A stretch of 64,000 nucleotides of DNA, from the sequence record PQ351811; one strand, written 5' to 3'. The notes under the pieces are model-generated. The model saw only the letters and a list, made by a program, of their open reading frames with translations. It made no database searches and was not told the origin of the DNA. Shown here piece after piece: positions 1 to 64,000 of this stretch. The position numbers and the translations under genes were made by a program. This DNA is from Shigella phage SSG23. How positions within the stretch are numbered: position 1 is the stretch's first letter; the number at the start of each line of letters is the position of its first letter.

Positions 1-4
1 ATCT

Positions 5-115
5 ATGACTGAACAGGAACGAATGATGTTGATAGGTGGACCGGAGTTCACTAAATTTGATGCAATTCTTATTGCGTTGGGGTTTCTTATGATCTGTTGT
101 ATGGTGGCGCTATGA
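5..115 (+). CDS. small hydrophobic protein (36 aa)
   Basis: ATG at 5, stop TGA 113-115 overlapping next ATG (ATGA coupling); hydrophobic C-terminus; below track size cutoff. Confidence 0.3.
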   Translation: MTEQERMMLIGGPEFTKFDAILIALGFLMICCMVAL

Positions 116-333
116 GTAGCATAAAATATTTTGCTTTCTTGTGTTTTATGATGTTCTTTACATTCTTAGCATGTGTATTCTTTACATGGCTTGCTCATGT
201 TGATAATGCAACCGGACCGTTTTACTTCTTTTGTGTGCTGTCGGTGTTGACTGGTGCTCTTGTTACGTGGATGATTCGAGATTGTTACGGAATGTATAAG
301 TTTGAAAAGACTCGACCGAAATGGGGCAAATGA
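112..333 (+). CDS. small membrane protein
   Basis: Track ORF 97..333, ATG at 112; strongly hydrophobic (2 predicted TM segments). Confidence 0.45.
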   Translation: MSSIKYFAFLCFMMFFTFLACVFFTWLAHVDNATGPFYFFCVLSVLTGALVTWMIRDCYGMYKFEKTRPKWGK

Positions 334-515
334 TGAAACTATTTGCGTGGCTAATTATTTTAAATGTAATTATTAAGACTGTTCTCGCTGGTTTACTGAT
401 GATACATAGCACGGAACCAGAAGAAGCATTAACGTATTGTGTTGCTTATGTGTTGGGATTCTTGCTTACTGCGTGGATGTGTGATGAATATCGAAGAATT
501 GAGGTAAAACCATGA
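321..515 (+). CDS. small membrane protein
   Basis: Track ORF; hydrophobic; start overlaps upstream stop. Confidence 0.45.
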   Translation: MGQMMKLFAWLIILNVIIKTVLAGLLMIHSTEPEEALTYCVAYVLGFLLTAWMCDEYRRIEVKP

Positions 516-730
516 AGATGACTTTTTATATCTTAGCAAGTATCATGCTTGTGATCTCTTCTGCACTATTTGCATTTCTTACCGTTTGGGGGATCTGCAC
601 TGATGCGAAGCCGTGGGATATCGTAGAAAACACTGTTATGTTTATTATCAGTCTCATGTGTCTGTTTGATGCATTTAACTCTATCAAAGAAGAAGATCAA
701 AAACGTCGCGAAAGAAAGCTATATAAATAA
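512..730 (+). CDS. small membrane protein
   Basis: Track ORF; ATGA overlap with upstream ORF; hydrophobic N-terminal two thirds. Confidence 0.5.
   Translation: MKMTFYILASIMLVISSALFAFLTVWGICTDAKPWDIVENTVMFIISLMCLFDAFNSIKEEDQKRRERKLYK
722..729 (+). promoter_or_regulatory. T4-late-type promoter motif TATAAATA
   Basis: Exact TATAAATA overlapping stop codon of ORF 512..730; gp55 late sigma gene is present in window. Confidence 0.4.
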
Positions 731-734
731 TAGT

Positions 735-906
735 GAACTAAAACAGCGCGGTTAGAATGATTTGGACGTCACCTAGCCGCATTTATTGCAGCGTATGGGG
801 TTAATCCGGTACGCTAAAGCATTCACTTGCTAGGCCGCTAGCAGGTTGGAGACAAGGAAGATTCGCTACCTTCCCTATAAGCCACTCTTCGGAGTGGCTT
901 TTTTAT
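735..906 (+). ncRNA. candidate structured noncoding RNA (about 170 nt)
   Basis: No ORF over 15 codons and no SD; three internal hairpins (e.g. TGCTAG-GCCG-CTAGCA); bounded by late-promoter motif and intrinsic terminator. Confidence 0.3.
880..906 (+). terminator. intrinsic terminator
   Basis: AGCCACTC-TTCG-GAGTGGCT stem-loop followed by TTTTTT. Confidence 0.65.
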
Positions 907-932
907 TGCCTAAAATTTTTTAAAAAAAGTTG

Positions 933-961
933 TTGACACCAAATCGTGCCTATAGCATAAT
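933..961 (+). promoter_or_regulatory. sigma70-consensus early promoter (PeSL-like cassette)
   Basis: TTGACA, 17-bp spacer, CATAAT; followed by conserved leader ACACCCATCGAAACGAAACAC and GGAG SD. Confidence 0.7.
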
Positions 962-1007
962 ACACCCATCGAAACGAAACACACTTTCTTAAACGGAGAA
1001 TCAAATT

Positions 1008-1193
1008 ATGGCACGTCGCATCACTAAAGCACTGAAAGCAGTAAGCAAAGAAAACGTAGTAGCTATTCTGGTAATCTGGGGTTATAACGAAGAATCCGCT
1101 AAACAGAAAGTTGAAGCGGGGTTTGAACTGGCAGTAAAAGCAATGCCGAATGATGACTCTGTAGGGCTGGCAAATTATATCGCATATTTCTGA
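1008..1193 (+). CDS. hypothetical early protein
   Basis: Track ORF directly downstream of promoter and GGAGAATCAAATTATG initiation region. Confidence 0.55.
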   Translation: MARRITKALKAVSKENVVAILVIWGYNEESAKQKVEAGFELAVKAMPNDDSVGLANYIAYF

Positions 1194-1201
1194 TAAAAGT
1201 G

Positions 1202-1231
1202 TTGACAGGGGGAGGATAACTCCCCTACAAT
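1202..1231 (+). promoter_or_regulatory. sigma70-like early promoter
   Basis: TTGACA then inverted repeat GGGGAG..CTCCCC in spacer then TACAAT; conserved leader CATCAACGAAACGGGAGAATCAAAATG. Confidence 0.6.
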
Positions 1232-1260
1232 ACAACCATCAACGAAACGGGAGAATCAAA

Positions 1261-1482
1261 ATGATCAACTTTAAAGAAGCAGCGAAAGAAATTATCGACT
1301 TTGAGCGCGAATTGTTTGAAATGGAACCAAATATGAGCAAACTGGAACTGGCTAACCAGATCTGGTACTCTAAAATGAATCCATCTGATCGCCTAGAAGT
1401 TATGAACATTGTAGGCGAAGTGAAAGGTAGTGCACTAATGAAACTCCGCGCTTGCCACGCTTACATCGCTGATCAACTGTAA
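1261..1482 (+). CDS. hypothetical early protein
   Basis: Track ORF after promoter with GGAG SD. Confidence 0.55.
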   Translation: MINFKEAAKEIIDFERELFEMEPNMSKLELANQIWYSKMNPSDRLEVMNIVGEVKGSALMKLRACHAYIADQL

Positions 1483-1493
1483 GAGGGTATATT

Positions 1494-1682
1494 ATGGGGG
1501 AGAAACCATTAGTACAACTAAGAGTACGCTATAACCAGATTTTAGCATTACTTAAGGCTGAGGGTGTAGATCCATCGGACCGCGAGGCTGTAAAAGCGTG
1601 TCTATCTGATACGGTACAACCAAAACAAAACTATGCTTGTTATATGTACTTTCAAAATCGATTGAATAACGTTAAGTGTTGA
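1494..1682 (+). CDS. hypothetical protein
   Basis: Track ORF; SD GAGGG upstream; tiles with neighbours. Confidence 0.5.
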   Translation: MGEKPLVQLRVRYNQILALLKAEGVDPSDREAVKACLSDTVQPKQNYACYMYFQNRLNNVKC

Positions 1683-1691
1683 GGTGATACT

Positions 1692-1880
1692 ATGGAAGAC
1701 AAAATTGAACAATTACGCGAATCCGCTAAAGAGCATGGTATGAGCGAAGAGTTTGTAGAATGGTTTATTTCTAAAAAGGCTGATTCCTGCGGGTGCTTTA
1801 ACTTCATTACTATGTCCATTATGTGGGAAGGTTGGAAAGGTGCAGTAGAAACTGCTCTAGAAATTATGAAAAAAGACTAA
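1692..1880 (+). CDS. hypothetical protein
   Basis: Track ORF; SD GAGGTG upstream. Confidence 0.5.
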   Translation: MEDKIEQLRESAKEHGMSEEFVEWFISKKADSCGCFNFITMSIMWEGWKGAVETALEIMKKD

Positions 1881-1887
1881 AAAAGTT

Positions 1888-1916
1888 GTTGACAATGGGT
1901 CGGGTGTATAGCATAA
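1888..1916 (+). promoter_or_regulatory. sigma70-consensus early promoter (PeSL-like cassette)
   Basis: TTGACA-17-CATAAT; 8-bp inverted repeat GGGTGTAT/ATACACCC straddling -10; conserved leader. Confidence 0.7.
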
Positions 1917-1959
1917 TACACCCATCGAAACGAAACACGAACTACTAAGGAGTATCAAA

Positions 1960-2286
1960 ATGAAACCAGTATCTGTTAAAGTTATCTTCTCTGAATCTTC
2001 TGTATTCGCTAACGCAAACGAAGTATTCCACTTCGAAGACTTCGAGCGTAAAGCACTGGACGCGGCAGCAAAAGCCTATGAAAGCGAATATGACAAAACT
2101 CAAATCGAGGTTACATTCGAAGACGGCACTACTTACGCTTGCCGCCTTGACCTGGGTGATCGTCTGTCTGGCTTCCGTCACCATGTAGAGAAGACAATCG
2201 CTTTCTCTAAAACCGAAAAAGGAAAACACTACTTTTCTGTATTCGGTACTGAAAATCTGGATTTCTTGAAAACGGTTTCTTTCTAA
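1960..2286 (+). CDS. hypothetical early protein
   Basis: Track ORF after promoter and AAGGAG SD. Confidence 0.6.
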   Translation: MKPVSVKVIFSESSVFANANEVFHFEDFERKALDAAAKAYESEYDKTQIEVTFEDGTTYACRLDLGDRLSGFRHHVEKTIAFSKTEKGKHYFSVFGTENLDFLKTVSF

Positions 2287-2294
2287 GGTATATT

Positions 2295-2477
2295 ATGAAA
2301 AAGATTAATTGGTTAGCGAACATAGGCGCGGTATGCGCCTTTAACATCCTCGGATGGATAATGTTACATTTTGATGATCGCGTTTCAAAATGTGAAGGTG
2401 GATTGATTCTAGGATCTGCTAGTGTTTTCATTATGCTGTATGCAATTATAGTTGACTTAAACCGCGAGGATTGTTAA
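2295..2477 (+). CDS. small membrane protein
   Basis: Track ORF; hydrophobic; SD AAGG upstream. Confidence 0.5.
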   Translation: MKKINWLANIGAVCAFNILGWIMLHFDDRVSKCEGGLILGSASVFIMLYAIIVDLNREDC

Positions 2478-2478
2478 T

Positions 2479-2679
2479 ATGAAAATTAATAATAGTGCCA
2501 TCAGATTTTCGAGCGTATATGCTAGTTTCATTGCGCTGGTCTGTATGTTTGTTTTTATTCCTGTTGTACTTCTTGGATATTGTGATATTGAAGTAGCATT
2601 GATTGCTGGGATCTATATGTGGGTTGCGGTCTTTGTTCTTTCAATTGTAATGTGCAAGATTATTGACTATACTGATTAA
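2479..2679 (+). CDS. small membrane protein
   Basis: Track ORF; two hydrophobic segments. Confidence 0.5.
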   Translation: MKINNSAIRFSSVYASFIALVCMFVFIPVVLLGYCDIEVALIAGIYMWVAVFVLSIVMCKIIDYTD

Positions 2680-2697
2680 CTGTGTGAGGATTATATT

Positions 2698-3018
2698 ATG
2701 AGCAAACTGTTTGAAACTCCGCGCGAAATTCTGATTGATAAACTGAAAGAGCGTGGTTTTAAGATCAAAGATGCAACCAAATACAGCAGAATTGATGAAA
2801 TTAAGTTGCATTCTCTTGATGAACTGGTAGAATATGTTGCGGCAGTGGCTGATCCGCAGTTTGATGTTATTGTAGGTGACGTTGAATATCTCGATAATGT
2901 ATATTCATTCTTCACTTATGGTAAAATTGTGTCTGTGAAAATTTCATTCTGTGAAAATGTGGAGGTACTTGCTAGTGAACCAGAAGAACCAACTAACAAC
3001 GGTCCTACGGCAGCGTAA
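2698..3018 (+). CDS. hypothetical protein
   Basis: Track ORF preceded by GAGGATTATATTATG initiation cassette. Confidence 0.55.
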   Translation: MSKLFETPREILIDKLKERGFKIKDATKYSRIDEIKLHSLDELVEYVAAVADPQFDVIVGDVEYLDNVYSFFTYGKIVSVKISFCENVEVLASEPEEPTNNGPTAA

Positions 3019-3289
3019 CAAGGAAGACCGCCTGATTTATGCGCTGGCTGTTATCCTAGAAAAAGAATTACCGGATCTTGAGGTAGTCTTTACTGACAGA
3101 CCAGTAGGCCAACGTTACGGCGGATATGATAGCCTAGTTTATCCTTCATATAGCCTTGAAATGTGGGTAGAAGATTTTAAAAACCTGGCTGATACATCTA
3201 AACCGCTTTATCTATGGGATGTTGAGTATAATTGCGATCCTAACTGGCCTGGTATTAATGTTTATGCGTCTATGACTTTGAAGGTGTGA
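2951..3289 (+). CDS. hypothetical protein (start uncertain)
   Basis: Track ORF in +1 frame overlapping upstream ORF by 68 nt; no SD at annotated start; AAGGAAG at 3020-3026. Confidence 0.3.
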   Translation: MKMWRYLLVNQKNQLTTVLRQRNKEDRLIYALAVILEKELPDLEVVFTDRPVGQRYGGYDSLVYPSYSLEMWVEDFKNLADTSKPLYLWDVEYNCDPNWPGINVYASMTLKV

Positions 3290-3291
3290 TA

Positions 3292-3450
3292 ATGATTGAA
3301 CAAATGTTAACTGCAACGGTAATGGCTTTCTGTATGGTTGTTGTTATGATTGCAATGATCCCTAAAGAGAGAATGAGTCTTCTTGTCGCTGTCTGTGTGG
3401 GTGTTGTTTGCGGATGGTTTGGAATCGCTTTAGAACAAGCTCTGCGTTGA
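3292..3450 (+). CDS. small membrane protein (52 aa)
   Basis: ATG 2 nt after upstream stop; highly hydrophobic; below track cutoff. Confidence 0.4.
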   Translation: MIEQMLTATVMAFCMVVVMIAMIPKERMSLLVAVCVGVVCGWFGIALEQALR

Positions 3451-3511
3451 TTAACAAAGCGGGTAGGGGAATGTACTACCCGCACTAAATTAGCTAACTG
3501 GAGGGCTTTCT

Positions 3512-3700
3512 ATGGCGTTTTATCTATGGTTGATTATAGTATGCTTTGTGCTGGGGTTGTGCTTCTATACTGGCGTATTCTGTTTGATTGGCTGGATAAA
3601 CGGAGGATTCTCTAGTATCATTTTGCTTGCCGGATCAATCGCCTCGTTTCTGTTGATATGGCTTTTTTCTTATTTGTTTGGTGAATGGGATTTATTATGA
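3512..3700 (+). CDS. small membrane protein
   Basis: Track ORF; SD GGAGGG upstream; hydrophobic. Confidence 0.5.
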   Translation: MAFYLWLIIVCFVLGLCFYTGVFCLIGWINGGFSSIILLAGSIASFLLIWLFSYLFGEWDLL

Positions 3701-3876
3701 ACAAATATATGTTTTGGGCGATCCTTGCCTATGTTGTGATTGCGGTAGTCTGGGGACTCTGTGTTATTGTCGCTTCCCTGATCTGGTGGGAATCACTTGG
3801 CGTGGGTTGCTTGATTAGTGGTGCATCCTCTCTTATTATGGGTGTGATTGTTGGGTTTCTTGTGTCGGGGGATTGA
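3697..3876 (+). CDS. small membrane protein
   Basis: Track ORF 3685..3876; ATG 3697 in ATGA overlap with upstream stop; hydrophobic. Confidence 0.5.
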   Translation: MNKYMFWAILAYVVIAVVWGLCVIVASLIWWESLGVGCLISGASSLIMGVIVGFLVSGD

Positions 3877-3878
3877 CA

Positions 3879-4094
3879 ATGGTTTTCTTCGGTCTTATTA
3901 TAATGGTGCTTAATGTCATTTGTGGCGTTGCTATGTTAGCTATGGCCTTTACTGTTCCTATGTCTGTTGATAGCGCCGCATCCGTAGGCGTGTTGGGAAT
4001 TGTAAACCTGTTTACCGCCCTAGCATGTTGGATCACCGGACGAGATGAGGTAATGTATTACTTTTATAAACGTAAACAGAGAAAAGGAAAATAA
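3879..4094 (+). CDS. small membrane protein
   Basis: Track ORF 3873..4094 (TTG); first ATG at 3879; hydrophobic. Confidence 0.5.
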   Translation: MVFFGLIIMVLNVICGVAMLAMAFTVPMSVDSAASVGVLGIVNLFTALACWITGRDEVMYYFYKRKQRKGK

Positions 4095-4095
4095 T

Positions 4096-4287
4096 ATGAG
4101 ATTTGCATTTGGTTTTACCGTGATGTTGATTATTGCTCTGAGTATGTGTACCGGAATGCTTGTATTTGGTCTTGCAAACGGATTTAGCATTTATAATGAT
4201 CCGTGGGTTGATTGGGGGATGGTTGCTGTTAATGCGATCCTGATTGGTGCTAATACAAGAACTCTATGCAGGATCACAGGAATCTAA
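4096..4287 (+). CDS. small membrane protein
   Basis: Track ORF; SD AAAGGAAAA upstream; hydrophobic. Confidence 0.5.
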   Translation: MRFAFGFTVMLIIALSMCTGMLVFGLANGFSIYNDPWVDWGMVAVNAILIGANTRTLCRITGI

Positions 4288-4315
4288 ATATTATCACTCA
4301 CAAAGGGGGTGAATA

Positions 4316-4705
4316 ATGTTTAAATTATCTAAAAGAAGCAAAGATCGGCTTGTTGGCGTACATCCAGACCTGGTAAAAGTCGTTCATCGTGCATTAGAAC
4401 TGACTCCGGTCGATTTTGGTATTACGGAAGGTGTGCGTAGTCTAGAAACGCAAAAGAAATATGTTGCGGAAGGTAAATCTAAGACTATGAAATCTCGTCA
4501 TCTTCACGGTTTCGCGGTTGACGTTGTAGCGTATCCTAAAGATAAGGATACATGGAACATGAAATATTACCGCATGATCGCTGATGCATTTAAACAAGCT
4601 GGTCGAGAATTGGGTGTTCCTGTTGAATGGGGTGGAGATTGGACCAGTTTCAAAGATGGTCCTCATCTACAATTGCCACACAGCAAATACCCAGATCCAA
4701 AATAA
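4316..4705 (+). CDS. peptidase M15-type endolysin (L-alanyl-D-glutamate peptidase / VanY-like)
   Basis: SRHLHGFAVDV (SxHxxGxAxD zinc motif) and C-terminal DGPHLQL His; SD AAAGGGGGTG; sits where T4 has lysozyme e. Confidence 0.8.
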   Translation: MFKLSKRSKDRLVGVHPDLVKVVHRALELTPVDFGITEGVRSLETQKKYVAEGKSKTMKSRHLHGFAVDVVAYPKDKDTWNMKYYRMIADAFKQAGRELGVPVEWGGDWTSFKDGPHLQLPHSKYPDPK

Positions 4706-4767
4706 AATATTAACCATCAACGGGGAGACAATCTAAGGATCTCTCCCCGTTCACTGGAGACTTTACC

Positions 4768-5253
4768 ATGAATATTGATGTAAAATTAGAAAGTAAAGAT
4801 TTGATTTATGCTGCGTGTGTATCTGCCGTAAATGGCATCATAGAACGCCGTAAGCGACGCAATTTTGCTGATGACCTAGATTCCATAGTCTCAATCAATT
4901 TAGGCCGTCAGACAGGGCATACAGACGCTACAATCAAGTTATATGACCATTATACGCGAAAAGGCTATAGTGTCTTTATCGTTTCAACGACGCGGGAACA
5001 TGCCAAAACGATCCGAGATCGCGGTCGCGGTGAAAATGTCAACATTTCAAATGTAGATTGCACGTCGATCCGAACTTTCCTGAATCCGATCACTTGGCGA
5101 GGTCGTAGTCTTGACAAAACAATTTTTATCCTAGATACTACCATGCGCGGATTTACTGACAGCGTATTGCAGTTTTTAGAGTTAAATCGACTTAGTGTTG
5201 GGATGGGTAATGTAGAAGACCAACCTATTTTCATTGGCTTAGGTATCAACTAA
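4768..5253 (+). CDS. hypothetical protein
   Basis: Track ORF; SD GGAGA upstream. Confidence 0.55.
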   Translation: MNIDVKLESKDLIYAACVSAVNGIIERRKRRNFADDLDSIVSINLGRQTGHTDATIKLYDHYTRKGYSVFIVSTTREHAKTIRDRGRGENVNISNVDCTSIRTFLNPITWRGRSLDKTIFILDTTMRGFTDSVLQFLELNRLSVGMGNVEDQPIFIGLGIN

Positions 5254-5390
5254 TGAAAAATAAAGATAGCGTAGCTCGTCGATTCCGTGCTACAATCAAT
5301 AAGAATCGTAAAGTCCAACCTGATAAACTCTATGGGGTTTTGGTTGGAAAAGTTAATGACGAACGTCCTGATCTATAAAAGAGGTGAATT

Positions 5391-5807
5391 ATGGAATTTA
5401 AAGCAATTCAAATCATGAAAGGTGAGCATAAAGGTACTATTATTGGTGGACACTTCGCGCCTATGATTCTGGTATCCGAACCGAAAGCACTGATCGGCGC
5501 TAAAGTAATTGTTAGTAAAACTTTCGCAGAAGACCATGTGATCACCGCAGAAGACGTCGATTCGCTGGAACTGCACACAACTAGCTTCCGTCCTGTTGTT
5601 GTAGATAATGGTGCTCCGGTTGTCGAAGGTGGTCAACACCTAAATGTTAACGTATTGTTACGAGAAATGTTGCTGGACGCGGTTGAACATCCTGAGAAGT
5701 ACCCGCAGCTTACAATTCGCGTTTCTGGTTACGCAGTGCGCTTCAATAGTCTGACTCCAGACCAGCAGCGTGACGTGATCGCGCGTACCTTTACCGAATC
5801 TCTCTAA
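5391..5807 (+). CDS. grcA: autonomous glycyl radical cofactor GrcA/YfiD-like protein
   Basis: C-terminus [49 protein letters not shown] with glycyl-radical motif RVSGYAVRF; SD AGAGGTG. Confidence 0.85.
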
Positions 5808-5817
5808 TTTTTCATCA

Positions 5818-5846
5818 AGCCAATCCGAAAAGGGTTGGCTTTTTCT
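5818..5846 (+). terminator. intrinsic terminator
   Basis: AGCCAATCC-GAAAA-GGGTTGGCT stem-loop followed by TTTTTC. Confidence 0.6.
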
Positions 5847-5893
5847 TTATAGTGTGATACGATGCAATCTCTTAATCAACTGAGGGTTTAATT

Positions 5894-6592
5894 ATGCATA
5901 CAATGGTTAAAATGGTCTTTGGATCTCACTTATACGGCCTTGATACTGAAAATTCCGATAAAGATTATCGTGGTATCTTTGTTCCAACTGCGAAAGAAAT
6001 TATCTTAGGATCGATGAAAGAACACTATGACCAAAGCACTAGCGGTCAAGGTATCAAGAACACCAAAGACGATATTGATGTTAATATGTTCAGTCTAAAA
6101 AGGTTTATCAACCTGGCATGTAAAGGTGATATTGGCGCTATTGACATTGTGCACGCGCCTAGTAACATGTTGATTGAATCCTCCAGAGAATGGGAATACA
6201 TCCGAACACATCGCGATAAATTCTATCATGTTGGTATGTGGGGTTGTTCTGGCTATCTCAAAAAGCAGGTAGCCAAATCTGAAAAGTATTTCAGTAACTG
6301 GAAAGATCTTTCTCATGCTCTGCGTGTTGGTTATCAGCTACTTGAAATCTATCAGACAGGTGATCTACAATTCCCACTCGCTCGACGTTCTTCTATTTTA
6401 GCGTGTAAGTTAGGAGAAAGAACCTTTGATAATGTGCGGGAAGAATTGAAAGATCTCTACGAACGTGTTAAACTCGCGCGTGAAGAGGCAAAGAAAAACG
6501 GGATGCCAGAAGAACCAGATGTTGACTTTTGGAAAGATTTATTAGAATATATTCATCTGACCGTTGTTCTTGAACACTATACCCGTGGTTAG
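5894..6592 (+). CDS. minimal nucleotidyltransferase (pol-beta superfamily fold)
   Basis: N-terminal FGSHLYGLDTENSDKDYRGIF matches hG[GS]x(9-13)DxD NTase motif; downstream DIDV acidic residue. Confidence 0.7.
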   Translation: MHTMVKMVFGSHLYGLDTENSDKDYRGIFVPTAKEIILGSMKEHYDQSTSGQGIKNTKDDIDVNMFSLKRFINLACKGDIGAIDIVHAPSNMLIESSREWEYIRTHRDKFYHVGMWGCSGYLKKQVAKSEKYFSNWKDLSHALRVGYQLLEIYQTGDLQFPLARRSSILACKLGERTFDNVREELKDLYERVKLAREEAKKNGMPEEPDVDFWKDLLEYIHLTVVLEHYTRG

Positions 6593-6613
6593 TTAATATA
6601 GGAGATTAATAAA

Positions 6614-6808
6614 ATGCAAGTTTATACCAATAGCAATAAAGGACAAGATATTACGCCCGGAAAGATGTATGATTTTACCCCGGCACGAGACGACGAAAAT
6701 CCACCGACAATCGGTTACATCAAAGATGATATAGGTTATCGTATTACGATACTTCTTGATGGTGGATGTTCTCATCTTCGCGGTGATAAATGGGAGTTAG
6801 TACCATGA
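6614..6808 (+). CDS. small protein, tandem paralog 1
   Basis: Track ORF; shares GK(M/L)Y.FTP...GYIKDD.GY motif with next ORF. Confidence 0.5.
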   Translation: MQVYTNSNKGQDITPGKMYDFTPARDDENPPTIGYIKDDIGYRITILLDGGCSHLRGDKWELVP

Positions 6809-7050
6809 TGTATGTTATGACACCTTATAGTAGTAGATCTTACATCACCCCAAATAAACTGTATAAGTTTACGCCAGATGAAAGAATGTCTACCTACGGT
6901 TACATCAAAGATGATAAAGGATACGAACTTTTTATTTCTCTGAAAAGTTGTGCATACCTTGATGACCGTCCGTGGACACTGATCGAAAAACCAAAACAAC
7001 CTGAGAATAAAGGTCTTTGGAATGTGCTAAAAAAATTCTTGAAAAAGTAG
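6805..7050 (+). CDS. small protein, tandem paralog 2
   Basis: Track ORF 6790..7050, ATG 6805 after GGGAG SD; paralog of 6614 ORF. Confidence 0.5.
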   Translation: MMYVMTPYSSRSYITPNKLYKFTPDERMSTYGYIKDDKGYELFISLKSCAYLDDRPWTLIEKPKQPENKGLWNVLKKFLKK

Positions 7051-7079
7051 TTGACAGCATGAAACGGGGGTAGTAATAT
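7051..7079 (+). promoter_or_regulatory. sigma70-like early promoter (PeSL-like cassette)
   Basis: TTGACA-17-TAATAT with inverted repeat GGGGGTA/TACCCCC; conserved CATCGAAAC leader. Confidence 0.65.
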
Positions 7080-7110
7080 ACCCCCATCGAAACAACAACG
7101 GAGTATTAAA

Positions 7111-7449
7111 ATGAGTGTTAAAGAAGTGTTTGTTTATACCGACTATGACGGGTGCGCCTATATCACCGCCGGAAAACTTTACCGATGTGAAATTATTCAT
7201 GGTACATTAGGTCGAATTATGTGCGATCCGGTTACAAAATTGTGGAAAAGCAATCCTAGTGAGCGAGAAACTCTTATTAACCTAGATCCAGACGGTTGTT
7301 CACATTTGGACTATAGAAAATGGCATATCGTGACACATGATGCTTATGGTATTCATCTTGCTACTAAAGAATTAACTATAGAGAAATTCAAGTTTAAAGA
7401 AATCCCGTTTGTATACTGGCTTCGCAATTTGTTCAAGAAAGGAGAATAA
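7111..7449 (+). CDS. small protein, tandem paralog 3
   Basis: Track ORF after promoter; GKLY....DPDGCSHLDYRKW resembles paralogs 1 and 2. Confidence 0.55.
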   Translation: MSVKEVFVYTDYDGCAYITAGKLYRCEIIHGTLGRIMCDPVTKLWKSNPSERETLINLDPDGCSHLDYRKWHIVTHDAYGIHLATKELTIEKFKFKEIPFVYWLRNLFKKGE

Positions 7450-7450
7450 A

Positions 7451-7873
7451 ATGGAAACAATTAATGTACATGTTCGTCGTAGCAAGCTGCGTCGATTCTT
7501 CGAAACTGAAATGCGCAAAACTAATGCACAGATCAAAGAAAAGTGCTTGAATGATGGTTACGGTGAGTATATTTTCATTCGCTTTAGTCCGCATATGATC
7601 GACCGTCTAACCGATCGTCATATCGATGAACATAAGACAATGGAACTATTCAATAAGGTAGAAACTCGTTTACCTGAGATCTTCAAGTTCTTGAAAATGG
7701 AAGACCGACCTAACCGACTAGAAATCACTGACGGTAACATGTGGATCGGGATGACAGTAGATCTAATCGAAGACGGTAAACCGTATTACGGGCTATGCTG
7801 CCGAATGATTATAGAGAATCCAAAGCGACTGGCGGGTAAAATGTCGGCGGTTGTTTTGAAAGTGGACCAATAA
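7451..7873 (+). CDS. regB: RegB-like site-specific endoribonuclease
   Basis: METINVHVRRSKLRRFFE..RLEITDGNMWIGMTV..CRMIIENPKRLAGK matches remembered T4 RegB; SD AAGGAG. Confidence 0.75.
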   Translation: METINVHVRRSKLRRFFETEMRKTNAQIKEKCLNDGYGEYIFIRFSPHMIDRLTDRHIDEHKTMELFNKVETRLPEIFKFLKMEDRPNRLEITDGNMWIGMTVDLIEDGKPYYGLCCRMIIENPKRLAGKMSAVVLKVDQ

Positions 7874-7894
7874 TGGAAATTGGTTAAATTAATG

Positions 7895-7924
7895 CTTGAC
7901 TTTCTGGTGATAGGGCTATATTAT
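7895..7924 (+). promoter_or_regulatory. sigma70-like promoter
   Basis: TTGACT, 17/18-bp spacer, TATTAT upstream of 7959 ORF. Confidence 0.5.
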
Positions 7925-7958
7925 GGAATCAGAAAGTTAAGCCAAACAGGAGAAATTG

Positions 7959-8549
7959 ATGTTAAAAGTTCTAAAAGCGATAGTATTGAGTCTGTCACTA
8001 GCCGTTGGTGCTACACACGCATCGACTAGCGCACCGATCAAAAAAGCGCCGATAGACAACTTTACAGCACACCAACTAGATAATTTACATTTCGCCTATC
8101 AATACGGTGAGCAATTCGAGAAAAGCGGTAAGTTGAAAAATGACCATCCGAATATTCGCTATAACGGAAAGGGTTTAGGTCACATCCTGGCGGGTATCGC
8201 ATGGCAAGAATCAAGCGCGGGTGCAAACTTAGCACCAAAGAAAAATCATCATGCTTATGGATTATTTCAAAATTACCTTAAAACGGTGAAAGCGAAAAAT
8301 GCAAAGCGCGGTGTTAAAATGAGTGATCGCCAGACTATCAACTTTATCATGAATCGCGAGGTTTCTGCATTCTACGCGATGGATGAGTTAGCATACTGGC
8401 TGGATGTTCGAAACGGTAATATTCGACTCGCGCTAGCTTCTTACAATGCAGGATGGAACTATAAAGCCGGGTTAGGTTATGCTGATGACGTACTAAAAAA
8501 GGCTAACCATCTAAAGAGTAAAGGCATTCTTAAAACTAAACGCTATTGA
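7959..8549 (+). CDS. secreted soluble lytic transglycosylase (SLT domain) with signal peptide
   Basis: N-terminal signal peptide MLKVLKAIVLSLSLAVGATHA; SLT motifs AWQESS, GLFQ, SYNAG. Confidence 0.75.
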   Translation: MLKVLKAIVLSLSLAVGATHASTSAPIKKAPIDNFTAHQLDNLHFAYQYGEQFEKSGKLKNDHPNIRYNGKGLGHILAGIAWQESSAGANLAPKKNHHAYGLFQNYLKTVKAKNAKRGVKMSDRQTINFIMNREVSAFYAMDELAYWLDVRNGNIRLALASYNAGWNYKAGLGYADDVLKKANHLKSKGILKTKRY

Positions 8550-8556
8550 GGAATCT

Positions 8557-8916
8557 ATGAAAAAGTTGACAGTAATTGCTATGATTGCTATGATGCTCTC
8601 GGCTGGTGCGCTTGCTAGTAATGAGCGCCCTTATCCAAAGTTCGAATACAAAGGGTTTGAGATCAACAAAAAGATCATTAAAACCTTCTGTGATAATGAT
8701 AACATGTGTAGCGATTTTATCGCACTTGAACTTGACGAAGCGTACAAACAAGGTCGAGACGAAAAACGAAAAAATCGAGCGTGGGATCTAAGTATTGCCA
8801 GCTTTGCTAAAACAAAACGTAACTTGTGTGATACTGCCCCGGATAAGCAATTGTGTTTTGCATATCGTGACACACTGTTAAGCCGTTTTATGGCTGGGTT
8901 GTCTTCCCGTGACTAA
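8557..8916 (+). CDS. secreted/periplasmic small Cys-containing protein
   Basis: Signal peptide MKKLTVIAMIAMMLSAGALA; four Cys; no lipobox. Confidence 0.55.
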   Translation: MKKLTVIAMIAMMLSAGALASNERPYPKFEYKGFEINKKIIKTFCDNDNMCSDFIALELDEAYKQGRDEKRKNRAWDLSIASFAKTKRNLCDTAPDKQLCFAYRDTLLSRFMAGLSSRD

Positions 8917-8931
8917 TTAGAGGTTTATATT

Positions 8932-9387
8932 ATGATTATTGATACTGTAAAGGGCGATCTCATCGCCCTGTTTAAACAAGGAAACGGTCATTTAATTCAT
9001 GGTTGTAATTGTTTTCATACTATGGGCGCTGGTATTGCTGCGGATATCGCAAAAGAGTTCCCGCAAGCGTTAGAGATTGACAAGCAAACTTCTCGCGGTA
9101 AGGTAGAAAAGCTGGGTGGGTTTAGTGTCTGGACGCATCAAGTTAATGGTTATAACTGGTGTGGGGTGAATCTCTATACCCAATTCCGACCGGGTCCAAA
9201 TGCTGAATATAGTGCTATCCTGAAAGGATTTGAGTCTCTCAATGATGTTTTTGAAGGTGCTATACAGCCTTTCTATATTCCTAAAATCGGTTGCGGTATC
9301 GGTGGCCTTGAGTGGGAATGCGTAGAAGAAATCATTAATATTGCTACTCCAGATATCAATATTGTGGTGGTTGAATATGGCAAATAA
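8932..9387 (+). CDS. macro domain protein, TARG1/DarG-like
   Basis: Motifs HGCNCFHTMGAGIA and IPKIGCGIGGLEWE match TARG1-type macro domain signature; GAGG-TTTATATTATG start. Confidence 0.75.
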   Translation: MIIDTVKGDLIALFKQGNGHLIHGCNCFHTMGAGIAADIAKEFPQALEIDKQTSRGKVEKLGGFSVWTHQVNGYNWCGVNLYTQFRPGPNAEYSAILKGFESLNDVFEGAIQPFYIPKIGCGIGGLEWECVEEIINIATPDINIVVVEYGK

Positions 9388-9571
9388 AAATGATCTATAT
9401 TCCGGCGATTGGGTTAAACGTCAGACTGTAGAAAACGTAACTTGTTTTCGTTGTTTCACTGAATACAATATAAAAACCGCTCCTGTTAGTGTTCCAAAGA
9501 CAGACGGGTATTATATTAAAGAACCGCATTGCCCTAAATGTAAATGTCGATTATATTGGAGTCATCTATGA
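9377..9571 (+). CDS. small Cys-rich (zinc-ribbon-like) protein
   Basis: Track ORF 9341..9571, ATG 9377; CFRC...CPKCKC. Confidence 0.5.
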   Translation: MANKNDLYSGDWVKRQTVENVTCFRCFTEYNIKTAPVSVPKTDGYYIKEPHCPKCKCRLYWSHL

Positions 9572-9786
9572 AGAAGCCTAATACCGCTCACATGAAGGAA
9601 AACTGCCGATGTGGTAGATGTGGTTGGCCTATTATCTTCACTTGCTGTAACGACGATATGCAGCGTTTACCGTGGGGAATGTGGGATTGGTGGATGTATT
9701 GCAGCAATAAAGGATGTATTCACCATGAAGGCGAAGGAGTGTTTCAAGAAACGCCTGATTGGGTGGAGGTGATAGAAAATGCTTGA
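9568..9786 (+). CDS. small Cys-rich protein
   Basis: Track ORF 9544..9786, ATG 9568 after GGAG; CRCGRCGW..CCND..C..C. Confidence 0.5.
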   Translation: MKKPNTAHMKENCRCGRCGWPIIFTCCNDDMQRLPWGMWDWWMYCSNKGCIHHEGEGVFQETPDWVEVIENA

Positions 9787-10072
9787 GACTATCATTAACC
9801 TTGTTATGTGGACTTTTAATTTCGTTATTGTTATTATTGCGGGTATTGAGATCGTCAAGCAATATCTGTTACAATCCAGAAATAAACATGTTGTAATTGA
9901 TATGGATTCTCAAGGAAATAAGCTGATCCTGCTAGAAGACGGTCGGGAATATTGGGTAGGTTATCCAAAGACACTACGCGGATTTATCTTTGCTATGGGT
10001 GTTTGCTTCTTTTTCCTTTGTATCTGGGTTTATGTTGGTTTAGGTCTTGCTGGATTTTTGGAGATTAATTAA
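9779..10072 (+). CDS. small membrane protein
   Basis: Track ORF; two hydrophobic segments. Confidence 0.5.
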   Translation: MLETIINLVMWTFNFVIVIIAGIEIVKQYLLQSRNKHVVIDMDSQGNKLILLEDGREYWVGYPKTLRGFIFAMGVCFFFLCIWVYVGLGLAGFLEIN

Positions 10073-10668
10073 TGGCTCAACTATATTTCTACTATGCATC
10101 TATGAACGCTGGCAAATCAACTTCCCTGCTACAAAGTGCTTATAACTATACCGAACGTGATATGCGAGTATTAATTCTTAAACCAGCGATTGATAATCGT
10201 GATTCAGATAGTGAAGTTGTTTCCCGAATTGGTCTAAGTGCTCCAGCGATCACCTTCACTAAATCGGATGATCTTTTCGATTTGGTTTATCGTGAATCAC
10301 TGGGTAAGCGTAGACCAGATCGCTGGCGTCCTGATGCTGTATTTGTAGATGAAGCCCAATTTATGACTAAAGAACATGTTTTAGGCTTATGTGCACTGGT
10401 TGATGATGCCAATATCCCTGTTTTGTGCTATGGCCTTCGCACTGACTTTAAAGGCAATCTATTTGAGGGATCTGCGGCATTAATGGCATTGGCTGATAAA
10501 CTGGTTGAAATGAAGGGTATTTGTCATTGCGGTAAGAAAGCAACTATGGTCCTTCGCGTAGATAAAGATGGTAATGTTATTCGCGATGGTGCTCAAATAG
10601 AAGTTGGTGCAGAGGATAAATATGTTTCTGTGTGCCGTAAACATTTTATTGACGGAACTACCAACTAA
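10072..10668 (+). CDS. tk: thymidine kinase
   Basis: Walker A ASMNAGKST, DEAQF, C-terminal Zn Cys cluster CHCGKKAT...CRKHF. Confidence 0.9.
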   Translation: MAQLYFYYASMNAGKSTSLLQSAYNYTERDMRVLILKPAIDNRDSDSEVVSRIGLSAPAITFTKSDDLFDLVYRESLGKRRPDRWRPDAVFVDEAQFMTKEHVLGLCALVDDANIPVLCYGLRTDFKGNLFEGSAALMALADKLVEMKGICHCGKKATMVLRVDKDGNVIRDGAQIEVGAEDKYVSVCRKHFIDGTTN

Positions 10669-10695
10669 GAGTTAATCATAAATAAAGCCCCAGAT

Positions 10696-10703
10696 TATAA
10701 ATA
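10696..10703 (+). promoter_or_regulatory. T4-late-type promoter motif TATAAATA
   Basis: Exact TATAAATA 34 nt upstream of rI-like ORF, inside loop of CCCCAGATT/AATCTGGGG inverted repeat. Confidence 0.5.
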
Positions 10704-10736
10704 TAACTGAATATTTTCAATCTGGGGGAATGACTT

Positions 10737-11039
10737 ATGTCATTTATTCGTAAAACTCTAACAGCGGCAATATGCTTGACTGCGGTCGGAAGTGTCAGTG
10801 CTGATCAATATGATCCAACTGGTGACTTTACTGATTATTTCGACGGTGCAATGATAGTATATGTAAACAAAATATCTCCTTCCATTGAAACCAGCCAGAA
10901 ATTTCATGCCCATATTATGAAGATGTATGCTCGTAGTAAATGTATGGATTCTAAGCAGTGTTTTATTATGGGGGAATATGCCGCAAAACAATTTGTTATG
11001 TTGTATAATGTGGAGAATCGAGAACATGAAATTCAGTGA
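10737..11039 (+). CDS. rI: RI-like periplasmic antiholin
   Basis: Signal/anchor sequence; C-terminal Y..S.C.DS.QC...GEYAAKQF resembles remembered T4 RI; adjacent to tk as in T4. Confidence 0.6.
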   Translation: MSFIRKTLTAAICLTAVGSVSADQYDPTGDFTDYFDGAMIVYVNKISPSIETSQKFHAHIMKMYARSKCMDSKQCFIMGEYAAKQFVMLYNVENREHEIQ

Positions 11040-11424
11040 TTTTCGAAAGACGTCCGAAGAGGGGAAAGCTAATAAAGTTGACCGCTTTATCGGTGAATGT
11101 CTGATGAGTGTTACTTATATGCATTCTGCGCATTTTGGGGTGACTGGTCCAGGATCTTATGCAAAACATAAGGCTCTAGAAGAGTTCTATCTTGAAATGC
11201 AAGAATTGGTTGATAATTTCACTGAAACCAATATTGGGATCACTGGTCGTTATCAACCAACGTTGGTCGTCCGCAAGGAGATTAGCGAAATTGCCTATTT
11301 GCAAGAGTTAACGCAAATGGCTAGTGAGATTTATAATGATGTTGATAGCTCGTTACAGAGCGTTTTAGATGATATCAAAGTTCTATGCTTTAAAACAATT
11401 TATAAACTCACTCGACTGGCTTAA
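11026..11424 (+). CDS. hypothetical protein
   Basis: Track ORF 10927..11424, ATG 11026 after GGAGAATC SD. Confidence 0.5.
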   Translation: MKFSDFRKTSEEGKANKVDRFIGECLMSVTYMHSAHFGVTGPGSYAKHKALEEFYLEMQELVDNFTETNIGITGRYQPTLVVRKEISEIAYLQELTQMASEIYNDVDSSLQSVLDDIKVLCFKTIYKLTRLA

Positions 11425-11445
11425 TGTCAGTCACAAGGGGGATAC

Positions 11446-13593
11446 ATGCCAGCAGAAATTAAAAACACTACAATTAACTCTCAAATTTGGCTTCCTCATA
11501 CTTTTGAATGTTCGATTGTTGCCGAGTCGGATGACCCGGAGAAAAGACGAAAAGGATATTTATGGAAAAAGAACGATAAGTTGATCACAATGACCGATGG
11601 TCCGTCTTTTCCGCTAAAGTCTGTTAAAGAGGAAGATAAAACAGGTTGGTCTGTTAATGTTCGTGGTTTTGCTCAAGATGATGAAAATCTTTCTGGCGAA
11701 TCCGTAGATATCGGTACGGAAAACTTCACCTTTGAACTTTTTGATAATCCATATGTGGAACATGTATACCCGCCTACGTCTTTTAATATTGGTGATGAAA
11801 TCAAGGCAAAGATTGTTTTTCGTAGTCATATCCAGCCTAATATTTCGGTTGACCTTTATTATAATGATGGTTTGGTTGATTCCGTTGACGGTGATCTGGG
11901 GTTAGACCATCGTGAATTTAAAATTGCAAAATTCGCGTGGCCTGAATTTTCCGGTACATATAAAATGGAATTGAGTGATGAACATGGTGAGGTTAAGTTT
12001 GTATATCCTTTCTATGCAAATATCACTGAAAATAAGGAAGTATTCAACGTACAAAAATATGCACCTGCCTATTTTACAGTAGAGGATGATGCACCGAATC
12101 AGGCGGAATATACTATTGTCCGATATCGACTAGAGCGCAATGATGGTAGTTTGGTTTATGAGTCTAAAGATAAGACTCTATACGTGACTAAACACGCTCA
12201 ACCGTCCGATGCTGGGGTTTATATTGCTTTTGTTCGTGCATATAAGGTTGTTAATGGACCTGGTGCTGGGACCGAATATGTGGATGGTGAAAAACATCGA
12301 TTCACAGTTAACGTAAAAGAAAACGAATTTTTTAGCCGTGATTTTAGTGCTATTGATTTTCGTTATCCTTCTGGGTCTACTGTAAACCTTGATATGCCAG
12401 TGATGCAAGCCGATAGCTCATGGAATCGTCATTATGGTATGCTTACTAACAACGTTTACTTTACGTGGATGCTTGGCGGTAAGAAACTACAAAGTAAAAA
12501 ATATGGTGATGAAGGATATGACCGAATCACATTATCTGGATTGCAATATGATAACAGCGTTGCGCTTCAATTGTTGGTTGCTCCTGCCAATCCAGCGGGT
12601 GAACAGGTGATTCCTAACGGTCGCCCATTATTTTATGATCGTCGTATGCTTGAGATTTATGATAAAGAGTATGATTATCGTAATATTGAAGTGGGTGAAC
12701 CGATTGTTCTCAAGATCGTAGATCCTGAACCGCCAGCTAGTGATGATCCTGAACAAACGCGAACTTTGGTTATCACCAAAAACGACGTTAAAGTAACGGA
12801 ACTTCCACTAGGTACTAAGGAATATAAGATCACCGACTCTGCGGACCGAGACCATAACGGCATCTGGGCGCATGAATATCGTGATAGTCCGAGTAAAGAT
12901 CCATTTAGTGCACATACTGATTTTGATATTGCTGGTCGTTCGACCTATCATGTTGAAGTAGTGCCGAATATGGAGTTTGACGGTCCTCATCCTGTGCAGG
13001 TGACGGAGGGTGATACCCTGACGCTAGAAGCAACCATGCTAAAACCGCCAGCCTCATATGTTCCGACTTATGAGTTTAGTAAAAACGGTGTTAAAATGGA
13101 AATGGAAGACCCAAGAAGTCCGATTTACCGTAAAGCAAACGTTACGCTAGAGGATGCTGGTGTTTATCGATTTGTTGCATTTGCTGATAAAAACAGCAAC
13201 GATGAACTAGATCCTGGCGAGATTGTCGGGTATACAAAATATGTTCAGGTTGTAGTTAATAAACGTCCTGTGCGACCGGATGAACCTAGACCGGAAGTTA
13301 AAATTGTTACTATGTTTAACGAGTTTAGCAAAGGTCGATTTAGTCCGTGTCCGTATTGGGTAATTGATGAGCTTGTCGAATTGATGGAAGACCCGCATGG
13401 CTGGATGGATAAACTTGAAGATTCTGTCTACTATGACTGGCAAATCACTATCTTTAATGAGTTCCTAAAAGGCAAGGATTTGTATCTTCAAGATTCGTGT
13501 AATGGTTACTGGGCGATTGTCCGCCAGAAGGATATGTCTATTGAAACTGGCTATGGTCGATTCAAACACTACTATACAAATGGACGTGAATAA
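11446..13593 (+). CDS. large Ig-like-domain protein (715 aa)
   Basis: Repeated Ig-like signatures DAGVYIAFVRAY and DAGVYRFVAFA; candidate virion decoration/adhesin-like protein. Confidence 0.65.
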   Translation: MPAEIKNTTINSQIWLPHTFECSIVAESDDPEKRRKGYLWKKNDKLITMTDGPSFPLKSVKEEDKTGWSVNVRGFAQDDENLSGESVDIGTENFTFELFDNPYVEHVYPPTSFNIGDEIKAKIVFRSHIQPNISVDLYYNDGLVDSVDGDLGLDHREFKIAKFAWPEFSGTYKMELSDEHGEVKFVYPFYANITENKEVFNVQKYAPAYFTVEDDAPNQAEYTIVRYRLERNDGSLVYESKDKTLYVTKHAQPSDAGVYIAFVRAYKVVNGPGAGTEYVDGEKHRFTVNVKENEFFSRDFSAIDFRYPSGSTVNLDMPVMQADSSWNRHYGMLTNNVYFTWMLGGKKLQSKKYGDEGYDRITLSGLQYDNSVALQLLVAPANPAGEQVIPNGRPLFYDRRMLEIYDKEYDYRNIEVGEPIVLKIVDPEPPASDDPEQTRTLVITKNDVKVTELPLGTKEYKITDSADRDHNGIWAHEYRDSPSKDPFSAHTDFDIAGRSTYHVEVVPNMEFDGPHPVQVTEGDTLTLEATMLKPPASYVPTYEFSKNGVKMEMEDPRSPIYRKANVTLEDAGVYRFVAFADKNSNDELDPGEIVGYTKYVQVVVNKRPVRPDEPRPEVKIVTMFNEFSKGRFSPCPYWVIDELVELMEDPHGWMDKLEDSVYYDWQITIFNEFLKGKDLYLQDSCNGYWAIVRQKDMSIETGYGRFKHYYTNGRE

Positions 13594-13605
13594 AACATAA
13601 TCAAA

Positions 13606-13636
13606 AGCCATCCGAAAGGGTGGCTTTTTCGTTTTT
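13606..13636 (+). terminator. intrinsic terminator
   Basis: AGCCATCC-GAAA-GGGTGGCT followed by TTTTTCGTTTTT. Confidence 0.65.
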
Positions 13637-13641
13637 AGGTG

Positions 13642-13670
13642 TTGACAACCGGATCGTGGTATAGCATAAT
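13642..13670 (+). promoter_or_regulatory. sigma70-consensus early promoter (PeSL-like cassette)
   Basis: TTGACA-17-CATAAT; leader CACATCGACAACAAAAGGAGAACCAAAATG. Confidence 0.7.
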
Positions 13671-13700
13671 GCACACATCGACAACAAAAGGAGAACCAAA

Positions 13701-13910
13701 ATGATTAATCCCGTAGCCGCAGCACTTGCTTCCGAAGAAACTTTGAAGTATATGGTAGAACACGCAGCAAAGAAGGGAGAAATTGTTACTGCCGATGAGA
13801 TCGTAGAAACCATGCTTCGCGATCCGAAGGGTAACACAGCAAAGTTTTTCGGTGATCATCTTAAGCTGGCTTACAAAACAATTATGGAGACCGTAAAGAA
13901 TGCAAAATGA
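13701..13910 (+). CDS. hypothetical early protein
   Basis: Track ORF after promoter, GGAG SD. Confidence 0.55.
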   Translation: MINPVAAALASEETLKYMVEHAAKKGEIVTADEIVETMLRDPKGNTAKFFGDHLKLAYKTIMETVKNAK

Positions 13911-14238
13911 TGTAATTGAAGTTATTATGAATCAATATCAAAACCGGATTAAATCGGGGCGAATCACCGAAGAAAAGGCGAAACGGATCATCGAAAGATA
14001 CGCCGAAGCAACTAAAGGCGCGCCATCAGCTAACAGAATCATGATTCTTAAATGTCTGGTGCTTTCTGGTGACGATATGCCTATTCATGCAAAGAGTGCA
14101 ACCGATTTTCATAAGACCTATCGCCAGTGTGATGTAATTTTTACTTCTGGCTTAGGTAGTTATGACTCTATTATGTGGAATTTAATGCACCTTGATCCGA
14201 TTATCTGGGATGTACTTTCAGAGGAGGGCTACAATTGA
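13900..14238 (+). CDS. hypothetical protein
   Basis: Track ORF overlapping upstream stop. Confidence 0.5.
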   Translation: MQNDVIEVIMNQYQNRIKSGRITEEKAKRIIERYAEATKGAPSANRIMILKCLVLSGDDMPIHAKSATDFHKTYRQCDVIFTSGLGSYDSIMWNLMHLDPIIWDVLSEEGYN

Positions 14239-14585
14239 ACATTGATATTCAGCGATTAATTGATCATCTTCATGCGGGAATACCTTATCATGGCGACGTT
14301 ACCCGCGATATTCTTGATGTTCTGGGATATACCCAGCAAGTGATCAACGAAAAGCAAGCATTAGAATCACGGATCGACGAGGCAATAGGAAACATTGCAA
14401 CCGAAGATGAATTAGATAATCACTTTGGACCTGTTCTCGATGCTCTTATGGCTGCGCGTGATACTAAGCTGAAACAAGATAAACAAGAATTTATCCTTGA
14501 TGGTTTAGCTCGTTATCACAATGCAATTGATATTATGAATAACCAGCATGATTATGCTATTAGTGTTTTGAGGGGTATGGCATGA
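14235..14585 (+). CDS. hypothetical protein (TTG start)
   Basis: Track ORF; GAGGAGGG SD 6 nt upstream of TTG. Confidence 0.45.
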   Translation: MNIDIQRLIDHLHAGIPYHGDVTRDILDVLGYTQQVINEKQALESRIDEAIGNIATEDELDNHFGPVLDALMAARDTKLKQDKQEFILDGLARYHNAIDIMNNQHDYAISVLRGMA

Positions 14586-14866
14586 AAGACACAAACGAAT
14601 TTAACGGCATTCAGGTAAGCCCGAATTTTATTGTTCCGTCACTGGTGACTAAGCTGAATGGTCATATGGTCGCTTTGTCTTCCACACCGCCAGAATCAGG
14701 AAAGTTTATTACTATCGTAGTTTATGCAGGGCAAATTTTCTCTCATGATTGCTGCATGAAAAATGGTGAACTGATGGTTGCAAATTATGACTACGGCGAC
14801 CTTGATTGGGAAGTTTTAGGTCTGGCTAAAGGTGCTGAAATTCTGGGCTATCTTCGATTAGTTTAA
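14582..14866 (+). CDS. hypothetical protein
   Basis: Track ORF; SD GAGGGG; ATGA overlap. Confidence 0.5.
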   Translation: MKDTNEFNGIQVSPNFIVPSLVTKLNGHMVALSSTPPESGKFITIVVYAGQIFSHDCCMKNGELMVANYDYGDLDWEVLGLAKGAEILGYLRLV

Positions 14867-14884
14867 AAATTTTCTTAGAAAGTG

Positions 14885-14913
14885 TTGACAGCGATCCGGT
14901 GTTATTGCATAAT
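14885..14913 (+). promoter_or_regulatory. sigma70-consensus early promoter (PeSL-like cassette)
   Basis: TTGACA-17-CATAAT; conserved leader ACACCCATCGAAACGAGATACAC. Confidence 0.7.
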
Positions 14914-14954
14914 ACACCCATCGAAACGAGATACACTTTCTAGGAGAATCAAAA

Positions 14955-15176
14955 ATGGCAACTGTTAAAATTATCAAATCTTCCGCTGGCTTCGGTTTCA
15001 TGCGTGGTGCTAAGTACCCGATGATTATTGAAAACGTTGCCATCGAAGATGGTATGGCTAAAGTGACCAGCCGTCAATTGTTCGAAGCTGGTGTTAAAAC
15101 TGCTGAATCATGGGCGCTTCGCTATCCTAACAAAACATGGTCTTTCTTCCTGAATGGTGAAGCTGAGATCATCTAA
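14955..15176 (+). CDS. hypothetical early protein
   Basis: Track ORF after promoter, AGGAG SD. Confidence 0.55.
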   Translation: MATVKIIKSSAGFGFMRGAKYPMIIENVAIEDGMAKVTSRQLFEAGVKTAESWALRYPNKTWSFFLNGEAEII

Positions 15177-15193
15177 GTAATATTATCAATCAA

Positions 15194-15216
15194 TGCCCCT
15201 TAATTGGGGCTTTTCT
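15194..15216 (+). terminator. intrinsic terminator
   Basis: GCCCC-TTAATT-GGGGC followed by TTTTCTT. Confidence 0.55.
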
Positions 15217-15230
15217 TGTGAGGAAACTTT

Positions 15231-16010
15231 ATGGCAATTAAAGCAGGTTGGGTCGGATCATCGGCTGTGTCCGAGACTGGTCAACGGTGGATGAGCGCCG
15301 CAATGCAAGCTGTACGCTTAGGCCGTCCGGCGTATATGTCAGCGATGGTCGGACGCTCTAAAGAGATTCATTATAGCATTGGCGCTAGTAACTCTTACAA
15401 TAAAGACACTCTTATTAACTGGATGAAAGCACAAGGATCTACTCCGGTAGTAATTACTATCACAGGTAATATTGTTTCCCAATCTACTGGCGTTCCTTGT
15501 CTTGATTTCCCTAGCTCACTAACAAATGAATATGTAACACTCATTATTAACTCTGGTGTTCATGTCTGGGGGCGTGGTGGTAATGGTGGCAATAACTCCG
15601 CTGGTGGTGCTGGTGGTAATGCAATTAACAACGGTATAGGCACACGCTTGCGCATCACAAATAACGGCGCTATTTGCGGTGGCGGTGGCGGCGGTGGCGG
15701 CGGGTATTATTCTCCTTTTTCACAAATGAAATTGACTTTTGGTGGAGGGGGCGGTCGTCCATTTGGTGCTGCTGGTGGGTCTGCTAATATGGAACAGGGT
15801 GCTACTGCTGGTACTATTTCCGCGCCAGGTAAAGGGTCTGTCAACGGTGTATATAATGGCGGTAACGGTGGTGATGCTGGTGGTGCTGGTGGTAAATGTA
15901 ATATCCGTGGACAGGGGTCGGAATATAATGGCGGAGCGGCTGGTAAGGCTGTTACTGGCAATGCCCCTCGCTGGGATAAAGTAGGCACGATCTACGGTGC
16001 TCGTGTGTAA
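15231..16010 (+). CDS. gp38-like receptor-recognizing adhesin (T2-type, glycine-rich motifs)
   Basis: N-terminus GWVGSSAVSETGQRWMS, NEYVTL, GRGGNGGNNSAGGAGG, poly-Gly GGGGGGGGGYY and further GGNGG blocks as remembered for T2-type gp38. Confidence 0.75.
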   Translation: MAIKAGWVGSSAVSETGQRWMSAAMQAVRLGRPAYMSAMVGRSKEIHYSIGASNSYNKDTLINWMKAQGSTPVVITITGNIVSQSTGVPCLDFPSSLTNEYVTLIINSGVHVWGRGGNGGNNSAGGAGGNAINNGIGTRLRITNNGAICGGGGGGGGGYYSPFSQMKLTFGGGGGRPFGAAGGSANMEQGATAGTISAPGKGSVNGVYNGGNGGDAGGAGGKCNIRGQGSEYNGGAAGKAVTGNAPRWDKVGTIYGARV

Positions 16011-16046
16011 TTTTATGGGCTATCCTTCGGGGTAGCCTTTTTTGTT
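16008..16046 (+). terminator. intrinsic terminator
   Basis: GGGCTATCC-TTCG-GGGTAGCC followed by TTTTTTGTTTT. Confidence 0.65.
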
Positions 16047-16053
16047 TTGGGTG

Positions 16054-16081
16054 TTGACAAAGATAATCACAATGCTATAAT
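16054..16081 (+). promoter_or_regulatory. sigma70-consensus early promoter
   Basis: TTGACA-16-TATAAT; leader with AAGGAGAATCAAAGATG. Confidence 0.7.
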
Positions 16082-16110
16082 GCACGCATACCAACTAAGG
16101 AGAATCAAAG

Positions 16111-16401
16111 ATGACCACTGAACAATTAATCAAACATATCCGCAACATTATTTGGGATCTGTCTGGTGATAAAGAGGAACAAGCTGAACGCATTTTAGCT
16201 AAACTCTATAAGCGCCGTGACCGTGGAGTATCAGCAAAGAAAGTGGAAACTTTCAAAGAGTTATCTTTCATCGAAGCTAAAAGGGATGGATTGATTTATC
16301 AGTTGACAGATGGTTACTGGTGCTATGATAATACTCGTTATGACACAGCAACTGATGCATTAAAAGCATGTAATGACCATCTTCGCAAAACTACCATTTG
16401 A
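16111..16401 (+). CDS. hypothetical early protein
   Basis: Track ORF after promoter. Confidence 0.55.
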   Translation: MTTEQLIKHIRNIIWDLSGDKEEQAERILAKLYKRRDRGVSAKKVETFKELSFIEAKRDGLIYQLTDGYWCYDNTRYDTATDALKACNDHLRKTTI

Positions 16402-16411
16402 GGATTATATT

Positions 16412-16609
16412 ATGAAGGTTAAAACATTGGCTGATATGGATGAGATCGAGACTCAAGTACACGCGGCGTTAGTCGGTTATGAGTTCGGTCGATTCCTTAA
16501 TAAGTTCCATGATTATAAATGTTTAAATTGTGGTGCTCATAACGCAATTGGTGCTTGCTGTATTAATCCTGTTATAGTACCATATAAAAGAAATGAAACA
16601 GAAGAGTGA
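16412..16609 (+). CDS. hypothetical protein
   Basis: Track ORF 16373..16609, ATG 16412 after GAGGATTATATTATG cassette; Cys pairs. Confidence 0.5.
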   Translation: MKVKTLADMDEIETQVHAALVGYEFGRFLNKFHDYKCLNCGAHNAIGACCINPVIVPYKRNETEE

Positions 16610-16619
16610 GGAATATAGA

Positions 16620-17054
16620 ATGAAAAAGTTGATGGCGACCTTTCATGATATGCGAGATCTACCAGGTTTAGAACATGTCGATTTTCCTGTTACTATGGAA
16701 GTGTCGGAATATGACGGTTATCATGATATTCTGTTTATTAAAAACACTGAGTTTATCCGCTTATGCGCTAAACCTGCTGTGCTATACCCAGAAGGAAACC
16801 GGACAGCGGTCAGAAAAACAAATTCTGTTAAATTAGCATTTAGTTCAGATGTTGACTTGGAACCAGCTTTCGGATATACTCCGGTCGAGATCACAAAATC
16901 GAATACTTCATTCGTGAAAGTTGGAGAGAAAACGCATATTTCAACTATGCAAGACGGTACACAATACCTATGGTCCGATTTCTGCCAGCGTTATGAGCGT
17001 TTATCATGGGCTACCCGCTTATGGCGTGTTGAGTATAAGGAGATCACAAAATGA
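16620..17054 (+). CDS. hypothetical protein
   Basis: Track ORF 16593..17054, ATG 16620 after GAGGAA SD. Confidence 0.5.
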   Translation: MKKLMATFHDMRDLPGLEHVDFPVTMEVSEYDGYHDILFIKNTEFIRLCAKPAVLYPEGNRTAVRKTNSVKLAFSSDVDLEPAFGYTPVEITKSNTSFVKVGEKTHISTMQDGTQYLWSDFCQRYERLSWATRLWRVEYKEITK

Positions 17055-17305
17055 TCACCGGATATATTCCATATTCAACGACAAAACACATTGTCGGTTT
17101 TGAAAACATAGAAAAGTCTTGCTTTCCTCTCAAGGTTGAAGTAGACTTTATTACAGCGAACGGATGGGCTTACGTTACCGTGGAAGAGATGAAACGCTTA
17201 GGGTGGGAAAATTGCATACACCTACCGCATCTTATCCTAGATGTTCGCGCTGGTGAGATTGATATTGATGGAAAGATCTATGGAGACAATGTAAATGAAA
17301 ATTGA
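17051..17305 (+). CDS. hypothetical protein
   Basis: Track ORF; AAGGAG SD; ATGA overlap. Confidence 0.5.
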   Translation: MITGYIPYSTTKHIVGFENIEKSCFPLKVEVDFITANGWAYVTVEEMKRLGWENCIHLPHLILDVRAGEIDIDGKIYGDNVNEN

Positions 17306-17555
17306 AATTATTGACCGTGCTGGGTATACTTTCATGGAAAAAGTTAAACTTCCTATCATTGTTGAAGGTCGCCCCTACTATCAAGGATTCTTTATAACGA
17401 CCAGAGAACTACGAAAGGCTGGTGTTCCTGTTGAATCCTGTTTCTGTGATGATTATGAATGGTGTTTCAGTGGCTTACGTGCGTGCAAAGCCAAAGAAGA
17501 AGCACGAAAAACATCATGGTTTACTCGCTTTAATAACTGGTTGAGGAAGCTGTGA
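17295..17555 (+). CDS. hypothetical protein
   Basis: Track ORF; GGAGA SD. Confidence 0.5.
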   Translation: MKIEIIDRAGYTFMEKVKLPIIVEGRPYYQGFFITTRELRKAGVPVESCFCDDYEWCFSGLRACKAKEEARKTSWFTRFNNWLRKL

Positions 17556-17893
17556 TGAACGAACCGAAAATGTATTTGTTGCTGAATGATTCAGGATATA
17601 CCTTTCTACAAGGTGTCGAGCGTGATTCCCGTCCGATTGTATATGGCAAGGAACATCCGACCATTCCTGGGGTCATTCTTGTTACGACAACATCACTGCG
17701 TCGAGTGTCGGAAAGTCCATACCTACAAAACGTAAAGCAAGACCGAGAATGGGCTTTCGAGTTAGGTAAAGATCTTGTTGAGTGGGTAAACTGTGAAGAC
17801 AAGAACCAACGAAATCATGAAAAGAAGATTGCACGACTTGAACATAGAAGAAAACTTGATGAAATCAAAAACAGGATTCTACAATCAATGTAA
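17555..17893 (+). CDS. hypothetical protein
   Basis: Track ORF 17552 (GTG), ATG 17555 after GAGGAAG SD. Confidence 0.5.
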   Translation: MNEPKMYLLLNDSGYTFLQGVERDSRPIVYGKEHPTIPGVILVTTTSLRRVSESPYLQNVKQDREWAFELGKDLVEWVNCEDKNQRNHEKKIARLEHRRKLDEIKNRILQSM

Positions 17894-18113
17894 CAGGGTA
17901 TTCATTGTCCTTCTGGATTCAGAAAACTATCCAGAACTCTCTAAAACGCGTTTTCCGTGCGTTGTTGAAGCACACAAGGCATATGCACCAGATAAACAGT
18001 TTATCGTGATGGCGAGCGAAATAGAGCGGTTAGGGGCGATTCCTAAACATGATGAATATGTGTTTCGTAAGGCGTTCTCTGTGCCTCATTTTGGTGTAGA
18101 GTTAATTCACTAA
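17859..18113 (+). CDS. hypothetical protein (start uncertain)
   Basis: Track ORF 17793..18113 overlapping upstream gene; most 3-prime in-frame ATG chosen. Confidence 0.35.
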   Translation: MKSKTGFYNQCNRVFIVLLDSENYPELSKTRFPCVVEAHKAYAPDKQFIVMASEIERLGAIPKHDEYVFRKAFSVPHFGVELIH

Positions 18114-18129
18114 AATCATAAAAAAGTTG

Positions 18130-18158
18130 TTGACAGGGGATCGCCGATCCCCTATACT
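18130..18158 (+). promoter_or_regulatory. sigma70-like early promoter (PeSL-like cassette)
   Basis: TTGACA then palindromic spacer GGGGATCGCCGATCCCC then TATACT; conserved leader. Confidence 0.7.
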
Positions 18159-18199
18159 ACACACATCAAAACGAAACACACTTTTTAAGGAGAATCAAA

Positions 18200-18478
18200 A
18201 TGAGCAACCTGTCTTTCGCTAAAGTAGAAATTTCTAAAACTCGCGGTGGCATCAAAATCAAAACTTCCAATATCACTTCCTGCCGTGGTTGCGACCAGTT
18301 TGCGCGTGACCTTGCTGTGAAGCTGGGTATGAAAACCTTTACGGTGGAGAGCGGATCTAACTGGACCACTCTGATTGTTACTGCCGCTTGGATCAATGGC
18401 GAGTATGTAGAAAAAGCATACTTTGACATTTTCTATGACTATGAAGAAAAATGCTTTTACGCACTGCAAGACATGTAA
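18200..18478 (+). CDS. hypothetical early protein
   Basis: Track ORF after promoter and AAGGAGAATCAAAATG. Confidence 0.55.
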   Translation: MSNLSFAKVEISKTRGGIKIKTSNITSCRGCDQFARDLAVKLGMKTFTVESGSNWTTLIVTAAWINGEYVEKAYFDIFYDYEEKCFYALQDM

Positions 18479-18488
18479 GGAGGATAAT

Positions 18489-18797
18489 GTGACAACACAA
18501 GATATTGTTAATGTGCTTTATATTTGGCCTACTGGTGCAATGATCTCGTATCTTATATTCTGCTTGTATGCCAGATTCGACAAGAACACGAAAGAGATCG
18601 ATACAGGAGCATTTTGTATTGCTGCAATCATCTGGCCTATAACGTGGACCGTAGTTTATGTTGTTATGTGTTATAAAGGGCTGAAATGTTTTGGTTTGAT
18701 GATCGCGGGTAAACCGGAAGCGAAGCCGCGCAAGCATACCGGATTTACCCCAAAACAAGAAGACGACGGTCGATATAAACCGGAAGAAGATTTTTAA
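18489..18797 (+). CDS. small membrane protein (GTG start)
   Basis: Track ORF 18423..18797; AAGGAGG SD 7 nt upstream of GTG 18489; two hydrophobic segments. Confidence 0.45.
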   Translation: MTTQDIVNVLYIWPTGAMISYLIFCLYARFDKNTKEIDTGAFCIAAIIWPITWTVVYVVMCYKGLKCFGLMIAGKPEAKPRKHTGFTPKQEDDGRYKPEEDF

Positions 18798-18805
18798 AAA
18801 AACAG

Positions 18806-18834
18806 TTGACATGAAAATGCGGTTATCCTATAAT
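18806..18834 (+). promoter_or_regulatory. sigma70-consensus early promoter
   Basis: TTGACA-17-TATAAT. Confidence 0.7.
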
Positions 18835-18868
18835 AGCCGCATCAAATGAACGATGTGAGGATTATATT

Positions 18869-19177
18869 ATGTTTATCTCTTCTGCTACTCCAGTTAAAGT
18901 TTATGGCGAAACTGTGTATCTTCCGGCTGGCTATCGCTATGTTATTGTTGACCGTTACGGTGTAGTATATGCTTTTAAAGGCCGTCCGGTTGAGATTGAT
19001 GCTGAATATTGTACATGGGGATATAAAGCCGCATACATGGATATTCCTGATCTTGGAGTGCGCTTAGGAAGATTTGATAATGATGTTAAACCATGCTTGA
19101 TTAAGTATGCATCCTATGGTAAAACTGTTAAACCAAATAGCGTCGGCTGGATTGATGACGGCGTTAACGTGAAATAA
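18869..19177 (+). CDS. hypothetical protein
   Basis: Track ORF after promoter and GAGGATTATATTATG cassette. Confidence 0.55.
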   Translation: MFISSATPVKVYGETVYLPAGYRYVIVDRYGVVYAFKGRPVEIDAEYCTWGYKAAYMDIPDLGVRLGRFDNDVKPCLIKYASYGKTVKPNSVGWIDDGVNVK

Positions 19178-19191
19178 TGTGAGGTGAATTT

Positions 19192-19485
19192 ATGTTGTCT
19201 ACTCGTAAAATGGTTGTTGGTGTCGCTGAAAATGCTTTAGAAATCGCTGATGAGGCTTTGACCGTCGCTTATGTTCGACGTGAAGAACTGCTACTGAAAC
19301 ACGCGGACCTGTTGGCTGAAATGAAAGAGACTGCGAAAGCTGGTAAAAGCACGCTCGCGATCGCCATTAAACTTGCTGGTAGTGAAGATGAGATCGTGGA
19401 TATCCACACTAAGATCAAGGAAGTGGAAAAACACTATGAAATGCTGCGACACAATCTTGATGAACTTGGGGTAAATCATGGCTAA
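19192..19485 (+). CDS. hypothetical protein
   Basis: Track ORF; SD GAGGTG. Confidence 0.5.
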   Translation: MLSTRKMVVGVAENALEIADEALTVAYVRREELLLKHADLLAEMKETAKAGKSTLAIAIKLAGSEDEIVDIHTKIKEVEKHYEMLRHNLDELGVNHG

Positions 19486-19699
19486 GTTACGATCTGGACG
19501 AGTTTTAACTCTGGTTGAATTGAGAGAAAAGGGATTAGACCCCGATTCTGTCGGTATTAGACCTATTAATTACATTCTGTTTCTAGAGGGTAAACTCTTT
19601 ACTAATGCTCATTCAGCATTAAATGCACCACATTTTTATAAGTGCAATGACTTTAACGGCTATATCGTTCCAGAATATTTCTTAGAATTTGATGATTAG
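19478..19699 (+). CDS. hypothetical protein
   Basis: Track ORF overlapping upstream stop. Confidence 0.45.
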   Translation: MAKLRSGRVLTLVELREKGLDPDSVGIRPINYILFLEGKLFTNAHSALNAPHFYKCNDFNGYIVPEYFLEFDD

Positions 19700-19985
19700 T
19701 ATAAAACACTCACCGACCGGAAAGGGGTCGGTGATCTTTAATGACGATAAGCCGTTAATCTTAATTCGAAATGGTGACTGGACATTACATGATACCCGTG
19801 TTACTATCCATTCACCGCCTAAAGAGATTCAACGGGAATTGGTTAGGATTGCCCTAACCGACAAGCATAAAGATGCGGTAGGTTATTCTCTTCTGAAATT
19901 GGGTGTTGACTTTCCTTTCGAGTATACGCTAACATTCAGAGAGCAGTCAGTGAAGCTAACAGAGATTCTATTCTCTGAGATATGA
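19692..19985 (+). CDS. hypothetical protein (start uncertain)
   Basis: Track ORF 19689..19985; no clear SD; hairpin CACCGACC..GGTCGGTG near 5-prime end. Confidence 0.4.
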   Translation: MISIKHSPTGKGSVIFNDDKPLILIRNGDWTLHDTRVTIHSPPKEIQRELVRIALTDKHKDAVGYSLLKLGVDFPFEYTLTFREQSVKLTEILFSEI

Positions 19986-19995
19986 GGATTATATA

Positions 19996-20424
19996 ATGGT
20001 TTATCCAACTCCTAGTAAGATTTACATTGATGATACCCATTTTATGGTTGATATGATGGGTATAAAGTTTAGTGGTAATGTTAAAATTGTAGAGTGGGAA
20101 TTGCACGGTCAACCTGTCATCGATTATGACCATTACATTCCTTTTTTGGGTGATGACAATTTTGTCTCGTTTGACCATGAAGGTTACATGATCTTTGAAC
20201 AGTCTGACGTACCTTTGTATCTGGCAATGATGCAAATTCCTACGAAGGTTTCTGTTGTTGAGGGTGATTGCGATTGCTGCGGTTGGTATACTGTAACAGA
20301 TATTAAGTTGCCATCCGGTAAAGAACTCTACAACGAAGACCATTTTGGAAACTGTAACTTTCCGTGTGATTGGGATGAATTTTTCGAACTGGTAGAAACT
20401 GAAAGAACTTATTTAAGGAAGTGA
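19996..20424 (+). CDS. Cys-rich hypothetical protein
   Basis: Track ORF after GAGGATTATATAATG; GDCDCCGW and C..C motifs. Confidence 0.55.
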   Translation: MVYPTPSKIYIDDTHFMVDMMGIKFSGNVKIVEWELHGQPVIDYDHYIPFLGDDNFVSFDHEGYMIFEQSDVPLYLAMMQIPTKVSVVEGDCDCCGWYTVTDIKLPSGKELYNEDHFGNCNFPCDWDEFFELVETERTYLRK

Positions 20425-20426
20425 TA

Positions 20427-21239
20427 ATGAAGAAAGTATTAGGTTTAATTCCCTATACTGGCAATAAAGAAAAGTTATTACCGACAATTAGTAAGTATTT
20501 CCCTAAGCACTACAAACGCTTTGTTGATGCCTTTTGTGGTGGCTTGAGCGTGTCTCTGTACGTCGAAGGTGATGTGCTGGCTAATGACTATGATCACCAA
20601 TTAATTGACGCTTACAAGGCCATTGACGAGTGTCCTGATCCGGTTTCTACGATCAAGCGGATTATTGCCGAAAATGGTTTGTCTCGCGAAGATAAAGACG
20701 CTTACATGACATTCCGTAAGAAGTATAACGAGAATCCAGATCCGCTATCGCTGTTTGTGTTGATTCAGCATAGTTTTAGCAACATTAACCGCCATAACCG
20801 GAAGGGCGAATTTAATGCTAATTTTGGTCGCCGGACTTTTAACGAAAACGCGGTAGAGCGTGTCCTGAATTTTAAGGAAGAAAACAAAGACGGTCGAATC
20901 ATTTTTACTTCTGGACGATATGACGAGATCGAGATCTTGCCAGGTGATTTCGTTTATTTGGACCCGCCGTATCTTATCACTTCTGCGGAATATAATAAGT
21001 TCTGGAGTGACGAGGAAGAGATTAAATTCTATCAGTGGGTAGAATCTATTATGGCGCGTGGTTTTCAGTTTGGTATCAGTAATGTCACGCATCATAAGGG
21101 AAAGGTAAATGATCATCTTCTTGACTTTATCAAGCGGAATGATCTAAACTGCGTCCTGTTGAATAAGACCTATTGCCTAGATCGTTCAGGTGGCAAGTCT
21201 TCTGATACGCAAGAAGTTTATGTAACTAACGTAGATTGA
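20427..21239 (+). CDS. dam: DNA adenine methyltransferase (Dam, N6-adenine GATC-type)
   Basis: Motif I FCGGLSV and motif IV DPPY; close to remembered T4 Dam along full length. Confidence 0.9.
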   Translation: MKKVLGLIPYTGNKEKLLPTISKYFPKHYKRFVDAFCGGLSVSLYVEGDVLANDYDHQLIDAYKAIDECPDPVSTIKRIIAENGLSREDKDAYMTFRKKYNENPDPLSLFVLIQHSFSNINRHNRKGEFNANFGRRTFNENAVERVLNFKEENKDGRIIFTSGRYDEIEILPGDFVYLDPPYLITSAEYNKFWSDEEEIKFYQWVESIMARGFQFGISNVTHHKGKVNDHLLDFIKRNDLNCVLLNKTYCLDRSGGKSSDTQEVYVTNVD

Positions 21240-21247
21240 GGTATAAT

Positions 21248-21529
21248 ATGGTAGAAATTTTTGGTTTTGAAGGTTACAACTGTAAGTATTGCCAGAATGC
21301 AAAGCGCCTTTGTGAATCGCGTAAGATCCCTTACATCTACATTCCGGTTAATGATGGTGTAGACGAAAACGGTCGTCCGGTAAAGATTGATTCTATCATT
21401 GCCGACATTCAGGATCGCGCAGGGGTAGAAGTTATTGCCACCATGCCGCAGATTTTCTATAATGGTGATTATATAGGTGGTTTTGATGAGTTCAGATCCT
21501 TTGTAGTCAAAAACAAGATTAATGGTTAA
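21248..21529 (+). CDS. nrdC: glutaredoxin/thioredoxin (NrdC-like)
   Basis: Active-site C..C (CKYCQNA) in glutaredoxin-sized 93-aa protein; GAGGTATAATATG start; between dam and gene 49. Confidence 0.7.
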   Translation: MVEIFGFEGYNCKYCQNAKRLCESRKIPYIYIPVNDGVDENGRPVKIDSIIADIQDRAGVEVIATMPQIFYNGDYIGGFDEFRSFVVKNKING

Positions 21530-21553
21530 ATACCTTCTTTGGAGGGTGAATTT

Positions 21554-22027
21554 ATGTTACTGACTGCTAAGAGTGCTAAAGAGTACAAACAAGAACTATT
21601 CGAAAAACAAGGGGGCATTTGCCCCCTTTGTCAATTACCACTTTTTGAGGATATGAGCAAAAACCATCTTGACCATGATCATGATCTAGATGGGAAAGGG
21701 CAAGGCCGCGTAAGGGGATTGCTTCATTCGTGTTGCAACCGCCTAGAAGGATCGTTGACCGGAGACTTTAAACGGTTTGGTGTTGGTGCTTTAGGTGCTG
21801 ATTTCGTTGTTTGGGCTACAAACTATGTTAATTACATCAAAGGAGACTACACCAACAATCATTTACATCCTCAATATGCTGTTGATAAAGTAAAACGATT
21901 TTCACGCTTGACACGCGCGGAGATGGTTGCTATTATGGACGCAGAAGGTTTCGATTACTGCGACGCTGATACACGAGAAGAAATCACGAAGAAGTATAAG
22001 AAACAATTCATACAAAGATTAAGATAG
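21554..22027 (+). CDS. 49: recombination endonuclease VII (Holliday junction resolvase)
   Basis: MLLTAKSAKEY...CPLCQ..NHLDHDHDL..GKGQGRVRGLLHSCCN matches remembered T4 gp49 zinc/H-N-H region. Confidence 0.85.
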   Translation: MLLTAKSAKEYKQELFEKQGGICPLCQLPLFEDMSKNHLDHDHDLDGKGQGRVRGLLHSCCNRLEGSLTGDFKRFGVGALGADFVVWATNYVNYIKGDYTNNHLHPQYAVDKVKRFSRLTRAEMVAIMDAEGFDYCDADTREEITKKYKKQFIQRLR

Positions 22028-22030
22028 TAG

Positions 22031-22059
22031 TTGACAATAAGAAATGGGAGTAGTAAAAT
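22031..22059 (+). promoter_or_regulatory. sigma70-like early promoter (PeSL-like cassette)
   Basis: TTGACA-17-TAAAAT with inverted repeat GGGAGTA/TACTCCC. Confidence 0.65.
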
Positions 22060-22090
22060 ACTCCCATCTAATCAAGAAGGAGAATCAACA

Positions 22091-22351
22091 ATGCGTAAGA
22101 TGTTTAAAGCTGGTGTGGCCTATGTTTTTAAATCTGAGCAAGCACATAAAGACTTCTTAGATGATGAATACGAAGGGGTGAAAGATACCTACGAAGTCAT
22201 CAAGAATGGGTTTACTGTTCTTAAAGTGTCACCTGTTGGTTATGTAAGTGAAATAGCGGTTGATGGGAAAACATACACCGCTAAAGACTTTGACCCGCGT
22301 TGGGAATTTATGCTGCTTCCGTGTGAGCGCATTCTGTTCCGTGCTGTTTAA
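22091..22351 (+). CDS. paralog family B member (single N-module)
   Basis: Track ORF 22031..22351, ATG 22091 after AAGGAGAATCAACAATG; GFTVLKV..DGKTYTAKDF module. Confidence 0.55.
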   Translation: MRKMFKAGVAYVFKSEQAHKDFLDDEYEGVKDTYEVIKNGFTVLKVSPVGYVSEIAVDGKTYTAKDFDPRWEFMLLPCERILFRAV

Positions 22352-22377
22352 TTAGTGAAATGATAGAGGATTATATT

Positions 22378-22938
22378 ATGGTACAGAAAACGTATAAATT
22401 GTATCCGGCTAAGTCTTCAAATGATGCTGTTTTTGAACGAGGTCGTTATTACACTTTCCGTAGTGCAGAAACAGCCGCAGAATTTATCAAACGATGTCCG
22501 CAACATAATAAGTTCTTGTATGACGTGCTTTGTAACGGCTTTAAAGTTCTCACTGTTGATGCGATGGGGCGTGTGTATCTGGTAGAAACTCATGGGTATG
22601 AAGGTGCATCTGTTCTGATTGCTGCAAACGAGCGCAAATACTTTAAACGCATCACTAAAAAGCAGTTTGAAGAAATGAAACCAGTTAAGAAAGAAGAATC
22701 TCTGGAAGATCTGATTAACTTGTTTGGTAAAGTTCGCTCTATCTCCTTTGCGATTGAAGATGACATTACCGACAATAAAATCTTTGTCAAGAACGCGGAA
22801 GACCTGAAAGAGTTCCTTATTGAAAATAGATCTCGACTGGAAACCTTTCTTGAAAGTGAAATTATTCGACATGATACCTACGCTAAATTCAGCGCCGAGA
22901 AAGTGGAAGAACTGAAAGAGATTAAAAAGTCACTTTAA
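22378..22938 (+). CDS. paralog family B member
   Basis: ATG after GAGGATTATATTATG; GFKVLTVD..NERKYFKRI.. plus helical C-module LEDLINLFG...LKEFL. Confidence 0.55.
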   Translation: MVQKTYKLYPAKSSNDAVFERGRYYTFRSAETAAEFIKRCPQHNKFLYDVLCNGFKVLTVDAMGRVYLVETHGYEGASVLIAANERKYFKRITKKQFEEMKPVKKEESLEDLINLFGKVRSISFAIEDDITDNKIFVKNAEDLKEFLIENRSRLETFLESEIIRHDTYAKFSAEKVEELKEIKKSL

Positions 22939-22941
22939 CGC

Positions 22942-22970
22942 TTGACATGATGAAACGGGAGTAGTAAGAT
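22942..22970 (+). promoter_or_regulatory. sigma70-like early promoter (PeSL-like cassette)
   Basis: TTGACA-17-TAAGAT with GGGAGTA/TACTCCC inverted repeat. Confidence 0.65.
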
Positions 22971-23001
22971 ACTCCCATCTAAACAACGAGAGGATTATAT
23001 T

Positions 23002-24180
23002 ATGGCTAAATTCTTTGAAGGTCATTACTATGCATTCCGTGAAGGCGGTAAAGATGAGTTTCTAGACTTTTCTCGCTATTCAATTATTCTGACCGATGCT
23101 TCGCGCCGTGGTCATATTCGAGTTGCTGAAATCGTAGAAAAGGGCTTTAAAGTATTAGAAAAAGATGACCACGGTCATGTTATTACTATTGAAGCTGGAG
23201 ATGTAGTTTATTCCGCTGAGGATATCGTTTATTATTGGTCTACTATGATTATGCACAATGAGCGCAAATACTTTAAACGTATCTCAAAAGAGGCATACGA
23301 AGCGATGAACAAGAAAGAGGATGCAATGCCGACTTACTTTGAAAAAGGTAAATGTTATTCGTTTACCCCAGAAGGTTTGCAAGAATTTAAGCGATTCTGG
23401 GGAGAGCATGACCCAGAACACAAAGAAGCCATGAAACTTGCTGATTTTGTCGAATATGGCTTTTTGGTTGAAGAAGAATTGCACGGATCAGCTACCATGA
23501 TCACCGCGAAAGGTGAAACCGTTAAGGCAGATCGTTTTTGTGATCAATGGGCTTGTGTGTTTGACGGTGGCGAATTTGAATACTTCGCGGAAATCACCAA
23601 CCATCAATTTCATTCTATGCAAGCGGAAGGTCAGCGATTTAAAGTAGGCGAACGCTACAAGCCAAATCAGCATAATTTGCCTCATTGGTTTAACACTGAA
23701 ACCGTATCCAGCCATGTTATTGAAATTGTTCAAAAGCTGGAACATGGATTTAAGGTAACTAAAGTAGATCCTTTCGGAAGTGTTGACGCGGTTGAAGTTG
23801 ATGGTGTAGAATATACTCCCAAATCTTTCGGGCTTTGCTGGTATCATCTGATCAGCAATGATGAACGTTATAACTTTGTTGAACTGCCATCTGAACCGGA
23901 AGAAGCACTAGAGGATCATGATCATCTATCTGAACTGGTTAAGCTGTTTGGTGATCTGCCGGATGGTGTAGGGGTGGCGGTAATGGGTGAAGGTGCGGTT
24001 ATCCGAAACCTGAAAGACTTTAAAAAGTTCTTGATTGACATGCTGCCTAAACTTGATGATAATCTCGATACAGATATTCAGAATCGCAAAGAAATTGTTA
24101 AAGAGACTGAAAAAGAGATCGAAGCGATTCGAGCAATTCGCCAGAAGGTGAAAGCAGTAAAGAAAAAAGTTCGTGCTTGA
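23002..24180 (+). CDS. paralog family B member (multi-module, 392 aa)
   Basis: Repeated GFKV..D..G.V...V.G..Y modules, NERKYFKRI, C-terminal LSELVKLFG..LKDFKKFL helical module. Confidence 0.6.
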   Translation: MAKFFEGHYYAFREGGKDEFLDFSRYSIILTDASRRGHIRVAEIVEKGFKVLEKDDHGHVITIEAGDVVYSAEDIVYYWSTMIMHNERKYFKRISKEAYEAMNKKEDAMPTYFEKGKCYSFTPEGLQEFKRFWGEHDPEHKEAMKLADFVEYGFLVEEELHGSATMITAKGETVKADRFCDQWACVFDGGEFEYFAEITNHQFHSMQAEGQRFKVGERYKPNQHNLPHWFNTETVSSHVIEIVQKLEHGFKVTKVDPFGSVDAVEVDGVEYTPKSFGLCWYHLISNDERYNFVELPSEPEEALEDHDHLSELVKLFGDLPDGVGVAVMGEGAVIRNLKDFKKFLIDMLPKLDDNLDTDIQNRKEIVKETEKEIEAIRAIRQKVKAVKKKVRA

Positions 24181-24205
24181 CATGCGAAGGGAGTATGCTA
24201 TAATA
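24177..24205 (+). promoter_or_regulatory. sigma70-consensus early promoter
   Basis: TTGACA (overlapping upstream stop), spacer with GGGAGTAT/ATACTCCC repeat, TATAAT. Confidence 0.7.
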
Positions 24206-24234
24206 CTCCCACTTAACAACGAGAGGATTATATT

Positions 24235-24729
24235 ATGTGGGTACAAGATGTTTGGTATACTGTAACTAAAGAAAACCTTGACGCATTCAGCGACCAATCT
24301 TGCGCTAATAGTTCAATTGCTGGTATCCTTACTGATGTGTTTGGTGGTGTTGATAAAATTCGTTTTAAAGTTGTTGTTGGTTCGATGGGGGGTGTAAAAG
24401 ACCTATACACCGAAGATAAAGACCTTGATCTTGAACTTCGTCTTCGTATTGATAATGCAAGTCTAGGTTATTGGTTTGAAGATAACGAATATGAATACTT
24501 CACCCCAGCAATTAAAGTTTTTGCGACTAAACTGGAAGCTGTACTAAATATCCGACCAATTAATGTTGACGGTTATATTATCAAAAATATTCAGGATTGG
24601 GAGTTGTATCTAGATCAGATTATCCGAAATAGTAAGCAGGAAGCCGCTAATAAGAAGCGACAAGAGATTAAACAGCTTAAGGCTGAACTGGAAGCTAAAG
24701 AAAAAGAATTAGCAGAACTGGTAAAATAA
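24235..24729 (+). CDS. hypothetical protein, paralog-family-like
   Basis: ATG after GAGGATTATATTATG; WFEDNEYEYF motif; coiled-coil C-terminus. Confidence 0.55.
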   Translation: MWVQDVWYTVTKENLDAFSDQSCANSSIAGILTDVFGGVDKIRFKVVVGSMGGVKDLYTEDKDLDLELRLRIDNASLGYWFEDNEYEYFTPAIKVFATKLEAVLNIRPINVDGYIIKNIQDWELYLDQIIRNSKQEAANKKRQEIKQLKAELEAKEKELAELVK

Positions 24730-24737
24730 CTATCAAC

Positions 24738-24760
24738 GAGCGGGAGAAATCCCGCTTTTT
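24738..24760 (+). terminator. intrinsic terminator
   Basis: AGCGGGA-GAAA-TCCCGCT followed by TTTTTC. Confidence 0.65.
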
Positions 24761-24773
24761 CATAGGTGATACA

Positions 24774-26636
24774 ATGGAAAAACTAATCAAAGACATTACA
24801 GAGATCGCAACGGGTAAAGAAAACGAAGTAAGCAAAGAGAACGCGAACAAAGACGCGCGAACATTCCCGACACGTCGAGATCTGATTGCTGGTGCTGTGT
24901 CTAAACAGATTGCTAAAACCGTGTTACCTGAGCACATCTATAAAGCGCATGTAGACGGTGATATTCATTATCATGATATGGATTATGCACCCGCTATGCC
25001 GTTTACTAACTGCTGTCTTGTTAATCTCAAAGACATGTTAGAGAATGGTTTTAAATTGGGTAGCGCACAAATCGAAAGTCCTAAATCGATCGGCGTTGCT
25101 TGTGCTGTAACCGCTCAAATTATCGCACAGGTGGCAAGTCATCAATATGGCGGGACCACAATTGCAAACATCGATCAGGTTTTAGCGCCATACGTTGAGA
25201 AAACATATCATAAACACCTTGCTGATGCAGAAACCTACGGAATCAAAGCTGATACTCTCTATGCACAAGAGAAGACAGAAAAAGAAACGCTAGACGGATA
25301 TCAGGCGTTGGAATATGAGATCAACACTTTGTTCTCTACCAACGGTCAAACACCTTTTGTGACTTTAACCTTTGGTATGGGTACTAGCTGGGAAGAAAAA
25401 CTGATTCAGAAAGCGATCCTGAAAGTTCGAACTAAAGGTTTAGGTAAAGATGGTATAACTCCGGTGTTTCCTAAGCTGGTGATGTTCTTAGAAGAAGGAT
25501 TAAACCTTAAACCGGAAGATCCGAACTACGACATTAAGCAACTTGCATTGGAATGTTCTAGTAAGCGTCTTTACCCTGATTATATCTCTGCGAAGAATAA
25601 CCGTAGTATCACTGGATCTAGTGTTCCGGTTAGCCCGATGGGTTGTCGTAGCTTCCTGGGTGTGTGGCATAATGAGAAAGGCGAAGAAGTATTAGATGGA
25701 CGTAATAACTTAGGTGTTGTGACTCTGAATCTTCCGCGTATTGCACTTATTGCCGCGCGTCGTGCTGGTAAAGCGTCTGTAATGCGCAGAATTGAGCTAT
25801 TCGAACAAGAGCTAGCTAATCGTCTGCCTATTTGCTTTGATGCGCTCATGAGTCGCGTAGACGCTTTAAAAGGGGCTAAAGCCAATGTTGCTCCTGTACT
25901 GTATACCGAAGGTGCATTTTTCCGTATTCATCAAAACGATGAAATTTTGGAAGTGCTGAAAGATGGTCGCGCTAGTATCTCTCTTGGGTATATTGGTTTA
26001 CATGAAGTGTTGAGCGTCCTGTTTGGTGTTCATCCGTTTGATTCGGAAGATGCGCAGCGATACGGTAAACATATTCTTAAAATCCTGCGTCATTATACTG
26101 AAAAATGGAAGGACGAAACCGGACTTGGGTTTAGTCTTTACGGCACGCCAGCCGAGAGCCTTTGTTATCGATTTAATCGACTGGACCGAGAGCAATTTGG
26201 TATTGTTAAGGGTGCTACCGATAAAGACTGGTACACCAACTCATTCCACCTTGACGTAGACCGGAAAGTTACACCGTTTGAGAAAATCGACTTTGAGAAA
26301 GACTATCACTGGCTGGCGTCTGGTGGTATGATCTCTTATGTTGAGTTCCCGGACATGAAAAACAACATTAAAGGGCTTGAAACTGTAGTAGACTATGCAA
26401 TGGATAAATTGCACTACTTCGGTGTTAATACTCCTTCTGATGTATGTCATGTATGCGGATCTACTAAGGAAATGAGAGCGACCGAGTCTGGTTTTGTTTG
26501 CCCTGATTGCGGCAATGACAATCTGGAAAAGATGAATGTTATCCGTCGCGTTAGTGGATATCTTGGATCTGTTGACCTGCGTCCATTCAACCACGGGAAA
26601 CACTCCGAGATGGTAAACCGCGTTAAACACATGTAA
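24774..26636 (+). CDS. nrdD: anaerobic ribonucleoside-triphosphate reductase
   Basis: 620 aa; C-terminal Zn site CHVCGS..CPDCG and glycyl-radical motif RVSGYLG. Confidence 0.92.
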   Translation: MEKLIKDITEIATGKENEVSKENANKDARTFPTRRDLIAGAVSKQIAKTVLPEHIYKAHVDGDIHYHDMDYAPAMPFTNCCLVNLKDMLENGFKLGSAQIESPKSIGVACAVTAQIIAQVASHQYGGTTIANIDQVLAPYVEKTYHKHLADAETYGIKADTLYAQEKTEKETLDGYQALEYEINTLFSTNGQTPFVTLTFGMGTSWEEKLIQKAILKVRTKGLGKDGITPVFPKLVMFLEEGLNLKPEDPNYDIKQLALECSSKRLYPDYISAKNNRSITGSSVPVSPMGCRSFLGVWHNEKGEEVLDGRNNLGVVTLNLPRIALIAARRAGKASVMRRIELFEQELANRLPICFDALMSRVDALKGAKANVAPVLYTEGAFFRIHQNDEILEVLKDGRASISLGYIGLHEVLSVLFGVHPFDSEDAQRYGKHILKILRHYTEKWKDETGLGFSLYGTPAESLCYRFNRLDREQFGIVKGATDKDWYTNSFHLDVDRKVTPFEKIDFEKDYHWLASGGMISYVEFPDMKNNIKGLETVVDYAMDKLHYFGVNTPSDVCHVCGSTKEMRATESGFVCPDCGNDNLEKMNVIRRVSGYLGSVDLRPFNHGKHSEMVNRVKHM

Positions 26637-26641
26637 ATTTC

Positions 26642-26674
26642 AGCCGATCCGAAAGGGTCGGCTTTTTCGTTTTG
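26642..26674 (+). terminator. intrinsic terminator
   Basis: AGCCGATCC-GAAA-GGGTCGGCT followed by TTTTTCGTTTT. Confidence 0.7.
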
Positions 26675-26679
26675 GGGTG

Positions 26680-26707
26680 TTGACAACATGATTAGATAAT
26701 GTATAAT
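26680..26707 (+). promoter_or_regulatory. sigma70-consensus early promoter
   Basis: TTGACA-16-TATAAT; leader CACATCGAAAACAACGAGAGGACAACATG. Confidence 0.7.
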
Positions 26708-26739
26708 GCTCACATCGAAAACAACGAGAGGACAACATG

Positions 26740-27276
26740 ATGATGTTTTGTGTACTGAGCAAAGAAGTTAAACTTCGTAAACTGGAAATTGGCGATGGTG
26801 TTGTTGTTAAAATGCACGCTAGCACATTGACTAGTTTTAATTTAAAGGAAAGTTTTTTTATTAGAGGAACGGTGGTTAATATCTGCTGGAGTAAAGGCGA
26901 AGGAATCCGTAGCTTTTGCGTAATTGACGATGATAATAACCTGTATGTGATTCGCTATCATAATAATTCTATATTGGTCTATACCGACAATTCACGAGAA
27001 TTGTATACTCTTGAATTTGTTAAGCGTACTGATTGCGATCGATTTGTTCGTGCTTATGAAGAAGATGGCTGTTTTGCGACTGAAACAGAAACACATGAAT
27101 ATGTTCCTATGGAAGTAGGAGCCGAAATTAAACACAAGATCACGGATCGTATTTTTAAGGTTGTGGCGGTTGCTCATACTCAATTTGTAGCGCAAGCGCC
27201 GGATGAAGAATTTATTATCTACAATATTGGTAATGCAAGTTCTCACTTTCATAATGTACAATATCGCGATCTTTGA
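26740..27276 (+). CDS. hypothetical protein
   Basis: Track ORF 26737..27276; GAGAGGA SD 7 nt upstream of second ATG. Confidence 0.55.
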   Translation: MMFCVLSKEVKLRKLEIGDGVVVKMHASTLTSFNLKESFFIRGTVVNICWSKGEGIRSFCVIDDDNNLYVIRYHNNSILVYTDNSRELYTLEFVKRTDCDRFVRAYEEDGCFATETETHEYVPMEVGAEIKHKITDRIFKVVAVAHTQFVAQAPDEEFIIYNIGNASSHFHNVQYRDL

Positions 27277-27293
27277 AATAATGTGAGGTGACT

Positions 27294-27839
27294 ATGAAAT
27301 CATTAAACCGTAAACGTAAAGCACAACGACACATGGAACACGCAAAATCAATTAATGTTGATATGACATTAGAACATATTGATGATGATTCATGTTATGA
27401 TGATGAACCAACAAATAAGATCCCTGTATGGATGGTTACGGTAAGAATTGACAATAAACAGATCGAAGAGACACACGATGCTTTAGCCTTGTTTCACGAA
27501 TGGCATCCGGTTAATATCGGGTGGGAGGAAAACAAAGCAAAAGGTCAATACTTCCTCACCTGTTCGTGTGGTGTAGCCGGATGCGCTGGGTATTGGGAAC
27601 CTGTTGTGATTCGGGTTAAAAAGGATACTGTACAATGGTCTGTGCGTAAAGAGCAGGGATACAGCAAAGGTGTGATCGGTACTGGCGAGAATGTGATTTA
27701 TCTTAAACGTAAAGATTACGAAGAGTGCCGGAAGTTTATTTTGAATATGCTGCGTTCTTATCCAGATGACAATTTCATGTTTGCCGGAGAGTACCTACCA
27801 GGCCGCCTGTGGTTGAAATCTCTCGAAAAATTTAAATAA
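27294..27839 (+). CDS. hypothetical protein
   Basis: Track ORF 27288 (GTG), ATG 27294 after GAGGTG SD; CSCGVAGCAGYW Cys cluster. Confidence 0.55.
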   Translation: MKSLNRKRKAQRHMEHAKSINVDMTLEHIDDDSCYDDEPTNKIPVWMVTVRIDNKQIEETHDALALFHEWHPVNIGWEENKAKGQYFLTCSCGVAGCAGYWEPVVIRVKKDTVQWSVRKEQGYSKGVIGTGENVIYLKRKDYEECRKFILNMLRSYPDDNFMFAGEYLPGRLWLKSLEKFK

Positions 27840-27843
27840 ATGC

Positions 27844-27872
27844 TTGACGGGGATCGCGAGATCCCCTATACT
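27844..27872 (+). promoter_or_regulatory. sigma70-like early promoter (PeSL-like cassette)
   Basis: TTGACG then palindromic spacer GGGGATCGCGAGATCCCC then TATACT; conserved leader. Confidence 0.65.
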
Positions 27873-27914
27873 ACACACATCAAGACGAGATACAACTTTA
27901 CAGGAGAATCAAAT

Positions 27915-28067
27915 ATGTGGACTTTACTGATTTGGGAAACTGAAAACGCACAAGTAGAAATCCGTGAATACGAATACCTAAGCCCAGCTTATCTATTGGC
28001 ATCTCGCGGCGGTTACTATAAAGCGCAGATTGTAAACGAGTTCGGGGTAATTGAATATGAGTTCTGA
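27915..28067 (+). CDS. small hypothetical early protein (50 aa)
   Basis: ATG after AGGAGAATCAAATATG; within track ORF 27840..28067. Confidence 0.45.
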   Translation: MWTLLIWETENAQVEIREYEYLSPAYLLASRGGYYKAQIVNEFGVIEYEF

Positions 28068-28560
28068 TACATACGGCAAACTACGCTATGCCGATATTAA
28101 AGATTGTGATATGGTTAATGGTGAGGGAGTGAGAGTCTCCCTTTACGTTACCGGATGTTCACACGCATGTGATGGTTGCTTTAATTCCAGTATACTCAAT
28201 CCTAAGAACGGGGAACCATTCACCGATGATACAATGGGATTGATTCTGGATCTGCTTAGACCTGATTTTATTCAGGGGCTAACATTCTTAGGTGGAGATC
28301 CACTGTATAAACGCAATTTAAAGGGTGTACAGCGGATCATCGATGAAGTAAAATCATGGATGCCAAATAAAGATATTTGGCTATGGTCCGGTTATACCCT
28401 TGACCAATTGAATGATGAGCAAAGAAAAATTGTAGAATCGGTTGACATGTTCATCGATGGGCGTTATATTAAAGATATGCCAACGAAGAAGCCGTGGCGG
28501 GGGTCTGACAATCAAGTACAATACAAGATTGTTAATAGTATTCCCGTGAAAATTATTTGA
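28057..28560 (+). CDS. nrdG: anaerobic ribonucleotide reductase activating protein (radical SAM)
   Basis: Cys cluster GCSHACDGCFN (CxxxCxxC-type); track ORF 28051 (TTG), ATG 28057. Confidence 0.88.
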   Translation: MSSDTYGKLRYADIKDCDMVNGEGVRVSLYVTGCSHACDGCFNSSILNPKNGEPFTDDTMGLILDLLRPDFIQGLTFLGGDPLYKRNLKGVQRIIDEVKSWMPNKDIWLWSGYTLDQLNDEQRKIVESVDMFIDGRYIKDMPTKKPWRGSDNQVQYKIVNSIPVKII

Positions 28561-28570
28561 GGTGATTATT

Positions 28571-29098
28571 ATGGAATGGGAAGTTGGTAAAACTTACAAG
28601 ATTGAATGCGAAGCGTCGAAAGCCGAACTGACTAAATTTTCGTCGTCTATTAACAGATGTATTGTTGACTTGTTGGCTGGTCGCCCGTTTAGGGTAGAAG
28701 ACCTTGACGATGATGGTGATGTTAGAGAAATTACTATTATTGGTAGTAATTTCGACTCTATGACGTTAAAAGAATCCCCTATTGGTTGTTCTGGTGTGTG
28801 GTTTTGGTCGGGTGAGCGTCGTTTCTTTACCGAAGTTACTATTGAACCTAAGATTCCAGAATCGGAAGAAAAAGAAGAAGACCTAACTTTAGAACGTCTG
28901 GGTCTGCTTATGGAAGCCTACGACATTCAGTTGATCGATAAGACAGGATTGCACAATAGCATTGCTAAAATCACTACCCTAGAAGGTATTAAGAGCGTAC
29001 TGGATGGTATGCCTAGCCGGATCGGTGCTATCCGCGAATACAAGCAAACGCGCGACCGTATGATCCAATTAGAATCACGTATCAAAAATGAGAGATGA
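28571..29098 (+). CDS. paralog family A member 1
   Basis: MEWEVGKTYK...RPFRV..WFWSGERRFFTEV module plus helical C-module; GAGGTG SD. Confidence 0.6.
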   Translation: MEWEVGKTYKIECEASKAELTKFSSSINRCIVDLLAGRPFRVEDLDDDGDVREITIIGSNFDSMTLKESPIGCSGVWFWSGERRFFTEVTIEPKIPESEEKEEDLTLERLGLLMEAYDIQLIDKTGLHNSIAKITTLEGIKSVLDGMPSRIGAIREYKQTRDRMIQLESRIKNER

Positions 29099-29102
29099 TA
29101 AT

Positions 29103-29588
29103 ATGAAATGGGAAGAAGGTAAGACCTATAAGTTGGGTGGAGAATACGAAAAGAGTATTTTGCGTGATTGTTGGCGTTACGAACGAAGACCTAATATTGA
29201 TGGTATGTTTACATATCTCGATAAACCATTTATTGTTGCTACGGTAGACCGTTGGGGTAATGTACGTTCAATCTATAATCACGAAGGGGATTATATTAGT
29301 TCTATCGATGTTGGTGATAATATATGGTTTTCCGATGGCGACCGAGCGTGCTTCAAAGAAGTTTTATTGCCTGGTCATGAGCATGATCTAATTGATCTTC
29401 TCAAATTGGCGATGGATAATTATAAAATTCGCTTTGAATGCAAATCACATGCGGCTATCGGTGCTAATGCATTGCGTCATATCTCCAGTTTTGAAGAGTT
29501 GAAAGATTTTCTTGACAAAATGCCGGAAAGAGTGCAAGCTATACAGGAAGCAGAGAAAGCATTAAACGAACTTGATAAAATCGGTTAA
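29103..29588 (+). CDS. paralog family A member 2
   Basis: MKWEEGKTYK...KPFIV..WFSDGDRACFKEV; C-module FLDKMPERVQAIQEAE. Confidence 0.6.
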   Translation: MKWEEGKTYKLGGEYEKSILRDCWRYERRPNIDGMFTYLDKPFIVATVDRWGNVRSIYNHEGDYISSIDVGDNIWFSDGDRACFKEVLLPGHEHDLIDLLKLAMDNYKIRFECKSHAAIGANALRHISSFEELKDFLDKMPERVQAIQEAEKALNELDKIG

Positions 29589-29600
29589 GGGGAATATATT

Positions 29601-30425
29601 ATGAAATGGGAAATTGGTAAAACTTACACTTGGAAAGATGAAAAAGCTAAAACTGAGTTTATTACTAACGGTGAAGGTGTTCTTTCTCCACTTAACAGCG
29701 ATATTAGTGCAGCTATTGGTGACAAGCCATTTACCATCATCGAGATCGAGGGTAATGGTTGGATTGATGTAATAGAACTCGATGGGGTTGAGCATACGGC
29801 GAAAACTGCTACAGGAAAAGACATTTGGACTGCAACATATTTCTTTAGTCCATTCGATAGAAAATTCTTTCGTGAAGTTGAAGAAGTTCCCCAGAAATGG
29901 GAGGTTGGTAAAACTTATACTTGGAAAGATGCGAATGCTATGACCGACTTCTGTCATTATGCTGAAAACGTATCTAATCTTAATTATGTTATTGCACGAG
30001 CAATAAATTATAGACCTTTTACTGTTAAAAATGTTCGTCCATGTGGGCAAATTGATGTAATTGAAATTGATGGTAAAGACCATACTCTAATGAGTGCAAC
30101 CGAAGATAGCGACCATAAAGGAACTAGCTGGTTTATTGATTCTGATAGAAAATTCTTTCAAGAAGTAGAAGAATTGGAAGTTATAACCACTGATTCTAAG
30201 ATCGTTGGGCAATTGAAGCGTCTGTTTAGTAGTCGTTATGGCCTAACAATGGTTAAATTTGGCGAAGCAAATGAAGGTAAAACCTTTGAACGTTTCGATG
30301 ATTTCATCACAGCACTTGACAAGATGGACGAAATCATGCAAGATCGACAGAAGATTAAAGACCTTCAAGAAGACATTAACCGTCGTGAAGTTGAATTTTT
30401 GATTGGTAAAGAGCGAGGATGGTAA
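29601..30425 (+). CDS. paralog family A member 3 (internally duplicated N-module)
   Basis: Two copies of WE.GKTYTWKD...RPFT...IDVIE.DG...FDRKFF.EVEE (residues 1-95 and 97-190) plus C-module. Confidence 0.65.
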   Translation: MKWEIGKTYTWKDEKAKTEFITNGEGVLSPLNSDISAAIGDKPFTIIEIEGNGWIDVIELDGVEHTAKTATGKDIWTATYFFSPFDRKFFREVEEVPQKWEVGKTYTWKDANAMTDFCHYAENVSNLNYVIARAINYRPFTVKNVRPCGQIDVIEIDGKDHTLMSATEDSDHKGTSWFIDSDRKFFQEVEELEVITTDSKIVGQLKRLFSSRYGLTMVKFGEANEGKTFERFDDFITALDKMDEIMQDRQKIKDLQEDINRREVEFLIGKERGW

Positions 30426-30426
30426 T

Positions 30427-30909
30427 ATGTTTGTTGCTGGCGTGACCTATCAGTGGAAAGATAAGAAAACGAGAGAAGATTTTGCAAACTTTAGCGTTGC
30501 AAATGATGCAATAGCAGAGTTTATCGGCGACCGTCCATTTAAAGTTATTGCATTTGATCACCATGCATCGGATGTGGATTATGTTTCTGTGATTGAAATT
30601 GATGGCAAGGTGTACACCTGCTGCAATGTTGATGATGTACGGGAATACGCGCACAACTGGTTTTTGCAATCAGAAGAACGTCATTTTAAAGTGGTATCGG
30701 CAGAACTGACCACTGATGCAATGTTGGAACAATTTTTTAACAACTACGAAGTTTCTGTACGTCGATATGGTGAAGAGGAAGTATTTAAAATTGATGACTA
30801 TAATCAGTTTAAACGAGTATTCGCCACTAAGATCCAACGTGATATTGAACGCGAGAAGCGCATCAAGGAACTGGAAGAAGAACTGGAAAGATTAAAGGCT
30901 GAGAAATGA
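30427..30909 (+). CDS. paralog family A member 4
   Basis: Track ORF 30403..30909, ATG 30427 after GAGCGAGGATGG; VTYQWKDKK...RPFKV..VIEIDG..WF; coiled-coil C-terminus. Confidence 0.55.
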   Translation: MFVAGVTYQWKDKKTREDFANFSVANDAIAEFIGDRPFKVIAFDHHASDVDYVSVIEIDGKVYTCCNVDDVREYAHNWFLQSEERHFKVVSAELTTDAMLEQFFNNYEVSVRRYGEEEVFKIDDYNQFKRVFATKIQRDIEREKRIKELEEELERLKAEK

Positions 30910-31175
30910 TCGAGATATACGGCATACCGAAAGAGGCTTATCATTGTTATGGTTGTATTGGTGCAATGAAGCTACTGGATGATCTGGGTATTCCGTATAC
31001 ACTTAAACCAGTATTCAAGCAGGTCGGGGTTGACATTATTCCCGACCGTGATATGATTGAAGAACTGGCGGGGAGGCTGAACTCAAAGAGCCTCCGGTTT
31101 GTATACCCCCAGATATTCATTGACAACGAGCACATTGGAGGCTATAAAGAACTGAGGGCGATTTATGATTATTGA
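30906..31175 (+). CDS. glutaredoxin-like protein (NrdH-like redoxin)
   Basis: CYGC active site at N-terminus of 89-aa protein; ATGA overlap; position corresponds to T4 nrdH. Confidence 0.7.
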   Translation: MIEIYGIPKEAYHCYGCIGAMKLLDDLGIPYTLKPVFKQVGVDIIPDRDMIEELAGRLNSKSLRFVYPQIFIDNEHIGGYKELRAIYDY

Positions 31176-31323
31176 GAATTTAGTTTCGGTGTTCATTATT
31201 GCTTTATTTGCTATAATGGCTTTACCGTTGAATAAGTGTAAACACTGTAACGGAACAGGATTGCGTGGTGATGGGTGTTGCGCTCATTGTCATGGATCTG
31301 GTAAAGTAAGTATCATTAAGTAA
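31165..31323 (+). CDS. small TM protein with CxxC-x11-CCxxC tail (52 aa)
   Basis: GAGGG SD 6 nt upstream; hydrophobic N-terminus then CKHC...CCAHCHG; overlaps glutaredoxin stop. Confidence 0.35.
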   Translation: MIIENLVSVFIIALFAIMALPLNKCKHCNGTGLRGDGCCAHCHGSGKVSIIK

Positions 31324-31344
31324 TTCTTGAGCGAGGAATATATT

Positions 31345-31632
31345 ATGTTAGTACACAATGCAATCGCACACATGGTTTACTCTCGATTTGGACGCATGGA
31401 AGAAATCAGTATTACCGATGCAGATTTAGATCTGATGCAAGTAGAAGGTCAGACATATCTGAAAAATAACGGCGTGAATATCGGTAAAGCGCGTGTGCGT
31501 GAATTGTTGGTTGAATATATTCTCTCTGAATTTGGCATTAGTGCTTTCGGTGTGAAAGAGATTGCACCAAAGCGAGAAATCTCTGATAAGATGATCAAGA
31601 AATGCCAGAAAGCACGACGTAAGGGTTTCTAA
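31345..31632 (+). CDS. hypothetical protein
   Basis: Track ORF 31327 (TTG), ATG 31345 after GAGGAATATATTATG. Confidence 0.5.
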   Translation: MLVHNAIAHMVYSRFGRMEEISITDADLDLMQVEGQTYLKNNGVNIGKARVRELLVEYILSEFGISAFGVKEIAPKREISDKMIKKCQKARRKGF

Positions 31633-33101
31633 TGAAGATTGAAACATTAATCGCATTGCCAGCGGCGGGGAAAACTGATGCTATACTTTCCCACGTCCTA
31701 GAGACAAAAGAAAAAGCGGTTATTGCTTCGCCATCTCGTGTTTTAAGTGAACAATCTTACAATAAGTTTAAAAGAATGGGCGGTCGTGCTGTCTTGATTG
31801 ATAGCACAAGACTAAGAAGCCTTAAGACAGTGCAAGCGTCGATAATGCAATCAGTTAAAGACGGCGCTGATGTGATATTCATTACACACACCGCGTTATC
31901 TAATATGGAACGTTCAAAAATGTTTGGTGAATATGCTCTTTACATTGATGAAGTTCCTCAACTGGTCGAATTTAATGAATATCCGTTTAAGTCTAATCTT
32001 GAACTTATCACGAAGCATTGCGAACCAATCGCCGATGAATCAGAATGCCTACAGAACCTAGTTCTAAAAGATTCTGAGAAGTCCGCTATCAAAGAAAAGA
32101 TAGAAAGTGCGAAGGATGGTACTGATATGATCGATTCTTCGCTTAGAGGGCTTTATGAGGCGTTATTAGAGAAGAAAATCAACGTTATGGTAAAACATAA
32201 CGAAGGACACCGGAAGAATGGGTCGAAAATTGTTTTCTTGAACGATAACAAACACGGTACGTGGGGAGACTTTAAAAAGGTTACGATAGCATGTGCAAAT
32301 CTCTTTGATACATACAGCGGAAAGTATCTACGATACTATGCAAATTGCGATTTTGTTCCTAGTGCGCTAGAATCGCGGTTGTATTTTAAAGAATACAAAA
32401 ATACCGATAGAGTTAATATCGTGCTAATGACCGATTCTGAAAGATGGTCCCGTCATCAATCAGAAACAAATAATACCTTTGAACGTTTGGTTGATATGGT
32501 TAAAGATGAATGTGGTGACAATTTCATATATACCGTTAACCGCGACCGAGAGGCGTGCACAAATGGTATTGGTGAGCGGATACCATACGGATCATATGGC
32601 CTTAACTCTTACATTCATCATAAAAATGTTGCTGTGATGTTCAGCTTTAACCCTCAACGGTGGGAGATTGACATTTTAAAAGGATTGGCGCATAGTTGCG
32701 ATCTCCCGACAAATGAGTTTTTGAAAGCGCGTCATGTTTCTGACTATCTGGAACCAGCATTTCAATTATGTTTGCGTTGCAACCTTAGAGACAACGAGAG
32801 CAAAGAGAAGGTTAATTTATATGTTCCTGATTGGGCGTTAGTGGACTATCTAAAAACTTTTCTTCCTAACGCCAATGTTATAACAGACCGCATGATCTCT
32901 TTAGAATGTGGTGAGCGCAAAGGTCGAAAATCGTTTAAGAAGATGTTCGATTTTAACGAGAAGGAGAACGCCAGATTTAATGGATTCAAGCACCGCATGA
33001 AGAAAAAAGGAAAAACTCTTGATCCGTCTGATGGTGAATCGGTAGAGATGGTTAGAGTGTGGATAACTAAGCAAAGAAAGTATAATAGTAATGGGGAATA
33101 G
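31632..33101 (+). CDS. P-loop NTPase of unknown function (489 aa)
   Basis: Walker A LPAAGKTDA and Walker B-like LYIDEV; occupies T4 alpha-gt slot between nrdH-like and gene 55. Confidence 0.6.
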   Translation: MKIETLIALPAAGKTDAILSHVLETKEKAVIASPSRVLSEQSYNKFKRMGGRAVLIDSTRLRSLKTVQASIMQSVKDGADVIFITHTALSNMERSKMFGEYALYIDEVPQLVEFNEYPFKSNLELITKHCEPIADESECLQNLVLKDSEKSAIKEKIESAKDGTDMIDSSLRGLYEALLEKKINVMVKHNEGHRKNGSKIVFLNDNKHGTWGDFKKVTIACANLFDTYSGKYLRYYANCDFVPSALESRLYFKEYKNTDRVNIVLMTDSERWSRHQSETNNTFERLVDMVKDECGDNFIYTVNRDREACTNGIGERIPYGSYGLNSYIHHKNVAVMFSFNPQRWEIDILKGLAHSCDLPTNEFLKARHVSDYLEPAFQLCLRCNLRDNESKEKVNLYVPDWALVDYLKTFLPNANVITDRMISLECGERKGRKSFKKMFDFNEKENARFNGFKHRMKKKGKTLDPSDGESVEMVRVWITKQRKYNSNGE

Positions 33102-33141
33102 CCCGAAAGGGTTATTTCCTAAATAATAGCGAGGGTGCGAA

Positions 33142-33675
33142 GTGTCTGATTATGTAAACAATAAAGAGCTTTACGAAGAAATTTGTCGTTGGAAACAACG
33201 AATTGCAGCCGAAGGTCGACAAGTGCCAATGAGCAACCAAATCGGCCTAGCAATTATGCAAATCTCTAAAAATCTATCACGGCGTTTTAACTTTTCTGGC
33301 TATAGTCAAACGTGGCGCGAAGAAATGATCGACGATGGAATCGAAGCGGCGGTCAAGGGTTTGATTAATTTTGACGAGACAAAGTATAAAAATCCTCATG
33401 CTTACATTACGCAAGCGTGCTTTAATGCCTTTGTACAGCGCATTAAAAAAGAAAGAACAGCAACCGCCGCAAAATACAAATATTTTGTGCATCATGTGTA
33501 TGACGAACGCGACGCTGATATGTGCCAGATTGCGGATGAGGCATTCATACAGGACATTTACGATAAGATCAACAACTACGAGGAATCGGTCAATAAACCG
33601 AAAGCGCCAAAGGTTGAAGATGTATTGACCGAGGAATTGCCTAGCCTGGACCAATTTTATGAGATTGAAAATTAA
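33142..33675 (+). CDS. 55: late-transcription sigma factor gp55
   Basis: GTG start after GAGGG; [66 protein letters not shown] matches remembered T4 gp55. Confidence 0.9.
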
Positions 33676-33892
33676 CATTTCCCGTTTGCTGGAAGAAGCA
33701 GAGTTTGAAACTGACCTTGTGCCGTATTTCTCCAAATTATTTTTGAGAGATTGCGGCGTTCCGGTGATTATCGATCCGTGTAATATCAAGTCACCGGATC
33801 TTGAGGTCTTGACGGGTACAATCTCACATAGCTATAATGTATCAGAAGATGAATTTTCTTTAATCATCGACTATATCCCAGAAGGAAAATAA
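33659..33892 (+). CDS. hypothetical protein (overlaps gene 55 end)
   Basis: Track ORF; ATG inside 3-prime end of gene 55 in +1 frame; no SD. Confidence 0.35.
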
Positions 33893-33893
33893 T

Positions 33894-34181
33894 ATGACTC
33901 ACAATGAACAACATGAGCAAATTGCTGTGAATGAAGTAGACAAAGTTCAAGCAGACCTAGAGGCGAAAGCCGCTAAAAAGGCTGGAAAGATCCTGCGTAA
34001 GAACGCGCGAGAGATTGAACGCCTTAAATTGTGGGCTGAAAAGGCTATCATCGATGATAACCGTGATGCGTATATCTACGCTATCGGAAAGTTACGTGAT
34101 ATCTACAAACAGCCACACACGCCAGAACTGCTTTCTGCTATGTGGATTAGTACACGGCAAACGGTATTAAGTATGCTGTAA
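33894..34181 (+). CDS. hypothetical protein
   Basis: Track ORF; SD GAAGGAAAATAATATG. Confidence 0.5.
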   Translation: MTHNEQHEQIAVNEVDKVQADLEAKAAKKAGKILRKNAREIERLKLWAEKAIIDDNRDAYIYAIGKLRDIYKQPHTPELLSAMWISTRQTVLSML

Positions 34182-34192
34182 TGGCTTTATAA

Positions 34193-34228
34193 GGGAGACT
34201 CCGAAAGGGGTTTCCCTTTTTATTTTTC
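34193..34228 (+). terminator. intrinsic terminator
   Basis: GGGAGACTCC-GAAA-GGGGTTTCCC followed by TTTTTATTTTTC. Confidence 0.65.
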
Positions 34229-34271
34229 TATGATATAGTGAGAGCATCGAAAACGAAGAGAGGAAGAGACT

Positions 34272-35297
34272 ATGAAAATTTTGCTTTTGGGTGATCTGCA
34301 TACTGGTATCGGTGGCGATGATCCGTGGGTGCATGAGTATATTTTAGACACGATCAAGAAAGCGGTTGATTATTCTAAAGAAAATGGTATTAAGACATGG
34401 ATTCAAACAGGGGATTGGTTTGATTGCCGCAAGGCGATAACTCATGAAACCATGAAGTTTAACCGTACTAAGGTCATCCCATTACTGGAAGAGGCTGGAA
34501 TTACTTGTTATATCACGGTCGGGAATCATGATATGTTTAAACGAAACAAGATCCAGCCTAACGCACCGCGTGAAGTGTTAAGCCAGTATGATTGCATTAA
34601 GGTCATCGATAAGCCGGAAACAGTTACCTTTGATGGTGTATCGTTTGATCTGTTCCCGTGGTTTTGTGATGATAATAAATCAGAGGTTTTAGAGTTTATT
34701 CAAAATTCATTCAGCGAATATTGTGTAGGCCATTGGGAATTGTCTGGTTACTATTTCTATAAAGGTCTAAAATCCGAAGGTTATAGCGCGGACTTCCTCA
34801 AGAAATACCGTGAAGTGTTTTCCGGTCACTTTCATACTATCAGTGATGGCGGTAACGTAACGTATATTGGCACACCATACACACTAACGGCGGGTGACGA
34901 AAACGATCCGCGTGGTTTTTGGGTATTCGATACCGATACACACAAAAAAGAGTTTATCCAGAATGATAAAACATATCATGTGCGTATCACTTACCCGTCA
35001 GATGATAAAATCGACGTAGAACGCTATAAGGGGCTTAGTGTGCGTCTTATCGCAACGGTCGCTGATAATGGGTTAACTAAGTTAGAAAGCGCGTTAGAAG
35101 CCGTTGTGCATAAGCTAAAAGTGGTCCATAAGCTGGAGAGTAGCGCATCACAGGAAACAGGTGTTATTGAAGTTAAAAGCACTATTCAGATGGTCTATGA
35201 ATATCTGGAAGAACAAAACCTAGAACCGGAAGAACTTGCGGCAGTTAAGCGCATCTCTGATGAACTTTTAGCCGAAGTAAATAGCGCAAAAAGTTAG
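34272..35297 (+). CDS. 47: recombination endonuclease subunit gp47 (Mre11/SbcD-like)
   Basis: Phosphoesterase motifs LLLGDLHTG, GDWFD, GNHD, GHWE, GHFH; close to remembered T4 gp47. Confidence 0.9.
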   Translation: MKILLLGDLHTGIGGDDPWVHEYILDTIKKAVDYSKENGIKTWIQTGDWFDCRKAITHETMKFNRTKVIPLLEEAGITCYITVGNHDMFKRNKIQPNAPREVLSQYDCIKVIDKPETVTFDGVSFDLFPWFCDDNKSEVLEFIQNSFSEYCVGHWELSGYYFYKGLKSEGYSADFLKKYREVFSGHFHTISDGGNVTYIGTPYTLTAGDENDPRGFWVFDTDTHKKEFIQNDKTYHVRITYPSDDKIDVERYKGLSVRLIATVADNGLTKLESALEAVVHKLKVVHKLESSASQETGVIEVKSTIQMVYEYLEEQNLEPEELAAVKRISDELLAEVNSAKS

Positions 35298-35326
35298 TTG
35301 ACGCGGGGAGAAATCCCCGTTATACT
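35298..35326 (+). promoter_or_regulatory. sigma70-like early promoter
   Basis: TTGACG then spacer with CGGGGA-GAAA-TCCCCG hairpin then TATACT. Confidence 0.6.
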
Positions 35327-35350
35327 CTCTAAAAATTGATGGAGGTTATT

Positions 35351-35602
35351 ATGATTACTGATGCACTGAAAGAATTTAACGCAAGTTTAGAGAAGTTCAC
35401 TAAGATCCGAGTTTTTGAGGTTGTTCGGAATGGTCAACATATGCTATCCTTCCGTTCTAACTACGGGATGTGGACACATGACGAAATCCCGTTTGATCGT
35501 GATAATATCACTAGACTGGAACTAGCAACCATTGTATCCCGTAAGATTGCTGATATTACCCAGAATGTTATTGCGCGTGGGTCTATGGAGTCTGTACGAT
35601 GA
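35351..35602 (+). CDS. hypothetical protein
   Basis: Track ORF 35336..35602, ATG 35351 after GGAGGTT SD. Confidence 0.5.
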   Translation: MITDALKEFNASLEKFTKIRVFEVVRNGQHMLSFRSNYGMWTHDEIPFDRDNITRLELATIVSRKIADITQNVIARGSMESVR

Positions 35603-35916
35603 AAACACTTGCACAAAAAGTAATGGAATTTAATGCAGCGTTGCCTATGTTCGCTCGACGTAAGGGGATCTCCGTTGATGTATGGTATTCCAAAGAGCAT
35701 GAAGAAGTTCGGATGATGCTCGAAAAGCGACTCACTGACACTACCGTTAAGTGTAAGATTCGTTCTATTCCTCGCGAGGAAATAGAATTTGATGAAAGCT
35801 ATTACTTTACGCTGCGTCATGTGCTGAAACAAGCAATGGATGAACTTTTAGAAGACCTGAAACAATATGAGATTGAAGGGGGAACATATTATGAATATGA
35901 CTATGGTCGAGGCTGA
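35599..35916 (+). CDS. hypothetical protein
   Basis: Track ORF; ATGA overlap. Confidence 0.5.
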   Translation: MKTLAQKVMEFNAALPMFARRKGISVDVWYSKEHEEVRMMLEKRLTDTTVKCKIRSIPREEIEFDESYYFTLRHVLKQAMDELLEDLKQYEIEGGTYYEYDYGRG

Positions 35917-36463
35917 TTCTGATTCGCTGGTAATGGAACATTTTATTGAATTGGTACACACATACACAATAAAACAATCATATCACAAGAATCCGATCTA
36001 TGGCTATCTGAAAGCGCGTATTGCTAAAATGTGGGGTCAGCCAGTGGTTAAGATGTGGTATGATGACGGTTATCGTCGTTACCTTAAAGTTATTCATCCA
36101 CAGGATTTGATGGTAACTATGGACATTGGCGACTTTGTAAAAGACAAAGTAGAATCCATTATTAAGAGTGTGGTTGGTGAATATAATCCGATTGTATATG
36201 GTGCTTTCGTCCAGTGGATACAATCCAGCAAGTATTATTTTCCGAATACTCCATTGACGCTAACAGGTTGGATCTCTGTCATGCATAGCGGTGTATTCCT
36301 GGAAGCGTCAGAGACAATGTACAAGGGATATATTCTCCCGCATCGACTGGTGAAATGTGATCACCGCTTGACTGTAGGTGAATTTCGCGATATTCTGGAA
36401 CAGCAAGCGGAAGACCTGCAAGGTGAAATTGAAGAATTTTTAGAGGAACATAAACTAAAATGA
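35891..36463 (+). CDS. hypothetical protein
   Basis: Track ORF 35867..36463, ATG 35891 after AGGGGG SD. Confidence 0.5.
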   Translation: MNMTMVEADSDSLVMEHFIELVHTYTIKQSYHKNPIYGYLKARIAKMWGQPVVKMWYDDGYRRYLKVIHPQDLMVTMDIGDFVKDKVESIIKSVVGEYNPIVYGAFVQWIQSSKYYFPNTPLTLTGWISVMHSGVFLEASETMYKGYILPHRLVKCDHRLTVGEFRDILEQQAEDLQGEIEEFLEEHKLK

Positions 36464-36723
36464 TTCTATCGATGACCTACCTTAGACATAGGGTTATAGA
36501 AGGTCTTCGCGAATATCTGGCATTGAATAAAGGGATTTACATTGATCCCTTTATGACATATGATCCGGCGACACTGGATTATGTGGTCATGTTGCCAGAT
36601 CGCAGAGACACACTAGTTAAAGTGAAGGCGGCAAGTGTTTACAACATTGATGAAGATGTGTTAGCATTTAATATTATGGAATGTGTGATCGCGGAGTGGA
36701 TTAATGGCAAAGTTAAATTTTAA
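36460..36723 (+). CDS. hypothetical protein
   Basis: Track ORF; ATGA overlap. Confidence 0.5.
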   Translation: MILSMTYLRHRVIEGLREYLALNKGIYIDPFMTYDPATLDYVVMLPDRRDTLVKVKAASVYNIDEDVLAFNIMECVIAEWINGKVKF

Positions 36724-38386
36724 AACCTTGCGCTATCAGAATATAATGAGCGTAGGTGCTGAACCTGTAGAGATTCAGCTAGACGGATTCAAAAAGACAC
36801 TAATCACTGGTGTTAACGGTGCTGGTAAATCAACAATGATCGAGGCGCTTTGCTTTGTATTGTTTGGTAAACCGTTTCGTAGTATCAAGAAAGGCCAATT
36901 GATTAACAGCGTCAACAAAAAGAAACTGTTAGTCGAAGTCTGGTTTGAACTGGACGGGAAAGAATTTTATATTAAACGTGGTCAAAAGCCGGAAGTATTC
37001 GAAGTGCATCGCGACGGTCAAAAGATCGACGAGAGCGCGAGCACCAAAGACTTTCAGGAATATTTTGAAGGTATCATAGGCATGAACCTAGCCAGCTTTA
37101 AGCAGATTGTTGTTTTAGGCACTGCTGGTTATGTTCCGTTTATGAGTCTTCCGGCAGCGGGTCGCCGTAAGCTGGTCGAGGATTTGCTTGATATTGCCAC
37201 ATTAGGAGAAATGGACAAGCTGAATAAAGCGTATGTGCGCGAGATTACCCAGAATATCCAAATGCAGGAAATGAAAGCTAATCACGTTCAGCAACAAATC
37301 AACACTCATAAAAAGTACATAGAAGACGCTAGCAAGGCGAGTGCCGAGAATCTCCAGCGTTTACAGAATATGTATGATAAAGAGGTAGAATCGGCTAAAG
37401 CATTTAAAGCCGAAGAAACGCGCTTGACCGATGAGCTATTGGCTGTTGTTATGCCGGAAGATCCCAGCGCGGCATTGGCTAAAATTAATACGGCTATCGC
37501 ACAGATTGGTGCACAGATCCAGAACTTTGACCGTGTTATCCATATGCACGAGAAAGGCGGGGTTTGTCCTACGTGTACACAACCGATCATTCAGGGTAAT
37601 GATCATGCTGTACGCGAACAAAAAGCACAAGCAGAACATAAGCTGTCTCTGATTGACGAGAAACGCGTAGAATACGCAGAGAAAGCCAATTCTTTCCAGA
37701 CAGCACAAACTAAGGTCTTGGAAATTAAACGCGCTATAGAGTCACAGAGAGCGAATTTAACGGCATCTGTAGGTCGGGCTAAACAGATCCAGAAAGCAAT
37801 TCAGGAATTACAAAAAGAAAGGGTTGACAATTCCGAAGAACTTGCTAAACTGGAGCACGAACTGGTAGAGATTACCAATGAAAAATCAAAACTAGTTCTT
37901 GAAAAATATCATCGTGGATTTGTAACAGAAATGTTGAAGGATTCCGGTGTTAAGGCGTCTATCGTCAAGAAATATATTCCATATTTCAATGATCGAATTG
38001 CTTATTATCTGGAGATCATGGAAGCGGATTATATCTTTACGCTAGATGAAGAGTTTAACGAAACAATCAAATCACGGGGGCGTGAATCGTTTTCGTATAC
38101 ATCATTCAGTCAAGGCGAAAAAGCACGTATTGATCTTGCGATGCTCTTTACATGGCGTGATGTTGCTGGTAAAGTATCTGGTACTAATATCTCTTTGTTG
38201 GTACTCGATGAAATTTATGATGGGGCTACTGACGTTCAAGGCGTAAAAGCACTTGATTCCATCATTGACAAGTTAGATGATAACGTGTATATTATCAGCC
38301 ATCGTGACCATAACCCTGATGATTTTAGCCGTCATCTCAAGATGGTTAAACGTGGGCGATTCACTGAAATGAATGTTAACATTTGA
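36704..38386 (+). CDS. 46: recombination endonuclease subunit gp46 (Rad50/SbcC-like ATPase)
   Basis: Walker A GVNGAGKST, coiled-coil with CPTC zinc hook, signature FSQGEKARIDLA, Walker B LVLDE. Confidence 0.92.
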   Translation: MAKLNFKTLRYQNIMSVGAEPVEIQLDGFKKTLITGVNGAGKSTMIEALCFVLFGKPFRSIKKGQLINSVNKKKLLVEVWFELDGKEFYIKRGQKPEVFEVHRDGQKIDESASTKDFQEYFEGIIGMNLASFKQIVVLGTAGYVPFMSLPAAGRRKLVEDLLDIATLGEMDKLNKAYVREITQNIQMQEMKANHVQQQINTHKKYIEDASKASAENLQRLQNMYDKEVESAKAFKAEETRLTDELLAVVMPEDPSAALAKINTAIAQIGAQIQNFDRVIHMHEKGGVCPTCTQPIIQGNDHAVREQKAQAEHKLSLIDEKRVEYAEKANSFQTAQTKVLEIKRAIESQRANLTASVGRAKQIQKAIQELQKERVDNSEELAKLEHELVEITNEKSKLVLEKYHRGFVTEMLKDSGVKASIVKKYIPYFNDRIAYYLEIMEADYIFTLDEEFNETIKSRGRESFSYTSFSQGEKARIDLAMLFTWRDVAGKVSGTNISLLVLDEIYDGATDVQGVKALDSIIDKLDDNVYIISHRDHNPDDFSRHLKMVKRGRFTEMNVNI

Positions 38387-38603
38387 CAGAGTAACGCAGC
38401 CGGAGTTAGAATTGTATACATTAATCAATCTATATTCCGGTGAAGAATATGTAGTTAGTATGGGGGATATGAAAAACAGCATATACAGCGATGCAGACAT
38501 AACAAAAATGTTGTCTTGTCGTCATCATGAGTTTATGCTGGTCCCCAACTTTGATAAACTTGATTACCCTGATGCTGGGGTTGCAACAAACTTTAGAACG
38601 TGA
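38373..38603 (+). CDS. hypothetical protein (start uncertain)
   Basis: Track ORF overlapping gene 46 end; alternative internal ATG after GGGGG. Confidence 0.3.
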   Translation: MLTFDRVTQPELELYTLINLYSGEEYVVSMGDMKNSIYSDADITKMLSCRHHEFMLVPNFDKLDYPDAGVATNFRT

Positions 38604-38633
38604 TATACTGATTTTATTTTGGAGATTAATATT

Positions 38634-39011
38634 ATGACTACTTCCGCAAACCTGGCTAAAATTACCGTAGCAGACATTCAGAACAAGAAAACCAGTCTCG
38701 AATTTGACCGAGCAATGAACAAGATCCGTAAAGCGTGGGTACTTCAAATGCCGGAAAGCGAGAAAGCTAAAATGAAGGTTATCCCACAGCAAGCACGCTT
38801 TGAACTATACGCGCATATTGATGATATGGTGCAAAAAGAATGGATCGCGGCAATGCGCAAGTATTACGATGATTCAATTGCTAAAGGCGCTAAAACTATT
38901 CGAGGTAAAGATATTCTCGAAAAGGGTTATCAGATTGACACTGATGAACTGCTGATTGAAGCCGCTAGCGCAGTAGTAACTCGTCTAATCGCAATTGCTG
39001 ATGGGAAGTGA
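38634..39011 (+). CDS. rpbA: RNA polymerase-binding protein RpbA-like
   Basis: Track ORF 38619..39011, ATG 38634 after GGAGATTAATATTATG; position between 46 and 45 as T4 rpbA. Confidence 0.55.
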   Translation: MTTSANLAKITVADIQNKKTSLEFDRAMNKIRKAWVLQMPESEKAKMKVIPQQARFELYAHIDDMVQKEWIAAMRKYYDDSIAKGAKTIRGKDILEKGYQIDTDELLIEAASAVVTRLIAIADGK

Positions 39012-39015
39012 TAGA

Positions 39016-39393
39016 ATGAAACGTATGAGCCTAAAAGAACAATTAATGTTTATCGAACTTGACTATAAACTATTCCCGATACCGTTTGATTATGTCAAAC
39101 GTGGCAGTGTGGTTAATTTTGATATTGGAACCGATAGCAACATTTGGCATTTTGTTGTTGATGAGTTTGTTGATAATGTGATTCGTCGTAAACTTGCTTT
39201 TGAACCTTGCGGTGATCTGGTATATCTCGAAGGCAAGAAGACCGCAAAGAACCCTGTTACTGTCTATGCTCTGCAACAATACTTGACAGCATATATTGGA
39301 TTCAGATATACTCATACTATTGATGAGAAAGCTGCGGAAAACTTCCAAAACAAAATGCTCAAGATTCGTAACGAACACGAAGTAAACCCGTAA
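39016..39393 (+). CDS. hypothetical protein
   Basis: Track ORF 38995..39393, ATG 39016 after GGAAGTGATAGAATG. Confidence 0.5.
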   Translation: MKRMSLKEQLMFIELDYKLFPIPFDYVKRGSVVNFDIGTDSNIWHFVVDEFVDNVIRRKLAFEPCGDLVYLEGKKTAKNPVTVYALQQYLTAYIGFRYTHTIDEKAAENFQNKMLKIRNEHEVNP

Positions 39394-39423
39394 TTAATTG
39401 ATTAACATGATAAAGGTGATTTG

Positions 39424-40110
39424 ATGAAACTGACTAAAGAAACTATTGCTACTCTGAAAAACTTTTCCGCTATTAACCCAGGTATCATCCTGAAAAAAGG
39501 AAATGTGCTGATCACCAAAAACATGACAAACGTTGTATATGGTGAAGCGACTCTGAATCAAGAACTGGAACACGAAATTGGGATCTATGATCTTAACTCT
39601 TTCCTGGGTATTCTGAATCTGGTAGGCGATGAAGCAGATATTACGGTTGATAACCGCACTGGAAACATTCGTGTGTCTAACGATCGTCTGAAAATTAACT
39701 ATCCTGGTGCTAGTGCTGCCGCTATCGTATCACCGAAAGGCCGAGTTACTCCACCTGCAAGCGATGTAGATTACGAACTGAGCAACGACGATCTGAAACA
39801 GCTTATGAAAATGAGCAATCAGCTTAAAGTGGACCGCCTTGAATTTCTACCGATTGATGGTCGTCTGATGATCAAAGGCTGGGAAGAGATTGACAAAAAC
39901 AATCCTAATGAGATGTTTTGTCTTGACATGGGCGAATATACCGGAACCGCCGACTTCCATTTCTTTATTCGTAAAGACAACATGAAACTGGTTGCTACTG
40001 ACTTCGGCGATTACAAACTGAGCTTCACTCGCCGTAAGGCTGTATGGCTGGCAAGTGAAACCGTGTCTTACATGATCGCGTGTGACCTTGACTCCAGCTA
40101 CACCGACTAA
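39424..40110 (+). CDS. 45: sliding clamp gp45
   Basis: MKLTKETIATLKNFSAINPGIILKKG... matches remembered T4 gp45 N-terminus; 228 aa; SD AAAGGTGA. Confidence 0.9.
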   Translation: MKLTKETIATLKNFSAINPGIILKKGNVLITKNMTNVVYGEATLNQELEHEIGIYDLNSFLGILNLVGDEADITVDNRTGNIRVSNDRLKINYPGASAAAIVSPKGRVTPPASDVDYELSNDDLKQLMKMSNQLKVDRLEFLPIDGRLMIKGWEEIDKNNPNEMFCLDMGEYTGTADFHFFIRKDNMKLVATDFGDYKLSFTRRKAVWLASETVSYMIACDLDSSYTD

Positions 40111-40123
40111 TATAATGTTTGTG

Positions 40124-40146
40124 GGGAGTGTAAATACTCCCTTTTT
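40124..40146 (+). terminator. hairpin plus T-run (candidate attenuator between genes 45 and 44)
   Basis: GGGAGT-GTAAAT-ACTCCC followed by TTTTTAATG. Confidence 0.4.
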
Positions 40147-40174
40147 AATGATGTAATTTGTGAGAGGTGATTAT

Positions 40175-41149
40175 ATGCTGAGTGTTAATGAAAATGAGTT
40201 TCAGTGGGAACAGAAATACCGTCCGAAATCAATTTCTGAATGTATTCTGCCGGAAGCAGATAAAAAGATCTTCGCGCAGATCGTTAAACAAGGCCGAATC
40301 CCTTCAATGATTCTGCATAGCCCATCGCCGGGTACTGGTAAAACAACCGTTGCTAAGGCGCTTTGTGAAGATGTGGGTGTTGATTATCTGTTTGTTAACG
40401 GCGCAGATTGTAAGATTGACTTTATCCGCGATGAGATTACACGCTTTGCGCAGAGTGTATCACTCGATGAAGAAAAACGAGAAAAAGGCAAAGTTGTTAT
40501 TATCGATGAGTATGACCGAGCGGGGCTGGCTGATGCTCAAAGACACTTGCGTAGTTTCTCTGAGGCATACTCAAACAATGTGACATTCATTATCACAGCA
40601 AACGATCTAGAAGGTATTATCCCAGCGTTGAGATCTCGATTTGATCCAATCACGTTTGGATCTCCGACTAAAGATGATCAGCTTCGCATGATGAAAGAAA
40701 TGATCGTCCGGTGTAAAGCAATTCTTGATAAAGAAGGTGTTCCAGTAGAAGAAATGCGCGTATTGGCGGAACTGGTTAAGCAGAACTTCCCAGATTTCCG
40801 GCGCGTAATGAAACTTTTGGACCGTTACGCAAAACACGGTAAAATTGATGCTGGCGTATTGAGCATGGTTATCGAAAGTAGCAATACCGAAGTAACCGAT
40901 GTGGTGGAAGCACTTAAAACTAAACAGTTTGCTAATGTGCGTAAACTTGCGCCACGATATACCAATACATACGCTCAATTTGTCAAGAAACTTTATAATG
41001 AGTTGTATACTCAAGTTAAGCCAGCGTCGATTATTCGTCTCACTGAGATCATCGGTGAAAATAATCAGATGTTTGCACACGCGGCTGATAAAGAGATTCA
41101 CATTGTCTTTTTGTTAATGCAATTAATGGTTGAATTGGAGTTCGTATAA
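40175..41149 (+). CDS. 44: clamp loader large subunit gp44 (AAA+)
   Basis: Walker A SPSPGTGKTT, Walker B VVIIDEYD; ATG 40175 after GAGAGGTG. Confidence 0.9.
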   Translation: MLSVNENEFQWEQKYRPKSISECILPEADKKIFAQIVKQGRIPSMILHSPSPGTGKTTVAKALCEDVGVDYLFVNGADCKIDFIRDEITRFAQSVSLDEEKREKGKVVIIDEYDRAGLADAQRHLRSFSEAYSNNVTFIITANDLEGIIPALRSRFDPITFGSPTKDDQLRMMKEMIVRCKAILDKEGVPVEEMRVLAELVKQNFPDFRRVMKLLDRYAKHGKIDAGVLSMVIESSNTEVTDVVEALKTKQFANVRKLAPRYTNTYAQFVKKLYNELYTQVKPASIIRLTEIIGENNQMFAHAADKEIHIVFLLMQLMVELEFV

Positions 41150-41727
41150 TGTTAGGTCAATTTTTCGGTGAAGATGATACACAATTAAACGAGCATGAAA
41201 TTGCATGGCGCTCTCGTGATTGGGAAAAGGTGTCTGAACTAGCGGACACATTCACCGAGAAAACCGACAATGCATTATTTGCTCTGATGGATCATATCAC
41301 CTTAGATAAACAGCGCGTTAATGTGGGAAACAATTCTGCATATAACCAGAGATGGATTAACACCGCTCTTTCCCAGCACGCAGATTGTCTATATAGCGCG
41401 TATGTGATGAATTTAATCGGTCATGGCCTCCCAGATCAAATGCATTTTGATTATCTCTTACAGAGTATTTCTAAGGGGAAACGATACGGTAAATGGGCTA
41501 AACTAACAGAAGAATTGGACCAAAAATTGGTTTTAATGGCAGTGGCGAAAGCATATTGTGTAAATATGGATGACGCCCGGTTTTATCTCGATTTGGCTAA
41601 TGAAAAGGGATATATGGACAAGTTATTGAAGCACATTAAACCGTATGCGACCGATGAACTTTTGGCGGGTGTTACTAAGAATCAGACAGAAAGGAAACGA
41701 CTTAAAAAGATTATAGAAAGGTGGTAA
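41149..41727 (+). CDS. 62: clamp loader small subunit gp62
   Basis: ATGA overlap with gene 44 stop; position and size match T4 gp62. Confidence 0.8.
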   Translation: MLGQFFGEDDTQLNEHEIAWRSRDWEKVSELADTFTEKTDNALFALMDHITLDKQRVNVGNNSAYNQRWINTALSQHADCLYSAYVMNLIGHGLPDQMHFDYLLQSISKGKRYGKWAKLTEELDQKLVLMAVAKAYCVNMDDARFYLDLANEKGYMDKLLKHIKPYATDELLAGVTKNQTERKRLKKIIERW

Positions 41728-41728
41728 A

Positions 41729-42091
41729 ATGATTGAAATTAATTTGATTAATCCTGAAAACTTCCTTAAAATTAAGGAGACTTTAACCCGCTGCGGCATT
41801 GCCAACAATCGAGACAAGACGCTGTATCAGTCTTGTCATATTCTCCAGAAGAAGGGGCGTTATTACATCGTTCATTTCAAGGAGTTGTTGAAATTAGATG
41901 GTCGTAGTGTTAAAATGACGTGGGAAGATGAATTACGCCGTAATAACATTGCAAAACTTCTTGCGCAGTGGAATCTATGCACCCTGATTGATAGTGATTT
42001 TGAAACTACCGAAGTTAATAATTTCCGCGTACTGTCTTTTAAACAGAAAGAAGAGTGGACGCTGATCGAGAAATATCAGATCGGACGCTAA
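41729..42091 (+). CDS. regA: translational repressor RegA
   Basis: KETLTRCGIANNRDKTLYQSCHILQKKGRYYIVHFKE..NNFRVLSFKQKEEW matches remembered T4 RegA. Confidence 0.88.
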   Translation: MIEINLINPENFLKIKETLTRCGIANNRDKTLYQSCHILQKKGRYYIVHFKELLKLDGRSVKMTWEDELRRNNIAKLLAQWNLCTLIDSDFETTEVNNFRVLSFKQKEEWTLIEKYQIGR

Positions 42092-42112
42092 GATACTGAT
42101 GGGATAGGGGTG

Positions 42113-42141
42113 TTGACAAACTAGTTCGACTCCCCTATAAT
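42113..42141 (+). promoter_or_regulatory. sigma70-consensus promoter upstream of gene 43
   Basis: TTGACA-17-TATAAT. Confidence 0.7.
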
Positions 42142-42173
42142 GAGTGTCTTTCGTAAGTGAAGGAGTTTATATT

Positions 42174-44852
42174 ATGTATTTTCTGTCATGTGAGCGAGTA
42201 GGTGATAAGATCTACGAGCGTTATATTGATGATGCTGGACAAGAACAAGAGCGTTACGTTGAATATACGCCAACATTATTTCATCATGCCGCGCCTGGTA
42301 TGGTTACTAATTATAAAGATATCTATGGCAAGCCTTGCATTGCTAAAAAATTCCCATCTATGAACGAGGCCAACAAATGGCGTAAAAAGATGGGGGAAAT
42401 GGGGCAAGAGGCACTAGGGATGGATGATTTTATCATCTCCTATCTGTCTGATACATATAAAGGTGAGATTCGATATGACCGAAATAAAATCCGTGTAGCA
42501 TGGGTTGATATTGAGGTCACTGCACCGGAATTTCCTAAACCAGAAGAGGCGAAATATCCTATCGATGCAATTACGCATTATGACTCCGTACATGATCGTT
42601 TCTTTGTATTTGATTTGAAAGGAAAAAACGGTGAAATCTGGGAAGCAAGAAAGTCTATTCTTCGACCTGATATTGTAGAGCGCGTTGTTTATAACGTCTA
42701 TGATACAGAAGATGAATTGCTATTAGAATACATCCGATTCTTTGAGGAAAATCGACCAGTTGGCTTCACTGGCTGGAACACAGAAACATTCGATATCCCG
42801 TATATCATTAAGCGTATCAGTAATAAGTTTGGAAGTCGAACGGCAAACCGTTTAAGCCCGTGCGGTAAGATTAAATCCCGAATCTCACAGGATGATTTTG
42901 GCAACGAGCGTGAAGCATTTACGATCATGGGGATCGAAAGCCTTGATTACATTGACCTGTACAAGAAATTTAGCTTTACGACTCAACCAACATATGCATT
43001 AGATTATGTTGCTGAATATGAGACAGGAATCGGTAAGGTTGATTATGATGGTCCGTTAAAGAAATTGCGTGATGACAACCATCAACTTTACATCGATTAT
43101 AACATCGGCGACGTTGACCGTGTGCTGGCGATTGATAAAAAACGTGGTTTTATTGATCTGGTGTATAGCCTATGTTTCTATGCAAAAATTAAATTTAACC
43201 ATGTTTATAATCCGATGAAAGTATGGGATGCTATTATCTTCGGATCTCTGAAAGCAGAGGGTAAAGTAGTACCGGAAAATAAGATACAGCCTAAGCAGAC
43301 TTATCCCGGCGCATTTGTAAAAGAACCTGTGCCGAATGCTTACCGTTGGATGATGAGCTTTGACTTAACAAGTCTTTATCCATCTATTATTCGACAGGTT
43401 AATATTTCGCCGGAAACTATCGCTGGGTCTTTTGATGCTGCACCGATGCACGAGTATATCAATAAAACTGCCCCGCGTCCGAGTGATGAGTATTCTTGCT
43501 CGCCTAACGGATGGATGTATCGAAAAGATATTCATGGTATCGTACCGATTGAGATTAAAAAGGTATTCGACCAGCGTAAGCAGTACAAAAACATGATGTT
43601 GGCATGTGATCGCAATGCTGAACTCTGTAAAGCGATTCTACACGATGAAAATCATGTTTATGGGGGAACCATTAGCTATAGCGTTGAAGTTCGTCATGAC
43701 TTCGATGAAGCGTTTAAATCTATGCTTTCGGAATTGAGCAAAGATACCCTAGAAAAATTGCTGGAAGAATGTAAAGACGAGTCGATCTTGTGCAACACAA
43801 ACCAGCTTTCTCGAAAAGTTTTGATCAACTCCCTTTATGGTGCGTTGGGGAATCCTAAATTCCGCTTTTATGATCTCCGTAACGCTAGTGCGATCACATT
43901 GTTTGGTCAGCTTGCAATTCAGTGGATTGAGCGTAAGATTAACGAATACTTAAACGAGCTTTGCGGAACAACTGATTTTGCATATGTTCGTTATTGTGAT
44001 ACTGACTCCGTTTATGTGCTGGTTAACAATGTTGTTGATAAGGTTGGCGGGGAAGACCGTTTCGACGATACCGAAAAACTTGTTGACTTCCTTGATAATT
44101 TCGGTAAGCATAGAATGGAACCGATTATCGACAAGGGATATCGCGAGTTATGCGAGTACATGAACAACTATGAGCACTTGATGTTTATGGACCGTGAGGC
44201 AATTGCCGGACCGCCTTTGAAGTCTGCGGGTATCGGTGGATTCTGGACTGGTAAAAAGCGTTATGCTCTTAATGTTTGGGATATGGAAGGAACGCGCTTT
44301 GCTGAACCTAAGCTAAAAATCATGGGCTTGGAAACACAACGTAGTTCTACTCCTAAAGCATGTCAGAAATCACTGAAAGAATGTATTCGTCGTATGTTGC
44401 AGGAAGGTGAAGAGTCATTGCAGGAATACTACGGTATTTTTGAGCAAGAATTTAGAAAACTTGACTATCTTGAGGTTGCTGCGGTATCATCTGCAAACAA
44501 CCTACAGAAATACAGCGATTCAAACGGGTATCCGATTAAGGGTTGTCCGTATGCGGTTAAGAGTGTATTGTGTTATAATCGTAATGCTCGAAAATTCGGA
44601 CTAGATCCGATTCGTGAGGGCGAGAAAGTTATGATCGTACCGCTCAAAGATCGAAATCCGTTTGGAGAAATCTGTTTTGGTTGGTTGTCTGGTACTCGTA
44701 TTCCGCCAGAAATTGAATCAGAAGTGTTAAAGTGGTTAGACTGGCCTTTGTTGTTTAATAAGACTTTCGTCAAACCACTGGAGAACATTACCACGGCTGC
44801 AAAGCTGCAATATGAAAAAGTTGCTTCTCTGACTGACCTGTTTGACATTTAA
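42174..44852 (+). CDS. 43: DNA polymerase gp43 (family B)
   Basis: Exo motifs VAWVDIEV and YNIGDVD; pol motifs DLTSLYPSII, CDTDS; ATG 42174 after AAGGAG (track start 42144 is GTG). Confidence 0.95.
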   Translation: MYFLSCERVGDKIYERYIDDAGQEQERYVEYTPTLFHHAAPGMVTNYKDIYGKPCIAKKFPSMNEANKWRKKMGEMGQEALGMDDFIISYLSDTYKGEIRYDRNKIRVAWVDIEVTAPEFPKPEEAKYPIDAITHYDSVHDRFFVFDLKGKNGEIWEARKSILRPDIVERVVYNVYDTEDELLLEYIRFFEENRPVGFTGWNTETFDIPYIIKRISNKFGSRTANRLSPCGKIKSRISQDDFGNEREAFTIMGIESLDYIDLYKKFSFTTQPTYALDYVAEYETGIGKVDYDGPLKKLRDDNHQLYIDYNIGDVDRVLAIDKKRGFIDLVYSLCFYAKIKFNHVYNPMKVWDAIIFGSLKAEGKVVPENKIQPKQTYPGAFVKEPVPNAYRWMMSFDLTSLYPSIIRQVNISPETIAGSFDAAPMHEYINKTAPRPSDEYSCSPNGWMYRKDIHGIVPIEIKKVFDQRKQYKNMMLACDRNAELCKAILHDENHVYGGTISYSVEVRHDFDEAFKSMLSELSKDTLEKLLEECKDESILCNTNQLSRKVLINSLYGALGNPKFRFYDLRNASAITLFGQLAIQWIERKINEYLNELCGTTDFAYVRYCDTDSVYVLVNNVVDKVGGEDRFDDTEKLVDFLDNFGKHRMEPIIDKGYRELCEYMNNYEHLMFMDREAIAGPPLKSAGIGGFWTGKKRYALNVWDMEGTRFAEPKLKIMGLETQRSSTPKACQKSLKECIRRMLQEGEESLQEYYGIFEQEFRKLDYLEVAAVSSANNLQKYSDSNGYPIKGCPYAVKSVLCYNRNARKFGLDPIREGEKVMIVPLKDRNPFGEICFGWLSGTRIPPEIESEVLKWLDWPLLFNKTFVKPLENITTAAKLQYEKVASLTDLFDI

Positions 44853-44913
44853 GATAAAGTGTGTATAATGGCGGGTGTTGGGTGACGATACCCGCCAATG
44901 TGAGAAATATACT

Positions 44914-45102
44914 ATGAGAGACATTGAAAAGATTAAACGTGAACGAGAGGAAGGTATAGAGCATTTCAAGAAAGTTCACGGAAATCACAGCAACGAAGTA
45001 TTTGTGACGATCGATGTTGATGCGATGAAAAAGTTAATTCAAGAGCACTACAAAGATCGAATAACAATGAAGCAATTAAAGTATTACGGATTAACTGAAT
45101 AG
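44914..45102 (+). CDS. small hypothetical protein
   Basis: Track ORF 44875..45102; ATG 44914 chosen; only ORF in the 43-uvsX gap. Confidence 0.45.
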   Translation: MRDIEKIKREREEGIEHFKKVHGNHSNEVFVTIDVDAMKKLIQEHYKDRITMKQLKYYGLTE

Positions 45103-45113
45103 AGGTATTAATA

Positions 45114-46184
45114 ATGTCTGTACTGGAAAAACTGAAAAAGAACTCTACCCTGAAAACTACTGCGGTACTGTCTAAATCCAGCTTCTTTAACGAAAAAACA
45201 AATACTCGCACTAAGATCCCGATGCTGAATATTGCGTTTTCTGGTGATCTTAAAAAAGGCTTTCAATCTGGTCTGATTTTCTTTGCTGGTCCGTCTAAGC
45301 ACTTTAAATCAAACATGGGATTAACTTGTGTTAGTGCATACATGAAACAGAATCCTGATGCGGCTTGCTTGTTCTTTGATTCTGAGTTTGGTATTACTTC
45401 CGCATATCTGGAATCTATGGGAGTAGATCCTGATCGCGTGGTGCATGTTCCAATCAAGAACATCGAAGAACTTAAATTTGAAATCATGAACCAGCTTGAG
45501 CAAATTACCCGCGAAGATAAAGTGATTATCTTTATTGACTCAATCGGTAACTTAGCAAGTAAAAAAGAAGTTGAAGACGCGATTAATGAGAAATCCGCGC
45601 AGGATATGACGCGAGCTAAAGCACTTAAAGGCTTGTTCCGTATGGTTACGCCATATCTGACTATGAATGATATCCCGTGCATCGCCATTAACCACACTTA
45701 CGAAACGCAAGAAATGTTTAGTAAGACCGTTATGTCCGGCGGTACTGGCGCGATGTATTCAGCCAATGAAGTTTTCATTATCGGTCGTCGTCAGCAGAAA
45801 GAAGGAACCGAAATTACTGGTTATGATTTTATCCTGAATGCGGAAAAATCACGAACCGTTAAAGAAAAATCTAAGTTCCCGATTAGCGTAACCTTTAGCG
45901 GTGGTATCGATCCATATTCTGGCTTGCTGGAATTGGCTGTAGAGTTAGGTTGGGTAGTGAAACCGTCAAACGGCTGGTATTCTCGTTCCATCCTGAATAC
46001 AGAGACCGGAGAGATGGAAACCGAAGAACGCAAGTTCCGTGCTAAAGAAACCAATAGTATTGAGTTCTGGAAACCACTTCTGACAAACGATAAGTTTAAC
46101 GAAGCAATCAACGATCATTATAAGCTGGGACAAGTGATCAGCAATGAAGCAGTTGACAAAGAAATCGAAGATATGTTAGCATAA
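45114..46184 (+). CDS. uvsX: recombinase UvsX (RecA-like)
   Basis: Walker A GPSKHFKSN, Walker B IIFIDS; 356 aa; SD GAGGTA. Confidence 0.92.
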   Translation: MSVLEKLKKNSTLKTTAVLSKSSFFNEKTNTRTKIPMLNIAFSGDLKKGFQSGLIFFAGPSKHFKSNMGLTCVSAYMKQNPDAACLFFDSEFGITSAYLESMGVDPDRVVHVPIKNIEELKFEIMNQLEQITREDKVIIFIDSIGNLASKKEVEDAINEKSAQDMTRAKALKGLFRMVTPYLTMNDIPCIAINHTYETQEMFSKTVMSGGTGAMYSANEVFIIGRRQQKEGTEITGYDFILNAEKSRTVKEKSKFPISVTFSGGIDPYSGLLELAVELGWVVKPSNGWYSRSILNTETGEMETEERKFRAKETNSIEFWKPLLTNDKFNEAINDHYKLGQVISNEAVDKEIEDMLA

Positions 46185-46194
46185 CAATGGTAGT

Positions 46195-46217
46195 AAAGGG
46201 GCTACTTGCCCCTTTTT
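46195..46217 (+). terminator. intrinsic terminator
   Basis: AAGGGGC-TACTT-GCCCCTT followed by TTTC. Confidence 0.55.
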
Positions 46218-46239
46218 CATATCTAGAGAGGATTATATT

Positions 46240-46557
46240 ATGGATAAGAAACCAACAAGTTTAGAAGAAGCACACGGCTTGATTCAAGAAGCAATGAAGA
46301 CAGTTATTCAGGAATTGATAATTGTTGATGAAGAGGGAGAGCATCATATTGTCTATATTCATAATGTTGAATACGATCCAGACACTAAAGGTATTGTGGT
46401 CGACTACTCCACGCCGTCAGATCGTGATGTGGTATATCCTCACGTCATTAAGGCGTTAACCGCGCAGATCAAAGAAGCAGAAGAAAAGTTGAAAAAGGAA
46501 ACTTTCTGGTATAAACTCAAGACCTTTGTTATGCGTGTAGTCGGGGGCTATGTATGA
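46240..46557 (+). CDS. 40: gp40-like head vertex assembly chaperone
   Basis: 105-aa ORF between uvsX and gene 41 as in T4; GAGGATTATATTATG start. Confidence 0.55.
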   Translation: MDKKPTSLEEAHGLIQEAMKTVIQELIIVDEEGEHHIVYIHNVEYDPDTKGIVVDYSTPSDRDVVYPHVIKALTAQIKEAEEKLKKETFWYKLKTFVMRVVGGYV

Positions 46558-47966
46558 TTAAAACTATCTTTTCACAGTTGATTTACAATGGCGCATTCTT
46601 TACGAATGTATGGCCTCACCTTAAAGCGGACTACTTCACCGAAGACGAAGAAAAACTGATTTATAAGCTGATTAAAAAGCACGTAGACGAATATTCTAAT
46701 ATTCCTACGCCAACTGCATTACAGATTGCTTTAGACAAGGAGAGAGGCAATCAGACAACATATGAAGGGGCTAAAACTCTTCTCGATTCGCTGGAGAATA
46801 CACCGGAAGACCTTGATTGGTTAATGAAGGAAACCGAAAAATTTATCCGCGACCGCGCTATGTATAATGCAATGTCACGGGCGCTAGAGATTCAGGCGAA
46901 CGCACAACTACCAAAAGAGAAACAGAATAAGAAATTGCCAAGTGAAGGCGCTATTCCTGAGATCATGCAGGAAGCACTATCCATTACGTTTGATTCTGAT
47001 GTAGGTCATGACTGGTTTAATGACTTTGAAAAACGATTCTTGTTATATCAGACTAAAGCGAATAAGATCCCGTTTAAGCTGTCTATTCTGAATAAAATCA
47101 CGAAAGGCGGGGCAGAGAAAAAGACATTGAATGTTTTACTTGCTGGTGTAAACGTTGGTAAATCGTTGGGATTGTGTTCTCTTGCTGCGGATTATATGGA
47201 ATGTGGTTATAATGTTCTGTATATCTCAATGGAGATGGCAGAGCATGTCGTAGCCAAACGTATTGACGCAAATTTGCTTGACATTACCTTAGATGAATTG
47301 GATGATGGCAATGTTTCCTTTGCTGAATATTCCGCACGCATGAAACGCGTCAAGAATAAGAAAGCTGGAGAACGTCCAATCGGCAAGCTGATGATCAAAC
47401 AGTATCCGACTGGTGGCGCGAACTCCAATCACTTTGAGGCGTTAATGAATGAATTGCGACTCAAGAAACAGTTTAAACCTGATGTTGTGATTGTTGACTA
47501 TCTGGGGATTTGCGCATCGTCTCGCTTGCGTGTATACTCTGAAAATAGTTACACACTAGTTAAGGCTATTGCGGAAGAACTTCGCGGATTTTTTGTTAAG
47601 TGGGATGTTGTTGGTTGGACTGCGGCACAGACTACCCGCGCGGGTTGGGATGCTTCCGACCTTAACATGAGTGATACCGCTGAATCAGCAGGTCTTCCGG
47701 CTACAGCCGATTTTATGTTGGGTGTAATTGAGACCGAAGATCTTGCAAAAATGGGTGTTCAATTACTCAAGCAGATTAAATCTCGTTACGGTGATAAGAA
47801 CTATTATTCACGGTTTAACGTTGGTGTGAAAAAAGGCAATCAGCGTTGGTATGAAGTCCCAAACCAGATCGCAGATCAGGAGAATGCACAAGTTAAACCA
47901 CAAAGCGCACAGCAAGCCGAGAAACGAGAAAAACTCGACGAGCTAGCAAATAACATGACTTTCTAA
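46554..47966 (+). CDS. 41: replicative DNA helicase gp41 (DnaB-like)
   Basis: Walker A GVNVGKS, Walker B VVIVDYLG; 470 aa. Confidence 0.92.
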   Translation: MIKTIFSQLIYNGAFFTNVWPHLKADYFTEDEEKLIYKLIKKHVDEYSNIPTPTALQIALDKERGNQTTYEGAKTLLDSLENTPEDLDWLMKETEKFIRDRAMYNAMSRALEIQANAQLPKEKQNKKLPSEGAIPEIMQEALSITFDSDVGHDWFNDFEKRFLLYQTKANKIPFKLSILNKITKGGAEKKTLNVLLAGVNVGKSLGLCSLAADYMECGYNVLYISMEMAEHVVAKRIDANLLDITLDELDDGNVSFAEYSARMKRVKNKKAGERPIGKLMIKQYPTGGANSNHFEALMNELRLKKQFKPDVVIVDYLGICASSRLRVYSENSYTLVKAIAEELRGFFVKWDVVGWTAAQTTRAGWDASDLNMSDTAESAGLPATADFMLGVIETEDLAKMGVQLLKQIKSRYGDKNYYSRFNVGVKKGNQRWYEVPNQIADQENAQVKPQSAQQAEKREKLDELANNMTF

Positions 47967-48016
47967 TAAAATGCGCCCTACGGGGCGCTGGTGAATGATT
48001 TGATAGGAGATATAAC

Positions 48017-48652
48017 ATGATCGCTAATGCTTTACCGCCAAAATGGATCGTAAGTCGTTTTTATACTCTCAAGGAAGGTAACGCACCTGATGGTCGTCCG
48101 ATCCGAGATCTGTTTCTGGAGATGACTACAGCCGAAGCACAGTTTTATAATGATCTGACAGACGATAAGCCATTTCTCGTAAATTCGGTGGACCTTGATG
48201 GTAATGTTACGTCAATTATCGCACATGGTGGGGAAGTGAAAAATATTACTTCCTTGCGTGATCACGGTTGGGAAATTGCTTGTGTATTTCCTGCGGATGT
48301 ACGCGGATTCTTTGATGAGGTATCTGATATTAAAGTAAATGCACTGGAACCATATGACGAGAACCCACCACTGAAAGAAGAAAAAGAGTTGACACCGGAA
48401 GATGTAGGCAGTATACTACAACCCGACCTGTTTAAAAAGATTAGCGGTTTATGGACTATTACCCTGTATCCAACCGCATTAGGTTTAGAATTGGGTATGC
48501 CAACTTATTCTGATATTGATAATTGGACTAAGCACATTGATAAAGATGTTGAAAAACAGCGAAACAATGCTAAACTACAGTTGAAAGAGAAACGCAAAGA
48601 TCTTGAACGACAACTGAAAGAAACAAAACATTTGCTTTCTACGTTCGCTTGA
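48017..48652 (+). CDS. hypothetical protein with paralog-family-A-like module
   Basis: KPFLVNSVDLDGNV...GWEIACVFPADVRGFFDEV resembles modules at 28571-30909; coiled-coil C-terminus. Confidence 0.55.
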   Translation: MIANALPPKWIVSRFYTLKEGNAPDGRPIRDLFLEMTTAEAQFYNDLTDDKPFLVNSVDLDGNVTSIIAHGGEVKNITSLRDHGWEIACVFPADVRGFFDEVSDIKVNALEPYDENPPLKEEKELTPEDVGSILQPDLFKKISGLWTITLYPTALGLELGMPTYSDIDNWTKHIDKDVEKQRNNAKLQLKEKRKDLERQLKETKHLLSTFA

Positions 48653-48682
48653 TCTATAATGAAACTCTAAGGAGACTATATT

Positions 48683-49057
48683 ATGAAAAATATGATTACA
48701 CCGGAAGATGTAGCATTTAAAACCGCAAATAACGGAGACATTCTTATCTTTATTAACGGTAAACATGCTGGTATGGTTGAACCGGAAGGACGCTGGGGAG
48801 TCGCCGAACTTTATGATGTGGCTGGTGTAGATCCGAAAACTGCAATTGTTTTTCTGGCTGATAAAGATCAAATGCGTCGAAAAATTGCTGCGCTCTATAA
48901 TGAAGCAGTATATTTCTACGAACCGTTTCATCGTATTAAAACGATCTCCCGCGTGACTCGAAAAGATGTTAACGCTTGTATTATCAAGATTGTAGAGAAT
49001 CAGGATAAACTGACGAAAGACCAGATCGTTGACTTACTGAAAGAGATTATTCTATGA
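48683..49057 (+). CDS. hypothetical protein
   Basis: Track ORF after AAGGAGACTATATTATG. Confidence 0.55.
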   Translation: MKNMITPEDVAFKTANNGDILIFINGKHAGMVEPEGRWGVAELYDVAGVDPKTAIVFLADKDQMRRKIAALYNEAVYFYEPFHRIKTISRVTRKDVNACIIKIVENQDKLTKDQIVDLLKEIIL

Positions 49058-49230
49058 TTGGCTTTAAACAGTTTGTTGAAGAAAATAAACTCAAAGAAGA
49101 TATGACCGCTGGCGATGCTGGCGGCAATCCTGAGAAGATCGCAGCAGGGGAAACGAGCGGATCTATTACCAATCGTGGACCTAGCGTAGTGGGTAAAGAA
49201 AAACGCAAGAAGGAGAAAGACGGTGCTTAG
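49054..49230 (+). CDS. small hypothetical protein (58 aa)
   Basis: ATGA overlap with upstream stop; Gly/Lys-rich; below track cutoff. Confidence 0.3.
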   Translation: MIGFKQFVEENKLKEDMTAGDAGGNPEKIAAGETSGSITNRGPSVVGKEKRKKEKDGA

Positions 49231-49381
49231 TATCATCATGTTTATCGTTGGCTTGCTGTCCGCTATTATCGGTGTTGTTGTTTTCGGATTATCTGGACAC
49301 AAAACAAAAACAGAAAAGTTATCCGAGATCACAATGTATGTTGGTGTAGTTCTCATTCTGTTATCGGTGGCGCTTAAATGA
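49223..49381 (+). CDS. small membrane protein (GTG start)
   Basis: AGGAG SD 7 nt upstream of GTG; single TM helix; ATGA overlap with next ORF. Confidence 0.35.
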   Translation: MLSIIMFIVGLLSAIIGVVVFGLSGHKTKTEKLSEITMYVGVVLILLSVALK

Positions 49382-49581
49382 TTACGATGAAATGTCTTAA
49401 AAGCACATATGCACTTTTTGAAGCCGGAAAAGAATATGAATTTACAGAACTTGATCCGGTAGGCCGTTTTCGTGTATTCTCTTACACATCGCCAGATGGT
49501 AGTGTCTACAAATTTGGCTTAGATGAGAACGGAGAGAATGAAAATGAAAGTGTTGGAACTTTCATGAAATTTGAGCTATAA
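49378..49581 (+). CDS. small hypothetical protein
   Basis: Track ORF. Confidence 0.45.
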   Translation: MITMKCLKSTYALFEAGKEYEFTELDPVGRFRVFSYTSPDGSVYKFGLDENGENENESVGTFMKFEL

Positions 49582-49590
49582 GAGGTTATT

Positions 49591-50619
49591 ATGATTTACT
49601 ACGCAGATTATGAAATAGCGGAAAAAGCCATATACGGCGAACGAAATTTTAAACGGTTGCATACTAGCTCATTTACGCTGGTCTGTAGTTGTCCGATCTG
49701 CGGTGACTCAAAGAAAAATCATACTCAAGCGCGATTCCGTATCTATACCTATAAGGATAGTTTGCGTTGTGGTTGTTTCAACTGTAACTACAATCAGCCG
49801 TTAGGTGAATTTCTCAAACAGTATAAGCCGGACCTATTCAGGGAATGGCTTATGGAACGACGGAAGGAACAAGGCGACCACAAGAACACCACGTTCAAGC
49901 CACTGAAAAAGGTAGAAAAGCCGGAGATTAAGAAAGTGCAAACATTGCCTTTCTGCGAGAGATTAGATACTCTTCCGGCTAATCATCCTATAATAAAGTA
50001 TGTCAGTGATCGTTGCATTCCCAACGATAAATGGGATCTTCTGTATTTCACGAGAGAATGGCAAAAGGTAGCAAATCACATTAAAGCGGATACCTTCAAG
50101 AATCCGCAACCTGAACCGCGTTTAGTGATTCCTATCTTTAACCGTGAGAACAAGATAGAATCCATTCAGGGGCGAGCATTGAGAAAGGATTACGGAAAGA
50201 CCAAATATATGACGATTAAAACTCATGAGTTAGCGAGTAAGGTCTACGGTCTTGAACGTGCTGATCCGAGCAAACCAGTGTACTTCTTAGAGGGTCCGAT
50301 AGATTCCCTGTTCATTGATAATGGATGTGCTATCACTGGCGGTACTTTGGGATTGGATGAAATTCCTTTCCCTGATCAGCGAGTGTTTGTACTTGACGCC
50401 GAACCACGGTCAGCCGATACAATGCACCGACTGGAAAAGTTTATCAATGCAGGGGAAAAGATTGTATTGTGGGATCGTTGCCCGTGGCATTCTAAAGACG
50501 TTAACGCCATGATTCAGGACGAGGGCGCTACACGCGACCAGATCATGGAATATATCAAAGAGAACACCGTACAAGGTCTGATGGCTAAAATGCGGTTTAT
50601 GAAATATTGTAAATTTTAA
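49591..50619 (+). CDS. 61: DNA primase gp61
   Basis: N-terminal zinc ribbon CSCPICGDS...CGCFNCNY, TOPRIM-like EGPIDSLF and VLDAEPR; close to remembered T4 gp61. Confidence 0.9.
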   Translation: MIYYADYEIAEKAIYGERNFKRLHTSSFTLVCSCPICGDSKKNHTQARFRIYTYKDSLRCGCFNCNYNQPLGEFLKQYKPDLFREWLMERRKEQGDHKNTTFKPLKKVEKPEIKKVQTLPFCERLDTLPANHPIIKYVSDRCIPNDKWDLLYFTREWQKVANHIKADTFKNPQPEPRLVIPIFNRENKIESIQGRALRKDYGKTKYMTIKTHELASKVYGLERADPSKPVYFLEGPIDSLFIDNGCAITGGTLGLDEIPFPDQRVFVLDAEPRSADTMHRLEKFINAGEKIVLWDRCPWHSKDVNAMIQDEGATRDQIMEYIKENTVQGLMAKMRFMKYCKF

Positions 50620-50633
50620 TTAATGAGGTGAAT

Positions 50634-51152
50634 ATGTCAGAATTTAATTCTTGCGCTGGTCTGGTTAGCGACGAAACTATGTCTAAAGCTGGTATTGCGT
50701 ATTCCGAGGCAATCACTAGCGGCAAAGATCCGCTGCAAGTAATGTTAGATATGCAAAAAGGCTTACAGGTCGCACTAGCTGATAAATTTGAGTGGGTGCC
50801 GCATCCTGATAAGCTGGAAACTTGCGGGGAGATCCTTGATTGGATGAAGTTGTGGGATGACGCAATCGACGACGAGACACGAGAACTTTATGTTGCCCTG
50901 GGTGGCATGTCAAATGGCAAAGATGCAAGCGCAATTACTAAAGTGTGGAAGAAGAACCACGGCGAAGCACGAGCGCGTAAATTTGCTGATCTGTCAGATG
51001 ACGATAAAATCGAAATTGCGATGGAATTGATCGATATCTGGCATTTCGTGCTGATTAAAATGCTGGGCTTAGGTTTAACCGCTAAGGATATCTTCAAGCT
51101 GTACTACCTGAAAAATGCTGAAAATTTCGCCCGTCAAGAACGCGGCTACTAA
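50634..51152 (+). CDS. 56: gp56-like dCTP/dUTP pyrophosphatase (MazG-like)
   Basis: KDPLQVMLDMQ, HPDKLET, ELIDIWHFVL, KLYYLKNAENFARQ resemble remembered T4 gp56; adjacent to gene 61 as in T4. Confidence 0.65.
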   Translation: MSEFNSCAGLVSDETMSKAGIAYSEAITSGKDPLQVMLDMQKGLQVALADKFEWVPHPDKLETCGEILDWMKLWDDAIDDETRELYVALGGMSNGKDASAITKVWKKNHGEARARKFADLSDDDKIEIAMELIDIWHFVLIKMLGLGLTAKDIFKLYYLKNAENFARQERGY

Positions 51153-51159
51153 AAATTAG

Positions 51160-51188
51160 TTGACACTACTCTATAATGGTTTTATTAT
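51160..51188 (+). promoter_or_regulatory. sigma70-like promoter with leader hairpin
   Basis: TTGACA-17-TATTAT; leader GCCTCC-CGTCGAAAGATT-GGAGGC + TTTTTATT sequesters the SD. Confidence 0.55.
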
Positions 51189-51220
51189 GCCTCCCGTCGA
51201 AAGATTGGAGGCTTTTTATT

Positions 51221-51724
51221 ATGCAATTCACACCAGAAGAACTTAACATCATTGATGAAGTGATGAACTCTAAAGAAAATATCGATATGTCGATCCTTAA
51301 TGGATTGATTGAAAAGACTGAACGGTTAGTGCATCACGAAGCCTTGTATCGCGGTGTGAGCAAAAGAGAAGGCCGTAAGCTGGATACCTTAATTGTGGGT
51401 GATTCTTTCGTTGTAGAGCGTCCTATGAGCTTTACGCCACTACAATCAACAGCAGAGGACTTTGCAACCGATGTTTATGCAACAGGAAAGATTATTGCAG
51501 TAAAACCTACCAAGCCTTGCATGAATTATTACGAACATGCTATAGACCGAGTGGTGTCTAAAGAGTATGACAATCCGACTACTCGACTGTCTTTGTATGC
51601 TATGTTGGCTGATGAGCGCGAGTGCATATACAAGACAGGGACGACCATGATCCTTGATGAGATCGAGGAAGTTTACGCGTGCAATGGCGACCTGATAGAG
51701 ATTTACAAATTTTCTTTAATTTAA
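51221..51724 (+). CDS. candidate ADP-ribosyltransferase (ModA/ModB-like)
   Basis: Possible R-S-ExE triad: ALYRGV, SFTPLQST, DEIEE, with ART-like spacing; position matches T4 modA/modB region. Confidence 0.4.
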   Translation: MQFTPEELNIIDEVMNSKENIDMSILNGLIEKTERLVHHEALYRGVSKREGRKLDTLIVGDSFVVERPMSFTPLQSTAEDFATDVYATGKIIAVKPTKPCMNYYEHAIDRVVSKEYDNPTTRLSLYAMLADERECIYKTGTTMILDEIEEVYACNGDLIEIYKFSLI

Positions 51725-51727
51725 GTG

Positions 51728-51756
51728 TTGACAGCACAAACCAGATAGACAATAAT
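51728..51756 (+). promoter_or_regulatory. sigma70-like early promoter
   Basis: TTGACA-17-AATAAT; leader ACACACATACCAACTAAGGAGAATCAATTATG. Confidence 0.65.
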
Positions 51757-51785
51757 ACACACATACCAACTAAGGAGAATCAATT

Positions 51786-52541
51786 ATGAAACTGTTTGCT
51801 TTTAAATCTAACGAAGAATTGGCGCTGGTTGTTTTCCGTTTGAACTCTATCATGGCTGGCGCTTCTCGTCGTAACAAAGACTTCTCTATGAGCTTAGTCA
51901 CTGTGCGTAACATCTATCGCCAGACTCATTGCGCATATTCAGGTGAGGCGTTCGGTGAAGGTGATGATGGACTCTCCTTAGAGCGCATTGATTGCAATCT
52001 GGGCTATGTTGATGGCAATGTGATTCCGGTTAAACTGAAATACAATTCTTTCCGTGGTAATCACACTATCGAATCTCTTAAAGAGATCCAGGAACTAGGA
52101 ACTAACGGTAAACTTTCTGATGATGAGATCGCCCTACGTGCAAAGTACATCGAGTGGATCGAACTTAACGAGAATCGCATCAAGAATCAGGAAATGGCGA
52201 TTGAAGAAAAGAAATTAGCGGTAGAACGCCACAAAAAGCACAATGAACCGGAGAAAGCAGAGGCAGCAGAGAAAGCAATTAAAAACACTCTCTTCCGTAT
52301 GGAAGAACGTTATCAGAAAATTGCAGATCTCAAGCAAGCCCTTAGCGAAATCAACAAGAAAGAGGAAAAACTTAAGGCTATTGCAAATAATACCGAAATC
52401 GTGCTAAAATATACCAGCGTTTTGATTGAATCTCTTTCTAAGTATGAGAACTTAACGCCAGCACAAAAAGAACGCGTGAAATACGGGCTTCCGATTGATG
52501 CGTCGTGGATTGAATTGATGAAAGCGAAGGTAGGTTTATAA
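51786..52541 (+). CDS. hypothetical protein with degenerate HNH-like motif and coiled-coil tail
   Basis: HCAYSGEAF...LERIDCNLGYVDGNVIPV..N resembles HNH_3-type motif lacking some catalytic residues. Confidence 0.55.
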   Translation: MKLFAFKSNEELALVVFRLNSIMAGASRRNKDFSMSLVTVRNIYRQTHCAYSGEAFGEGDDGLSLERIDCNLGYVDGNVIPVKLKYNSFRGNHTIESLKEIQELGTNGKLSDDEIALRAKYIEWIELNENRIKNQEMAIEEKKLAVERHKKHNEPEKAEAAEKAIKNTLFRMEERYQKIADLKQALSEINKKEEKLKAIANNTEIVLKYTSVLIESLSKYENLTPAQKERVKYGLPIDASWIELMKAKVGL

Positions 52542-52855
52542 TGCATGTATTTGCTGTATGTTATCGTGATAAAGACGGATTCTTTCAATACTCAGTGGAC
52601 GCGAAAGGTCGCGTCCTAACTTGCGAAACACATGATGCAGCGTTAGCGTCAATGTGTGATCAGATAGATTATTGTGAGAGTCTATTGGCAGGTGAACCGA
52701 AATACAAGGTTGTGCCTAAACGAAAATTTGGTATAATCCGGTCTTCTGAAATTGTTCGGGATGGTGTAGAATACAAAATTCCAGACTATGAAAAAGAGCG
52801 GGTACGACGAGAACTCAATACTATCTGTGTTCGCAAGGTGAGGATTTTAGGATAA
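52541..52855 (+). CDS. hypothetical protein
   Basis: Track ORF; ATGA-type overlap with neighbours. Confidence 0.5.
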   Translation: MHVFAVCYRDKDGFFQYSVDAKGRVLTCETHDAALASMCDQIDYCESLLAGEPKYKVVPKRKFGIIRSSEIVRDGVEYKIPDYEKERVRRELNTICVRKVRILG

Positions 52856-54246
52856 TGAGCAGAGTATTAACTTTCGATATGTTGACAGACGGACAAAAAC
52901 ATGCTTTCGATGTTCTGATGAAACGCATTGAACAAAAGAAACATACAACTGTCCGAGGTGCGGCGGGTACTGGTAAAACCGCAATGATGAAATTCATTGT
53001 TCAGGAAATGGTCCGCCGTGGTGTAACTGGTGTGGTTTTGGCAACGCCTACCCACCAGGCTAAAAAAGTTTTGAGTAAGGCGGTAGGTCGTCAAGCATTT
53101 ACTTTACATGCTTTATTGCGTCTTAATCCGACCAATTATGAAGATACTCAAGTATTTGAACAAAAAGATACTCCTAAGCTAGATGATGTTCAGATCATCA
53201 TTGTTGATGAAGCGAGTATGGTCGATAAGAAGTTATTTGATATTCTCATGAAGAGTATCAACGGGCGAATTGTTATTATTGCCGTGGGTGATCCGCACCA
53301 GTTACGACCAGTTGATCCGAGCGGTGCAACGTCAATTTCTCCTTTCTTCACGGTTGAAGAGTTTCAGAACGTGGAGTTAACAGAAATTAAAAGGTCTAAT
53401 GCACCAATAATTGATGTGGCGACCGCTGTCCGTAACGGTAAATGGGTATTCGAAAAGCAGTGCGGTAACGAGGGTGTATTCCATAGCTCAACTCTACCGG
53501 AGTTTATGACTCGTTATTTTGAAGCAGTGAAAACGCCGGAAGACCTTCTAGAAAACCGTATTCTGGCTTACACTAATAAGAGTGTCGAAAAACTCAATGA
53601 AATTGTGCGTAAGCGCATTTACAATACAGAAGATCCGGTCATTGTAGATGAAATTCTGGTTACTCAGGAACCGTTGATCGAATATCTGCGAGATGAACGC
53701 GGGAAGAAGATTCCTAATGTGATTTTTAACAACGGTGAGATGATCCGAGTTAAAGAGGTTATACCGCGCGAATTTACATTACGTTGCACGGGGGTAGATC
53801 CGCAACCAGTTTTAGGGTATACTCTTAAAGTCGAAAGCGTCGATAATGACGAAGACAAAGAGATCCTGAATCAGAAAGTTGGTTTAGATGCAGTCGGAAT
53901 CACTACCGACAAACCGGATTTAGTAGAAATCAATATTCTGACAGAACAACGACAGAAGAACATTTTCTCTATCTACCTGAATACGGTAGCCGGACAATAT
54001 CGCGAAATGAAGAAAGAGAATCCAAACTTTAAACCAGATTGGGATTCTTTCTGGACGATGAAACGTATGTTCCTTAATGTAAAAGCATTACCAGCTTGCA
54101 CTATTCATAAGTCACAAGGGATCAGCGTAGACCGCGTGTTCCTGTATACTCCTTGCATGTGTACAGATAATGTTGACTTTGAACTGGCAATGCAGTTATT
54201 ATATGTGGGTGTTACCCGTGCACGTTATCGGGTAGACTATATTTGA
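52855..54246 (+). CDS. dda: DNA helicase Dda (SF1B)
   Basis: Walker A GAAGTGKT, Walker B IIIVDEASM, C-terminal LYVGVTRAR; close to remembered T4 Dda. Confidence 0.92.
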   Translation: MSRVLTFDMLTDGQKHAFDVLMKRIEQKKHTTVRGAAGTGKTAMMKFIVQEMVRRGVTGVVLATPTHQAKKVLSKAVGRQAFTLHALLRLNPTNYEDTQVFEQKDTPKLDDVQIIIVDEASMVDKKLFDILMKSINGRIVIIAVGDPHQLRPVDPSGATSISPFFTVEEFQNVELTEIKRSNAPIIDVATAVRNGKWVFEKQCGNEGVFHSSTLPEFMTRYFEAVKTPEDLLENRILAYTNKSVEKLNEIVRKRIYNTEDPVIVDEILVTQEPLIEYLRDERGKKIPNVIFNNGEMIRVKEVIPREFTLRCTGVDPQPVLGYTLKVESVDNDEDKEILNQKVGLDAVGITTDKPDLVEINILTEQRQKNIFSIYLNTVAGQYREMKKENPNFKPDWDSFWTMKRMFLNVKALPACTIHKSQGISVDRVFLYTPCMCTDNVDFELAMQLLYVGVTRARYRVDYI

Positions 54247-54256
54247 GGAAACTATT

Positions 54257-54424
54257 ATGATTATGCGAAATATCCCCGAATTTGACGAAGTGACGGTACG
54301 CCGTCACAATGGAACTGTTACCATGTGTTTTAGTTGGGGTCATTATGGATGGAACGTGTCCGGCGACAGTGAAGCTGAATGTATCAATAAAATGATCGAA
54401 CATTTCACTAAGCGAGGTTTTTGA
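54257..54424 (+). CDS. small hypothetical protein (55 aa)
   Basis: GAGGAAACTATTATG start; below track cutoff. Confidence 0.4.
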   Translation: MIMRNIPEFDEVTVRRHNGTVTMCFSWGHYGWNVSGDSEAECINKMIEHFTKRGF

Positions 54425-54425
54425 T

Positions 54426-54668
54426 ATGGTTGTTATTAACGATATCTCTAAGGTAATTCATCTTGAATCAATTGTCGCGTGGAACCGTCAAAAGATTCAT
54501 TGTGACTATGCACAACATGTAATGAATTTTAACAACAAGGTACGCGCATACATGGCAACGGACCGACTGTTAACCGATAATTACGGTAAAGGAATTATTG
54601 ATTGTAGCGGTTTCATTCTGGACAAAAACGATCTTGAGTTGTTCCGGCATATAGCGGAGGATATTTAA
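54426..54668 (+). CDS. hypothetical protein
   Basis: Track ORF. Confidence 0.5.
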   Translation: MVVINDISKVIHLESIVAWNRQKIHCDYAQHVMNFNNKVRAYMATDRLLTDNYGKGIIDCSGFILDKNDLELFRHIAEDI

Positions 54669-54669
54669 A

Positions 54670-55338
54670 ATGCTTCCAGTGGATTTAATGATTGACTTTG
54701 AAAGTTTAGGTTATCCGCCTGATGGGGCGGTAATCAATATGGCGGCAATCGGATTTAAAGAAGATCCACACAATCCACCGACATTTAAAGAACTGGTTGA
54801 TAATTCCTTTCTGGTAAAATTTGATATTCCTTCCCAGAAAGGTGTAAGGATCTTTGATCATGGTGTGGTTGAATGGTGGAAGAATACCGCCTCAGAAGGC
54901 ATGAGAAAGCAATTAATCACAAATGGGACGGAAGTATCAACCAAAGAAGGTTTAGCGCGTTTTAACGCATTCTGTGAATCCGTGGGAGTAGATCCGGTTA
55001 AATCCGTAATGTGGTCACGCGGTAATGCGTTTGATATTCCGTTGCTAGTTGATATGATTCGACGCGCTCATAATACCCGTGAGACGTTCACTCTTGAACC
55101 TGTGCGATTCTGGAACATCCGAGATGTTCGCACCGCCATTGAGCGTACATTAATGCATCGTGGTATGTGTGAGTGTCCGCTACCAATGGGTACATTAGAC
55201 GGATTCATCGCACATGATGCAATTCACGATTGCGCTCGCGATATTCTTATGCTAATCTATGCACAACGTTATGCTATGGGTCTGGAAGACCTGCCAGAAA
55301 ATCCAGACCCAAATTCAGTTAAGAAACAAAGGGGATAA
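54670..55338 (+). CDS. dexA: exonuclease DexA-like (DEDD 3-prime-5-prime exonuclease)
   Basis: N-terminal LMIDFESLG (Exo I D-x-E), later HDAIHDCARD; position next to dda as in T4. Confidence 0.7.
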   Translation: MLPVDLMIDFESLGYPPDGAVINMAAIGFKEDPHNPPTFKELVDNSFLVKFDIPSQKGVRIFDHGVVEWWKNTASEGMRKQLITNGTEVSTKEGLARFNAFCESVGVDPVKSVMWSRGNAFDIPLLVDMIRRAHNTRETFTLEPVRFWNIRDVRTAIERTLMHRGMCECPLPMGTLDGFIAHDAIHDCARDILMLIYAQRYAMGLEDLPENPDPNSVKKQRG

Positions 55339-55339
55339 T

Positions 55340-55513
55340 ATGCCATTATACGATTATTCTTGTGAAGAACACGGTCAATTTCAGAAAATCCGCAAAATTT
55401 CCGAGCGTGAAAAGGCAGAATGTCCTGAATGTGGGAAAGAATGTAAACAGGGATTAACTGCCCCGCGCGGTATTAATGGCGGGTATTACGATAAAAATGT
55501 GCGCGTGTCATGA
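55340..55513 (+). CDS. FmdB-family zinc-ribbon protein
   Basis: MPLYDYSCEEHGQF...CPECGK matches FmdB-type zinc ribbon; track ORF 55259 has upstream extension. Confidence 0.55.
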   Translation: MPLYDYSCEEHGQFQKIRKISEREKAECPECGKECKQGLTAPRGINGGYYDKNVRVS

Positions 55514-55612
55514 GTCATATACTTGACAATCACTCAATTTTTAATATGATTGTTGCAGCCGTCTTTGTGGCGGTTGCAGTAAGTTATGGTTATGTTATGA
55601 AGAGGTTTAATA

Positions 55613-57436
55613 ATGAGTGAGTTCCGCATTTTATCGGATCGTGAACATGTCCTTAAGCGTGCAGGAATGTACATAGGATCAACTACTTATGAAGAACATC
55701 AACGTTTCCTGTTCGGTAAGTGGACAAAAATTTCATACGTTCCTGGACTGGTTAAAATCATTGATGAGATCATCGACAACTCTGTAGATGAGGCGATCCG
55801 CACTAACTTTGAATTTGCCAATGTGATTAGCGTCGATATCCAAAACAATATTGTTACGGTAACAGACAATGGTCGCGGTATTCCTCAACATATGGTTACT
55901 ACTCCAGAGGGTACGCAGATTCCGCAACCTGTAGCCGCATGGACACGAACAAAAGCCGGGTCTAACTTTGATGATACCAATCGATTAACGCAAGGGATGA
56001 ACGGCGTAGGATCGTCGTTGTCAAATTTCTTTAGCGATTGGTTTACTGGTGTAACCTGTGACGGTGAAACAGAAATGACCGTTCAATGCACAAATGGTGC
56101 TGAAAATATCACATGGTCATCAAAACCATCAAAATTAAAGGGAACAAAGGTTACATTTTGTCCAGACTTCGATCACTTCGAAGGTTATATGATGGACAAC
56201 TCTGTTTTAGATATCGTTCATGATCGTCTGCAATCATTGAGCGTAATATTTCCGAAGATCACGTTTAAGTTTAATGGTAAACGTATTGTTAGTAAGTTCA
56301 AGGAGTATGCTAAACTCTATAATGATGATCCGTTTGTCATTGAAGATAAAAACTTTTCACTTGCCCTAGTTCCTGCGGTTGAGGGTGAAGGTTTTAAATC
56401 TGTATCCTTTGCTAATGGTCTGTTTACCAAAAACGGGGGAACACACGTTGATTATGTGATGGATGATCTTTGTGAAGAGATTGTAAAACGAATCAAGAAA
56501 GAATATAAGGTTGATGTTACTAAAGCTGCGGTTAAGTCTGGTTTGACCTGTATCCTTATTGTTCGTGAATTGCCTAACCTTCGTTTTGATTCACAGACAA
56601 AAGAGCGATTGACTAACCCGACTGGTGATATCAAGCGTCATATTGATCTGGACTTTAAAAAACTGGCTAAGGTCATTGCTAAGAAAGAAAACATTATCAT
56701 GCCTATTATTGCTGTAGTTCTAGCACGCAAAGAGGCAGCAGATAAAGCGGCAGCGACTAAGGCAGCAAAGGCAGCAAAACGGGCTAAGGTTGCAAAACAC
56801 GTTAAAGCTAACCTTATTGGAACTGACGCAGAAACTACCCTGTTTCTGACGGAAGGTGATTCCGCAATCAACTATCTGATTTCTGTACGTGATCAAGATT
56901 TACATGGCGGTTTCCCGTTGCGAGGTAAAACTCTTACAACGTGGGAACAACCGGAGGCAAAGATCGTTAAGAATGCCGAAATTTTTAACATCATGGCGAT
57001 CACTGGCTTGCAATTTGGTGTTGATGCATTGGAAGTTATGCAATACAAAAATATTGCGATTATGACTGACGCGGATACTGACGGGATCGGATCTATTAAG
57101 CCTAGTCTGATCTCTTTCTTTGCACGTTGGCCTGAATTGTTCGAAGATGGACGAATCCGGTTTATCAAAACACCTATTATCATTGCAGAACCAAAGAAAG
57201 GTGATGATGTTCGATGGTATTATGACCTAGAAGATTTCGAGAACGACCGAGATAATATCAAAGGTTATAACATTCGATATATCAAAGGGTTAGCATCGCT
57301 TACAGAATCAGATTATCATCGCGTGATCAATGATCCTGTCATGGAGATCATCACGTTACCGGAAAACTATAAAGAGCTATTCGATTTGCTCTATAGCGAA
57401 GATTCAGACCGCCGTAAAGAGTGGATGTGTAGCTAA
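55613..57436 (+). CDS. 39: DNA topoisomerase II large subunit (gp39, apparently fused with gp60 region)
   Basis: GHKL ATPase motifs DNSVDEA, DNGRGIP, GMNGVGSS; TOPRIM LFLTEGDSA and MTDADTDG; 607 aa. Confidence 0.9.
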   Translation: MSEFRILSDREHVLKRAGMYIGSTTYEEHQRFLFGKWTKISYVPGLVKIIDEIIDNSVDEAIRTNFEFANVISVDIQNNIVTVTDNGRGIPQHMVTTPEGTQIPQPVAAWTRTKAGSNFDDTNRLTQGMNGVGSSLSNFFSDWFTGVTCDGETEMTVQCTNGAENITWSSKPSKLKGTKVTFCPDFDHFEGYMMDNSVLDIVHDRLQSLSVIFPKITFKFNGKRIVSKFKEYAKLYNDDPFVIEDKNFSLALVPAVEGEGFKSVSFANGLFTKNGGTHVDYVMDDLCEEIVKRIKKEYKVDVTKAAVKSGLTCILIVRELPNLRFDSQTKERLTNPTGDIKRHIDLDFKKLAKVIAKKENIIMPIIAVVLARKEAADKAAATKAAKAAKRAKVAKHVKANLIGTDAETTLFLTEGDSAINYLISVRDQDLHGGFPLRGKTLTTWEQPEAKIVKNAEIFNIMAITGLQFGVDALEVMQYKNIAIMTDADTDGIGSIKPSLISFFARWPELFEDGRIRFIKTPIIIAEPKKGDDVRWYYDLEDFENDRDNIKGYNIRYIKGLASLTESDYHRVINDPVMEIITLPENYKELFDLLYSEDSDRRKEWMCS

Positions 57437-57441
57437 AACAC

Positions 57442-57469
57442 TTGACATACAAGGGAGATTCTCTATAAT
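57442..57469 (+). promoter_or_regulatory. sigma70-consensus promoter
   Basis: TTGACA-16-TATAAT followed by GGGAGTCTCCC hairpin and T-run. Confidence 0.6.
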
Positions 57470-57503
57470 GGGAGTCTCCCTTTTCTTTTATGAGGATTTA
57501 ATA

Positions 57504-57803
57504 ATGAGCAAAAAGAATAACATGATGATGAGCATGGCAAAGTTCATGGAAGCAGACCTGATCAAAAATACAGTACAGCATGAACGTCAGCGAGAAGCCG
57601 CAGTGATTGCAGAACAAGGTTTTCAGGTTATCCGCAATCCACCTAAAGACACGGTTAAATCGAAATACAGAGACGATTTGAAAGACCATGAAGTACGGGA
57701 ACTGGTTAATGATCTGCGTGACATTGCTATCAAATATCATGGTTATCAGTGCTTAAGAGAACTGATTGCAGAGCGAGTAATGGATGCACTGAAAAAAGAT
57801 TAA
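57504..57803 (+). CDS. hypothetical protein
   Basis: Track ORF 57330..57803 runs through promoter; ATG 57504 after GAGGATTTAATAATG. Confidence 0.5.
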   Translation: MSKKNNMMMSMAKFMEADLIKNTVQHERQREAAVIAEQGFQVIRNPPKDTVKSKYRDDLKDHEVRELVNDLRDIAIKYHGYQCLRELIAERVMDALKKD

Positions 57804-57810
57804 AAAGTTG

Positions 57811-57839
57811 TTGACGCTGGATCGGGGATATAGCATAAT
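57811..57839 (+). promoter_or_regulatory. sigma70-like early promoter (PeSL-like cassette)
   Basis: TTGACG-17-CATAAT; inverted repeat GGGGATAT/ATATCCCC straddling -10; leader CATCGAAAAC. Confidence 0.65.
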
Positions 57840-57860
57840 ATCCCCATCGAAAACAAAAGG

Positions 57861-58064
57861 TTGACTTATATGAAACCGTTTAAGAATGAAGAAACTCAAA
57901 AATTTTGTGAAAAAATTGCAGAAATCTACTTGACAGGAGAGAAGGAAAAGGCTAATATTATGTTCAAAGAGGCAGTTTCCTTGATGAAAGTAGCACGCTG
58001 GGAACTGATTGCAATGCAAGACCAAATTCGTTATCTAGTAACAAAGGAGAATCAAAATGCGTAA
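57861..58064 (+). CDS. hypothetical early protein
   Basis: Track ORF after promoter. Confidence 0.5.
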   Translation: MTYMKPFKNEETQKFCEKIAEIYLTGEKEKANIMFKEAVSLMKVARWELIAMQDQIRYLVTKENQNA

Positions 58065-58251
58065 CCATTACATCGAACTGGCAAGCCGTAAAGTTTCCGA
58101 TCTGAAAGGCGTAATTGCTTACTATGAAGAAGTCCTGAAAAACGAAATTGCTGATTGGGAACGTAAAGAATACAGCAAGTGCTTAGAGAAAAGCCGCGCT
58201 GAATTGGTTGACGCAGAAGCCCATCTGCAATGGGTGATTGAAAATGTGTAA
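58057..58251 (+). CDS. hypothetical protein
   Basis: Track ORF; AAGGAGAATCAAAATG start. Confidence 0.5.
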   Translation: MRNHYIELASRKVSDLKGVIAYYEEVLKNEIADWERKEYSKCLEKSRAELVDAEAHLQWVIENV

Positions 58252-58261
58252 GGAGTAGAAA

Positions 58262-58519
58262 ATGAGTCGAAGTTTTGATTTTATGTTCGCCAAGTATCAT
58301 CGAGACAAGAAATCGATGGACCTGTTTATGGAATGTTTGAGGTATGAATATGCTCACCTTCGGAAGAACAAAATTGATCCGCAAGTTTCCTACGAAAACA
58401 TCAAGAAATATGCGAAAGAAGTGATTGACAATAATTGCACCGTGACATATAATGCGTTTATTGATTTATGGGCGTGGGATGTAATCTACGCAGAGATGGA
58501 CAAAGAAGATTTTAATTAA
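58262..58519 (+). CDS. hypothetical protein
   Basis: Track ORF; AAGGAG SD. Confidence 0.5.
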   Translation: MSRSFDFMFAKYHRDKKSMDLFMECLRYEYAHLRKNKIDPQVSYENIKKYAKEVIDNNCTVTYNAFIDLWAWDVIYAEMDKEDFN

Positions 58520-58533
58520 GTGAGGATTATATT

Positions 58534-60642
58534 ATGAAAATGCATATTGATAATGAAGAAGTATTTGGCAGTGACCTGAGCGGTGCGGTTGATTTTTCAC
58601 TGAAAGCAAGTAGCAAGGCTTTTATGGTGCTTTCTAAGAACACATATCAATATTGTGAGCGTGCTTGCGTCCGTGAGTATTCGTGCAATGCTACCGACAC
58701 TCACAAAGAAGCCGGAACCTTAGATCGTCCGTTTGATATTCATTTGCCGACTGCAATCGAACCGTATTTCTCTGTACGTGATTATGGTACTGGTATTCCA
58801 TCTAAGAAAGAATTAGAACAACTGTTTACGGTTTACTTTGAATCAACCAAAGACCAGACTAATGACTATATCGGATCTTTTGGTTTGGGTGCGAAGTCTG
58901 CTTATAGCTACACCGACACCTTTACAATCGTGAACTATTACAATGGTCGCGCTTATGGCTTTACTGCATTCGTGCAAAACTCTATGCCGAAAATGGTGCA
59001 GATTTTCGACGAACCAACCTATGAAGACAATGGTCTGAAAATCACTATTCCGGTGAAAGAGAAAGATATTCAGACATGGCATCGAGAAGCACAATTTGTA
59101 CTGCGTCATTTTGGGGAACATAAACCGAATATCAACGCAATCGAAATTAATTATTTCCCTAGCTTTGATAATTATTATGTGTGTAATGGACGTGATAACG
59201 ATTCCTATGTGGTATATGCAATCATGGGTAAGATCCAGTATCCGATCCCGTATGAATATGTTCGCGGAACATGGTTAGAAGCTGTAAACCGCCAGCACCA
59301 GACCATTTACATTAATTTTGAGTTGGGTGATCTGGACCTGATGCCATCGCGTGAAGAAGTTCACTTGTCAATTGAGACTAAAGCGAACATCGAAAAACGT
59401 ATTGCAGAAATCAATGAAATGATGTTGGAAAAGGTTAAAGAGAAGATCGCCAGCATTGAAACGGAGCGTAAACTCGCGCAATTTATGAGCGAGTATTCAT
59501 CGACTCAACGCAATATTATTAGCAAGATGGGTAAGATCGGACAATGGGACGATCCGGTAGCAATCTATAACAAGTTTGTAAATGCTGGTAAAGATTCGCC
59601 TAATGACGTAGAAGGTCAAGTGTATACTCTGTATCGTACTCGACACACAATCAGCAAATTGCGCCCTGCTTTCGTTAGCAGTCAATACAACATTACGCAC
59701 TTTGTATGGATTCATAAAGAAGATATTCTATGTGTAATTGATGATACGGATAAACCGAAACTGCGTGCACTGACTCTTAACGGCATGGTCCAGGAATACG
59801 GCATCAATAAAAAGGTACTGGTGTTCCGTCAGAGCAACGAAAAACACATGGAGACTTTCGAGTACATCAAACAGTATTATGATGAATCGGAAATGACCGT
59901 GATTAAGGTATCCGAGGCCGATGATCTGCGTGCTAAAGCAGTTAAGCCGGAGAAGACCGAACGTGCACAGCGTGAAGCTACTCCTAAGCTGCCTAACGTG
60001 TATATCATGGAAAAGATTGGTGACAGTTGGCATAAAACCAGCCATCATATGAAAGCGGCAGAGATTCGCGAGTTATCAGGCTTGCACATGTTCCGCGTGG
60101 GTGATGCATTCGAAAGCCGTAGCCGTCAATCGATCTATAGTGAAGATACCTTACACACGGCGCTTGACTACTTCGGGGTAACAAAGTATATTATTACCAG
60201 AAACGAGACACAAAAATATCTCGTTGACGAACAACTGGAATGCGCGCTAGAATTTGTTCGCGGTAAGCTGGCTGGTCTGGCTAAGAAGGTTAAGACCAAT
60301 CATCTGGGGTATGGCGAATATCTGGGTGTGATCACTATGTTGTTTCATGACGATGAATTAGAACGCTGTATTCCAGAATTTATTGACAGACTCTATGGTC
60401 GTCATTATAATAAAGAGGTTTCCAAGTTGCTCCTTCGTACTCGTTGGATTATGGACGAAGAAACTAAGAAGATCTGCGATGAAAAATTCACGGCAGCAAA
60501 CGAACGAATTAAAGCAGTTTGTGCGAAGTTTAAAGAGAATAGCCCGTTACTGTATGATATTGTAGATAACTGGTATCGTATTCTGCATAATGACAAACGC
60601 GCACAAGACTTTATGAAACTGGTTAAGAATGTTAAATTTTAA
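58534..60642 (+). CDS. rIIA: rIIA protein (GHKL-type ATPase fold N-terminus)
   Basis: 702 aa; DYGTGIP and GSFGLGAKS ATP-lid motifs; precedes rIIB as in T4. Confidence 0.8.
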   Translation: MKMHIDNEEVFGSDLSGAVDFSLKASSKAFMVLSKNTYQYCERACVREYSCNATDTHKEAGTLDRPFDIHLPTAIEPYFSVRDYGTGIPSKKELEQLFTVYFESTKDQTNDYIGSFGLGAKSAYSYTDTFTIVNYYNGRAYGFTAFVQNSMPKMVQIFDEPTYEDNGLKITIPVKEKDIQTWHREAQFVLRHFGEHKPNINAIEINYFPSFDNYYVCNGRDNDSYVVYAIMGKIQYPIPYEYVRGTWLEAVNRQHQTIYINFELGDLDLMPSREEVHLSIETKANIEKRIAEINEMMLEKVKEKIASIETERKLAQFMSEYSSTQRNIISKMGKIGQWDDPVAIYNKFVNAGKDSPNDVEGQVYTLYRTRHTISKLRPAFVSSQYNITHFVWIHKEDILCVIDDTDKPKLRALTLNGMVQEYGINKKVLVFRQSNEKHMETFEYIKQYYDESEMTVIKVSEADDLRAKAVKPEKTERAQREATPKLPNVYIMEKIGDSWHKTSHHMKAAEIRELSGLHMFRVGDAFESRSRQSIYSEDTLHTALDYFGVTKYIITRNETQKYLVDEQLECALEFVRGKLAGLAKKVKTNHLGYGEYLGVITMLFHDDELERCIPEFIDRLYGRHYNKEVSKLLLRTRWIMDEETKKICDEKFTAANERIKAVCAKFKENSPLLYDIVDNWYRILHNDKRAQDFMKLVKNVKF

Positions 60643-60653
60643 GAGGTGATATT

Positions 60654-60785
60654 ATGACTAAACTGACCGCTATCCAGAAAGAAACTATTCGTAAACAATA
60701 CGCTCGCGGCTTGACTAAAGGCGAACTGGCACGAATCTATAATGTATCAGACCGCACAATCCGCAAGGTTGTCGAAGCAAAATAA
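60654..60785 (+). CDS. small HTH protein paralogous to rIIB N-terminus (43 aa)
   Basis: AGAGGTG SD; ELARIYNVSDRTIRKV resembles ALAAAFGVSRRTASRVL at rIIB N-terminus. Confidence 0.45.
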   Translation: MTKLTAIQKETIRKQYARGLTKGELARIYNVSDRTIRKVVEAK

Positions 60786-60846
60786 TTCTGGTATAATGAT
60801 GTGAATCGGGCGGCGATAGTCGCCCACTAATAGAGGAATGAATACT

Positions 60847-61839
60847 ATGACTAAAGCAAAAATCACCGTCTCTGACCGTAACGTTCAATGCCTGGACTCT
60901 GCGAAACAAATCAAACTGGCTAAACAGTGGGGCGAAGGTAAGTTTACTACCCGCGAAGCACTTGCGGCAGCATTTGGTGTATCTCGTCGCACTGCCTCCC
61001 GTGTATTACTGATTCAGAAAGACGCAGTAGCGGAAGGTCGCAAGGCACTGGAAAACCGTAAAGCACGCCGTAAAACCAGTAAAGGAAAAGGCGGTGAACG
61101 CGCAAAAAAGCCCGTGACTACTTCCTCAAAAATCGTAGCAATAGCCTCATCTAAATTCATTACTATTACATGTGGTGACATTGTTTATACTGCTGACCCA
61201 TCACATGTTAACTTTAATGAAGCACTGGAAGCGATTAAACAAAATGATTTCATCAAAGCTATTACGCTGATTGACATTAAGAAAGCGGTTGAAGTATATT
61301 ATCACGGCGCTTTCCGTATCGAAAATGGCATTGTGTATTATCATAATATTGTTCTTGATAATAATCTGACTCGTCGAGTTGTTGAGTCGATTAAAGAGAA
61401 TAAGCCATATACGCACTATCTGAACTTCTTTGAGAAGTGCAAGAAAAACCCTAGCCGTAAGGCGGTAGATCGTCTGTTTGACTTCTTAGAGCACAACGAC
61501 ATTGAGATCGGGGAAGATGGTTGTTTCTATGCATGGAAACGTGTTGATGTTGATTATAAAGATTTCTTTACGCATACGTTTGATAATAGCCCAGGGCGCA
61601 CGGTTAAAATGAAGCGTAAAGACGTGGACCCAGATGATGACCGCACTTGCTCTAATGGCCTCCATGTTGCAGCGAAACACTACATTCCGCACTATGGCGG
61701 TGGACGAGGCCGAATCATTAAATGCAAAGTTGATCCGCGTCACGTTGTAAGTATTCCGAAAGATTATGCGAATGCCAAAATGCGCTGTCATCGTTACTAT
61801 GTGGTTGAAGATGTAACCGAAGGTTTTAGCCATTACTAA
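60847..61839 (+). CDS. rIIB: rIIB protein
   Basis: SKKAVDRLFDFLEHNDIEI..DGCFYAWK..NGLHVAAKHYIPHYGG..PRHVVSIPKDYANAKMR matches remembered T4 rIIB; ATG 60847 after GAGG. Confidence 0.88.
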   Translation: MTKAKITVSDRNVQCLDSAKQIKLAKQWGEGKFTTREALAAAFGVSRRTASRVLLIQKDAVAEGRKALENRKARRKTSKGKGGERAKKPVTTSSKIVAIASSKFITITCGDIVYTADPSHVNFNEALEAIKQNDFIKAITLIDIKKAVEVYYHGAFRIENGIVYYHNIVLDNNLTRRVVESIKENKPYTHYLNFFEKCKKNPSRKAVDRLFDFLEHNDIEIGEDGCFYAWKRVDVDYKDFFTHTFDNSPGRTVKMKRKDVDPDDDRTCSNGLHVAAKHYIPHYGGGRGRIIKCKVDPRHVVSIPKDYANAKMRCHRYYVVEDVTEGFSHY

Positions 61840-61853
61840 CAGAGGAATTGATT

Positions 61854-62171
61854 ATGATTGATATGAAGGTTACTTGCGAAAGTGCACATGTTGAAGTAGA
61901 ACAGGTATTATATCCATCTCAACGCGTTACGGTGACTTTAGACGAGGTGGATCTGGCTAATAGTGTTACCGTTGAAGATATTGCTAACGAGTATGACCAT
62001 GATGAACTGTTAGATGCAATCCCTGAACATGTTGTCATTCAGCATGTAGTAAGCAATAATGATCCATCGACTTTCATTAAAGAATATGGCGCTGATGAAA
62101 TGCTCGATGAAATTGGCGAAAAGATTGTTATTGCATGGCTTGAAAACAACGGTTATACTGTAGAACAATAA
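61854..62171 (+). CDS. acidic hypothetical protein
   Basis: Track ORF 61848 (TTG), ATG 61854 after AGAGGAA. Confidence 0.5.
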   Translation: MIDMKVTCESAHVEVEQVLYPSQRVTVTLDEVDLANSVTVEDIANEYDHDELLDAIPEHVVIQHVVSNNDPSTFIKEYGADEMLDEIGEKIVIAWLENNGYTVEQ

Positions 62172-62178
62172 TCAACAT

Positions 62179-62200
62179 AGGCCGCTTTGCGCGGCCTTTC
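62179..62200 (+). terminator. intrinsic terminator
   Basis: AGGCCGC-TTTGC-GCGGCCT followed by TTCTT. Confidence 0.5.
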
Positions 62201-62216
62201 TTAGAGGGAATATATT

Positions 62217-62510
62217 ATGACGGTCACGATTATTACCAAATACGACGACGAAAATGTGATTTACGGTGATGTGGTTGTTGTTCACGGTCGTAGCATGAAA
62301 GTTACTGGTAATTGTAAAGATGGTGCTATTATTTGCGGTGAACTTGTGCGAACCGTCAATCCTATCACCGACGAACAAAAGCGAGACATTATCAGAAAAT
62401 TTAAAGACAGCGGATATTGTAACGTTGTGGTGATTCAAGAAAAATTTGAAGTAGGACACCTATACACAAACCAGAAAACAATTCCAGTATCAATGATGAA
62501 AGGCGGTTAA
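62217..62510 (+). CDS. hypothetical protein
   Basis: Track ORF after AGAGGGAATATATTATG. Confidence 0.5.
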   Translation: MTVTIITKYDDENVIYGDVVVVHGRSMKVTGNCKDGAIICGELVRTVNPITDEQKRDIIRKFKDSGYCNVVVIQEKFEVGHLYTNQKTIPVSMMKGG

Positions 62511-62512
62511 TA

Positions 62513-62875
62513 ATGCTAGGTCATTCTAAAATAGAAGATTGCTCATTCAGAGCAATGAAAGATGATTTTTCTGTCCTGTATGCGTCTATCCGAGAATTGT
62601 TTGTAGATTTTAAGCAATTCAGGGAATACAAAGGCGTTAAGATGCGGGAGTGGGTATTCTGGCCTTTCTATATCATTACTCTGTTTTCTATGGTATTTTG
62701 TTTTGTCGGGATCACTATCGCTAGCTTTGTCACTTGCGTTTTCCTGATTATCCGGTGTATCATGTTTGCTTTGATTGCTGCCCCGTTTATTGTTTCAATC
62801 CTTCCGTTAAAATGGCTATTGGATTGGGCTGATAAATCTGATAAAGTAAAGAATGTGATTTGTAAGCGTGTATGA
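62513..62875 (+). CDS. membrane protein
   Basis: Track ORF; two strongly hydrophobic segments. Confidence 0.5.
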   Translation: MLGHSKIEDCSFRAMKDDFSVLYASIRELFVDFKQFREYKGVKMREWVFWPFYIITLFSMVFCFVGITIASFVTCVFLIIRCIMFALIAAPFIVSILPLKWLLDWADKSDKVKNVICKRV

Positions 62876-62882
62876 GGTGAAG

Positions 62883-64000
62883 ATGGATAAAATTAGTCAA
62901 ATTATAAACACAATTACTTACCGTAGCCTTGAAAGCATTGTACACAATGAAGCTAAGGAATATGCGATCTATTCTGCCGAGGAACGCGGGATTCCTCAAT
63001 TAGTAGATGGGCTTAAACCAGTGCAACGCTTTGTTATGGAATGTGCTTTGCAAAAGAGTAAAGGCGACCGTAAGAAATTCCGTAAGATGGCAGATATTGG
63101 ATCTGGTGTTGCTGAGTTGGGGTATCACCACGGGGAAACTAATGCCGTAGAAGCTGGATCACTCATGGCGAATACATGGAGCAATAATACTCCACTGCTT
63201 GACGGTCAAGGTAACTTTGGATCGCGTTTAGTCCAGAAAGCGGGGGCAGCACGTTATATCTTTGCTCGTGTGCATGAAAACTTCTTTAAAATCTATAAAG
63301 ATATGAATTGCGCACCTAAGCACGAAGATCTGGAACACATCCCGCCAGCATTCTACTTGCCAGTCGTGCCAATGGTATTAGCTAATGGTATTAGTGGTAT
63401 TGCTACAGGGTACAAAACTGACATTTTACCGCATTCACTGGAAAGCCTCATTGAATGCACAGAGCTAGCACTTGCCGGAAAACTGGATAAAGAACCTACT
63501 GTTCAATTCCCGAAATTCACGGGTAAAGTTATCCCGCGAGATGATCGCGATGGTGTGATTCTTGAGGGTACATATGAACTAAACGGCAAGACTAAGCTGA
63601 CAATAACGGAAGTTCCTTATAAGTTCGACCGTGAAGAATATGTAGCGGTACTGGATGCGCTGGAAGAAAAAGATCTGATTGTATCGTATAATGACCGTTG
63701 CTCTAAGGACGGATTCAGATTTGAAGTAACCCTGAAACGCGATTATTTCAAAAGTGAAGATGAATCCGCTCGACATGAGCAGATCATGAAGGATTTTAAG
63801 TTAACGCAGCTAGTAGCACAGAATATCGTAGTAGTTAACGAACGTGGTTTAGTTGAAGTATTCGAGAAAGCGAGCGATCTGATCCGTCGATTCGTCGAAA
63901 TCAGATTAGGCTATGTAGATAAACGCATTGAATTGATGCAAGCCGAAACACTGGAAGCATACAATTATGCAATGGCTAAAGCAGAATTTATCGACCGCGT
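62883..64000 (+). CDS. 52: DNA topoisomerase II medium subunit gp52 (partial, runs off window)
   Basis: ATG after GAGGTG; GLKPVQRFV, GYHHGE, LLDGQGNFGSR, RYIFARV match GyrA/ParC-like gp52; no stop before window end. Confidence 0.85.
   Translation, partial: MDKISQIINTITYRSLESIVHNEAKEYAIYSAEERGIPQLVDGLKPVQRFVMECALQKSKGDRKKFRKMADIGSGVAELGYHHGETNAVEAGSLMANTWSNNTPLLDGQGNFGSRLVQKAGAARYIFARVHENFFKIYKDMNCAPKHEDLEHIPPAFYLPVVPMVLANGISGIATGYKTDILPHSLESLIECTELALAGKLDKEPTVQFPKFTGKVIPRDDRDGVILEGTYELNGKTKLTITEVPYKFDREEYVAVLDALEEKDLIVSYNDRCSKDGFRFEVTLKRDYFKSEDESARHEQIMKDFKLTQLVAQNIVVVNERGLVEVFEKASDLIRRFVEIRLGYVDKRIELMQAETLEAYNYAMAKAEFIDR

Follow-up and report, generated by a model that had tools for sequence, protein, structure and literature searches.

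The closest described counterparts of the element reported here are two stable RNAs of T4. The interval between T4 genes 57B and e holds ipI, eight tRNA genes, segB, rnaD and rnaC, followed by a terminator and e. RNAC (species 1, 139 nt) and RNAD (species 2, 119 nt) are small, structured and noncoding, are encoded on the early-gene strand just upstream of this terminator, and have been classed as late RNAs whose function is unexplained (PMC9697503; PMC3014915). Cut from a tRNA precursor, RNAC includes an acceptor-like stem and a canonical T-arm. T4-type phages are much studied, yet no trans-acting small RNA of theirs has been functionally characterised, and RNAC and RNAD have remained a puzzle for decades (PMC3014915). 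A second described system, the PeSL (promoter-early stem-loop) cassette, was defined in RB49 and phi1 (Arbiol et al. 2010, PMC2839356); in its normal form, the upstream stop codon lies inside the AT-rich tract next to the promoter (PMC2839356). The late-promoter motif of these phages and its spacing, with the motif at -13 to -6, are taken as defined previously (Nolan 2006, PMC1524935). Here, we describe a locus at the position of the T4 stable RNAs in a phage of another genus that, judged from sequence, most likely encodes an undescribed small phage RNA.

The stretch of DNA that we analysed, referred to as the window, is 64,000 nt of Shigella phage SSG23 (PQ351811). By megablast, its first 3 kb are 100% identical to Shigella phage SFHK24 and 94-96% identical to 57 other records, all of them Krischvirus (RB49, phi1, JSE, GEC-3S and others); on this sequence identity, the window is Krischvirus, that is, DNA of an RB49-like T4-type phage. 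Its + strand is the early-gene strand and carries nearly all annotated CDSs of the first 50 kb. In annotated relatives, the upstream gene order is 57B, a terminator, sigma70 promoters, ORF125, dmd and five small ORFs, the last of which is ORF 512-730; in RB49, the locus reads 57B, ORF125, dmd, ORF118, the element and the endolysin gene. On its downstream side, the element is separated by many small ORFs from the endolysin gene (4316-4705). The site thus falls between 57B and the endolysin gene, where T4-like phages carry tRNA and stable-RNA genes, as an earlier note on this DNA had supposed. The protein of ORF 512-730 was found in Krischvirus only (synteny-anchor search), while that of the downstream ORF is common to T1-like siphoviruses, which are without the element. 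The 277-nt gap between these two ORFs is the longest of the first 50 kb, the next real gap being about 107 nt, and the element within it has a G+C content of 47% versus 38-40% in its flanks. The features of the locus are collected in Table 1.

Table 1. Features of the element and its immediate surroundings, in window coordinates
Feature	Position	Strand	Remarks
ORF, 72 aa, membrane-like	512-730	+	last ORF of the early dmd operon; context, outside the RNA
Exact T4-type late-promoter motif TATAAATA	722-729	+	T4 positions -13 to -6
Unpaired 5' leader, 13 nt, GAACUAAAACAGC, from the predicted late start G735	735-747	+	start predicted from T4 spacing
Hairpin 1	748-780	+	8-bp stem, internal loop, 4-bp stem, invariant loop UUGGAC
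AU-rich single-stranded linker AUUUAUUGC	781-789	+	position 788 varies
Hairpin 2	790-815	+	7-bp stem 790-796/809-815, drifting apex 797-808
Hairpin 3	825-846	+	invariant 9-bp stem, loop GCCG
Single-stranded linker UGGAGACAA	847-855	+	contains GGAG; invariant bar C853->U in one genome
Hairpin 4	856-874	+	GGAAG/CUUCC stem, invariant 9-nt loop AUUCGCUAC
Intrinsic terminator	879-906	+	9-bp stem, UUCG loop, U6; stem-loop of a PeSL cassette
AT-rich tract and sigma70 early promoter (TTGACA at 933, CATAAT ending 961)	907-961	+	downstream boundary, outside the RNA

The 3' boundary of the element is a terminator. The claim of a strong intrinsic terminator ending at 906 is borne out by a perfect 9-bp UUCG hairpin, which is annotated in the relatives GEC-3S, Makalu_001 and G37-3 and has a TransTerm score of 100 in RB49 (Nolan 2006 supplement, PMC1524935). 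Together with what follows it, this hairpin has the composition of a PeSL cassette: positions 879-961 comprise a stem-loop, an AT-rich tract and a sigma70 promoter, lie between small ORFs of the hyperplastic region, and provide the promoter that serves the next gene, ORF 1008-1193. Unlike in a regular PeSL, however, 148 nt of unique, conserved and structured sequence here part the upstream stop codon from the stem-loop. This insert, 731-878, is single-copy, with no second copy of the element within the window, and lies outside the repeated cassette. The PeSL cassette accounts for the terminator but not for 731-878, and it is the 148-nt insert that is the anomaly.

We found little in the insert that could be translated. 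Across 731-878, the + strand has no ORF of at least 25 aa except a TTG-started frame at 846-923. Short frames (at least 12 aa) differ in length among relatives, from 15 to >51 aa, through indels of 1-2 nt; the frame from the ATG at 757, for instance, spans 15, 19, 24 or >51 aa depending on the genome. No Shine-Dalgarno sequence precedes any short frame in the element in any of the relatives. With frame lengths unconserved and no Shine-Dalgarno sequence, the reading as a small ORF was rejected, and the earlier note's view of about 170 nt free of plausible ORFs and ribosome-binding sites stands. A few records annotate CDSs here, either antisense or spanning the terminator and the promoter, and these are unconserved.

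The element also falls outside the described RNA families. ARAGORN finds 0 tRNA or tmRNA genes in the 64-kb window, a null that fits the reported lack of tRNA genes in RB49 (Nolan 2006, PMC1524935), and the Rfam tRNA model has no match at E <= 10 in positions 1-3000, in keeping with the observation, made beforehand, that the region does not fold into a tRNA cloverleaf. A tRNA-like RNA was likewise rejected, there being no tRNA-like arm and the T-loop-like GGGGUUAAUCC being the single hypervariable spot of the element. A covariance-model search of Rfam had been proposed as a check; at E <= 10, none of the Rfam 15 families reached its gathering threshold. The best sub-threshold scores, for EF3314_EF3315 (25.7 bits versus 100 needed) and RNAI (22.8 versus 47), reflect hairpins of a generic sort and the terminator. 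The records leave the element unannotated.

Several lines of evidence point to a structure formed on the sense strand. The RNA at 735-878 folds on the + strand with -49.1 kcal/mol (z = -3.19; equalled by 1 of 200 shuffles), and its minimum-free-energy structure coincides with the centroid, whereas the complement strand gives z = -1.50 and an ill-defined ensemble. RNAalifold, run on 22 sequences, returned the same five helices as the single-sequence fold. Both recovered the three hairpins previously read from the letters, namely GCGTA/TACGC at 792-796/810-814, TGCTAG-GCCG-CTAGCA at 828-843 and GGAAG/CTTCC at 856-860/870-874. A fourth hairpin, at 748-780, comes in addition to those three. Across 19 distinct sequences, standard pairs occupy 98% of pair cells, compared with 28-44% when the partners are slid. 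Four one-sided stem changes all lead to G.U and would be A.C on the other strand; in phage Brandy, A775->G in hairpin 1 retains a U.G pair. The stem of hairpin 2 shows two wobble changes and the sole compensatory change, G791-C814 to A-U, which occurs in an IMG/VR contig.

In the analysis of compensatory mutations, another check that had been proposed, pairing is kept throughout one compensatory and four wobble changes, but 43 of the 50 pairs never vary and the lone compensatory pair is equalled by 29 of 500 shuffles. Two sets of pairs were rejected. The outer pairs 787-789/819-821 are unsupported because position 788 varies, and uncompensated changes in the alignment contradict them; the base of hairpin 3 in the single-sequence fold, 822-824/848-850, is unsupported by the alignment, its pair 824-848 being contradicted by uncompensated changes. 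Overall, the predicted structure is consistent with the data, which favour the sense strand, while covariation is near-powerless here and amounts to no proof.

Conservation was measured in an alignment of 17 Krischvirus genomes over about 3.2 kb. Excluding the apex of hairpin 2 (796-807), region 731-878 has a pi of 0.010, with 6 of 136 columns varying (4.4%), figures to be read in light of carriers that are at least 94% identical, so that substitutions are few and columns are not independent. At third codon positions of the flanking ORFs, 22-26% of columns vary; in the two adjoining ORFs, the counts are 22/72 and 10/61 (Fisher p = 4e-7 and 0.009, respectively, versus the element). For second codon positions, the share of variable columns is 6.5-6.9%, not significantly different from that of the element (p = 0.43). 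Variable columns far below those of third codon positions indicate purifying selection on the element, which a mere passive spacer would not be under. Diversity changes from patch to patch over the region and is low also in the adjoining ORF 1008-1193.

The distribution of the changes within the element is uneven. In the leader, one position varies, 743/744 (G, A or gap). Loops and linkers are as invariant as stems, and substitutions cluster in the apex of hairpin 2, which has 8 alleles, indels and a nucleotide diversity of 0.22. Fixed stems, loops and linkers around one drifting apex form the pattern expected of a functional RNA with a solvent-exposed loop.

All carriers of the element belong to Krischvirus: 58 GenBank records, two IMG/VR contigs, obtained in two scans, and two metagenome contigs, the real matches among 49 loci of a metagenome scan whose other 47 are chance matches. 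By blastn, the element was not found outside Krischvirus among 50,697 phage records, three other phage records sharing just 42 nt of the AT-rich promoter tract, and it had no match in 5,426 E. coli genomes and PLSDB plasmids. Searches of phage, IMG/VR and metagenome sequences yielded no diverged homologues, and the covariation analysis is underpowered for this reason. The prediction of a new, genus-specific structured RNA is, on these sequence comparisons, a credible one.

The 5' boundary of a discrete transcript would be set by the late-promoter motif. An exact copy of TATAAATA had been noted at 722-729, and it is indeed there on the + strand, overlapping the codons TAT AAA TAA that close ORF 512-730. 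As a bare 8-mer, the motif is unremarkable, with 2 occurrences in the window versus 5.4 expected. Krischvirus DNA totalling 114 kb has 11 exact copies. Every one is on the gene strand, leaving 0 antisense versus about 4.8 expected (P(0) of about 0.008), and 9 precede a start codon by 28-45 nt. The 50-kb late region of RB49 has 9 such copies, each on the late-gene strand and eight of them 28-45 nt before the start codons of genes 53, 9, 18, 22, 23, 24, uvsW and 51. The RB49 gene 21/22 junction shows an identical TAT AAA TAA overlap, the stop codon at the gene 17/18 junction likewise lies inside TATAAATA, and the bases ATA that follow the motif at 722-729 match the promoters of RB49 genes 9 and 22. 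From these counts, it seems that the exact motif is allowed to persist only at sites that use it, and the lack of antisense copies together with the placement at gene starts raises the prior for late firing at 722-729. A late start at G735, producing an RNA of about 170 nt, is plausible from the T4 spacing.

In other respects, the site stands apart from its counterparts. Late promoters at or inside gene ends, such as those of e, soc, 49 and I-TevI in T4 and of 18 and 22 in Krischvirus, likewise overlap the end of a gene, but they have a start codon within 28-45 nt, whereas 722-729 is followed by 170 nt of noncoding RNA and a terminator. The next start codon is 286 nt on, past the terminator and the early promoter, so that the usual placement, 28-45 nt upstream of a late-expressed ORF, does not apply. 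Among the 17 late promoters that a published HMM-based list gives for RB49 (Nolan 2006), the site does not appear. TATAAATA is kept in 21 of 22 sequences, a conservation confounded by its overlap with codons. The exception is the metagenome contig L094, in which a 14-nt deletion removes the motif and the stop codon, the ORF ending at a new TGA, and leaves the element intact; either the late promoter is dispensable in at least one lineage or the L094 assembly is faulty.

Set against T4 RNAC and RNAD, the Krischvirus element shares the small size, the structure, the noncoding character, the early-gene strand and the place between 57B and the endolysin gene, next to a terminator. Unlike them, it follows a protein-coding operon and has a late-promoter motif of its own, and it is without the tRNA-like arm seen in RNAC. 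Krischviruses also differ from T4 in having no tRNA genes whatsoever (ARAGORN; Nolan 2006, PMC1524935). Local alignment of the element to the T4 rnaC/rnaD region scores 16 versus a shuffle mean of 17.6, and a covariance model of the element, R2, found only the element itself at E <= 10 in 259 kb that included 24 T-even-type loci. Homology to RNAC or RNAD was not supported, the alignment and R2 giving no detectable similarity in sequence or structure. In place, and probably in timing, the element is a counterpart of RNAC and RNAD, though not a detectable homologue.

The reading that we prefer, if tentatively, is a structured noncoding RNA of about 170 nt (735-906) that would serve both as the tail of an early operon and as a discrete late transcript, recognised in a sequence-specific manner by a protein or RNA partner. 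Early in infection, going by the annotated promoters and terminators, the transcript of the sigma70-driven dmd operon ends in this RNA. At late times, initiation by gp55-RNA polymerase at TATAAATA, with +1 near G735, and termination near 904 would release a discrete small RNA. The partner could recognise this RNA by protein binding or by base-pairing. Because loops and linkers are as invariant as stems, sequence-specific recognition is likelier than a mere block to exonucleases. The broader statement, that the element is a selected sense-strand RNA of some kind, is one that we hold to be quite probable. The earlier note's suggestion of a phage sRNA expressed late survives in part: the noncoding character, the sense-strand structure, the purifying selection and the real terminator all agree with it, while the late expression is weakened by the omission of the promoter from the RB49 list and by L094, which keeps the RNA without the motif. 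Since the terminator belongs to a PeSL cassette and the same sequence is also an early 3' end, a late sRNA pure and simple is just one of the two readings still in play.

The other, and the main rival, is a purely cis-acting 3' UTR, which we consider possible but on the unlikely side. Here, the hairpins and the terminator would govern the stability, the processing or the timing of decay of the early dmd-operon mRNA by blocking 3' exonucleases or by offering RNase E/RegB sites (AUUUAUU, GGAG); TATAAATA would be incidental to the Tyr-Lys-stop codons, and a separate RNA would have no function. The position directly after the last ORF of the operon, with sigma70 promoters upstream and a terminator downstream, is what such a 3' UTR would have, and the window contains a regB-like endoribonuclease gene (7451-7873) to go with the GGAG in the single-stranded linker. 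The retention of the element in L094 without the motif and the absence of 722-729 from the published list of late promoters speak for it as well, as does a search for trans targets, in which none of the 165 translation-initiation regions of the window showed complementarity beyond shuffled controls. However, other operon ends in the genome either lack a terminator or have one no more than about 10 nt from the stop codon, and the stop codon of a PeSL normally lies in the AT-rich tract (PMC2839356); because both do without one, a structured insert of 148 nt is unneeded for termination or stability. A block to exonucleases, moreover, would not call for loops and linkers that vary as little as the stems, and elsewhere exact TATAAATA is avoided at sites where it would be functionless.

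A more specific form of the late-RNA reading is a trans-acting regulatory or decoy RNA, made from the orphan gp55 late promoter and acting on a partner from host or phage via its invariant loops and leader, as a functional analogue of RNAC/RNAD; we regard this form as doubtful. Enterobacterial small RNAs of the Hfq-dependent type carry a terminator hairpin with a U-tail and an unpaired seed. The element resembles those that derive from 3' UTRs or end in a terminator in its length of about 170 nt, its unpaired 5' segment, its AU-rich linker beside a hairpin and its U6-tailed terminator. Like them, it could be produced by operon read-through or from an internal promoter at the end of an ORF. Were the trans-acting, gp55-driven reading true, the T4 superfamily would gain in the element its first small RNA open to functional study.

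A further possibility concerns origin and is compatible with function either as a late RNA or as a 3' UTR. Positions 822-906 might be a diverged T-even tRNA-operon tail module, CACUUGCC..GCAGGUGGAACCCCGACAAGGU, left behind after the loss of tRNA genes, which we judge rather improbable. In T-even phages, this module consists of a hairpin ending ..GCAGGUG and then GGA-N-CCCGACAAGG, just before the terminator; it is 36 nt long and invariant and, in Tequatro-, Dhaka- and Gaprivervirus, stands ahead of the terminator that closes the operon, with a shorter form in Klebsiella phages. Positions 824-857 resemble it by eye, and the two share the 57B-e position and the order of parts: hairpin, linker, small hairpin, terminator. 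The words CACTTGC, CTAGCAGGT, GGA and GACAAGG occur in the same order in both, a pattern with 0 matches in 100 shuffles of the window but one that was drawn up after both sequences had been seen. Although the site is the top nhmmer match of the module in the 64-kb window, the E-values are just 0.43 and 1.2, and R1, a covariance model of the module, omits the site at E <= 10. Where all T-even-type copies have the invariant core CCCGACAAGG, the Krischvirus site reads just GACAAGG and lacks the CCC; in the opposite direction, R2 finds nothing in the T-even loci, and local alignment is no better than for shuffles. We take the resemblance to the T-even tail as a lead on origin that is still unproven. 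IMG/VR, scanned with relaxed patterns, gave mostly chance or coding matches, along with a few further T-even-type modules.

The least likely readings can be dealt with briefly. An attenuator, in which the structured region and terminator act as a conditional gate, riboswitch-like or protein-dependent, for late read-through into ORF 1008-1193, is very unlikely: a promoter, a structured domain of about 140 nt and a terminator ahead of genes do recall an aptamer and its expression platform, but no Rfam riboswitch matches, no fold offers a convincing alternative pairing with the terminator arms, the downstream gene has a strong promoter of its own, and the terminator hairpin, with its UUCG loop and U6, has a perfect 9-bp stem. 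Equally remote is a lack of RNA function, whether as a neutral relic that seems conserved through the youth of the genus or a recombination sweep, or as a site acting at the DNA level, each of which is unlikely: the identity of at least 94% among all carriers, the patchy diversity and the weak covariation would suit it, but 4.4% variable columns stand against 22-31% and 16% at third positions of adjoining ORFs, substitutions crowd one hairpin apex and spare the stems, the strand asymmetry in folding and the G.U-compatible changes point to RNA, and T4-type genomes are about 94% coding and shed useless DNA fast (Nolan 2006, PMC1524935).

The value of the element depends on which of the live readings holds. 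If it were only a 3' UTR stabiliser of the dmd operon, its interest would be local. As a candidate RNA, it could serve to probe the role of RNAs such as RNAC and RNAD: it is compact and easily deleted and probed, genus-wide yet unannotated, bounded by a late-promoter motif and a terminator at a site syntenic with RNAC/RNAD, and under apparent purifying selection comparable to what the second codon positions of its neighbours experience. Phage-therapy collections often include Krischviruses, so that strains and hosts are readily obtained. The window's other copy of TATAAATA, at 10696, resembles that at 722-729 in lying in the early region on the early-gene strand; it falls within a hairpin that sequesters the Shine-Dalgarno sequence of the ORF starting at 10737, an arrangement known for the late promoters of T4 e, soc, 49 and I-TevI (PMC3014915).

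In 114 kb of Krischvirus sequence (the window and the RB49 late region), no exact copy of the T4-type late-promoter motif, TATAAATA, lies antisense to the local genes, against about 4.8 expected, which suggests selection against spurious gp55 promoters. Besides the copy at 722-729 that precedes the non-coding element, the window holds a single further exact copy, at 10696-10703. This copy is enclosed by a hairpin, CCCCAGAT...ATCTGGGG, in which the Shine-Dalgarno region of the ORF that begins at ATG 10737 is base-paired, the same early-off, late-on arrangement as in T4 e, soc and 49. The N-terminus encoded by this ORF, MSFIRKTLTAAICLTAVGSVSA, resembles a signal peptide, and the reading frame continues into CDS 10927-11424. 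The start at 10927, taken from the SFHK24 annotation, probably lies some 190 nt too far downstream, and CDS 10758-10913, annotated antisense, is likely to be spurious.

An "orphan" exact copy was also found in RB49, at 94996, located after the gene 23 terminator; some 360 nt that carry no gene annotation separate it from ORF162, whose Shine-Dalgarno sequence is good. This stretch represents a long late 5' leader or else a further non-coding RNA candidate; R2, the covariance model of the Krischvirus element, gave no match at this locus.

The metagenome contig L094 carries an A-run longer by two A and a 14-nt deletion (tatataaataatag) that takes out the late-promoter motif together with the stop codon of the upstream ORF; a new TGA terminates the ORF, and the non-coding element is unaltered. 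The change is a natural variant or an assembly variant. In 19 sequences that otherwise hardly differ, hairpin 2 shows eight alleles of its apex (796-807), including indels of 1-2 nt, above two invariant G-C pairs; this diversity may reflect a simple lack of constraint or a specificity loop. In phage FL15, the terminator loop (window 888-891) reads CGAA, the reverse complement of the usual TTCG, on an unaltered stem, a hairpin-loop inversion that probably arose by template switching within the palindrome.

Several GenBank records place short "hypothetical proteins" across or antisense to the terminator and promoter (SFHK24 CDS0046, FL15, Delraymugoa and UPWr_E1). Their frame is not conserved, and they are probably annotation artefacts. 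The ORF upstream of the element is confined to Krischvirus, and the gene immediately downstream (1008-1193) encodes a 61-aa product that shares 72-80% identity with T1-like siphovirus proteins (vojen, tunus, ADB-2, pSf-1 and others); it exemplifies the cross-family module exchange described for genes flanked by promoter-early stem-loop (PeSL) cassettes.

In Tequatro-, Dhaka- and Gaprivervirus, the terminator closing the tRNA/rnaD/rnaC cluster lies just downstream of an unannotated, almost invariant tail module some 36 nt long, gaaCACTTGCC(t)tAGCAGGTGGAAccCCGACAAGGt, which occurs in 863 phage records, is better conserved than rnaC and had no match in Rfam. In some phages a CDS stop codon immediately precedes it. 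A shorter form with the core GCCTAGCAGGTGGA..CCCGACAAGG was found in Klebsiella phages and two IMG/VR contigs. In contig L033, a G+C-rich stretch of about 150 nt lies beyond the module, between the arms of a 12-nt inverted repeat, ttgataacagtg...cactgttatcaa; the stretch may be another structured RNA or the scar of a mobile element.

Coordinates of the features discussed (L-numbers are loci from other phages or contigs)
Feature	Locus	Position (strand)	Equivalent or source
Short "hypothetical protein" annotations near the element	window	903-1004 (-); 846-992 (+); ~812-955 (+) in relatives	
Second "orphan" exact motif	L196	30866-31368	RB49 94865-95367
Motif-loss variant	L094	3325-3345 (-)	metagenome contig MAVA01000028.1; window 717-734
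Hairpin with second exact motif and downstream ORF start	window	10689-10740	
Tail module	L021	2326-2406 (-)	T4 70825-70905
Tail module	L022	600-680	
Tail module	L024	600-664	
Tail module	L033	460-525 (-)	
Tail module	L062	500-552	
Tail module	L132		
G+C-rich stretch beyond tail module	L033	300-470 (-)	175.8-kb T4-like IMG/VR contig

Follow-up and report, generated by a model that had tools for sequence, protein, structure and literature searches.

PeSL-type early promoter cassettes in an RB49-like phage: fixed positions, hairpins and apparent exchange of sequence between copies

The 64-kb stretch of DNA analysed here (the window), which is 100% identical in sequence to Shigella phage SFHK24, a Krischvirus (RB49-like), encompasses 24 copies of a cassette located just 5' of start codons. 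We are highly confident that these are the PeSLs of the RB49 group, that is, host-sigma70 early promoters combined with an upstream AT-rich tract, a short A/C-rich leader, a strong Shine-Dalgarno sequence and, in most cases, a GC-rich hairpin, and working along the lines proposed below. The family is already known, and its detection here is a correct rediscovery, not a new finding, because published PeSLs sit at the same places in RB49. The PeSLs of RB49 and phi1, phages of the same genus (Arbiol, Comeau, Kutateladze, Adamia and Krisch 2010, Genome Biol Evol 2:140, PMC2839356), have the same positions and anatomy, namely, an AT-rich stretch with the preceding stop codon, a sigma70 promoter, a stem-loop (often GGGG...CCCC, in one of five positions), a Shine-Dalgarno sequence and a start codon. 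The published work, which included lacZ tests and mini-circles, counted 51-52 copies per genome of ~164 kb, a density similar to that of the window, and the work was later widened to further T4-like phages (Comeau et al. 2014, PMC4122927).

A likeness to the PeSL elements of RB49-like phages had been proposed in an earlier note, and the published anatomy together with the orthologous positions in RB49 and phi1 bears it out, so that a published regulatory element had been identified correctly from the raw letters, without tools. The discovery value is small: PeSLs were described in the same phage group in 2010, and the public records of relatives annotate these promoters, with 21 of the 24 cassettes (including the one at 7896) already marked as promoters in GEC-3S and several labelled 'hypothetical early promoter' in RB49.

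Anatomy and position of the cassettes

All genes in the window are on the + strand, and the distance from the -10 hexamer to the start codon is 24-80 nt in all 24 cassettes (Table 1). Twenty of these had been listed in the earlier note, and the repeated family that it described is real: at every one of those coordinates, TTGAC[A/G] is followed 16-18 nt 3' by a -10-like hexamer, with the start codon 24-46 nt past the -10, and the three copies reported within 925-1960 are found at 933, 1202 and 1889. The other four cassettes are those at 7896, 40088, 44842 and 58425.

Table 1 Cassettes of the window, and the regB gene
Feature	Coordinates	Strand	Elements	Start codon
933	879..1010	+	intrinsic terminator 879-905, AT-rich tract, TTGACA-17-CATAAT, leader ACACCCATCGAAACGAAACAC, GGAGAATCAAA	ATG 1008
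1202	1192..1263	+	TTGACA-18-TACAAT, spacer hairpin GGGGGAG/CTCCCC(T), GGAGAATCAAA	ATG 1261
1889	1874..1962	+	TTGACA-17-CATAAT, hairpin GGGTGTAT/ATACACCC across -10, canonical leader, GGAG	ATG 1960
7051	7041..7113	+	TTGACA-17-TAATAT, hairpin GGGGGTA/TACCCCC across -10	ATG 7111
regB	7451..7873	+	gene	
7896	7886..7961	+	TTGACT-17-TATTAT, without GC-rich hairpin, GGAG	ATG 7959
13642	13603..13703	+	intrinsic terminator 13603-13628, then TTGACA-17-CATAAT, GGAGAACCAAA	ATG 13701
14885	14875..14957	+	TTGACA-17-CATAAT, weak 5-bp repeat GGTGT/ACACC, leader ACACCCATCGAAACGAGATAC, GGAGAATCAAA	ATG 14955
16054	16017..16113	+	intrinsic terminator 16017-16038, then TTGACA-16-TATAAT, GGAGAATCAAA	ATG 16111
18130	18120..18202	+	TTGACA-17-TATACT, spacer hairpin GGGGATC/GATCCCC, leader ACACACATCAAAACGAAACAC, GGAGAATCAAA	ATG 18200
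18806	18796..18871	+	TTGACA-17-TATAAT, 10-bp hairpin ATGCGGTTAT/ATAGCCGCAT across -10, GAGGATTATATTATG	ATG 18869
22031	22021..22093	+	TTGACA-17-TAAAAT, hairpin GGGAGTA/TACTCCC, GGAGAATCAA	ATG 22091
22942	22932..23004	+	TTGACA-17-TAAGAT, hairpin GGGAGTA/TACTCCC, GAGGATTATATTATG	ATG 23002
24177	24167..24237	+	TTGACA-16-TATAAT, TTGACA overlapping the upstream gene's stop codon, hairpin GGGAGTAT/ATACTCCC, GAGGATTATATTATG	ATG 24235
26680	26642..26739	+	intrinsic terminator 26642-26663 after nrdD, then TTGACA-16-TATAAT	ATG 26737
27844	27834..27917	+	TTGACG-17-TATACT, spacer hairpin GGGGATC/GATCCCC, GGAGAATCAAA	ATG 27915
35298	35288..35353	+	TTGACG-17-TATACT, spacer hairpin CGGGGA/TCCCCG	ATG 35351
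40088	40078..40177	+	TTGACT-17-TATAAT at gene 45 end, then hairpin GGGGAGT/ACTCCCT and T-run 40123-40142	ATG 40175
42113	42103..42176	+	TTGACA-17-TATAAT 5' of gene 43 (DNA polymerase), GGAG	ATG 42174
44842	44832..44916	+	TTGACA-16-TATAAT in last codons of gene 43, downstream hairpin GGCGGGT/ACCCGCC	ATG 44914
51160	51150..51223	+	TTGACA-17-TATTAT, downstream hairpin GCCTCC/GGAGGC and T-run	ATG 51221 (modB)
51728	51718..51788	+	TTGACA-17-AATAAT, without hairpin, GGAGAATCAA	ATG 51786 (srd)
57442	57432..57506	+	TTGACA-16-TATAAT, -10 in loop of 13-bp hairpin, then T-run (terminator/promoter overlap)	ATG 57504
57811	57801..57872	+	TTGACG-17-CATAAT, hairpin GGGGATAT/ATATCCCC	
58425	58415..58536	+	perfect TTGACA-17-TATAAT within preceding small ORF, 80 nt 5' of rIIA, GAGGATTATATTATG	ATG 58534

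As in PeSLs, sigma70 boxes with a 16-18-nt spacer, oriented with the downstream gene, are present in all 24 cassettes. The promoter formula given in the earlier note, TTGACA-17-(C/T)ATAAT, holds in its strict form for eight sites in the window, against 0.04 expected; the other copies depart from it at 1-2 positions or in a spacer of 16 or 18 nt. At a threshold of 11 or more matches to the 12 sigma70 consensus positions, the + strand has 34 sites and the - strand has 0 (~1.2 per strand in shuffled sequences), and 23 of the 34 lie at most 95 nt 5' of a start codon, a zone that comprises 18.6% of positions. An unbiased repeat search recovered the cassettes as the largest families of dispersed direct repeats (52 nt in 8 copies, 77 nt in 5 copies and 54 nt in 4 copies). 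Alignment of the cassettes, the check suggested in the earlier note, gives the consensus AAAAAAGTnGTTGACA...TATAATACnCnCATCnAAAC...GGAGAATnAAnTATG, the first block of which is the consensus of the 25 nt 5' of the -35, where the A+T fraction is 0.44-0.84 and reaches at least 0.60 in 19 of the 24. The stop codon of the preceding gene lies inside or adjoins this AT-rich tract.

At the 3' end, the cassettes have a Shine-Dalgarno sequence and a start codon, again as in PeSLs. GGAG serves as the Shine-Dalgarno sequence of 15 of the 24 cassette-led genes compared with 22 of 100 other genes (p=3e-4), so that its description as a feature of the family applies to most copies, not all; GGAG or GAGG is found in 22 of the 24. 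Likewise, the conserved leader stands in reduced form: the full 21-nt ACACCCATCGAAACGAAACAC occurs only four times at three or fewer mismatches, and a shorter core (A[T/C]-N5-CATCNA..) is recognisable in ~13 cassettes.

These promoters share with the early promoters of RB49 (Nolan et al. 2006, PMC1524935) a G at -36, the TTGACA-type -35, T or C at -12, a C-rich -3 to -1 segment, an upstream element rich in A and placement 5' of early genes and novel ORFs; the RB49 consensus is stated there to agree with the 5'-end mapping of Desplats et al. 2002. These two papers deal with promoters only and leave the hairpin and recombination aside. In agreement with the earlier note, MotA-type middle promoters are not in evidence: the pattern of a MotA box (TGCTTtA) 11-13 nt 5' of a TAnnnT -10 has two matches in the window versus 2.5 expected, one of them being cassette 24177 itself, and RB49 has neither motA nor the middle-promoter consensus (PMC1524935).

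Two other systems invite comparison. The promoter/stem-loop repeats of the T-even IP locus (Repoila et al. 1994, as described in PMC2839356) are like the cassettes in that they flank variable small genes and form autonomous early units. They are termed analogues, not homologues, of PeSLs (PMC2839356): the T4 -35 is GTTTAC-like, in contrast to TTGACA in the cassettes, and the T-even stem-loops are AT-rich and variable. Lambdoid morons likewise consist of a gene with its own promoter and terminator, and the linkers of Botstein's modular theory provide conserved homology for exchange; unlike the cassettes, which themselves supply the homology, morons lack a repeated conserved boundary sequence.

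Hairpins in and around the promoters

The inverted repeats noted earlier in these promoters are real and far exceed both shuffled and random controls. Between the -35 and ~+8, a stem of 7 bp or more that includes four or more G-C pairs is present in 12 of the 24 cassettes, compared with 0.12 expected from shuffles and 0.47 from random 43-nt windows (P ~7e-15), and the fold z-scores of the cassette hairpins range from -2.4 to -6.8. A stable stem-loop in one of the five PeSL positions is thus a feature of the family, with 12 located in the spacer or across the -10, four upstream terminators, three downstream hairpins and five cassettes with no or only a weak hairpin. No Rfam family matched the window at gathering thresholds.

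Within the hairpin class overlapping the -10, 99% of cells are paired, against 32-69% in slid controls, and changes on both sides occur in 3 of 8 pairs. Because the four loci counted were picked for forming hairpins, the 99% figure is partly circular, and the useful information comes from the compensatory pair types and the slid controls. A single fixed-register covariation model for the whole class was rejected: the hairpins at 7051, 22031 and 22942 are shifted by 2 nt relative to those at 1889, 57811, 24177 and 18806, and pairs were therefore counted on the latter four loci only. Among orthologues, the few substitutions in stems preserve the hairpin on the sense strand via G.U pairs; for the 12 hairpins of the window, a comparison of sense and antisense stability, aimed at separating RNA-level from DNA-level action, gave no significant difference (Wilcoxon p=0.13).

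Hairpins followed directly by a T-run, that is, canonical intrinsic terminators, are found upstream of 933, 13642, 16054 and 26680, at 57442, and downstream of 40088 and 51160. The remaining 11 in-promoter hairpins are followed by ATCGAAAC-type sequence instead of a T-run; most in-promoter hairpins therefore are not canonical intrinsic terminators. This lack of a U-run would favour hairpins that act on the promoter itself and not on read-through RNA, with the GC-rich spacer and discriminator tuning open-complex lifetime or ppGpp/DksA sensitivity, or serving as the site of a phage factor that shuts off early promoters; the 3' arm also falls on the discriminator region, C-rich from -3 to -1, of the RB49, RB69 and 44RR early promoters (PMC1524935). 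Covariation between the two arms speaks against this, as a discriminator effect would require no complementary 5' arm. Furthermore, four cassettes have a canonical upstream terminator in place of an internal hairpin and one has its -10 in a terminator loop, which fits termination, and the stem-loop of one PeSL reduced read-through into lacZ to much the same degree as rrnB T1 did (PMC2839356). We consider such promoter tuning improbable.

Compensatory changes in conserved hairpins could also be invoked for mobile DNA elements (MITE- or integron-like), in which a dedicated recombinase recognising the GGGG...CCCC hairpin would move genes; Arbiol et al. speculated on a specific DNA-binding protein and likened units of a PeSL and an ORFan to integron cassettes (PMC2839356). 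Nevertheless, the register of the hairpin varies between copies, unlike a recombinase site, and the polymorphisms in the stems are compatible with G.U pairing only on the sense strand, which points to RNA and not to duplex or cruciform DNA. There are no terminal inverted repeats or target-site duplications around the cassettes, no cassette has moved among the eight genomes compared, and RB49 and phi1 are not known to encode an integrase or recombinase (PMC2839356), all of which makes this explanation highly implausible. MITE or transposon identity as such was rejected on the grounds that positions are fixed in the eight genomes and the inverted repeats form hairpins inside the cassette instead of marking its ends.

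Fixed positions, gene content and exchange between cassettes

All 24 cassettes occupy orthologous positions in RB49, phi1, JSE, GEC-3S, Makalu_003, Brandy and Whisky, with zero gains or losses among the eight genomes, and substitutions among orthologues cluster in spacer sequence outside the hairpin. A BLASTN search with one cassette as the query hit 8-12 places in each Krischvirus genome and gave weak partial matches in four Cronobacter T4-like phages, with no match outside T4-like phages; in the sequence collection, the leader was recovered from just three stretches, located on two RB49-sized contigs.

Comparison with the seven relatives revealed 16 structural differences, 9-10 of which are homing endonucleases. 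A boundary falls inside a cassette in three of the 16 events versus 0.8 expected under uniform placement (P ~0.04), two of the three being homing-endonuclease insertions, and gene junctions with a cassette were hit in 4 of 24 cases compared with 12 of 96 without (one-sided Fisher p=0.40; small sample). Given these counts and the fixed complement of cassettes, the proposal in the earlier note that the cassettes probably drive modular shuffling is weakly borne out at most in the window. Its statement that they bracket nearly every accessory gene block is not borne out there, given that cassettes also head core-gene units, among them gene 43, uvsX-41-61-56, modB, srd-dda-39 and rIIA. We see no essential difference from the PeSLs of Arbiol et al.; the link to gene gain and loss is weak in the window, and the published evidence of shuffling comes mainly from RB49 ORFs 192-211, another region of the genome (PMC2839356).

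In JSE, cassette 51160 forms the right edge of a homing-endonuclease-linked replacement, and an HNH-AP2 gene is inserted exactly upstream of the -35 of cassette 57442. The ORF at 57870-58064, which in the window separates the cassette 57811 leader (CATCGAAA) from the Shine-Dalgarno block AGGAGAATCAAAATG at 58045, is absent in JSE, where the leader and Shine-Dalgarno halves join as one canonical cassette; both edges of this gain or loss lie in conserved cassette blocks.

Single lineages also contain tracts in which one cassette has come to resemble another. The stretch common to cassettes 18130 and 27844 measures 24 nt in SFHK24 and 23 nt in Whisky, compared with 13-14 nt elsewhere, the initial transcribed sequence of 27844 having been converted to that of 18130 in these two phages only. 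Cassettes 22031 and 22942 share 41 nt in Brandy and 11-14 elsewhere, 22942 having become 22031-like, and the leader of cassette 1202 in Whisky has been converted to the canonical leader. As read from these alignments, the tracts do show that cassettes exchange sequence.

These observations bear on the simplest alternative, namely, that the cassettes are ordinary strong early promoters that became similar by convergence on the sigma70, UP-element, discriminator and ribosome-binding optima and have no role in recombination. Such promoters would be expected to keep their orthologous locations across the eight genomes without gain, loss or movement, to precede core and accessory genes alike and to show no enrichment of indel boundaries at their junctions, all of which is observed, along with gene-content differences that are mostly homing endonucleases. 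In contrast, clustered multi-base changes that make a cassette match a paralogue in single lineages (27844, 22942 and the Whisky 1202 leader) are a signature of gene conversion and not of point-by-point convergence, and neither the ORF with both edges in cassette blocks nor the published mini-circles with chimeric PeSLs, which were sequenced from PCR products (PMC2839356), fits promoters alone. We therefore regard this alternative as unlikely, albeit the strongest of those considered, and favour PeSLs that occasionally exchange sequence.

Proposed working and the RegB/S1 link

Right after infection, unmodified E. coli RNA polymerase would start at each cassette, at the A of CATCGAAAC ~7 nt past the -10, and read the + strand gene block behind it. 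A hairpin sited in the spacer or across the -10 would be missing from the RNA of its own promoter and present only in read-through RNA from upstream; there, as with hairpins just upstream or downstream of the promoter, it would attenuate or end that RNA, so that each cassette would insulate its block and re-set expression. Promoter and terminator or attenuator activities have been measured only for PeSL206/205, PeSL193/192 and PeSL211/210 of RB49/phi1, all outside the window (PMC2839356), and we infer insulation by the hairpins that lack a U-run by extrapolating the attenuator role from one assayed PeSL. Occasional recombination between cassettes would follow from the 14-32 nt of exact identity common to them, the expected outcome being short conversion tracts and the occasional gain or loss of an ORF; in the 60-kb early region, such exchange would contribute little to changes in gene content relative to homing endonucleases.

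The Shine-Dalgarno block GGAGAATCAAA nearly matches the strong-site consensus for T4 RegB/S1 cleavage, GGAGRAYARAA (PMC3014915), in which an unpaired GGAG between genes, at the translation-initiation region of an early gene, is followed by the A-rich tail RAYARAA. The relaxed pattern GGAGRAY[A/C]RAA has nine matches in the window versus 0.67 expected, and all nine are Shine-Dalgarno sequences: seven in cassettes, one at 58046 and one, at 7441, that of regB itself. The regB site is the exact T4 consensus, whereas the other eight have C in place of A; the RB49-type RegB is divergent (PMC3014915). Judging from this resemblance, the GGAG(A)ATCAAA block probably also marks early mRNAs for cleavage by RegB/S1.

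For the early region of Krischvirus genomes, homing endonucleases explain most of the differences in gene content, more than exchange at PeSLs does, which tempers the general claim of PeSL-driven shuffling. The analysis makes two additions to the known picture, the gene-conversion tracts between cassettes and the likely RegB/S1 site within the cassette. Lineage-specific conversion tracts and the near-match of the Shine-Dalgarno block to RegB/S1 sites are not mentioned by Arbiol et al. (PMC2839356), and neither RegB coupling nor concerted evolution is addressed in published PeSL work. For phage engineering, the cassettes may offer natural insertion points for early-expressed cargo, insulated if the proposed role of the hairpins holds. 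Tentatively, and with some doubt, we suggest that the cassettes are three-part modules that 'express, insulate, then destroy', comprising a promoter, a hairpin present only in read-through RNA and GGAGAATCAAA doubling as a RegB/S1 site, and kept uniform via short-patch gene conversion; every gene behind such a cassette would inherit early timing and rapid shut-off.

Probable early promoter cassettes of the window

The first 8 kb of the window show 100% identity to Shigella phage SFHK24 (PQ351812.1, 35342-43341) and 92-95% identity to RB49, phi1, JSE, GEC-3S and ~50 other genomes of Krischvirus (RB49-like, Straboviridae). According to the record annotation, the window is the early region, which starts with small ORFs near nrdC.11 and regB, continues through tk, nrdD/G, 55, 47/46, 45/44/62/regA, 43, uvsX, 41, 61, 56, modB, srd, dda and 39, and reaches rIIA, rIIB and 52, with essentially every gene on the + strand.

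The earlier note listed at least 20 copies of a promoter/leader cassette, each denoted here by the position of its -35. All of them carry TTGAC[A/G], a -10-like hexamer 16-18 nt on and a start codon soon after, and our count, made from annotated gene junctions, is 24 cassettes, namely those 20 along with 7896, 40088, 44842 and 58425. Alignment of all cassettes gives the consensus AAAAAAGTnGTTGACA-(spacer)-TATAATACnCnCATCnAAAC-(leader)-GGAGAATnAAnTATG; the conservation of the leader had been overstated, with the full 21 nt found at <=3 mismatches only 4 times. In a model-free repeat search, no dispersed direct-repeat families of the window are larger than those formed by the cassettes.

The exact motif TTGACA-N17-YATAAT occurs 8 times in the window vs 0.04 expected. 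On the + strand, 34 sites agree with the sigma70 consensus at 11 or more of its 12 positions; the - strand has 0, the chance level estimated from shuffles being about 1.2 per strand, and separate promoter scans agree. A start codon follows within 95 nt for 23 of the 34, as against 18.6% of all positions. Another 11 such sites, all on the coding strand, are intragenic and >95 nt away from the start codon that follows; the RB49 record marks hypothetical early promoters within genes 41, 46 and ORF031, which may be counterparts of some of these.

Most likely, the cassettes are the early promoters of the phage, read by unmodified host sigma70 polymerase. Their consensus is the same as that of the RB49 early promoters, which includes G at -36, T or C at -12 and a C-rich -3 to -1 segment, along with an A-rich upstream element (Nolan et al., PMC1524935). 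The earlier note was right about the absence of MotA-type middle promoters: MotA-box plus -10 combinations yield 2 matches in the window vs 2.5 expected. This was known before, RB49 being reported to have neither motA nor middle promoters (PMC1524935).

Several other features of the window are listed in the table. The non-coding stretch that adjoins the first cassette upstream folds at -65 kcal/mol (z=-4.1 vs shuffles), ends in an intrinsic terminator and matched no Rfam family at the gathering score; it is 96-98% identical across the seven relatives compared below, roughly as much as the flanking coding DNA, and therefore offers no covariation to read. It could correspond to a small structured RNA. 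Missing from the SFHK24 annotation is a 100-aa ORF whose N-terminus resembles a signal peptide; by position it corresponds to the 100-aa rI (lysis inhibition) gene annotated in relatives. In its place, the SFHK24 record shows an ORF on the minus strand (10758-10913) and an rI.-1 ORF whose upstream extension reaches 10927, probably an annotation error. Tandem paralogous genes include 3-4 ORFs with near-identical N-termini, MEWE/MKWE..GKTY (repeat families D4 and D8), and two neighbouring goF-like genes with common internal repeats (D10) that are separated by cassette 22942.

Features of the window (cassettes are named by the position of the -35)
Feature	Position	Strand	Remark
Hairpin wholly in spacer	1202, 18130, 27844, 35298		4/12
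Hairpin across -10, most of hexamer in loop	1889, 7051, 18806, 22031, 22942, 24177, 57442, 57811		8/12
Canonical intrinsic terminator just upstream instead	933, 13642, 16054, 26680		4 cassettes
Hairpin downstream of -10	40088, 44842, 51160		3 cassettes
No hairpin, or weak one only			5/24 cassettes
RegB-type matches in cassettes		+	7
RegB-type match	58046	+	1
RegB-type match before regB		+	1, exact
regB	7451-7873
GAGGATTATATTATG in cassettes	18857, 22990, 24223, 58522	+	4/8
GAGGATTATATTATG at ordinary gene junctions	2686, 16400, 22366, 46228	+	4/8
Intragenic sigma70 sites	3873, 8566, 21908, 24035, 28442, 31030, 38383, 39283, 48389, 60383, 61271	+	>=11/12 match, predicted
Homing-endonuclease insertion points in relatives	4689, 5872, 21233, 25644, 34270, 43370, 49586, 50657-51159, 57441
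Non-coding stretch, predicted fold	731-906	+	176 nt; terminator 879-905
Candidate rI ORF	10737-11039	+	100 aa
Variable ORF	11446-13593	+	715 aa; weak Ig_3 match
Tandem paralogous genes	22378-24180, 28571-30425	+

Hairpins and the proposed working of the cassettes

As the earlier note proposed, inverted repeats are a genuine feature of the family: 12 of the 24 cassettes contain, in the segment from the -35 to about +8, a stem of >=7 bp with >=4 G-C pairs, compared to 0.12 in shuffles of the same sequences and 0.47 in random 43-nt windows (P about 7e-15), with fold z-scores from -2.4 to -6.8. The hairpin positions match those of the five subclasses of promoter-early stem-loop elements (PeSLs) described by Arbiol et al. 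(PMC2839356). At four loci aligned in the same register, 99% of cells pair, a figure that is partly circular because these loci were picked for forming hairpins, and pairing falls to 32-69% when the partner is slid by 1-3 columns. Both sides change in 3 of the 8 pairs, one stem position being U-A, G-C and A-U among the copies, and it is these compensatory pair types, not the percentage paired, that are the evidence for the hairpins. With the internal stem substitutions seen among orthologues (57811 A>G, 22031 A>G, 18806 A/G), the sense strand keeps its fold energy via G.U pairs and the opposite strand loses about 4 kcal/mol, which hints that the structure matters in sense RNA; across the window hairpins overall, sense and antisense fold stabilities do not differ significantly (p=0.13).

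Transcription would start ~7 nt past the -10, that is, beyond or within the 3' arm of a hairpin located in the spacer or straddling the -10, and therefore such a hairpin would form only in RNA arriving from upstream. Arbiol et al. (PMC2839356) found PeSL promoters to be very strong and one PeSL stem-loop to be roughly as effective as rrnB T1 in reducing lacZ read-through; each cassette therefore probably terminates or attenuates the transcript entering from upstream and initiates a new one. The clearest case is cassette 57442, in which a 13-bp hairpin that holds TATAAT inside its loop is followed by a T-run and for which the GEC-3S annotation has an overlapping terminator and promoter; the 11 in-promoter hairpins without a T-run are putative attenuators.

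Ribosome-binding blocks

The GGAG Shine-Dalgarno sequence that the earlier note ascribed to the cassettes precedes 15 of the 24 cassette-led genes and not the rest, an overstatement, vs 22 of 100 other genes (odds ratio 5.9, p=3e-4). The stereotyped block GGAGAATCAAA agrees at 10 of 11 positions with GGAGRAYARAA, the consensus of strong T4 RegB/S1 cleavage sites (PMC3014915). With A or C allowed at the odd position, this consensus has 9 matches in the window vs 0.67 expected, all on the + strand and all Shine-Dalgarno sequences. The PeSL paper (PMC2839356) never mentions RegB. This resemblance suggests that the cassettes may, at their 3' end, also programme rapid inactivation of cassette-led early mRNAs. 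A second stereotyped ribosome-binding block, GAGGATTATATTATG, is present in 8 copies on the + strand of the window; it has GAGG, not GGAG, and hence would escape a GGAG-specific nuclease.

Gene-content differences and exchange between cassettes

The homologous 60 kb from GEC-3S, RB49, phi1, JSE, Makalu_003, Brandy and Whisky were compared by chaining blastn alignments to the window. All 24 cassettes are found at orthologous positions in all seven relatives, with substitutions concentrated in those spacer positions that do not belong to the hairpin; 21 of the 24 are annotated as promoters in GEC-3S, and several are labelled 'hypothetical early promoter' in the RB49 record.

That the cassettes drive modular shuffling is a published hypothesis, based on the presence of a PeSL beside 10 of 14 differential ORFans and on mini-circles, with the evidence coming mostly from the ORF192-211 region, outside the window (PMC2839356). 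The earlier note considered such shuffling probable, with cassettes bracketing nearly every accessory block; this bracketing is not borne out here, core-gene units being headed by cassettes as well, and shuffling is only weakly supported by the window. Among the 16 structural differences between the window and the relatives, a modest sample, 9-10 are homing-endonuclease genes or their footprints, so that homing endonucleases dominate the gene-content differences here; some calls come from annotation and the unannotated ones in JSE and Whisky from Pfam HNH_3, AP2 and NUMOD matches. Several of these genes in JSE and Whisky are annotated only as hypothetical.

Only 3 of the 16 events have a boundary inside a cassette vs 0.8 expected under uniform placement (P about 0.04), a test limited by the fact that indels sit at gene junctions anyway; cassette junctions are hit in 4 of 24 cases vs 12 of 96 for the others (p=0.40), that is, without excess. 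Two of the three are endonuclease insertions that abut the -35 of cassettes 51160 and 57442. The informative one, and the one clean case for shuffling, is the gain or loss of ORF 57870-58064, which is flanked by the leader CATCGAAA of cassette 57811 on one side and by a AGGAGAATCAAAATG block on its downstream side; JSE lacks this ORF, and there the leader and AGGAGAATCAAAATG halves join as one canonical cassette. Separately, the 715-aa ORF is intact only in SFHK24 and Brandy; in GEC-3S, RB49, phi1, JSE, Makalu_003 and Whisky, a 2-kb deletion leaves ~31 first and ~13 last codons and, being internal, represents loss of a variable gene inside the ORF, not at a cassette.

On a small scale, the cassettes do exchange sequence. 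The identical run common to 18130 and 27844 is 24 nt in SFHK24, 23 nt in Whisky and 13-14 nt in the other five relatives, and 3 clustered changes turn the start region of 27844 into that of 18130; the run common to 22031 and 22942 is 41 nt in Brandy vs 11-14 nt elsewhere; and cassette 1202 of Whisky now has the canonical leader ACACCCATCGAAACGA. Such changes are gene-conversion signatures, which argues against pure convergence of the cassettes. Two window cassettes share at most 32 nt of exact identity and typically 14-24 nt, compared to about 6 nt, and at most 11, for random pairs; identity of 14-32 nt is short for efficient homologous recombination, which fits the rarity of larger events.

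With one cassette as the blastn query, 62 phage records were retrieved, 58 from Krischvirus, with 8-12 places per genome, and 4 from Cronobacter T4-like phages, with partial matches at 78%; the exact leader occurs in only 3 stretches of a viral metagenome collection, on two RB49-sized contigs. The identification of the cassettes as PeSLs in the earlier note is correct: they are orthologues of the published RB49/phi1 elements, and the finding is therefore already known, the minor new points being the resemblance to RegB sites and the conversion tracts between cassettes.

Follow-up and report, generated by a model that had tools for sequence, protein, structure and literature searches.

The window (the whole stretch of DNA analysed, 64,000 nucleotides from Shigella phage SSG23, sequence record PQ351811) belongs to a genome assigned to Krischvirus (RB49-like). 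Five consecutive small ORFs, here called O1 to O5, lie directly 5' of the endolysin gene and in the same orientation:

3292-3450, + strand: O1 (RB49p107), 52 aa; ORF with a Shine-Dalgarno (SD) sequence
3512-3700, + strand: O2 (RB49p106), 62 aa; SD CTGGAGGG, containing GGAG
3697-3876, + strand: O3 (RB49p105), 59 aa, or 63 aa if the upstream ATG at 3685 is used
3879-4094, + strand: O4 (RB49p104), 71 aa, or 73 aa if the TTG at 3873 is used
4096-4287, + strand: O5 (RB49p103), 63 aa
4316-4705, + strand: endolysin, a zinc M15 L-alanyl-D-glutamate peptidase of 129 aa, orthologue of EndoRB49

The best starts were those used in the RB49, Makalu and JSE annotations. A first-pass annotation of the window had described five small hydrophobic ORFs directly 5' of an M15 peptidase, tiled or overlapping and of 52-73 aa; their presence and their tiling were confirmed, and the best starts gave sizes of 52, 62, 59, 71 and 63 aa. 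Junctions are tight (TGAtaATG between g2975 and O1, TGAcaATG between O3 and O4, TAAtATG between O4 and O5, and an ATGA overlap that places the ATG of O3 over the stop codon of O2), and an SD sequence precedes every one of the five. Across 21 krischvirus loci, dN/dS was 0.19, 0.52, 0.23, 0.09 and 0.22 for O1 to O5, respectively, and 0.22 for the endolysin of the same loci. Variation in O1, O3, O4 and O5 fell chiefly at third codon positions, O3 to O5 were uninterrupted in all 20 GenBank loci, and the order, lengths and specific motifs of the ORFs were kept in relatives at 63-90% amino-acid identity. O1 to O5 are genuine genes under purifying selection: hydrophobic, clustered, genus-restricted and partly dispensable. 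The dN/dS values of 0.09-0.23 in all but O2, the third-position variation, the intact O3 to O5, the retained order and motifs and the combination of an SD for each ORF with coupled stop/start junctions all argue against reading the ORFs as non-functional, be it as chance frames in T-rich DNA or as decaying remnants. This reading is very improbable, even though constraint on O2 is relaxed, O2 has been lost repeatedly, and several annotation pipelines have passed over O2 or O3.

All five products are hydrophobic (GRAVY 0.94-1.77), and a 19-residue Kyte-Doolittle scan gave two transmembrane (TM)-like segments each in O1 to O4; O5 showed a strong segment and a weaker one. TM calls were made from hydropathy and AlphaFold models rather than with a dedicated topology predictor; the scan and the AlphaFold hairpins of O4 and O5 agree with the earlier description of one or two predicted TM helices per ORF. 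We infer that O1 to O5 are two-helix inner-membrane mini-proteins, with membrane insertion and topology as predicted by these profiles and models. O1 (TM segments 5-23 and 29-47, GRAVY 1.46) has a short basic loop (PKERM) between its helices and belongs to phrog_16035, to which PHROG assigns no function; of all genes measured, it showed the highest synonymous diversity (pS 0.22), and its sequences group into about three classes of identity (83-84%, 90-93% and 98-100%). The most hydrophobic and least constrained of the five is O2 (TM segments 8-26 and 33-51, GRAVY 1.77), from which Lys and Arg are absent. Hydropathy predicts two TM helices in O3. A dual-start (lambda S-like) antiholin signature was considered for O3 and rejected: the ATG at 3685 adds only the uncharged residues MGFI, and its SD spacing is poor. 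O4, the most conserved, was modelled with helices at 2-25 and 30-69 (pLDDT 78) and combines two TM helices with a basic C-terminal tail GRDEVMYYFYKRKQRKGK; neither TM2 nor the tail varies, even among relatives at 80% identity. The tail (KRKQRKGK) is highly charged, in contrast to those of O1, O2, O3 and O5, which carry little or no charge, but charged C-terminal tails are also present in two small membrane ORFs distant from the endolysin (A2 and A4, below), and the feature is generic. The O5 model, of low confidence (pLDDT 66), is a helical hairpin (helices 2-30 and 36-61) with a conserved aromatic loop, NGFSIYN-PWVDWG.

Judging from the searches made, homologues of O1 to O5 are restricted to krischvirus-like phages. 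With the small ORFs as queries, Pfam, PHROGs, NCBIfam and PADLOC returned only their own families or sub-threshold hydrophobic noise, and all PHROG families of O1 to O5 are without assigned function. When 5.8 billion proteins were searched through a word index with O4 and O5 as queries, all matches were krischvirus-like relatives at >=80% identity (for O5, on krischvirus-like contigs only), and an HMM of the O4 family recovered that family alone from 1.84 billion representative proteins. Among 50,697 phage records, distant-mode blastn gave matches to 58 krischviruses only. At 79 unrelated M15-endolysin loci, tblastn with all small ORFs gave no match and there was no common holin-like neighbour, and comparison of the small ORFs with T4 e.2, e.3, e.4, trna.4, vs.5, RI and Imm gave no similarity. 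Foldseek comparison of the O4 model with viral structures gave a single significant match, the Phi1 orthologue; the remaining matches were generic helical hairpins, none with a holin annotation. A literature search returned no paper on O1 to O5 and no krischvirus transcriptome or proteome.

Further small membrane ORFs lie upstream:

5-115, 112-333, 333-515 and 512-730, + strand: A1 to A4, small membrane ORFs directly 3' of dmd
2295-2477, + strand: B1, two-TM ORF of the same island (hydropathy)
2479-2679, + strand: B2, two-TM ORF of the same island (hydropathy)

The four ORFs at 5-730, mentioned in the first-pass annotation, are real and hydrophobic, and a fifth such ORF starts just before the window. 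dN/dS was 0.25 for A3 and 0.13 for A4; A1 to A4 each form a separate PHROG of unassigned function, and B2 was found in only 3 of 20 GenBank loci. We called ORFs over the whole genome ourselves, with ATG as the sole start codon and a hydropathy cut-off of our own. Of the 19 small TM ORFs among the 269 ORFs obtained, 12 fell within a single 4.5-kb stretch from dmd to the endolysin, and it is striking that two thirds of the small membrane ORFs of a genome should share one such island. The run of five had a permutation p of 0.0002, and 12 small TM ORFs per 22-gene window were reached in none of 20,000 permutations; the clustering is non-random. O1 to O5 form the downstream end of this island, which is specific to Krischvirus and comprises 12 genes for small membrane proteins; the seven others sit 1.6-4.3 kb from the endolysin. 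The island occupies the hyperplastic (accessory) region from 57B/dmd to the endolysin. Its neighbours are of the accessory or counter-defence kind, 57B with the Pfam Acb1 family and the adjoining Dmd. All-against-all BLASTP and hhalign revealed no significant paralogy within the island; the best pair, A2-O4, aligned at the C-terminal tails (hhalign probability 12%), and a common origin among island ORFs is possible.

Not all of these genes are retained in nature. O1 is frameshifted in pEJ01, and at least three phages carry a damaged or deleted O2 (a frameshift in ECD7, a 5' deletion in PHB13, loss of most of the gene in ELT4), by which O2 is, at the sequence level, dispensable. In a metagenomic lineage (L118), B2 to O3 are deleted and B1 is fused to O4, leaving a locus without O1 to O3 and without the first helix of O4; the C-terminal half of O4 and O5 stay beside the endolysin even there.

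The identity of the endolysin is clear. It matches Pfam PF13539 (Peptidase_M15_4; E 4.4e-12, 46.8 bits, cut-off 25), phrog_465 (endolysin; 1e-68) and PDB entries 23ri and 8q2g (E 1e-82 to 1e-87), and its translation contains the zinc-ligand motif S60-x-H62-x-x-G65-x-A67-x-D69 plus a distal H117. The gene order 1-57A-57B...lys-vs.8-vs.6...regB-vs.1-vs-tk.4-tk-rI parallels T4 57B...e...vs.8, which puts the peptidase at the position of T4 gene e. The initial assignment of a VanY/M15-type L-Ala-D-Glu peptidase with an SxHxxGxAxD motif at that position is upheld by family, motif and synteny alike. The zinc-ligand motif and a conserved W109 are common to this enzyme and the M15C L-alanoyl-D-glutamate peptidases EndoRB49 and EndoT5, and there is no material difference from EndoRB49 beyond a single residue. 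L-Ala-D-Glu cleavage by EndoRB49 has been demonstrated (PMC8140593) and its biochemistry published (PMC10487532, PMC8140593); this part of the locus is already known, EndoRB49 having been purified and assayed and structures solved. The N-terminus of the window enzyme, MFKLSKRSKDRLVGVHPD, is hydrophilic, and the hydropathy scan detected no TM-like or SAR segment.

Regulatory features around O1 to O5 and the endolysin, together with the rI gene further downstream, were as follows:

1889-1917, + strand: near-consensus early sigma-70 promoter (TTGACA-17-CATAAT, 11/12 match), predicted start of the unit
3459-3483, + strand: stem between O1 and O2, conserved 8 bp (GCGGGTAG/CTACCCGC), variable loop, no U-tract
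4283-4290, + strand: candidate late promoter of the endolysin, TCTAAATA, overlapping the O5 stop codon
4285-4322, + strand: endolysin leader hairpin, pairing the SD (GGGGGTGA) and AUG with upstream sequence
4719-4751, + strand: hairpin 3' of the endolysin, before the vs.8 SD; conserved 10-bp stem, variable loop
5817-5841, + strand: intrinsic terminator 3' of vs.6, 10-bp stem followed by a T-run, predicted end of the unit
10737-11039, + strand: rI homologue (T4-type antiholin), phrog_1246 'lysis inhibition' (2.7e-25)

A promoter is annotated in GEC-3S at the position homologous to 1889-1917, and two further near-consensus sigma-70 promoters, at 933 and 1202, likewise correspond to annotated promoters of that phage; early promoters of the RB49 type come close to a perfect sigma-70 sequence (PMC4122927). 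The terminator at 5817-5841 is also annotated in GEC-3S, G2494 and Makalu_002, and another terminator is located at 879-900. With these promoter and terminator motifs as the basis, O1 to O5 would be transcribed early from sigma-70-type promoters, in a unit extending from about 1889 to 5817-5841, and the proteins would enter the host inner membrane within the first minutes of infection. Subdivision of this unit is conceivable at an internal promoter-like site (3873-3901) and at the hairpin that follows O1. In an alignment of 27 loci the stem of this hairpin is conserved and its loop free to vary; RNA 3440-3500 folds at -18.5 kcal/mol (z -2.76), and the annotation of G2494 lists the stem as a putative terminator. 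A PeSL mobile cassette was also considered for this hairpin and found unsupported, no sigma-70 promoter adjoining it. The annotations of G5211 and G2248 mark the hairpin 3' of the endolysin (RNA 4706-4767, -21 kcal/mol, z -3.78) as a terminator.

The endolysin appears to have a late promoter of its own, placed inside a hairpin predicted to hide its ribosome-binding site (RBS). An octamer identical to TCTAAATA is listed in NC_005066 (142181-142188) as a late promoter of RB49, and the octamer 5' of the distal tail-fibre gene is identical as well; TCTAAATA and the endolysin leader are invariant in 27 loci. T4-type late promoters span positions -13 to -6 (PMC1524935). No TATAAATA was present between 730 and 10696, and no late motif was found 5' of O1 to O5. 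The folding energy is -13.3 kcal/mol for read-through RNA (4270-4335; z -3.84; none of 200 shuffles equally stable) and -3.3 kcal/mol for RNA from 4296 (z -0.35); a transcript from about 4296 has no 5' arm, and the hairpin is therefore not expected in the predicted late RNA. In early read-through RNA the endolysin SD and AUG would be buried in the hairpin, and transcripts from the late promoter within the 5' arm would be unable to form it, as for T4 gene e, making the endolysin a late gene regulated apart from O1 to O5. The same architecture of late promoter and RBS-masking hairpin is found 5' of orthologous endolysins in four other genera and, in the window, 5' of rI, where the late-promoter motif is TATAAATA (10696-10703) and a leader hairpin follows the same pattern.

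Translational control of T4 gene e was reportedly described by McPheeters et al. in 1986. In T4, SD and AUG are sequestered in early read-through RNA and the late promoter in the 5' arm makes late transcripts translatable; both are predicted for the window endolysin. The two loci differ in enzyme, a GH24 lysozyme against a non-homologous M15 peptidase, and in promoter octamer, here TCTAAATA and not TATAAATA. A review of gene e translational control (PMC3014915) lists RB49, phi1 and RB43 as being without an apparent gene e and leaves them aside. Gene-e-style control has seemingly been kept across five genera despite the exchange of a lysozyme for an unrelated peptidase, which suggests that the conserved unit is a regulatory slot, not the enzyme.

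A rival reading follows the lambdoid lysis cassette: one or more of O1 to O5, with O4 as the best candidate, would act as holin, antiholin or pinholin and control release or activation of the adjacent M15 endolysin. Such partners had been proposed in the first-pass annotation. The five ORFs are co-oriented with the endolysin and directly 5' of it. O4 has the generic outline of class II holins and pinholins (phage 21 S68; about 70 aa, two TMDs, upstream of the endolysin) at 71 aa, down to a highly basic tail like the basic cytoplasmic tail of class II holins, and its C-terminal half and O5 remain by the endolysin in the L118 deletion lineage. Weak Pfam holin matches were seen for O4 (Phage_holin_3_5, 14.4 bits, cut-off 27) and O1 (Phage_holin_5_2, 13.2 bits, cut-off 29.2), but these scores are far below the cut-offs; no curated Pfam holin family matched O1 to O5 above threshold, and NCBIfam gave nothing. 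The comparison with the t holin locus of the complete genome that had been suggested yielded a canonical T holin gene at genome positions 105133-105786, 65 kb away and 98.6% identical to RB49 T (RB49 T against Pfam Phage_holin_T, 4.5e-61). Spanins are encoded in the same genome, and rI has its orthologue outside O1 to O5, T4 RI scoring <2 bits against HMMs of O1 to O5. By established lysis biology, pinholins serve SAR endolysins, and a soluble endolysin is not releasable by a pinholin; neither a SAR nor a TM segment is present in the window endolysin, and a pinholin partner is therefore excluded. O4 itself differs from pinholins in a strongly hydrophobic TM1 (2.69) that is not SAR-like. Expression of O1 to O5 is predicted to be early, not late as for class II holins and pinholins, with the endolysin under its own late-promoter motif and RBS-masking hairpin. 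Orthologous M15 endolysins of Gualtarvirus, Bragavirus, Pseudotevenvirus and Slopekvirus have no TM ORFs among the three genes immediately upstream, natural phages have lost O1 and O2 singly and B2 to O3 en bloc, and the seven similar TM ORFs of the island stand well off the endolysin. The proposal of lysis partners is accordingly disfavoured, and we regard it as improbable; O4 and O5 may have some lysis-related role, conceivable because O4 looks like a class II holin and both are constantly beside the endolysin. Lysis would instead be carried out by the T holin, RI antiholin and spanins encoded elsewhere, O1 to O5 being unneeded for release of the endolysin.

O1 to O5 are most likely, as far as sequence can indicate, early accessory inner-membrane proteins, the lysis machinery being elsewhere. 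The explanation as a whole, that they are coupled early two-helix membrane genes of a Krischvirus island, not lysis partners, with the endolysin regulated separately and late, is on balance probable. Their function can only be inferred, and they are possibly Imm-like exclusion or counter-defence factors. In the Imm-like case, which by analogy we consider a tentative possibility, at least one ORF would alter the inner membrane so as to block superinfecting phage DNA, or would handle envelope-level competition. The idea of membrane-acting immunity factors, also raised in the earlier annotation, is plausible and in line with the lack of homologues of Imm and Sp: tblastn of T4 Imm and Sp against the complete SFHK24 genome gave no match (Imm E >= 1.9), while Dmd was detected there at 2e-13. 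The missing detectable Imm and Sp do not show that O1 to O5 replace them.

The role that would rank second after the Imm-like one is the neutralising of membrane-based host defences. Here the island proteins would form a counter-defence battery against membrane-embedded host effectors or sensors (abortive-infection pores and transmembrane effectors of signalling systems are envisaged), extending Acb1 (57B) and Dmd. The location in an accessory region next to these two genes is in keeping with this, as are the genus-restricted ORFans with allelic mosaicism (exemplified by the pS and identity classes of O1), the gene content that varies among close relatives and the predicted early expression. 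On the other hand, no resemblance to known anti-defence proteins was seen, and no PADLOC, Pfam or NCBIfam match was obtained, PADLOC covering defence and not anti-defence proteins, and dN/dS well under 1 gives no sign of diversifying selection; we hold both the battery and the targets envisaged to be rather doubtful. Similarly speculative is the reading of the 12-gene island as the krischvirus replacement of the missing Imm/Sp system of superinfection exclusion, or as a comparable early module for envelope remodelling, with O2 to O5 as subunits of one hetero-oligomeric inner-membrane complex; equally so is the suggestion that O4 would form its core through the invariant TM2 and basic tail. If true, krischviruses would possess a type of multi-protein device for exclusion or counter-defence that has so far not been described in T4-like phages.

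Returning to O1 to O5 as early accessory inner-membrane proteins, they are typical of a very large class, the early accessory ORFans of phages. Krischviruses are a genus widely isolated for therapy and without recognisable Imm or Sp; a role of the ORFs in exclusion or in disarming defences would bear on krischvirus behaviour in cocktails and on host range, and would bring new families into a class with few members, the small membrane effectors of phages.

Among known systems, the best functional analogy for O1 to O5 is T4 Imm, a non-essential product of an accessory-region gene. Imm is a small early inner-membrane protein (83 aa, two hydrophobic stretches in its sequence) with two helices, features in which O1 to O5 are alike by prediction only, and it has a charged C-terminal tail. 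There is no sequence similarity between them (tblastn E > 1; in hmmsearch, the O- and A-family models scored T4 Imm at <2 bits), and T4 imm is a single gene between genes 42 and 43, whereas O1 to O5 lie elsewhere, in an array of 5 (12 with the island). By position, the closest counterparts are four uncharacterised T4 membrane ORFs (e.2, e.3, e.4 and trna.4), which lie in the same 57B-endolysin interval as the island, each with one or two TM-like segments by hydropathy and three of the four consecutive. They share no homology with the island ORFs; at 61-130 aa the T4 proteins are larger, there are fewer of them, and the krischvirus island is much denser.

Five small hydrophobic ORFs (O1-O5) directly upstream of the M15 endolysin gene most likely encode early, accessory, partly dispensable and genus-specific inner-membrane mini-proteins. 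The region (window 3000-5300) was 100% identical to Shigella phage SFHK24 (PQ351812.1), in whose complete genome the window covers positions 35342-99341, and matched 57 other records at 90-97% identity, all Krischvirus (RB49, Phi1, JSE, GEC-3S and others). In RB49 the counterparts of O1-O5 are RB49p107 to RB49p103, and that of the peptidase is RB49p102.

Small ORFs and endolysin gene (window coordinates)
3292-3450, + strand, O1, 52 aa
3512-3700, + strand, O2, 62 aa
3697-3876, + strand, O3, 59 aa
3879-4094, + strand, O4, 71 aa
4096-4287, + strand, O5, 63 aa
4316-4705, + strand, endolysin, 129 aa

Stop and start codons of O1-O5 overlapped or were 1-2 nt apart, except at the O1/O2 spacer (61 nt), which contains a conserved hairpin. 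The first-pass annotation had described these five ORFs, and four more at 5-730, as small membrane ORFs, and this was borne out: O1-O5 were very hydrophobic (GRAVY 0.94-1.77) with two TM-like segments each by hydropathy (the second of O5 weaker), O4 and O5 were modelled by AlphaFold as helical hairpins (pLDDT 78 and 66, respectively), and the ORFs at 5-730 were hydrophobic too. In the complete genome, our own calls (269 ORFs, all starting with ATG; own hydropathy cut-off) gave 19 small ORFs carrying a strong TM segment, of which 12 fell within genome positions 35152-39628 (window -190 to 4287), including two runs of five. This clustering was beyond chance (permutation p = 0.0002 for a run of five; 12 TM ORFs per 22-gene window in 0 of 20,000 permutations), and O1-O5 thus constitute the downstream end of an island of small membrane-protein genes.

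Comparative sequence data indicated that O1-O5 are real genes. Pooled Nei-Gojobori dN/dS across the window and 20 krischvirus loci was 0.19, 0.52, 0.23, 0.09 and 0.22 for O1 to O5, respectively, compared with 0.22 for the endolysin and 0.03-0.40 for flanking genes. O3, O4 and O5 were intact in 20 of 20 krischvirus loci, and metagenomic relatives at 63-90% amino-acid identity carried all five ORFs in the same order and at nearly the same lengths. Constraint was sequence-specific: in O4, TM2 and the tail (GIVNLFTALACWITGRDEVMYYFYKRKQRKGK), and in O5 the loop (NGFSIYN-PWVDWG), were essentially invariant. O2 carries a frameshift in ECD7 and a 5' deletion in PHB13, and most of it is missing from ELT4; O1 was frameshifted in pEJ01. 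In one lineage (three contigs of 50-200 kb), a 1.5-kb deletion from window 2456 to 3964 has removed B2 (a two-TM ORF, 2479-2679), O1-O3, two soluble ORFs and O4's first helix, and has fused B1 (a two-TM ORF, 2295-2477) in frame to the second half of O4, with a shared AxVDxxxS stretch spanning the junction. The fusion lies at L118:2930-3219 on a gut-metagenome krischvirus contig of 164,976 bp, the same protein being found on three long contigs.

B2 was present in only 3 of 20 GenBank loci (Makalu_002, MIZ4 and JSE), most others having two different ORFs of ~65 aa at its position, the sort of allelic replacement reported from the hyperplastic regions of RB49 and phi1. Skers (L090, 3044-3465) carries a second partial copy of the junction between O1 and the preceding gene, g2975 (a local duplication near O1/O2), and JK32 (L087, 3121-3816) has ~265 extra bases around O1/O2. 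Homing-endonuclease-type genes (AP2/HNH, NUMOD4/HNH) occupied two intergenic sites, lys/vs.8 (window ~4706-4767) and vs.6/nrdC.11 (~5810-5890), in a subset of krischviruses (loci L087, L089, L094, L097, L099, L101, L104, L106 and L118), and were missing from the window phage. Orthologues of O4 were labelled 'tail length tape-measure protein' in PHB13 and ELT4, and in hit tables also in AV108, KMB43, ELT3 and JEP8; on a 71-aa membrane protein this label is almost certainly an annotation artefact of hydrophobic composition.

From the positions of sigma-70 promoters and terminators, and the near-perfect sigma-70 form of RB49-type early promoters (PMC4122927), O1-O5 are predicted to lie within an early transcription unit.

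Predicted promoters and terminators (window coordinates)
879-900, strong terminator
933-961, near-consensus sigma-70 promoter
1202-1231, near-consensus sigma-70 promoter
1889-1917, near-consensus sigma-70 promoter
5817-5841, strong terminator

These predictions agree in position with annotated features of GEC-3S and other records. A further candidate promoter at the O3/O4 junction (3873-3901; near-consensus sigma-70, TTGACA-17-TATTAT, 11/12) overlaps coding sequence and is kept in core krischviruses, being weaker in divergent ones. GGAG, at which the RegB endoribonuclease cleaves T4 early mRNAs, occurs in the Shine-Dalgarno (SD) sequences of O2 (3501-3505), vs.8 (4754-4758) and, in most relatives, O4, which would fit early-gene status; the endolysin SD lacks it, and regB lies at about 7409-7873.

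The endolysin is an already known enzyme, differing by one residue from the RB49 endolysin EndoRB49 (NP_891673), for which structures have been solved (PDB 23ri, 8q2g) and L-Ala-D-Glu cleavage demonstrated (PMC8140593). That an M15 peptidase replaces T4 lysozyme e, as first proposed, was upheld by a match above cut-off to Pfam Peptidase_M15_4, the motif S60-x-H62-x-x-G65-x-A67-x-D69 with H117 (read from the sequence), and a gene order (1, 57A, 57B ... lys, vs.8, vs.6 ... regB, vs.1, vs, tk.4, tk, rI) matching that of T4 (57B ... e ... vs.8 ... tk, rI), so that the peptidase occupies the e slot.

The suggestion that some of the small ORFs are holin, antiholin or pinholin-like partners of the peptidase was not supported, and a lysis-partner role for O1-O5 is unlikely. 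A canonical T holin is encoded in the same genome (218 aa, genome 105133-105786; 98.6% identity to RB49 T, itself a Pfam Phage_holin_T match at 4.5e-61); with an rI homologue in the window (10737-11039; phrog_1246, 2.7e-25) and Rz-like spanins annotated at genome 131001-131773, the genome has genes for all three roles, holin, antiholin and spanin. Holin-family matches of the ORFs reached 13-14 bits, below cut-offs of 27-29, and natural losses of O1, O2 and O3 also speak against such a role. By established lysis biology, pinholins only depolarise the membrane, activating SAR endolysins, and cannot release a soluble enzyme; the N-terminus of this endolysin has no hydrophobic stretch, which rules out a pinholin partner. 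In Gualtarvirus, Bragavirus, Pseudotevenvirus and Slopekvirus, an M15 endolysin gene occupies the equivalent syntenic position, directly before a vs.8-like gene; none of its three nearest upstream genes showed a TM-like segment, and the closest TM-containing ORFs were 1.2-1.9 kb further upstream. O1-O5-like products were encoded at 0 of 79 other M15-endolysin loci. O4 and O5 are always found beside the endolysin, and a residual lysis-related role for these two is quite improbable.

Each of O1-O5 formed a PHROG of its own, of unknown function, with no match in Pfam or NCBIfam at curated cut-offs or in PADLOC. Searches with O4 and O5 against 5.8 billion proteins returned krischvirus-like phages only, an O4-family HMM against 1.84 billion representatives its own family only, and Foldseek generic hairpins only. 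No paralogy among the ORFs was detectable, the best pair being O4 and A2 (112-333, one of the ORFs at 5-730). The last 28 residues of these two are similar (ALVTWMIRDCYGMYKFEKTRPKWGK vs ALACWITGRDEVMYYFYKRKQRKGK), and A3, from the same group as A2, carries a related AWMCDEY; this likeness hints at an old common origin, at an hhalign probability of only 12%.

Counter-defence genes (57B, of the Acb1 family, and the adjacent Dmd) flank the hyperplastic region that contains O1-O5. The same interval of T4 holds the uncharacterised membrane ORFs e.2-e.4 and trna.4; O1-O5 resembled neither these nor RI or Imm. Homologues of T4 Imm and Sp were not detected in the complete genome, in which Dmd was easily found, and T4 Imm is also small with two hydrophobic stretches. 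These features tentatively favour envelope-level exclusion or competition as the process in which O1-O5 might act, a possible mechanism rather than a probable one; counter-defence against membrane-based systems comes next and is doubtful. The other reading of the first-pass annotation, membrane-acting immunity factors, is thus still a possible one. O1-O5 probably belong to the known class of phage early small membrane accessory proteins.

Regulation of the endolysin is predicted, computationally throughout, to be separate from that of O1-O5. The octamer TCTAAATA (4283-4290), which overlaps the stop codon of O5, has exactly the sequence of an annotated late RB49 promoter in NC_005066 and recurs 43 nt before the distal tail-fibre gene; exact TATAAATA occurred in the window only at 722 and 10696. 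TCTAAATA forms part of the 5' arm of a hairpin in which the endolysin SD and AUG are base-paired, and the leader was invariant in 27 of 27 loci. Read-through RNA across the endolysin start folded at -13.3 kcal/mol (z -3.84, 0/200 shuffles), and RNA from the predicted +1 (4296) at -3.3 kcal/mol (z -0.35). The same arrangement was predicted before the orthologous endolysins of Gualtarvirus, Bragavirus, Pseudotevenvirus and Slopekvirus, and before the window rI. In these four genera (L108-L111, 70 nt before each endolysin ATG, itself at locus position 3001), as in Krischvirus (window 4283-4322), a hairpin masks the SD and AUG, and its 5' arm contains or precedes a TAAATA-type late-promoter motif. 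In the rI leader (10680-10740), TATAAATA at 10696-10703 lies between arms CCCCAGATT and AATCTGGGG, the 3' arm overlapping the rI SD by the same logic as in the endolysin leader. T4 gene e has been shown to be controlled by a late promoter within an SD/AUG-masking hairpin (PMC3014915); RB49, phi1 and RB43 were entered in that 2010 review as lacking gene e and were not examined there. Control in the style of T4 gene e appears to have been kept in Krischvirus and the four other genera despite replacement of the lysozyme by an M15 peptidase unrelated to it.
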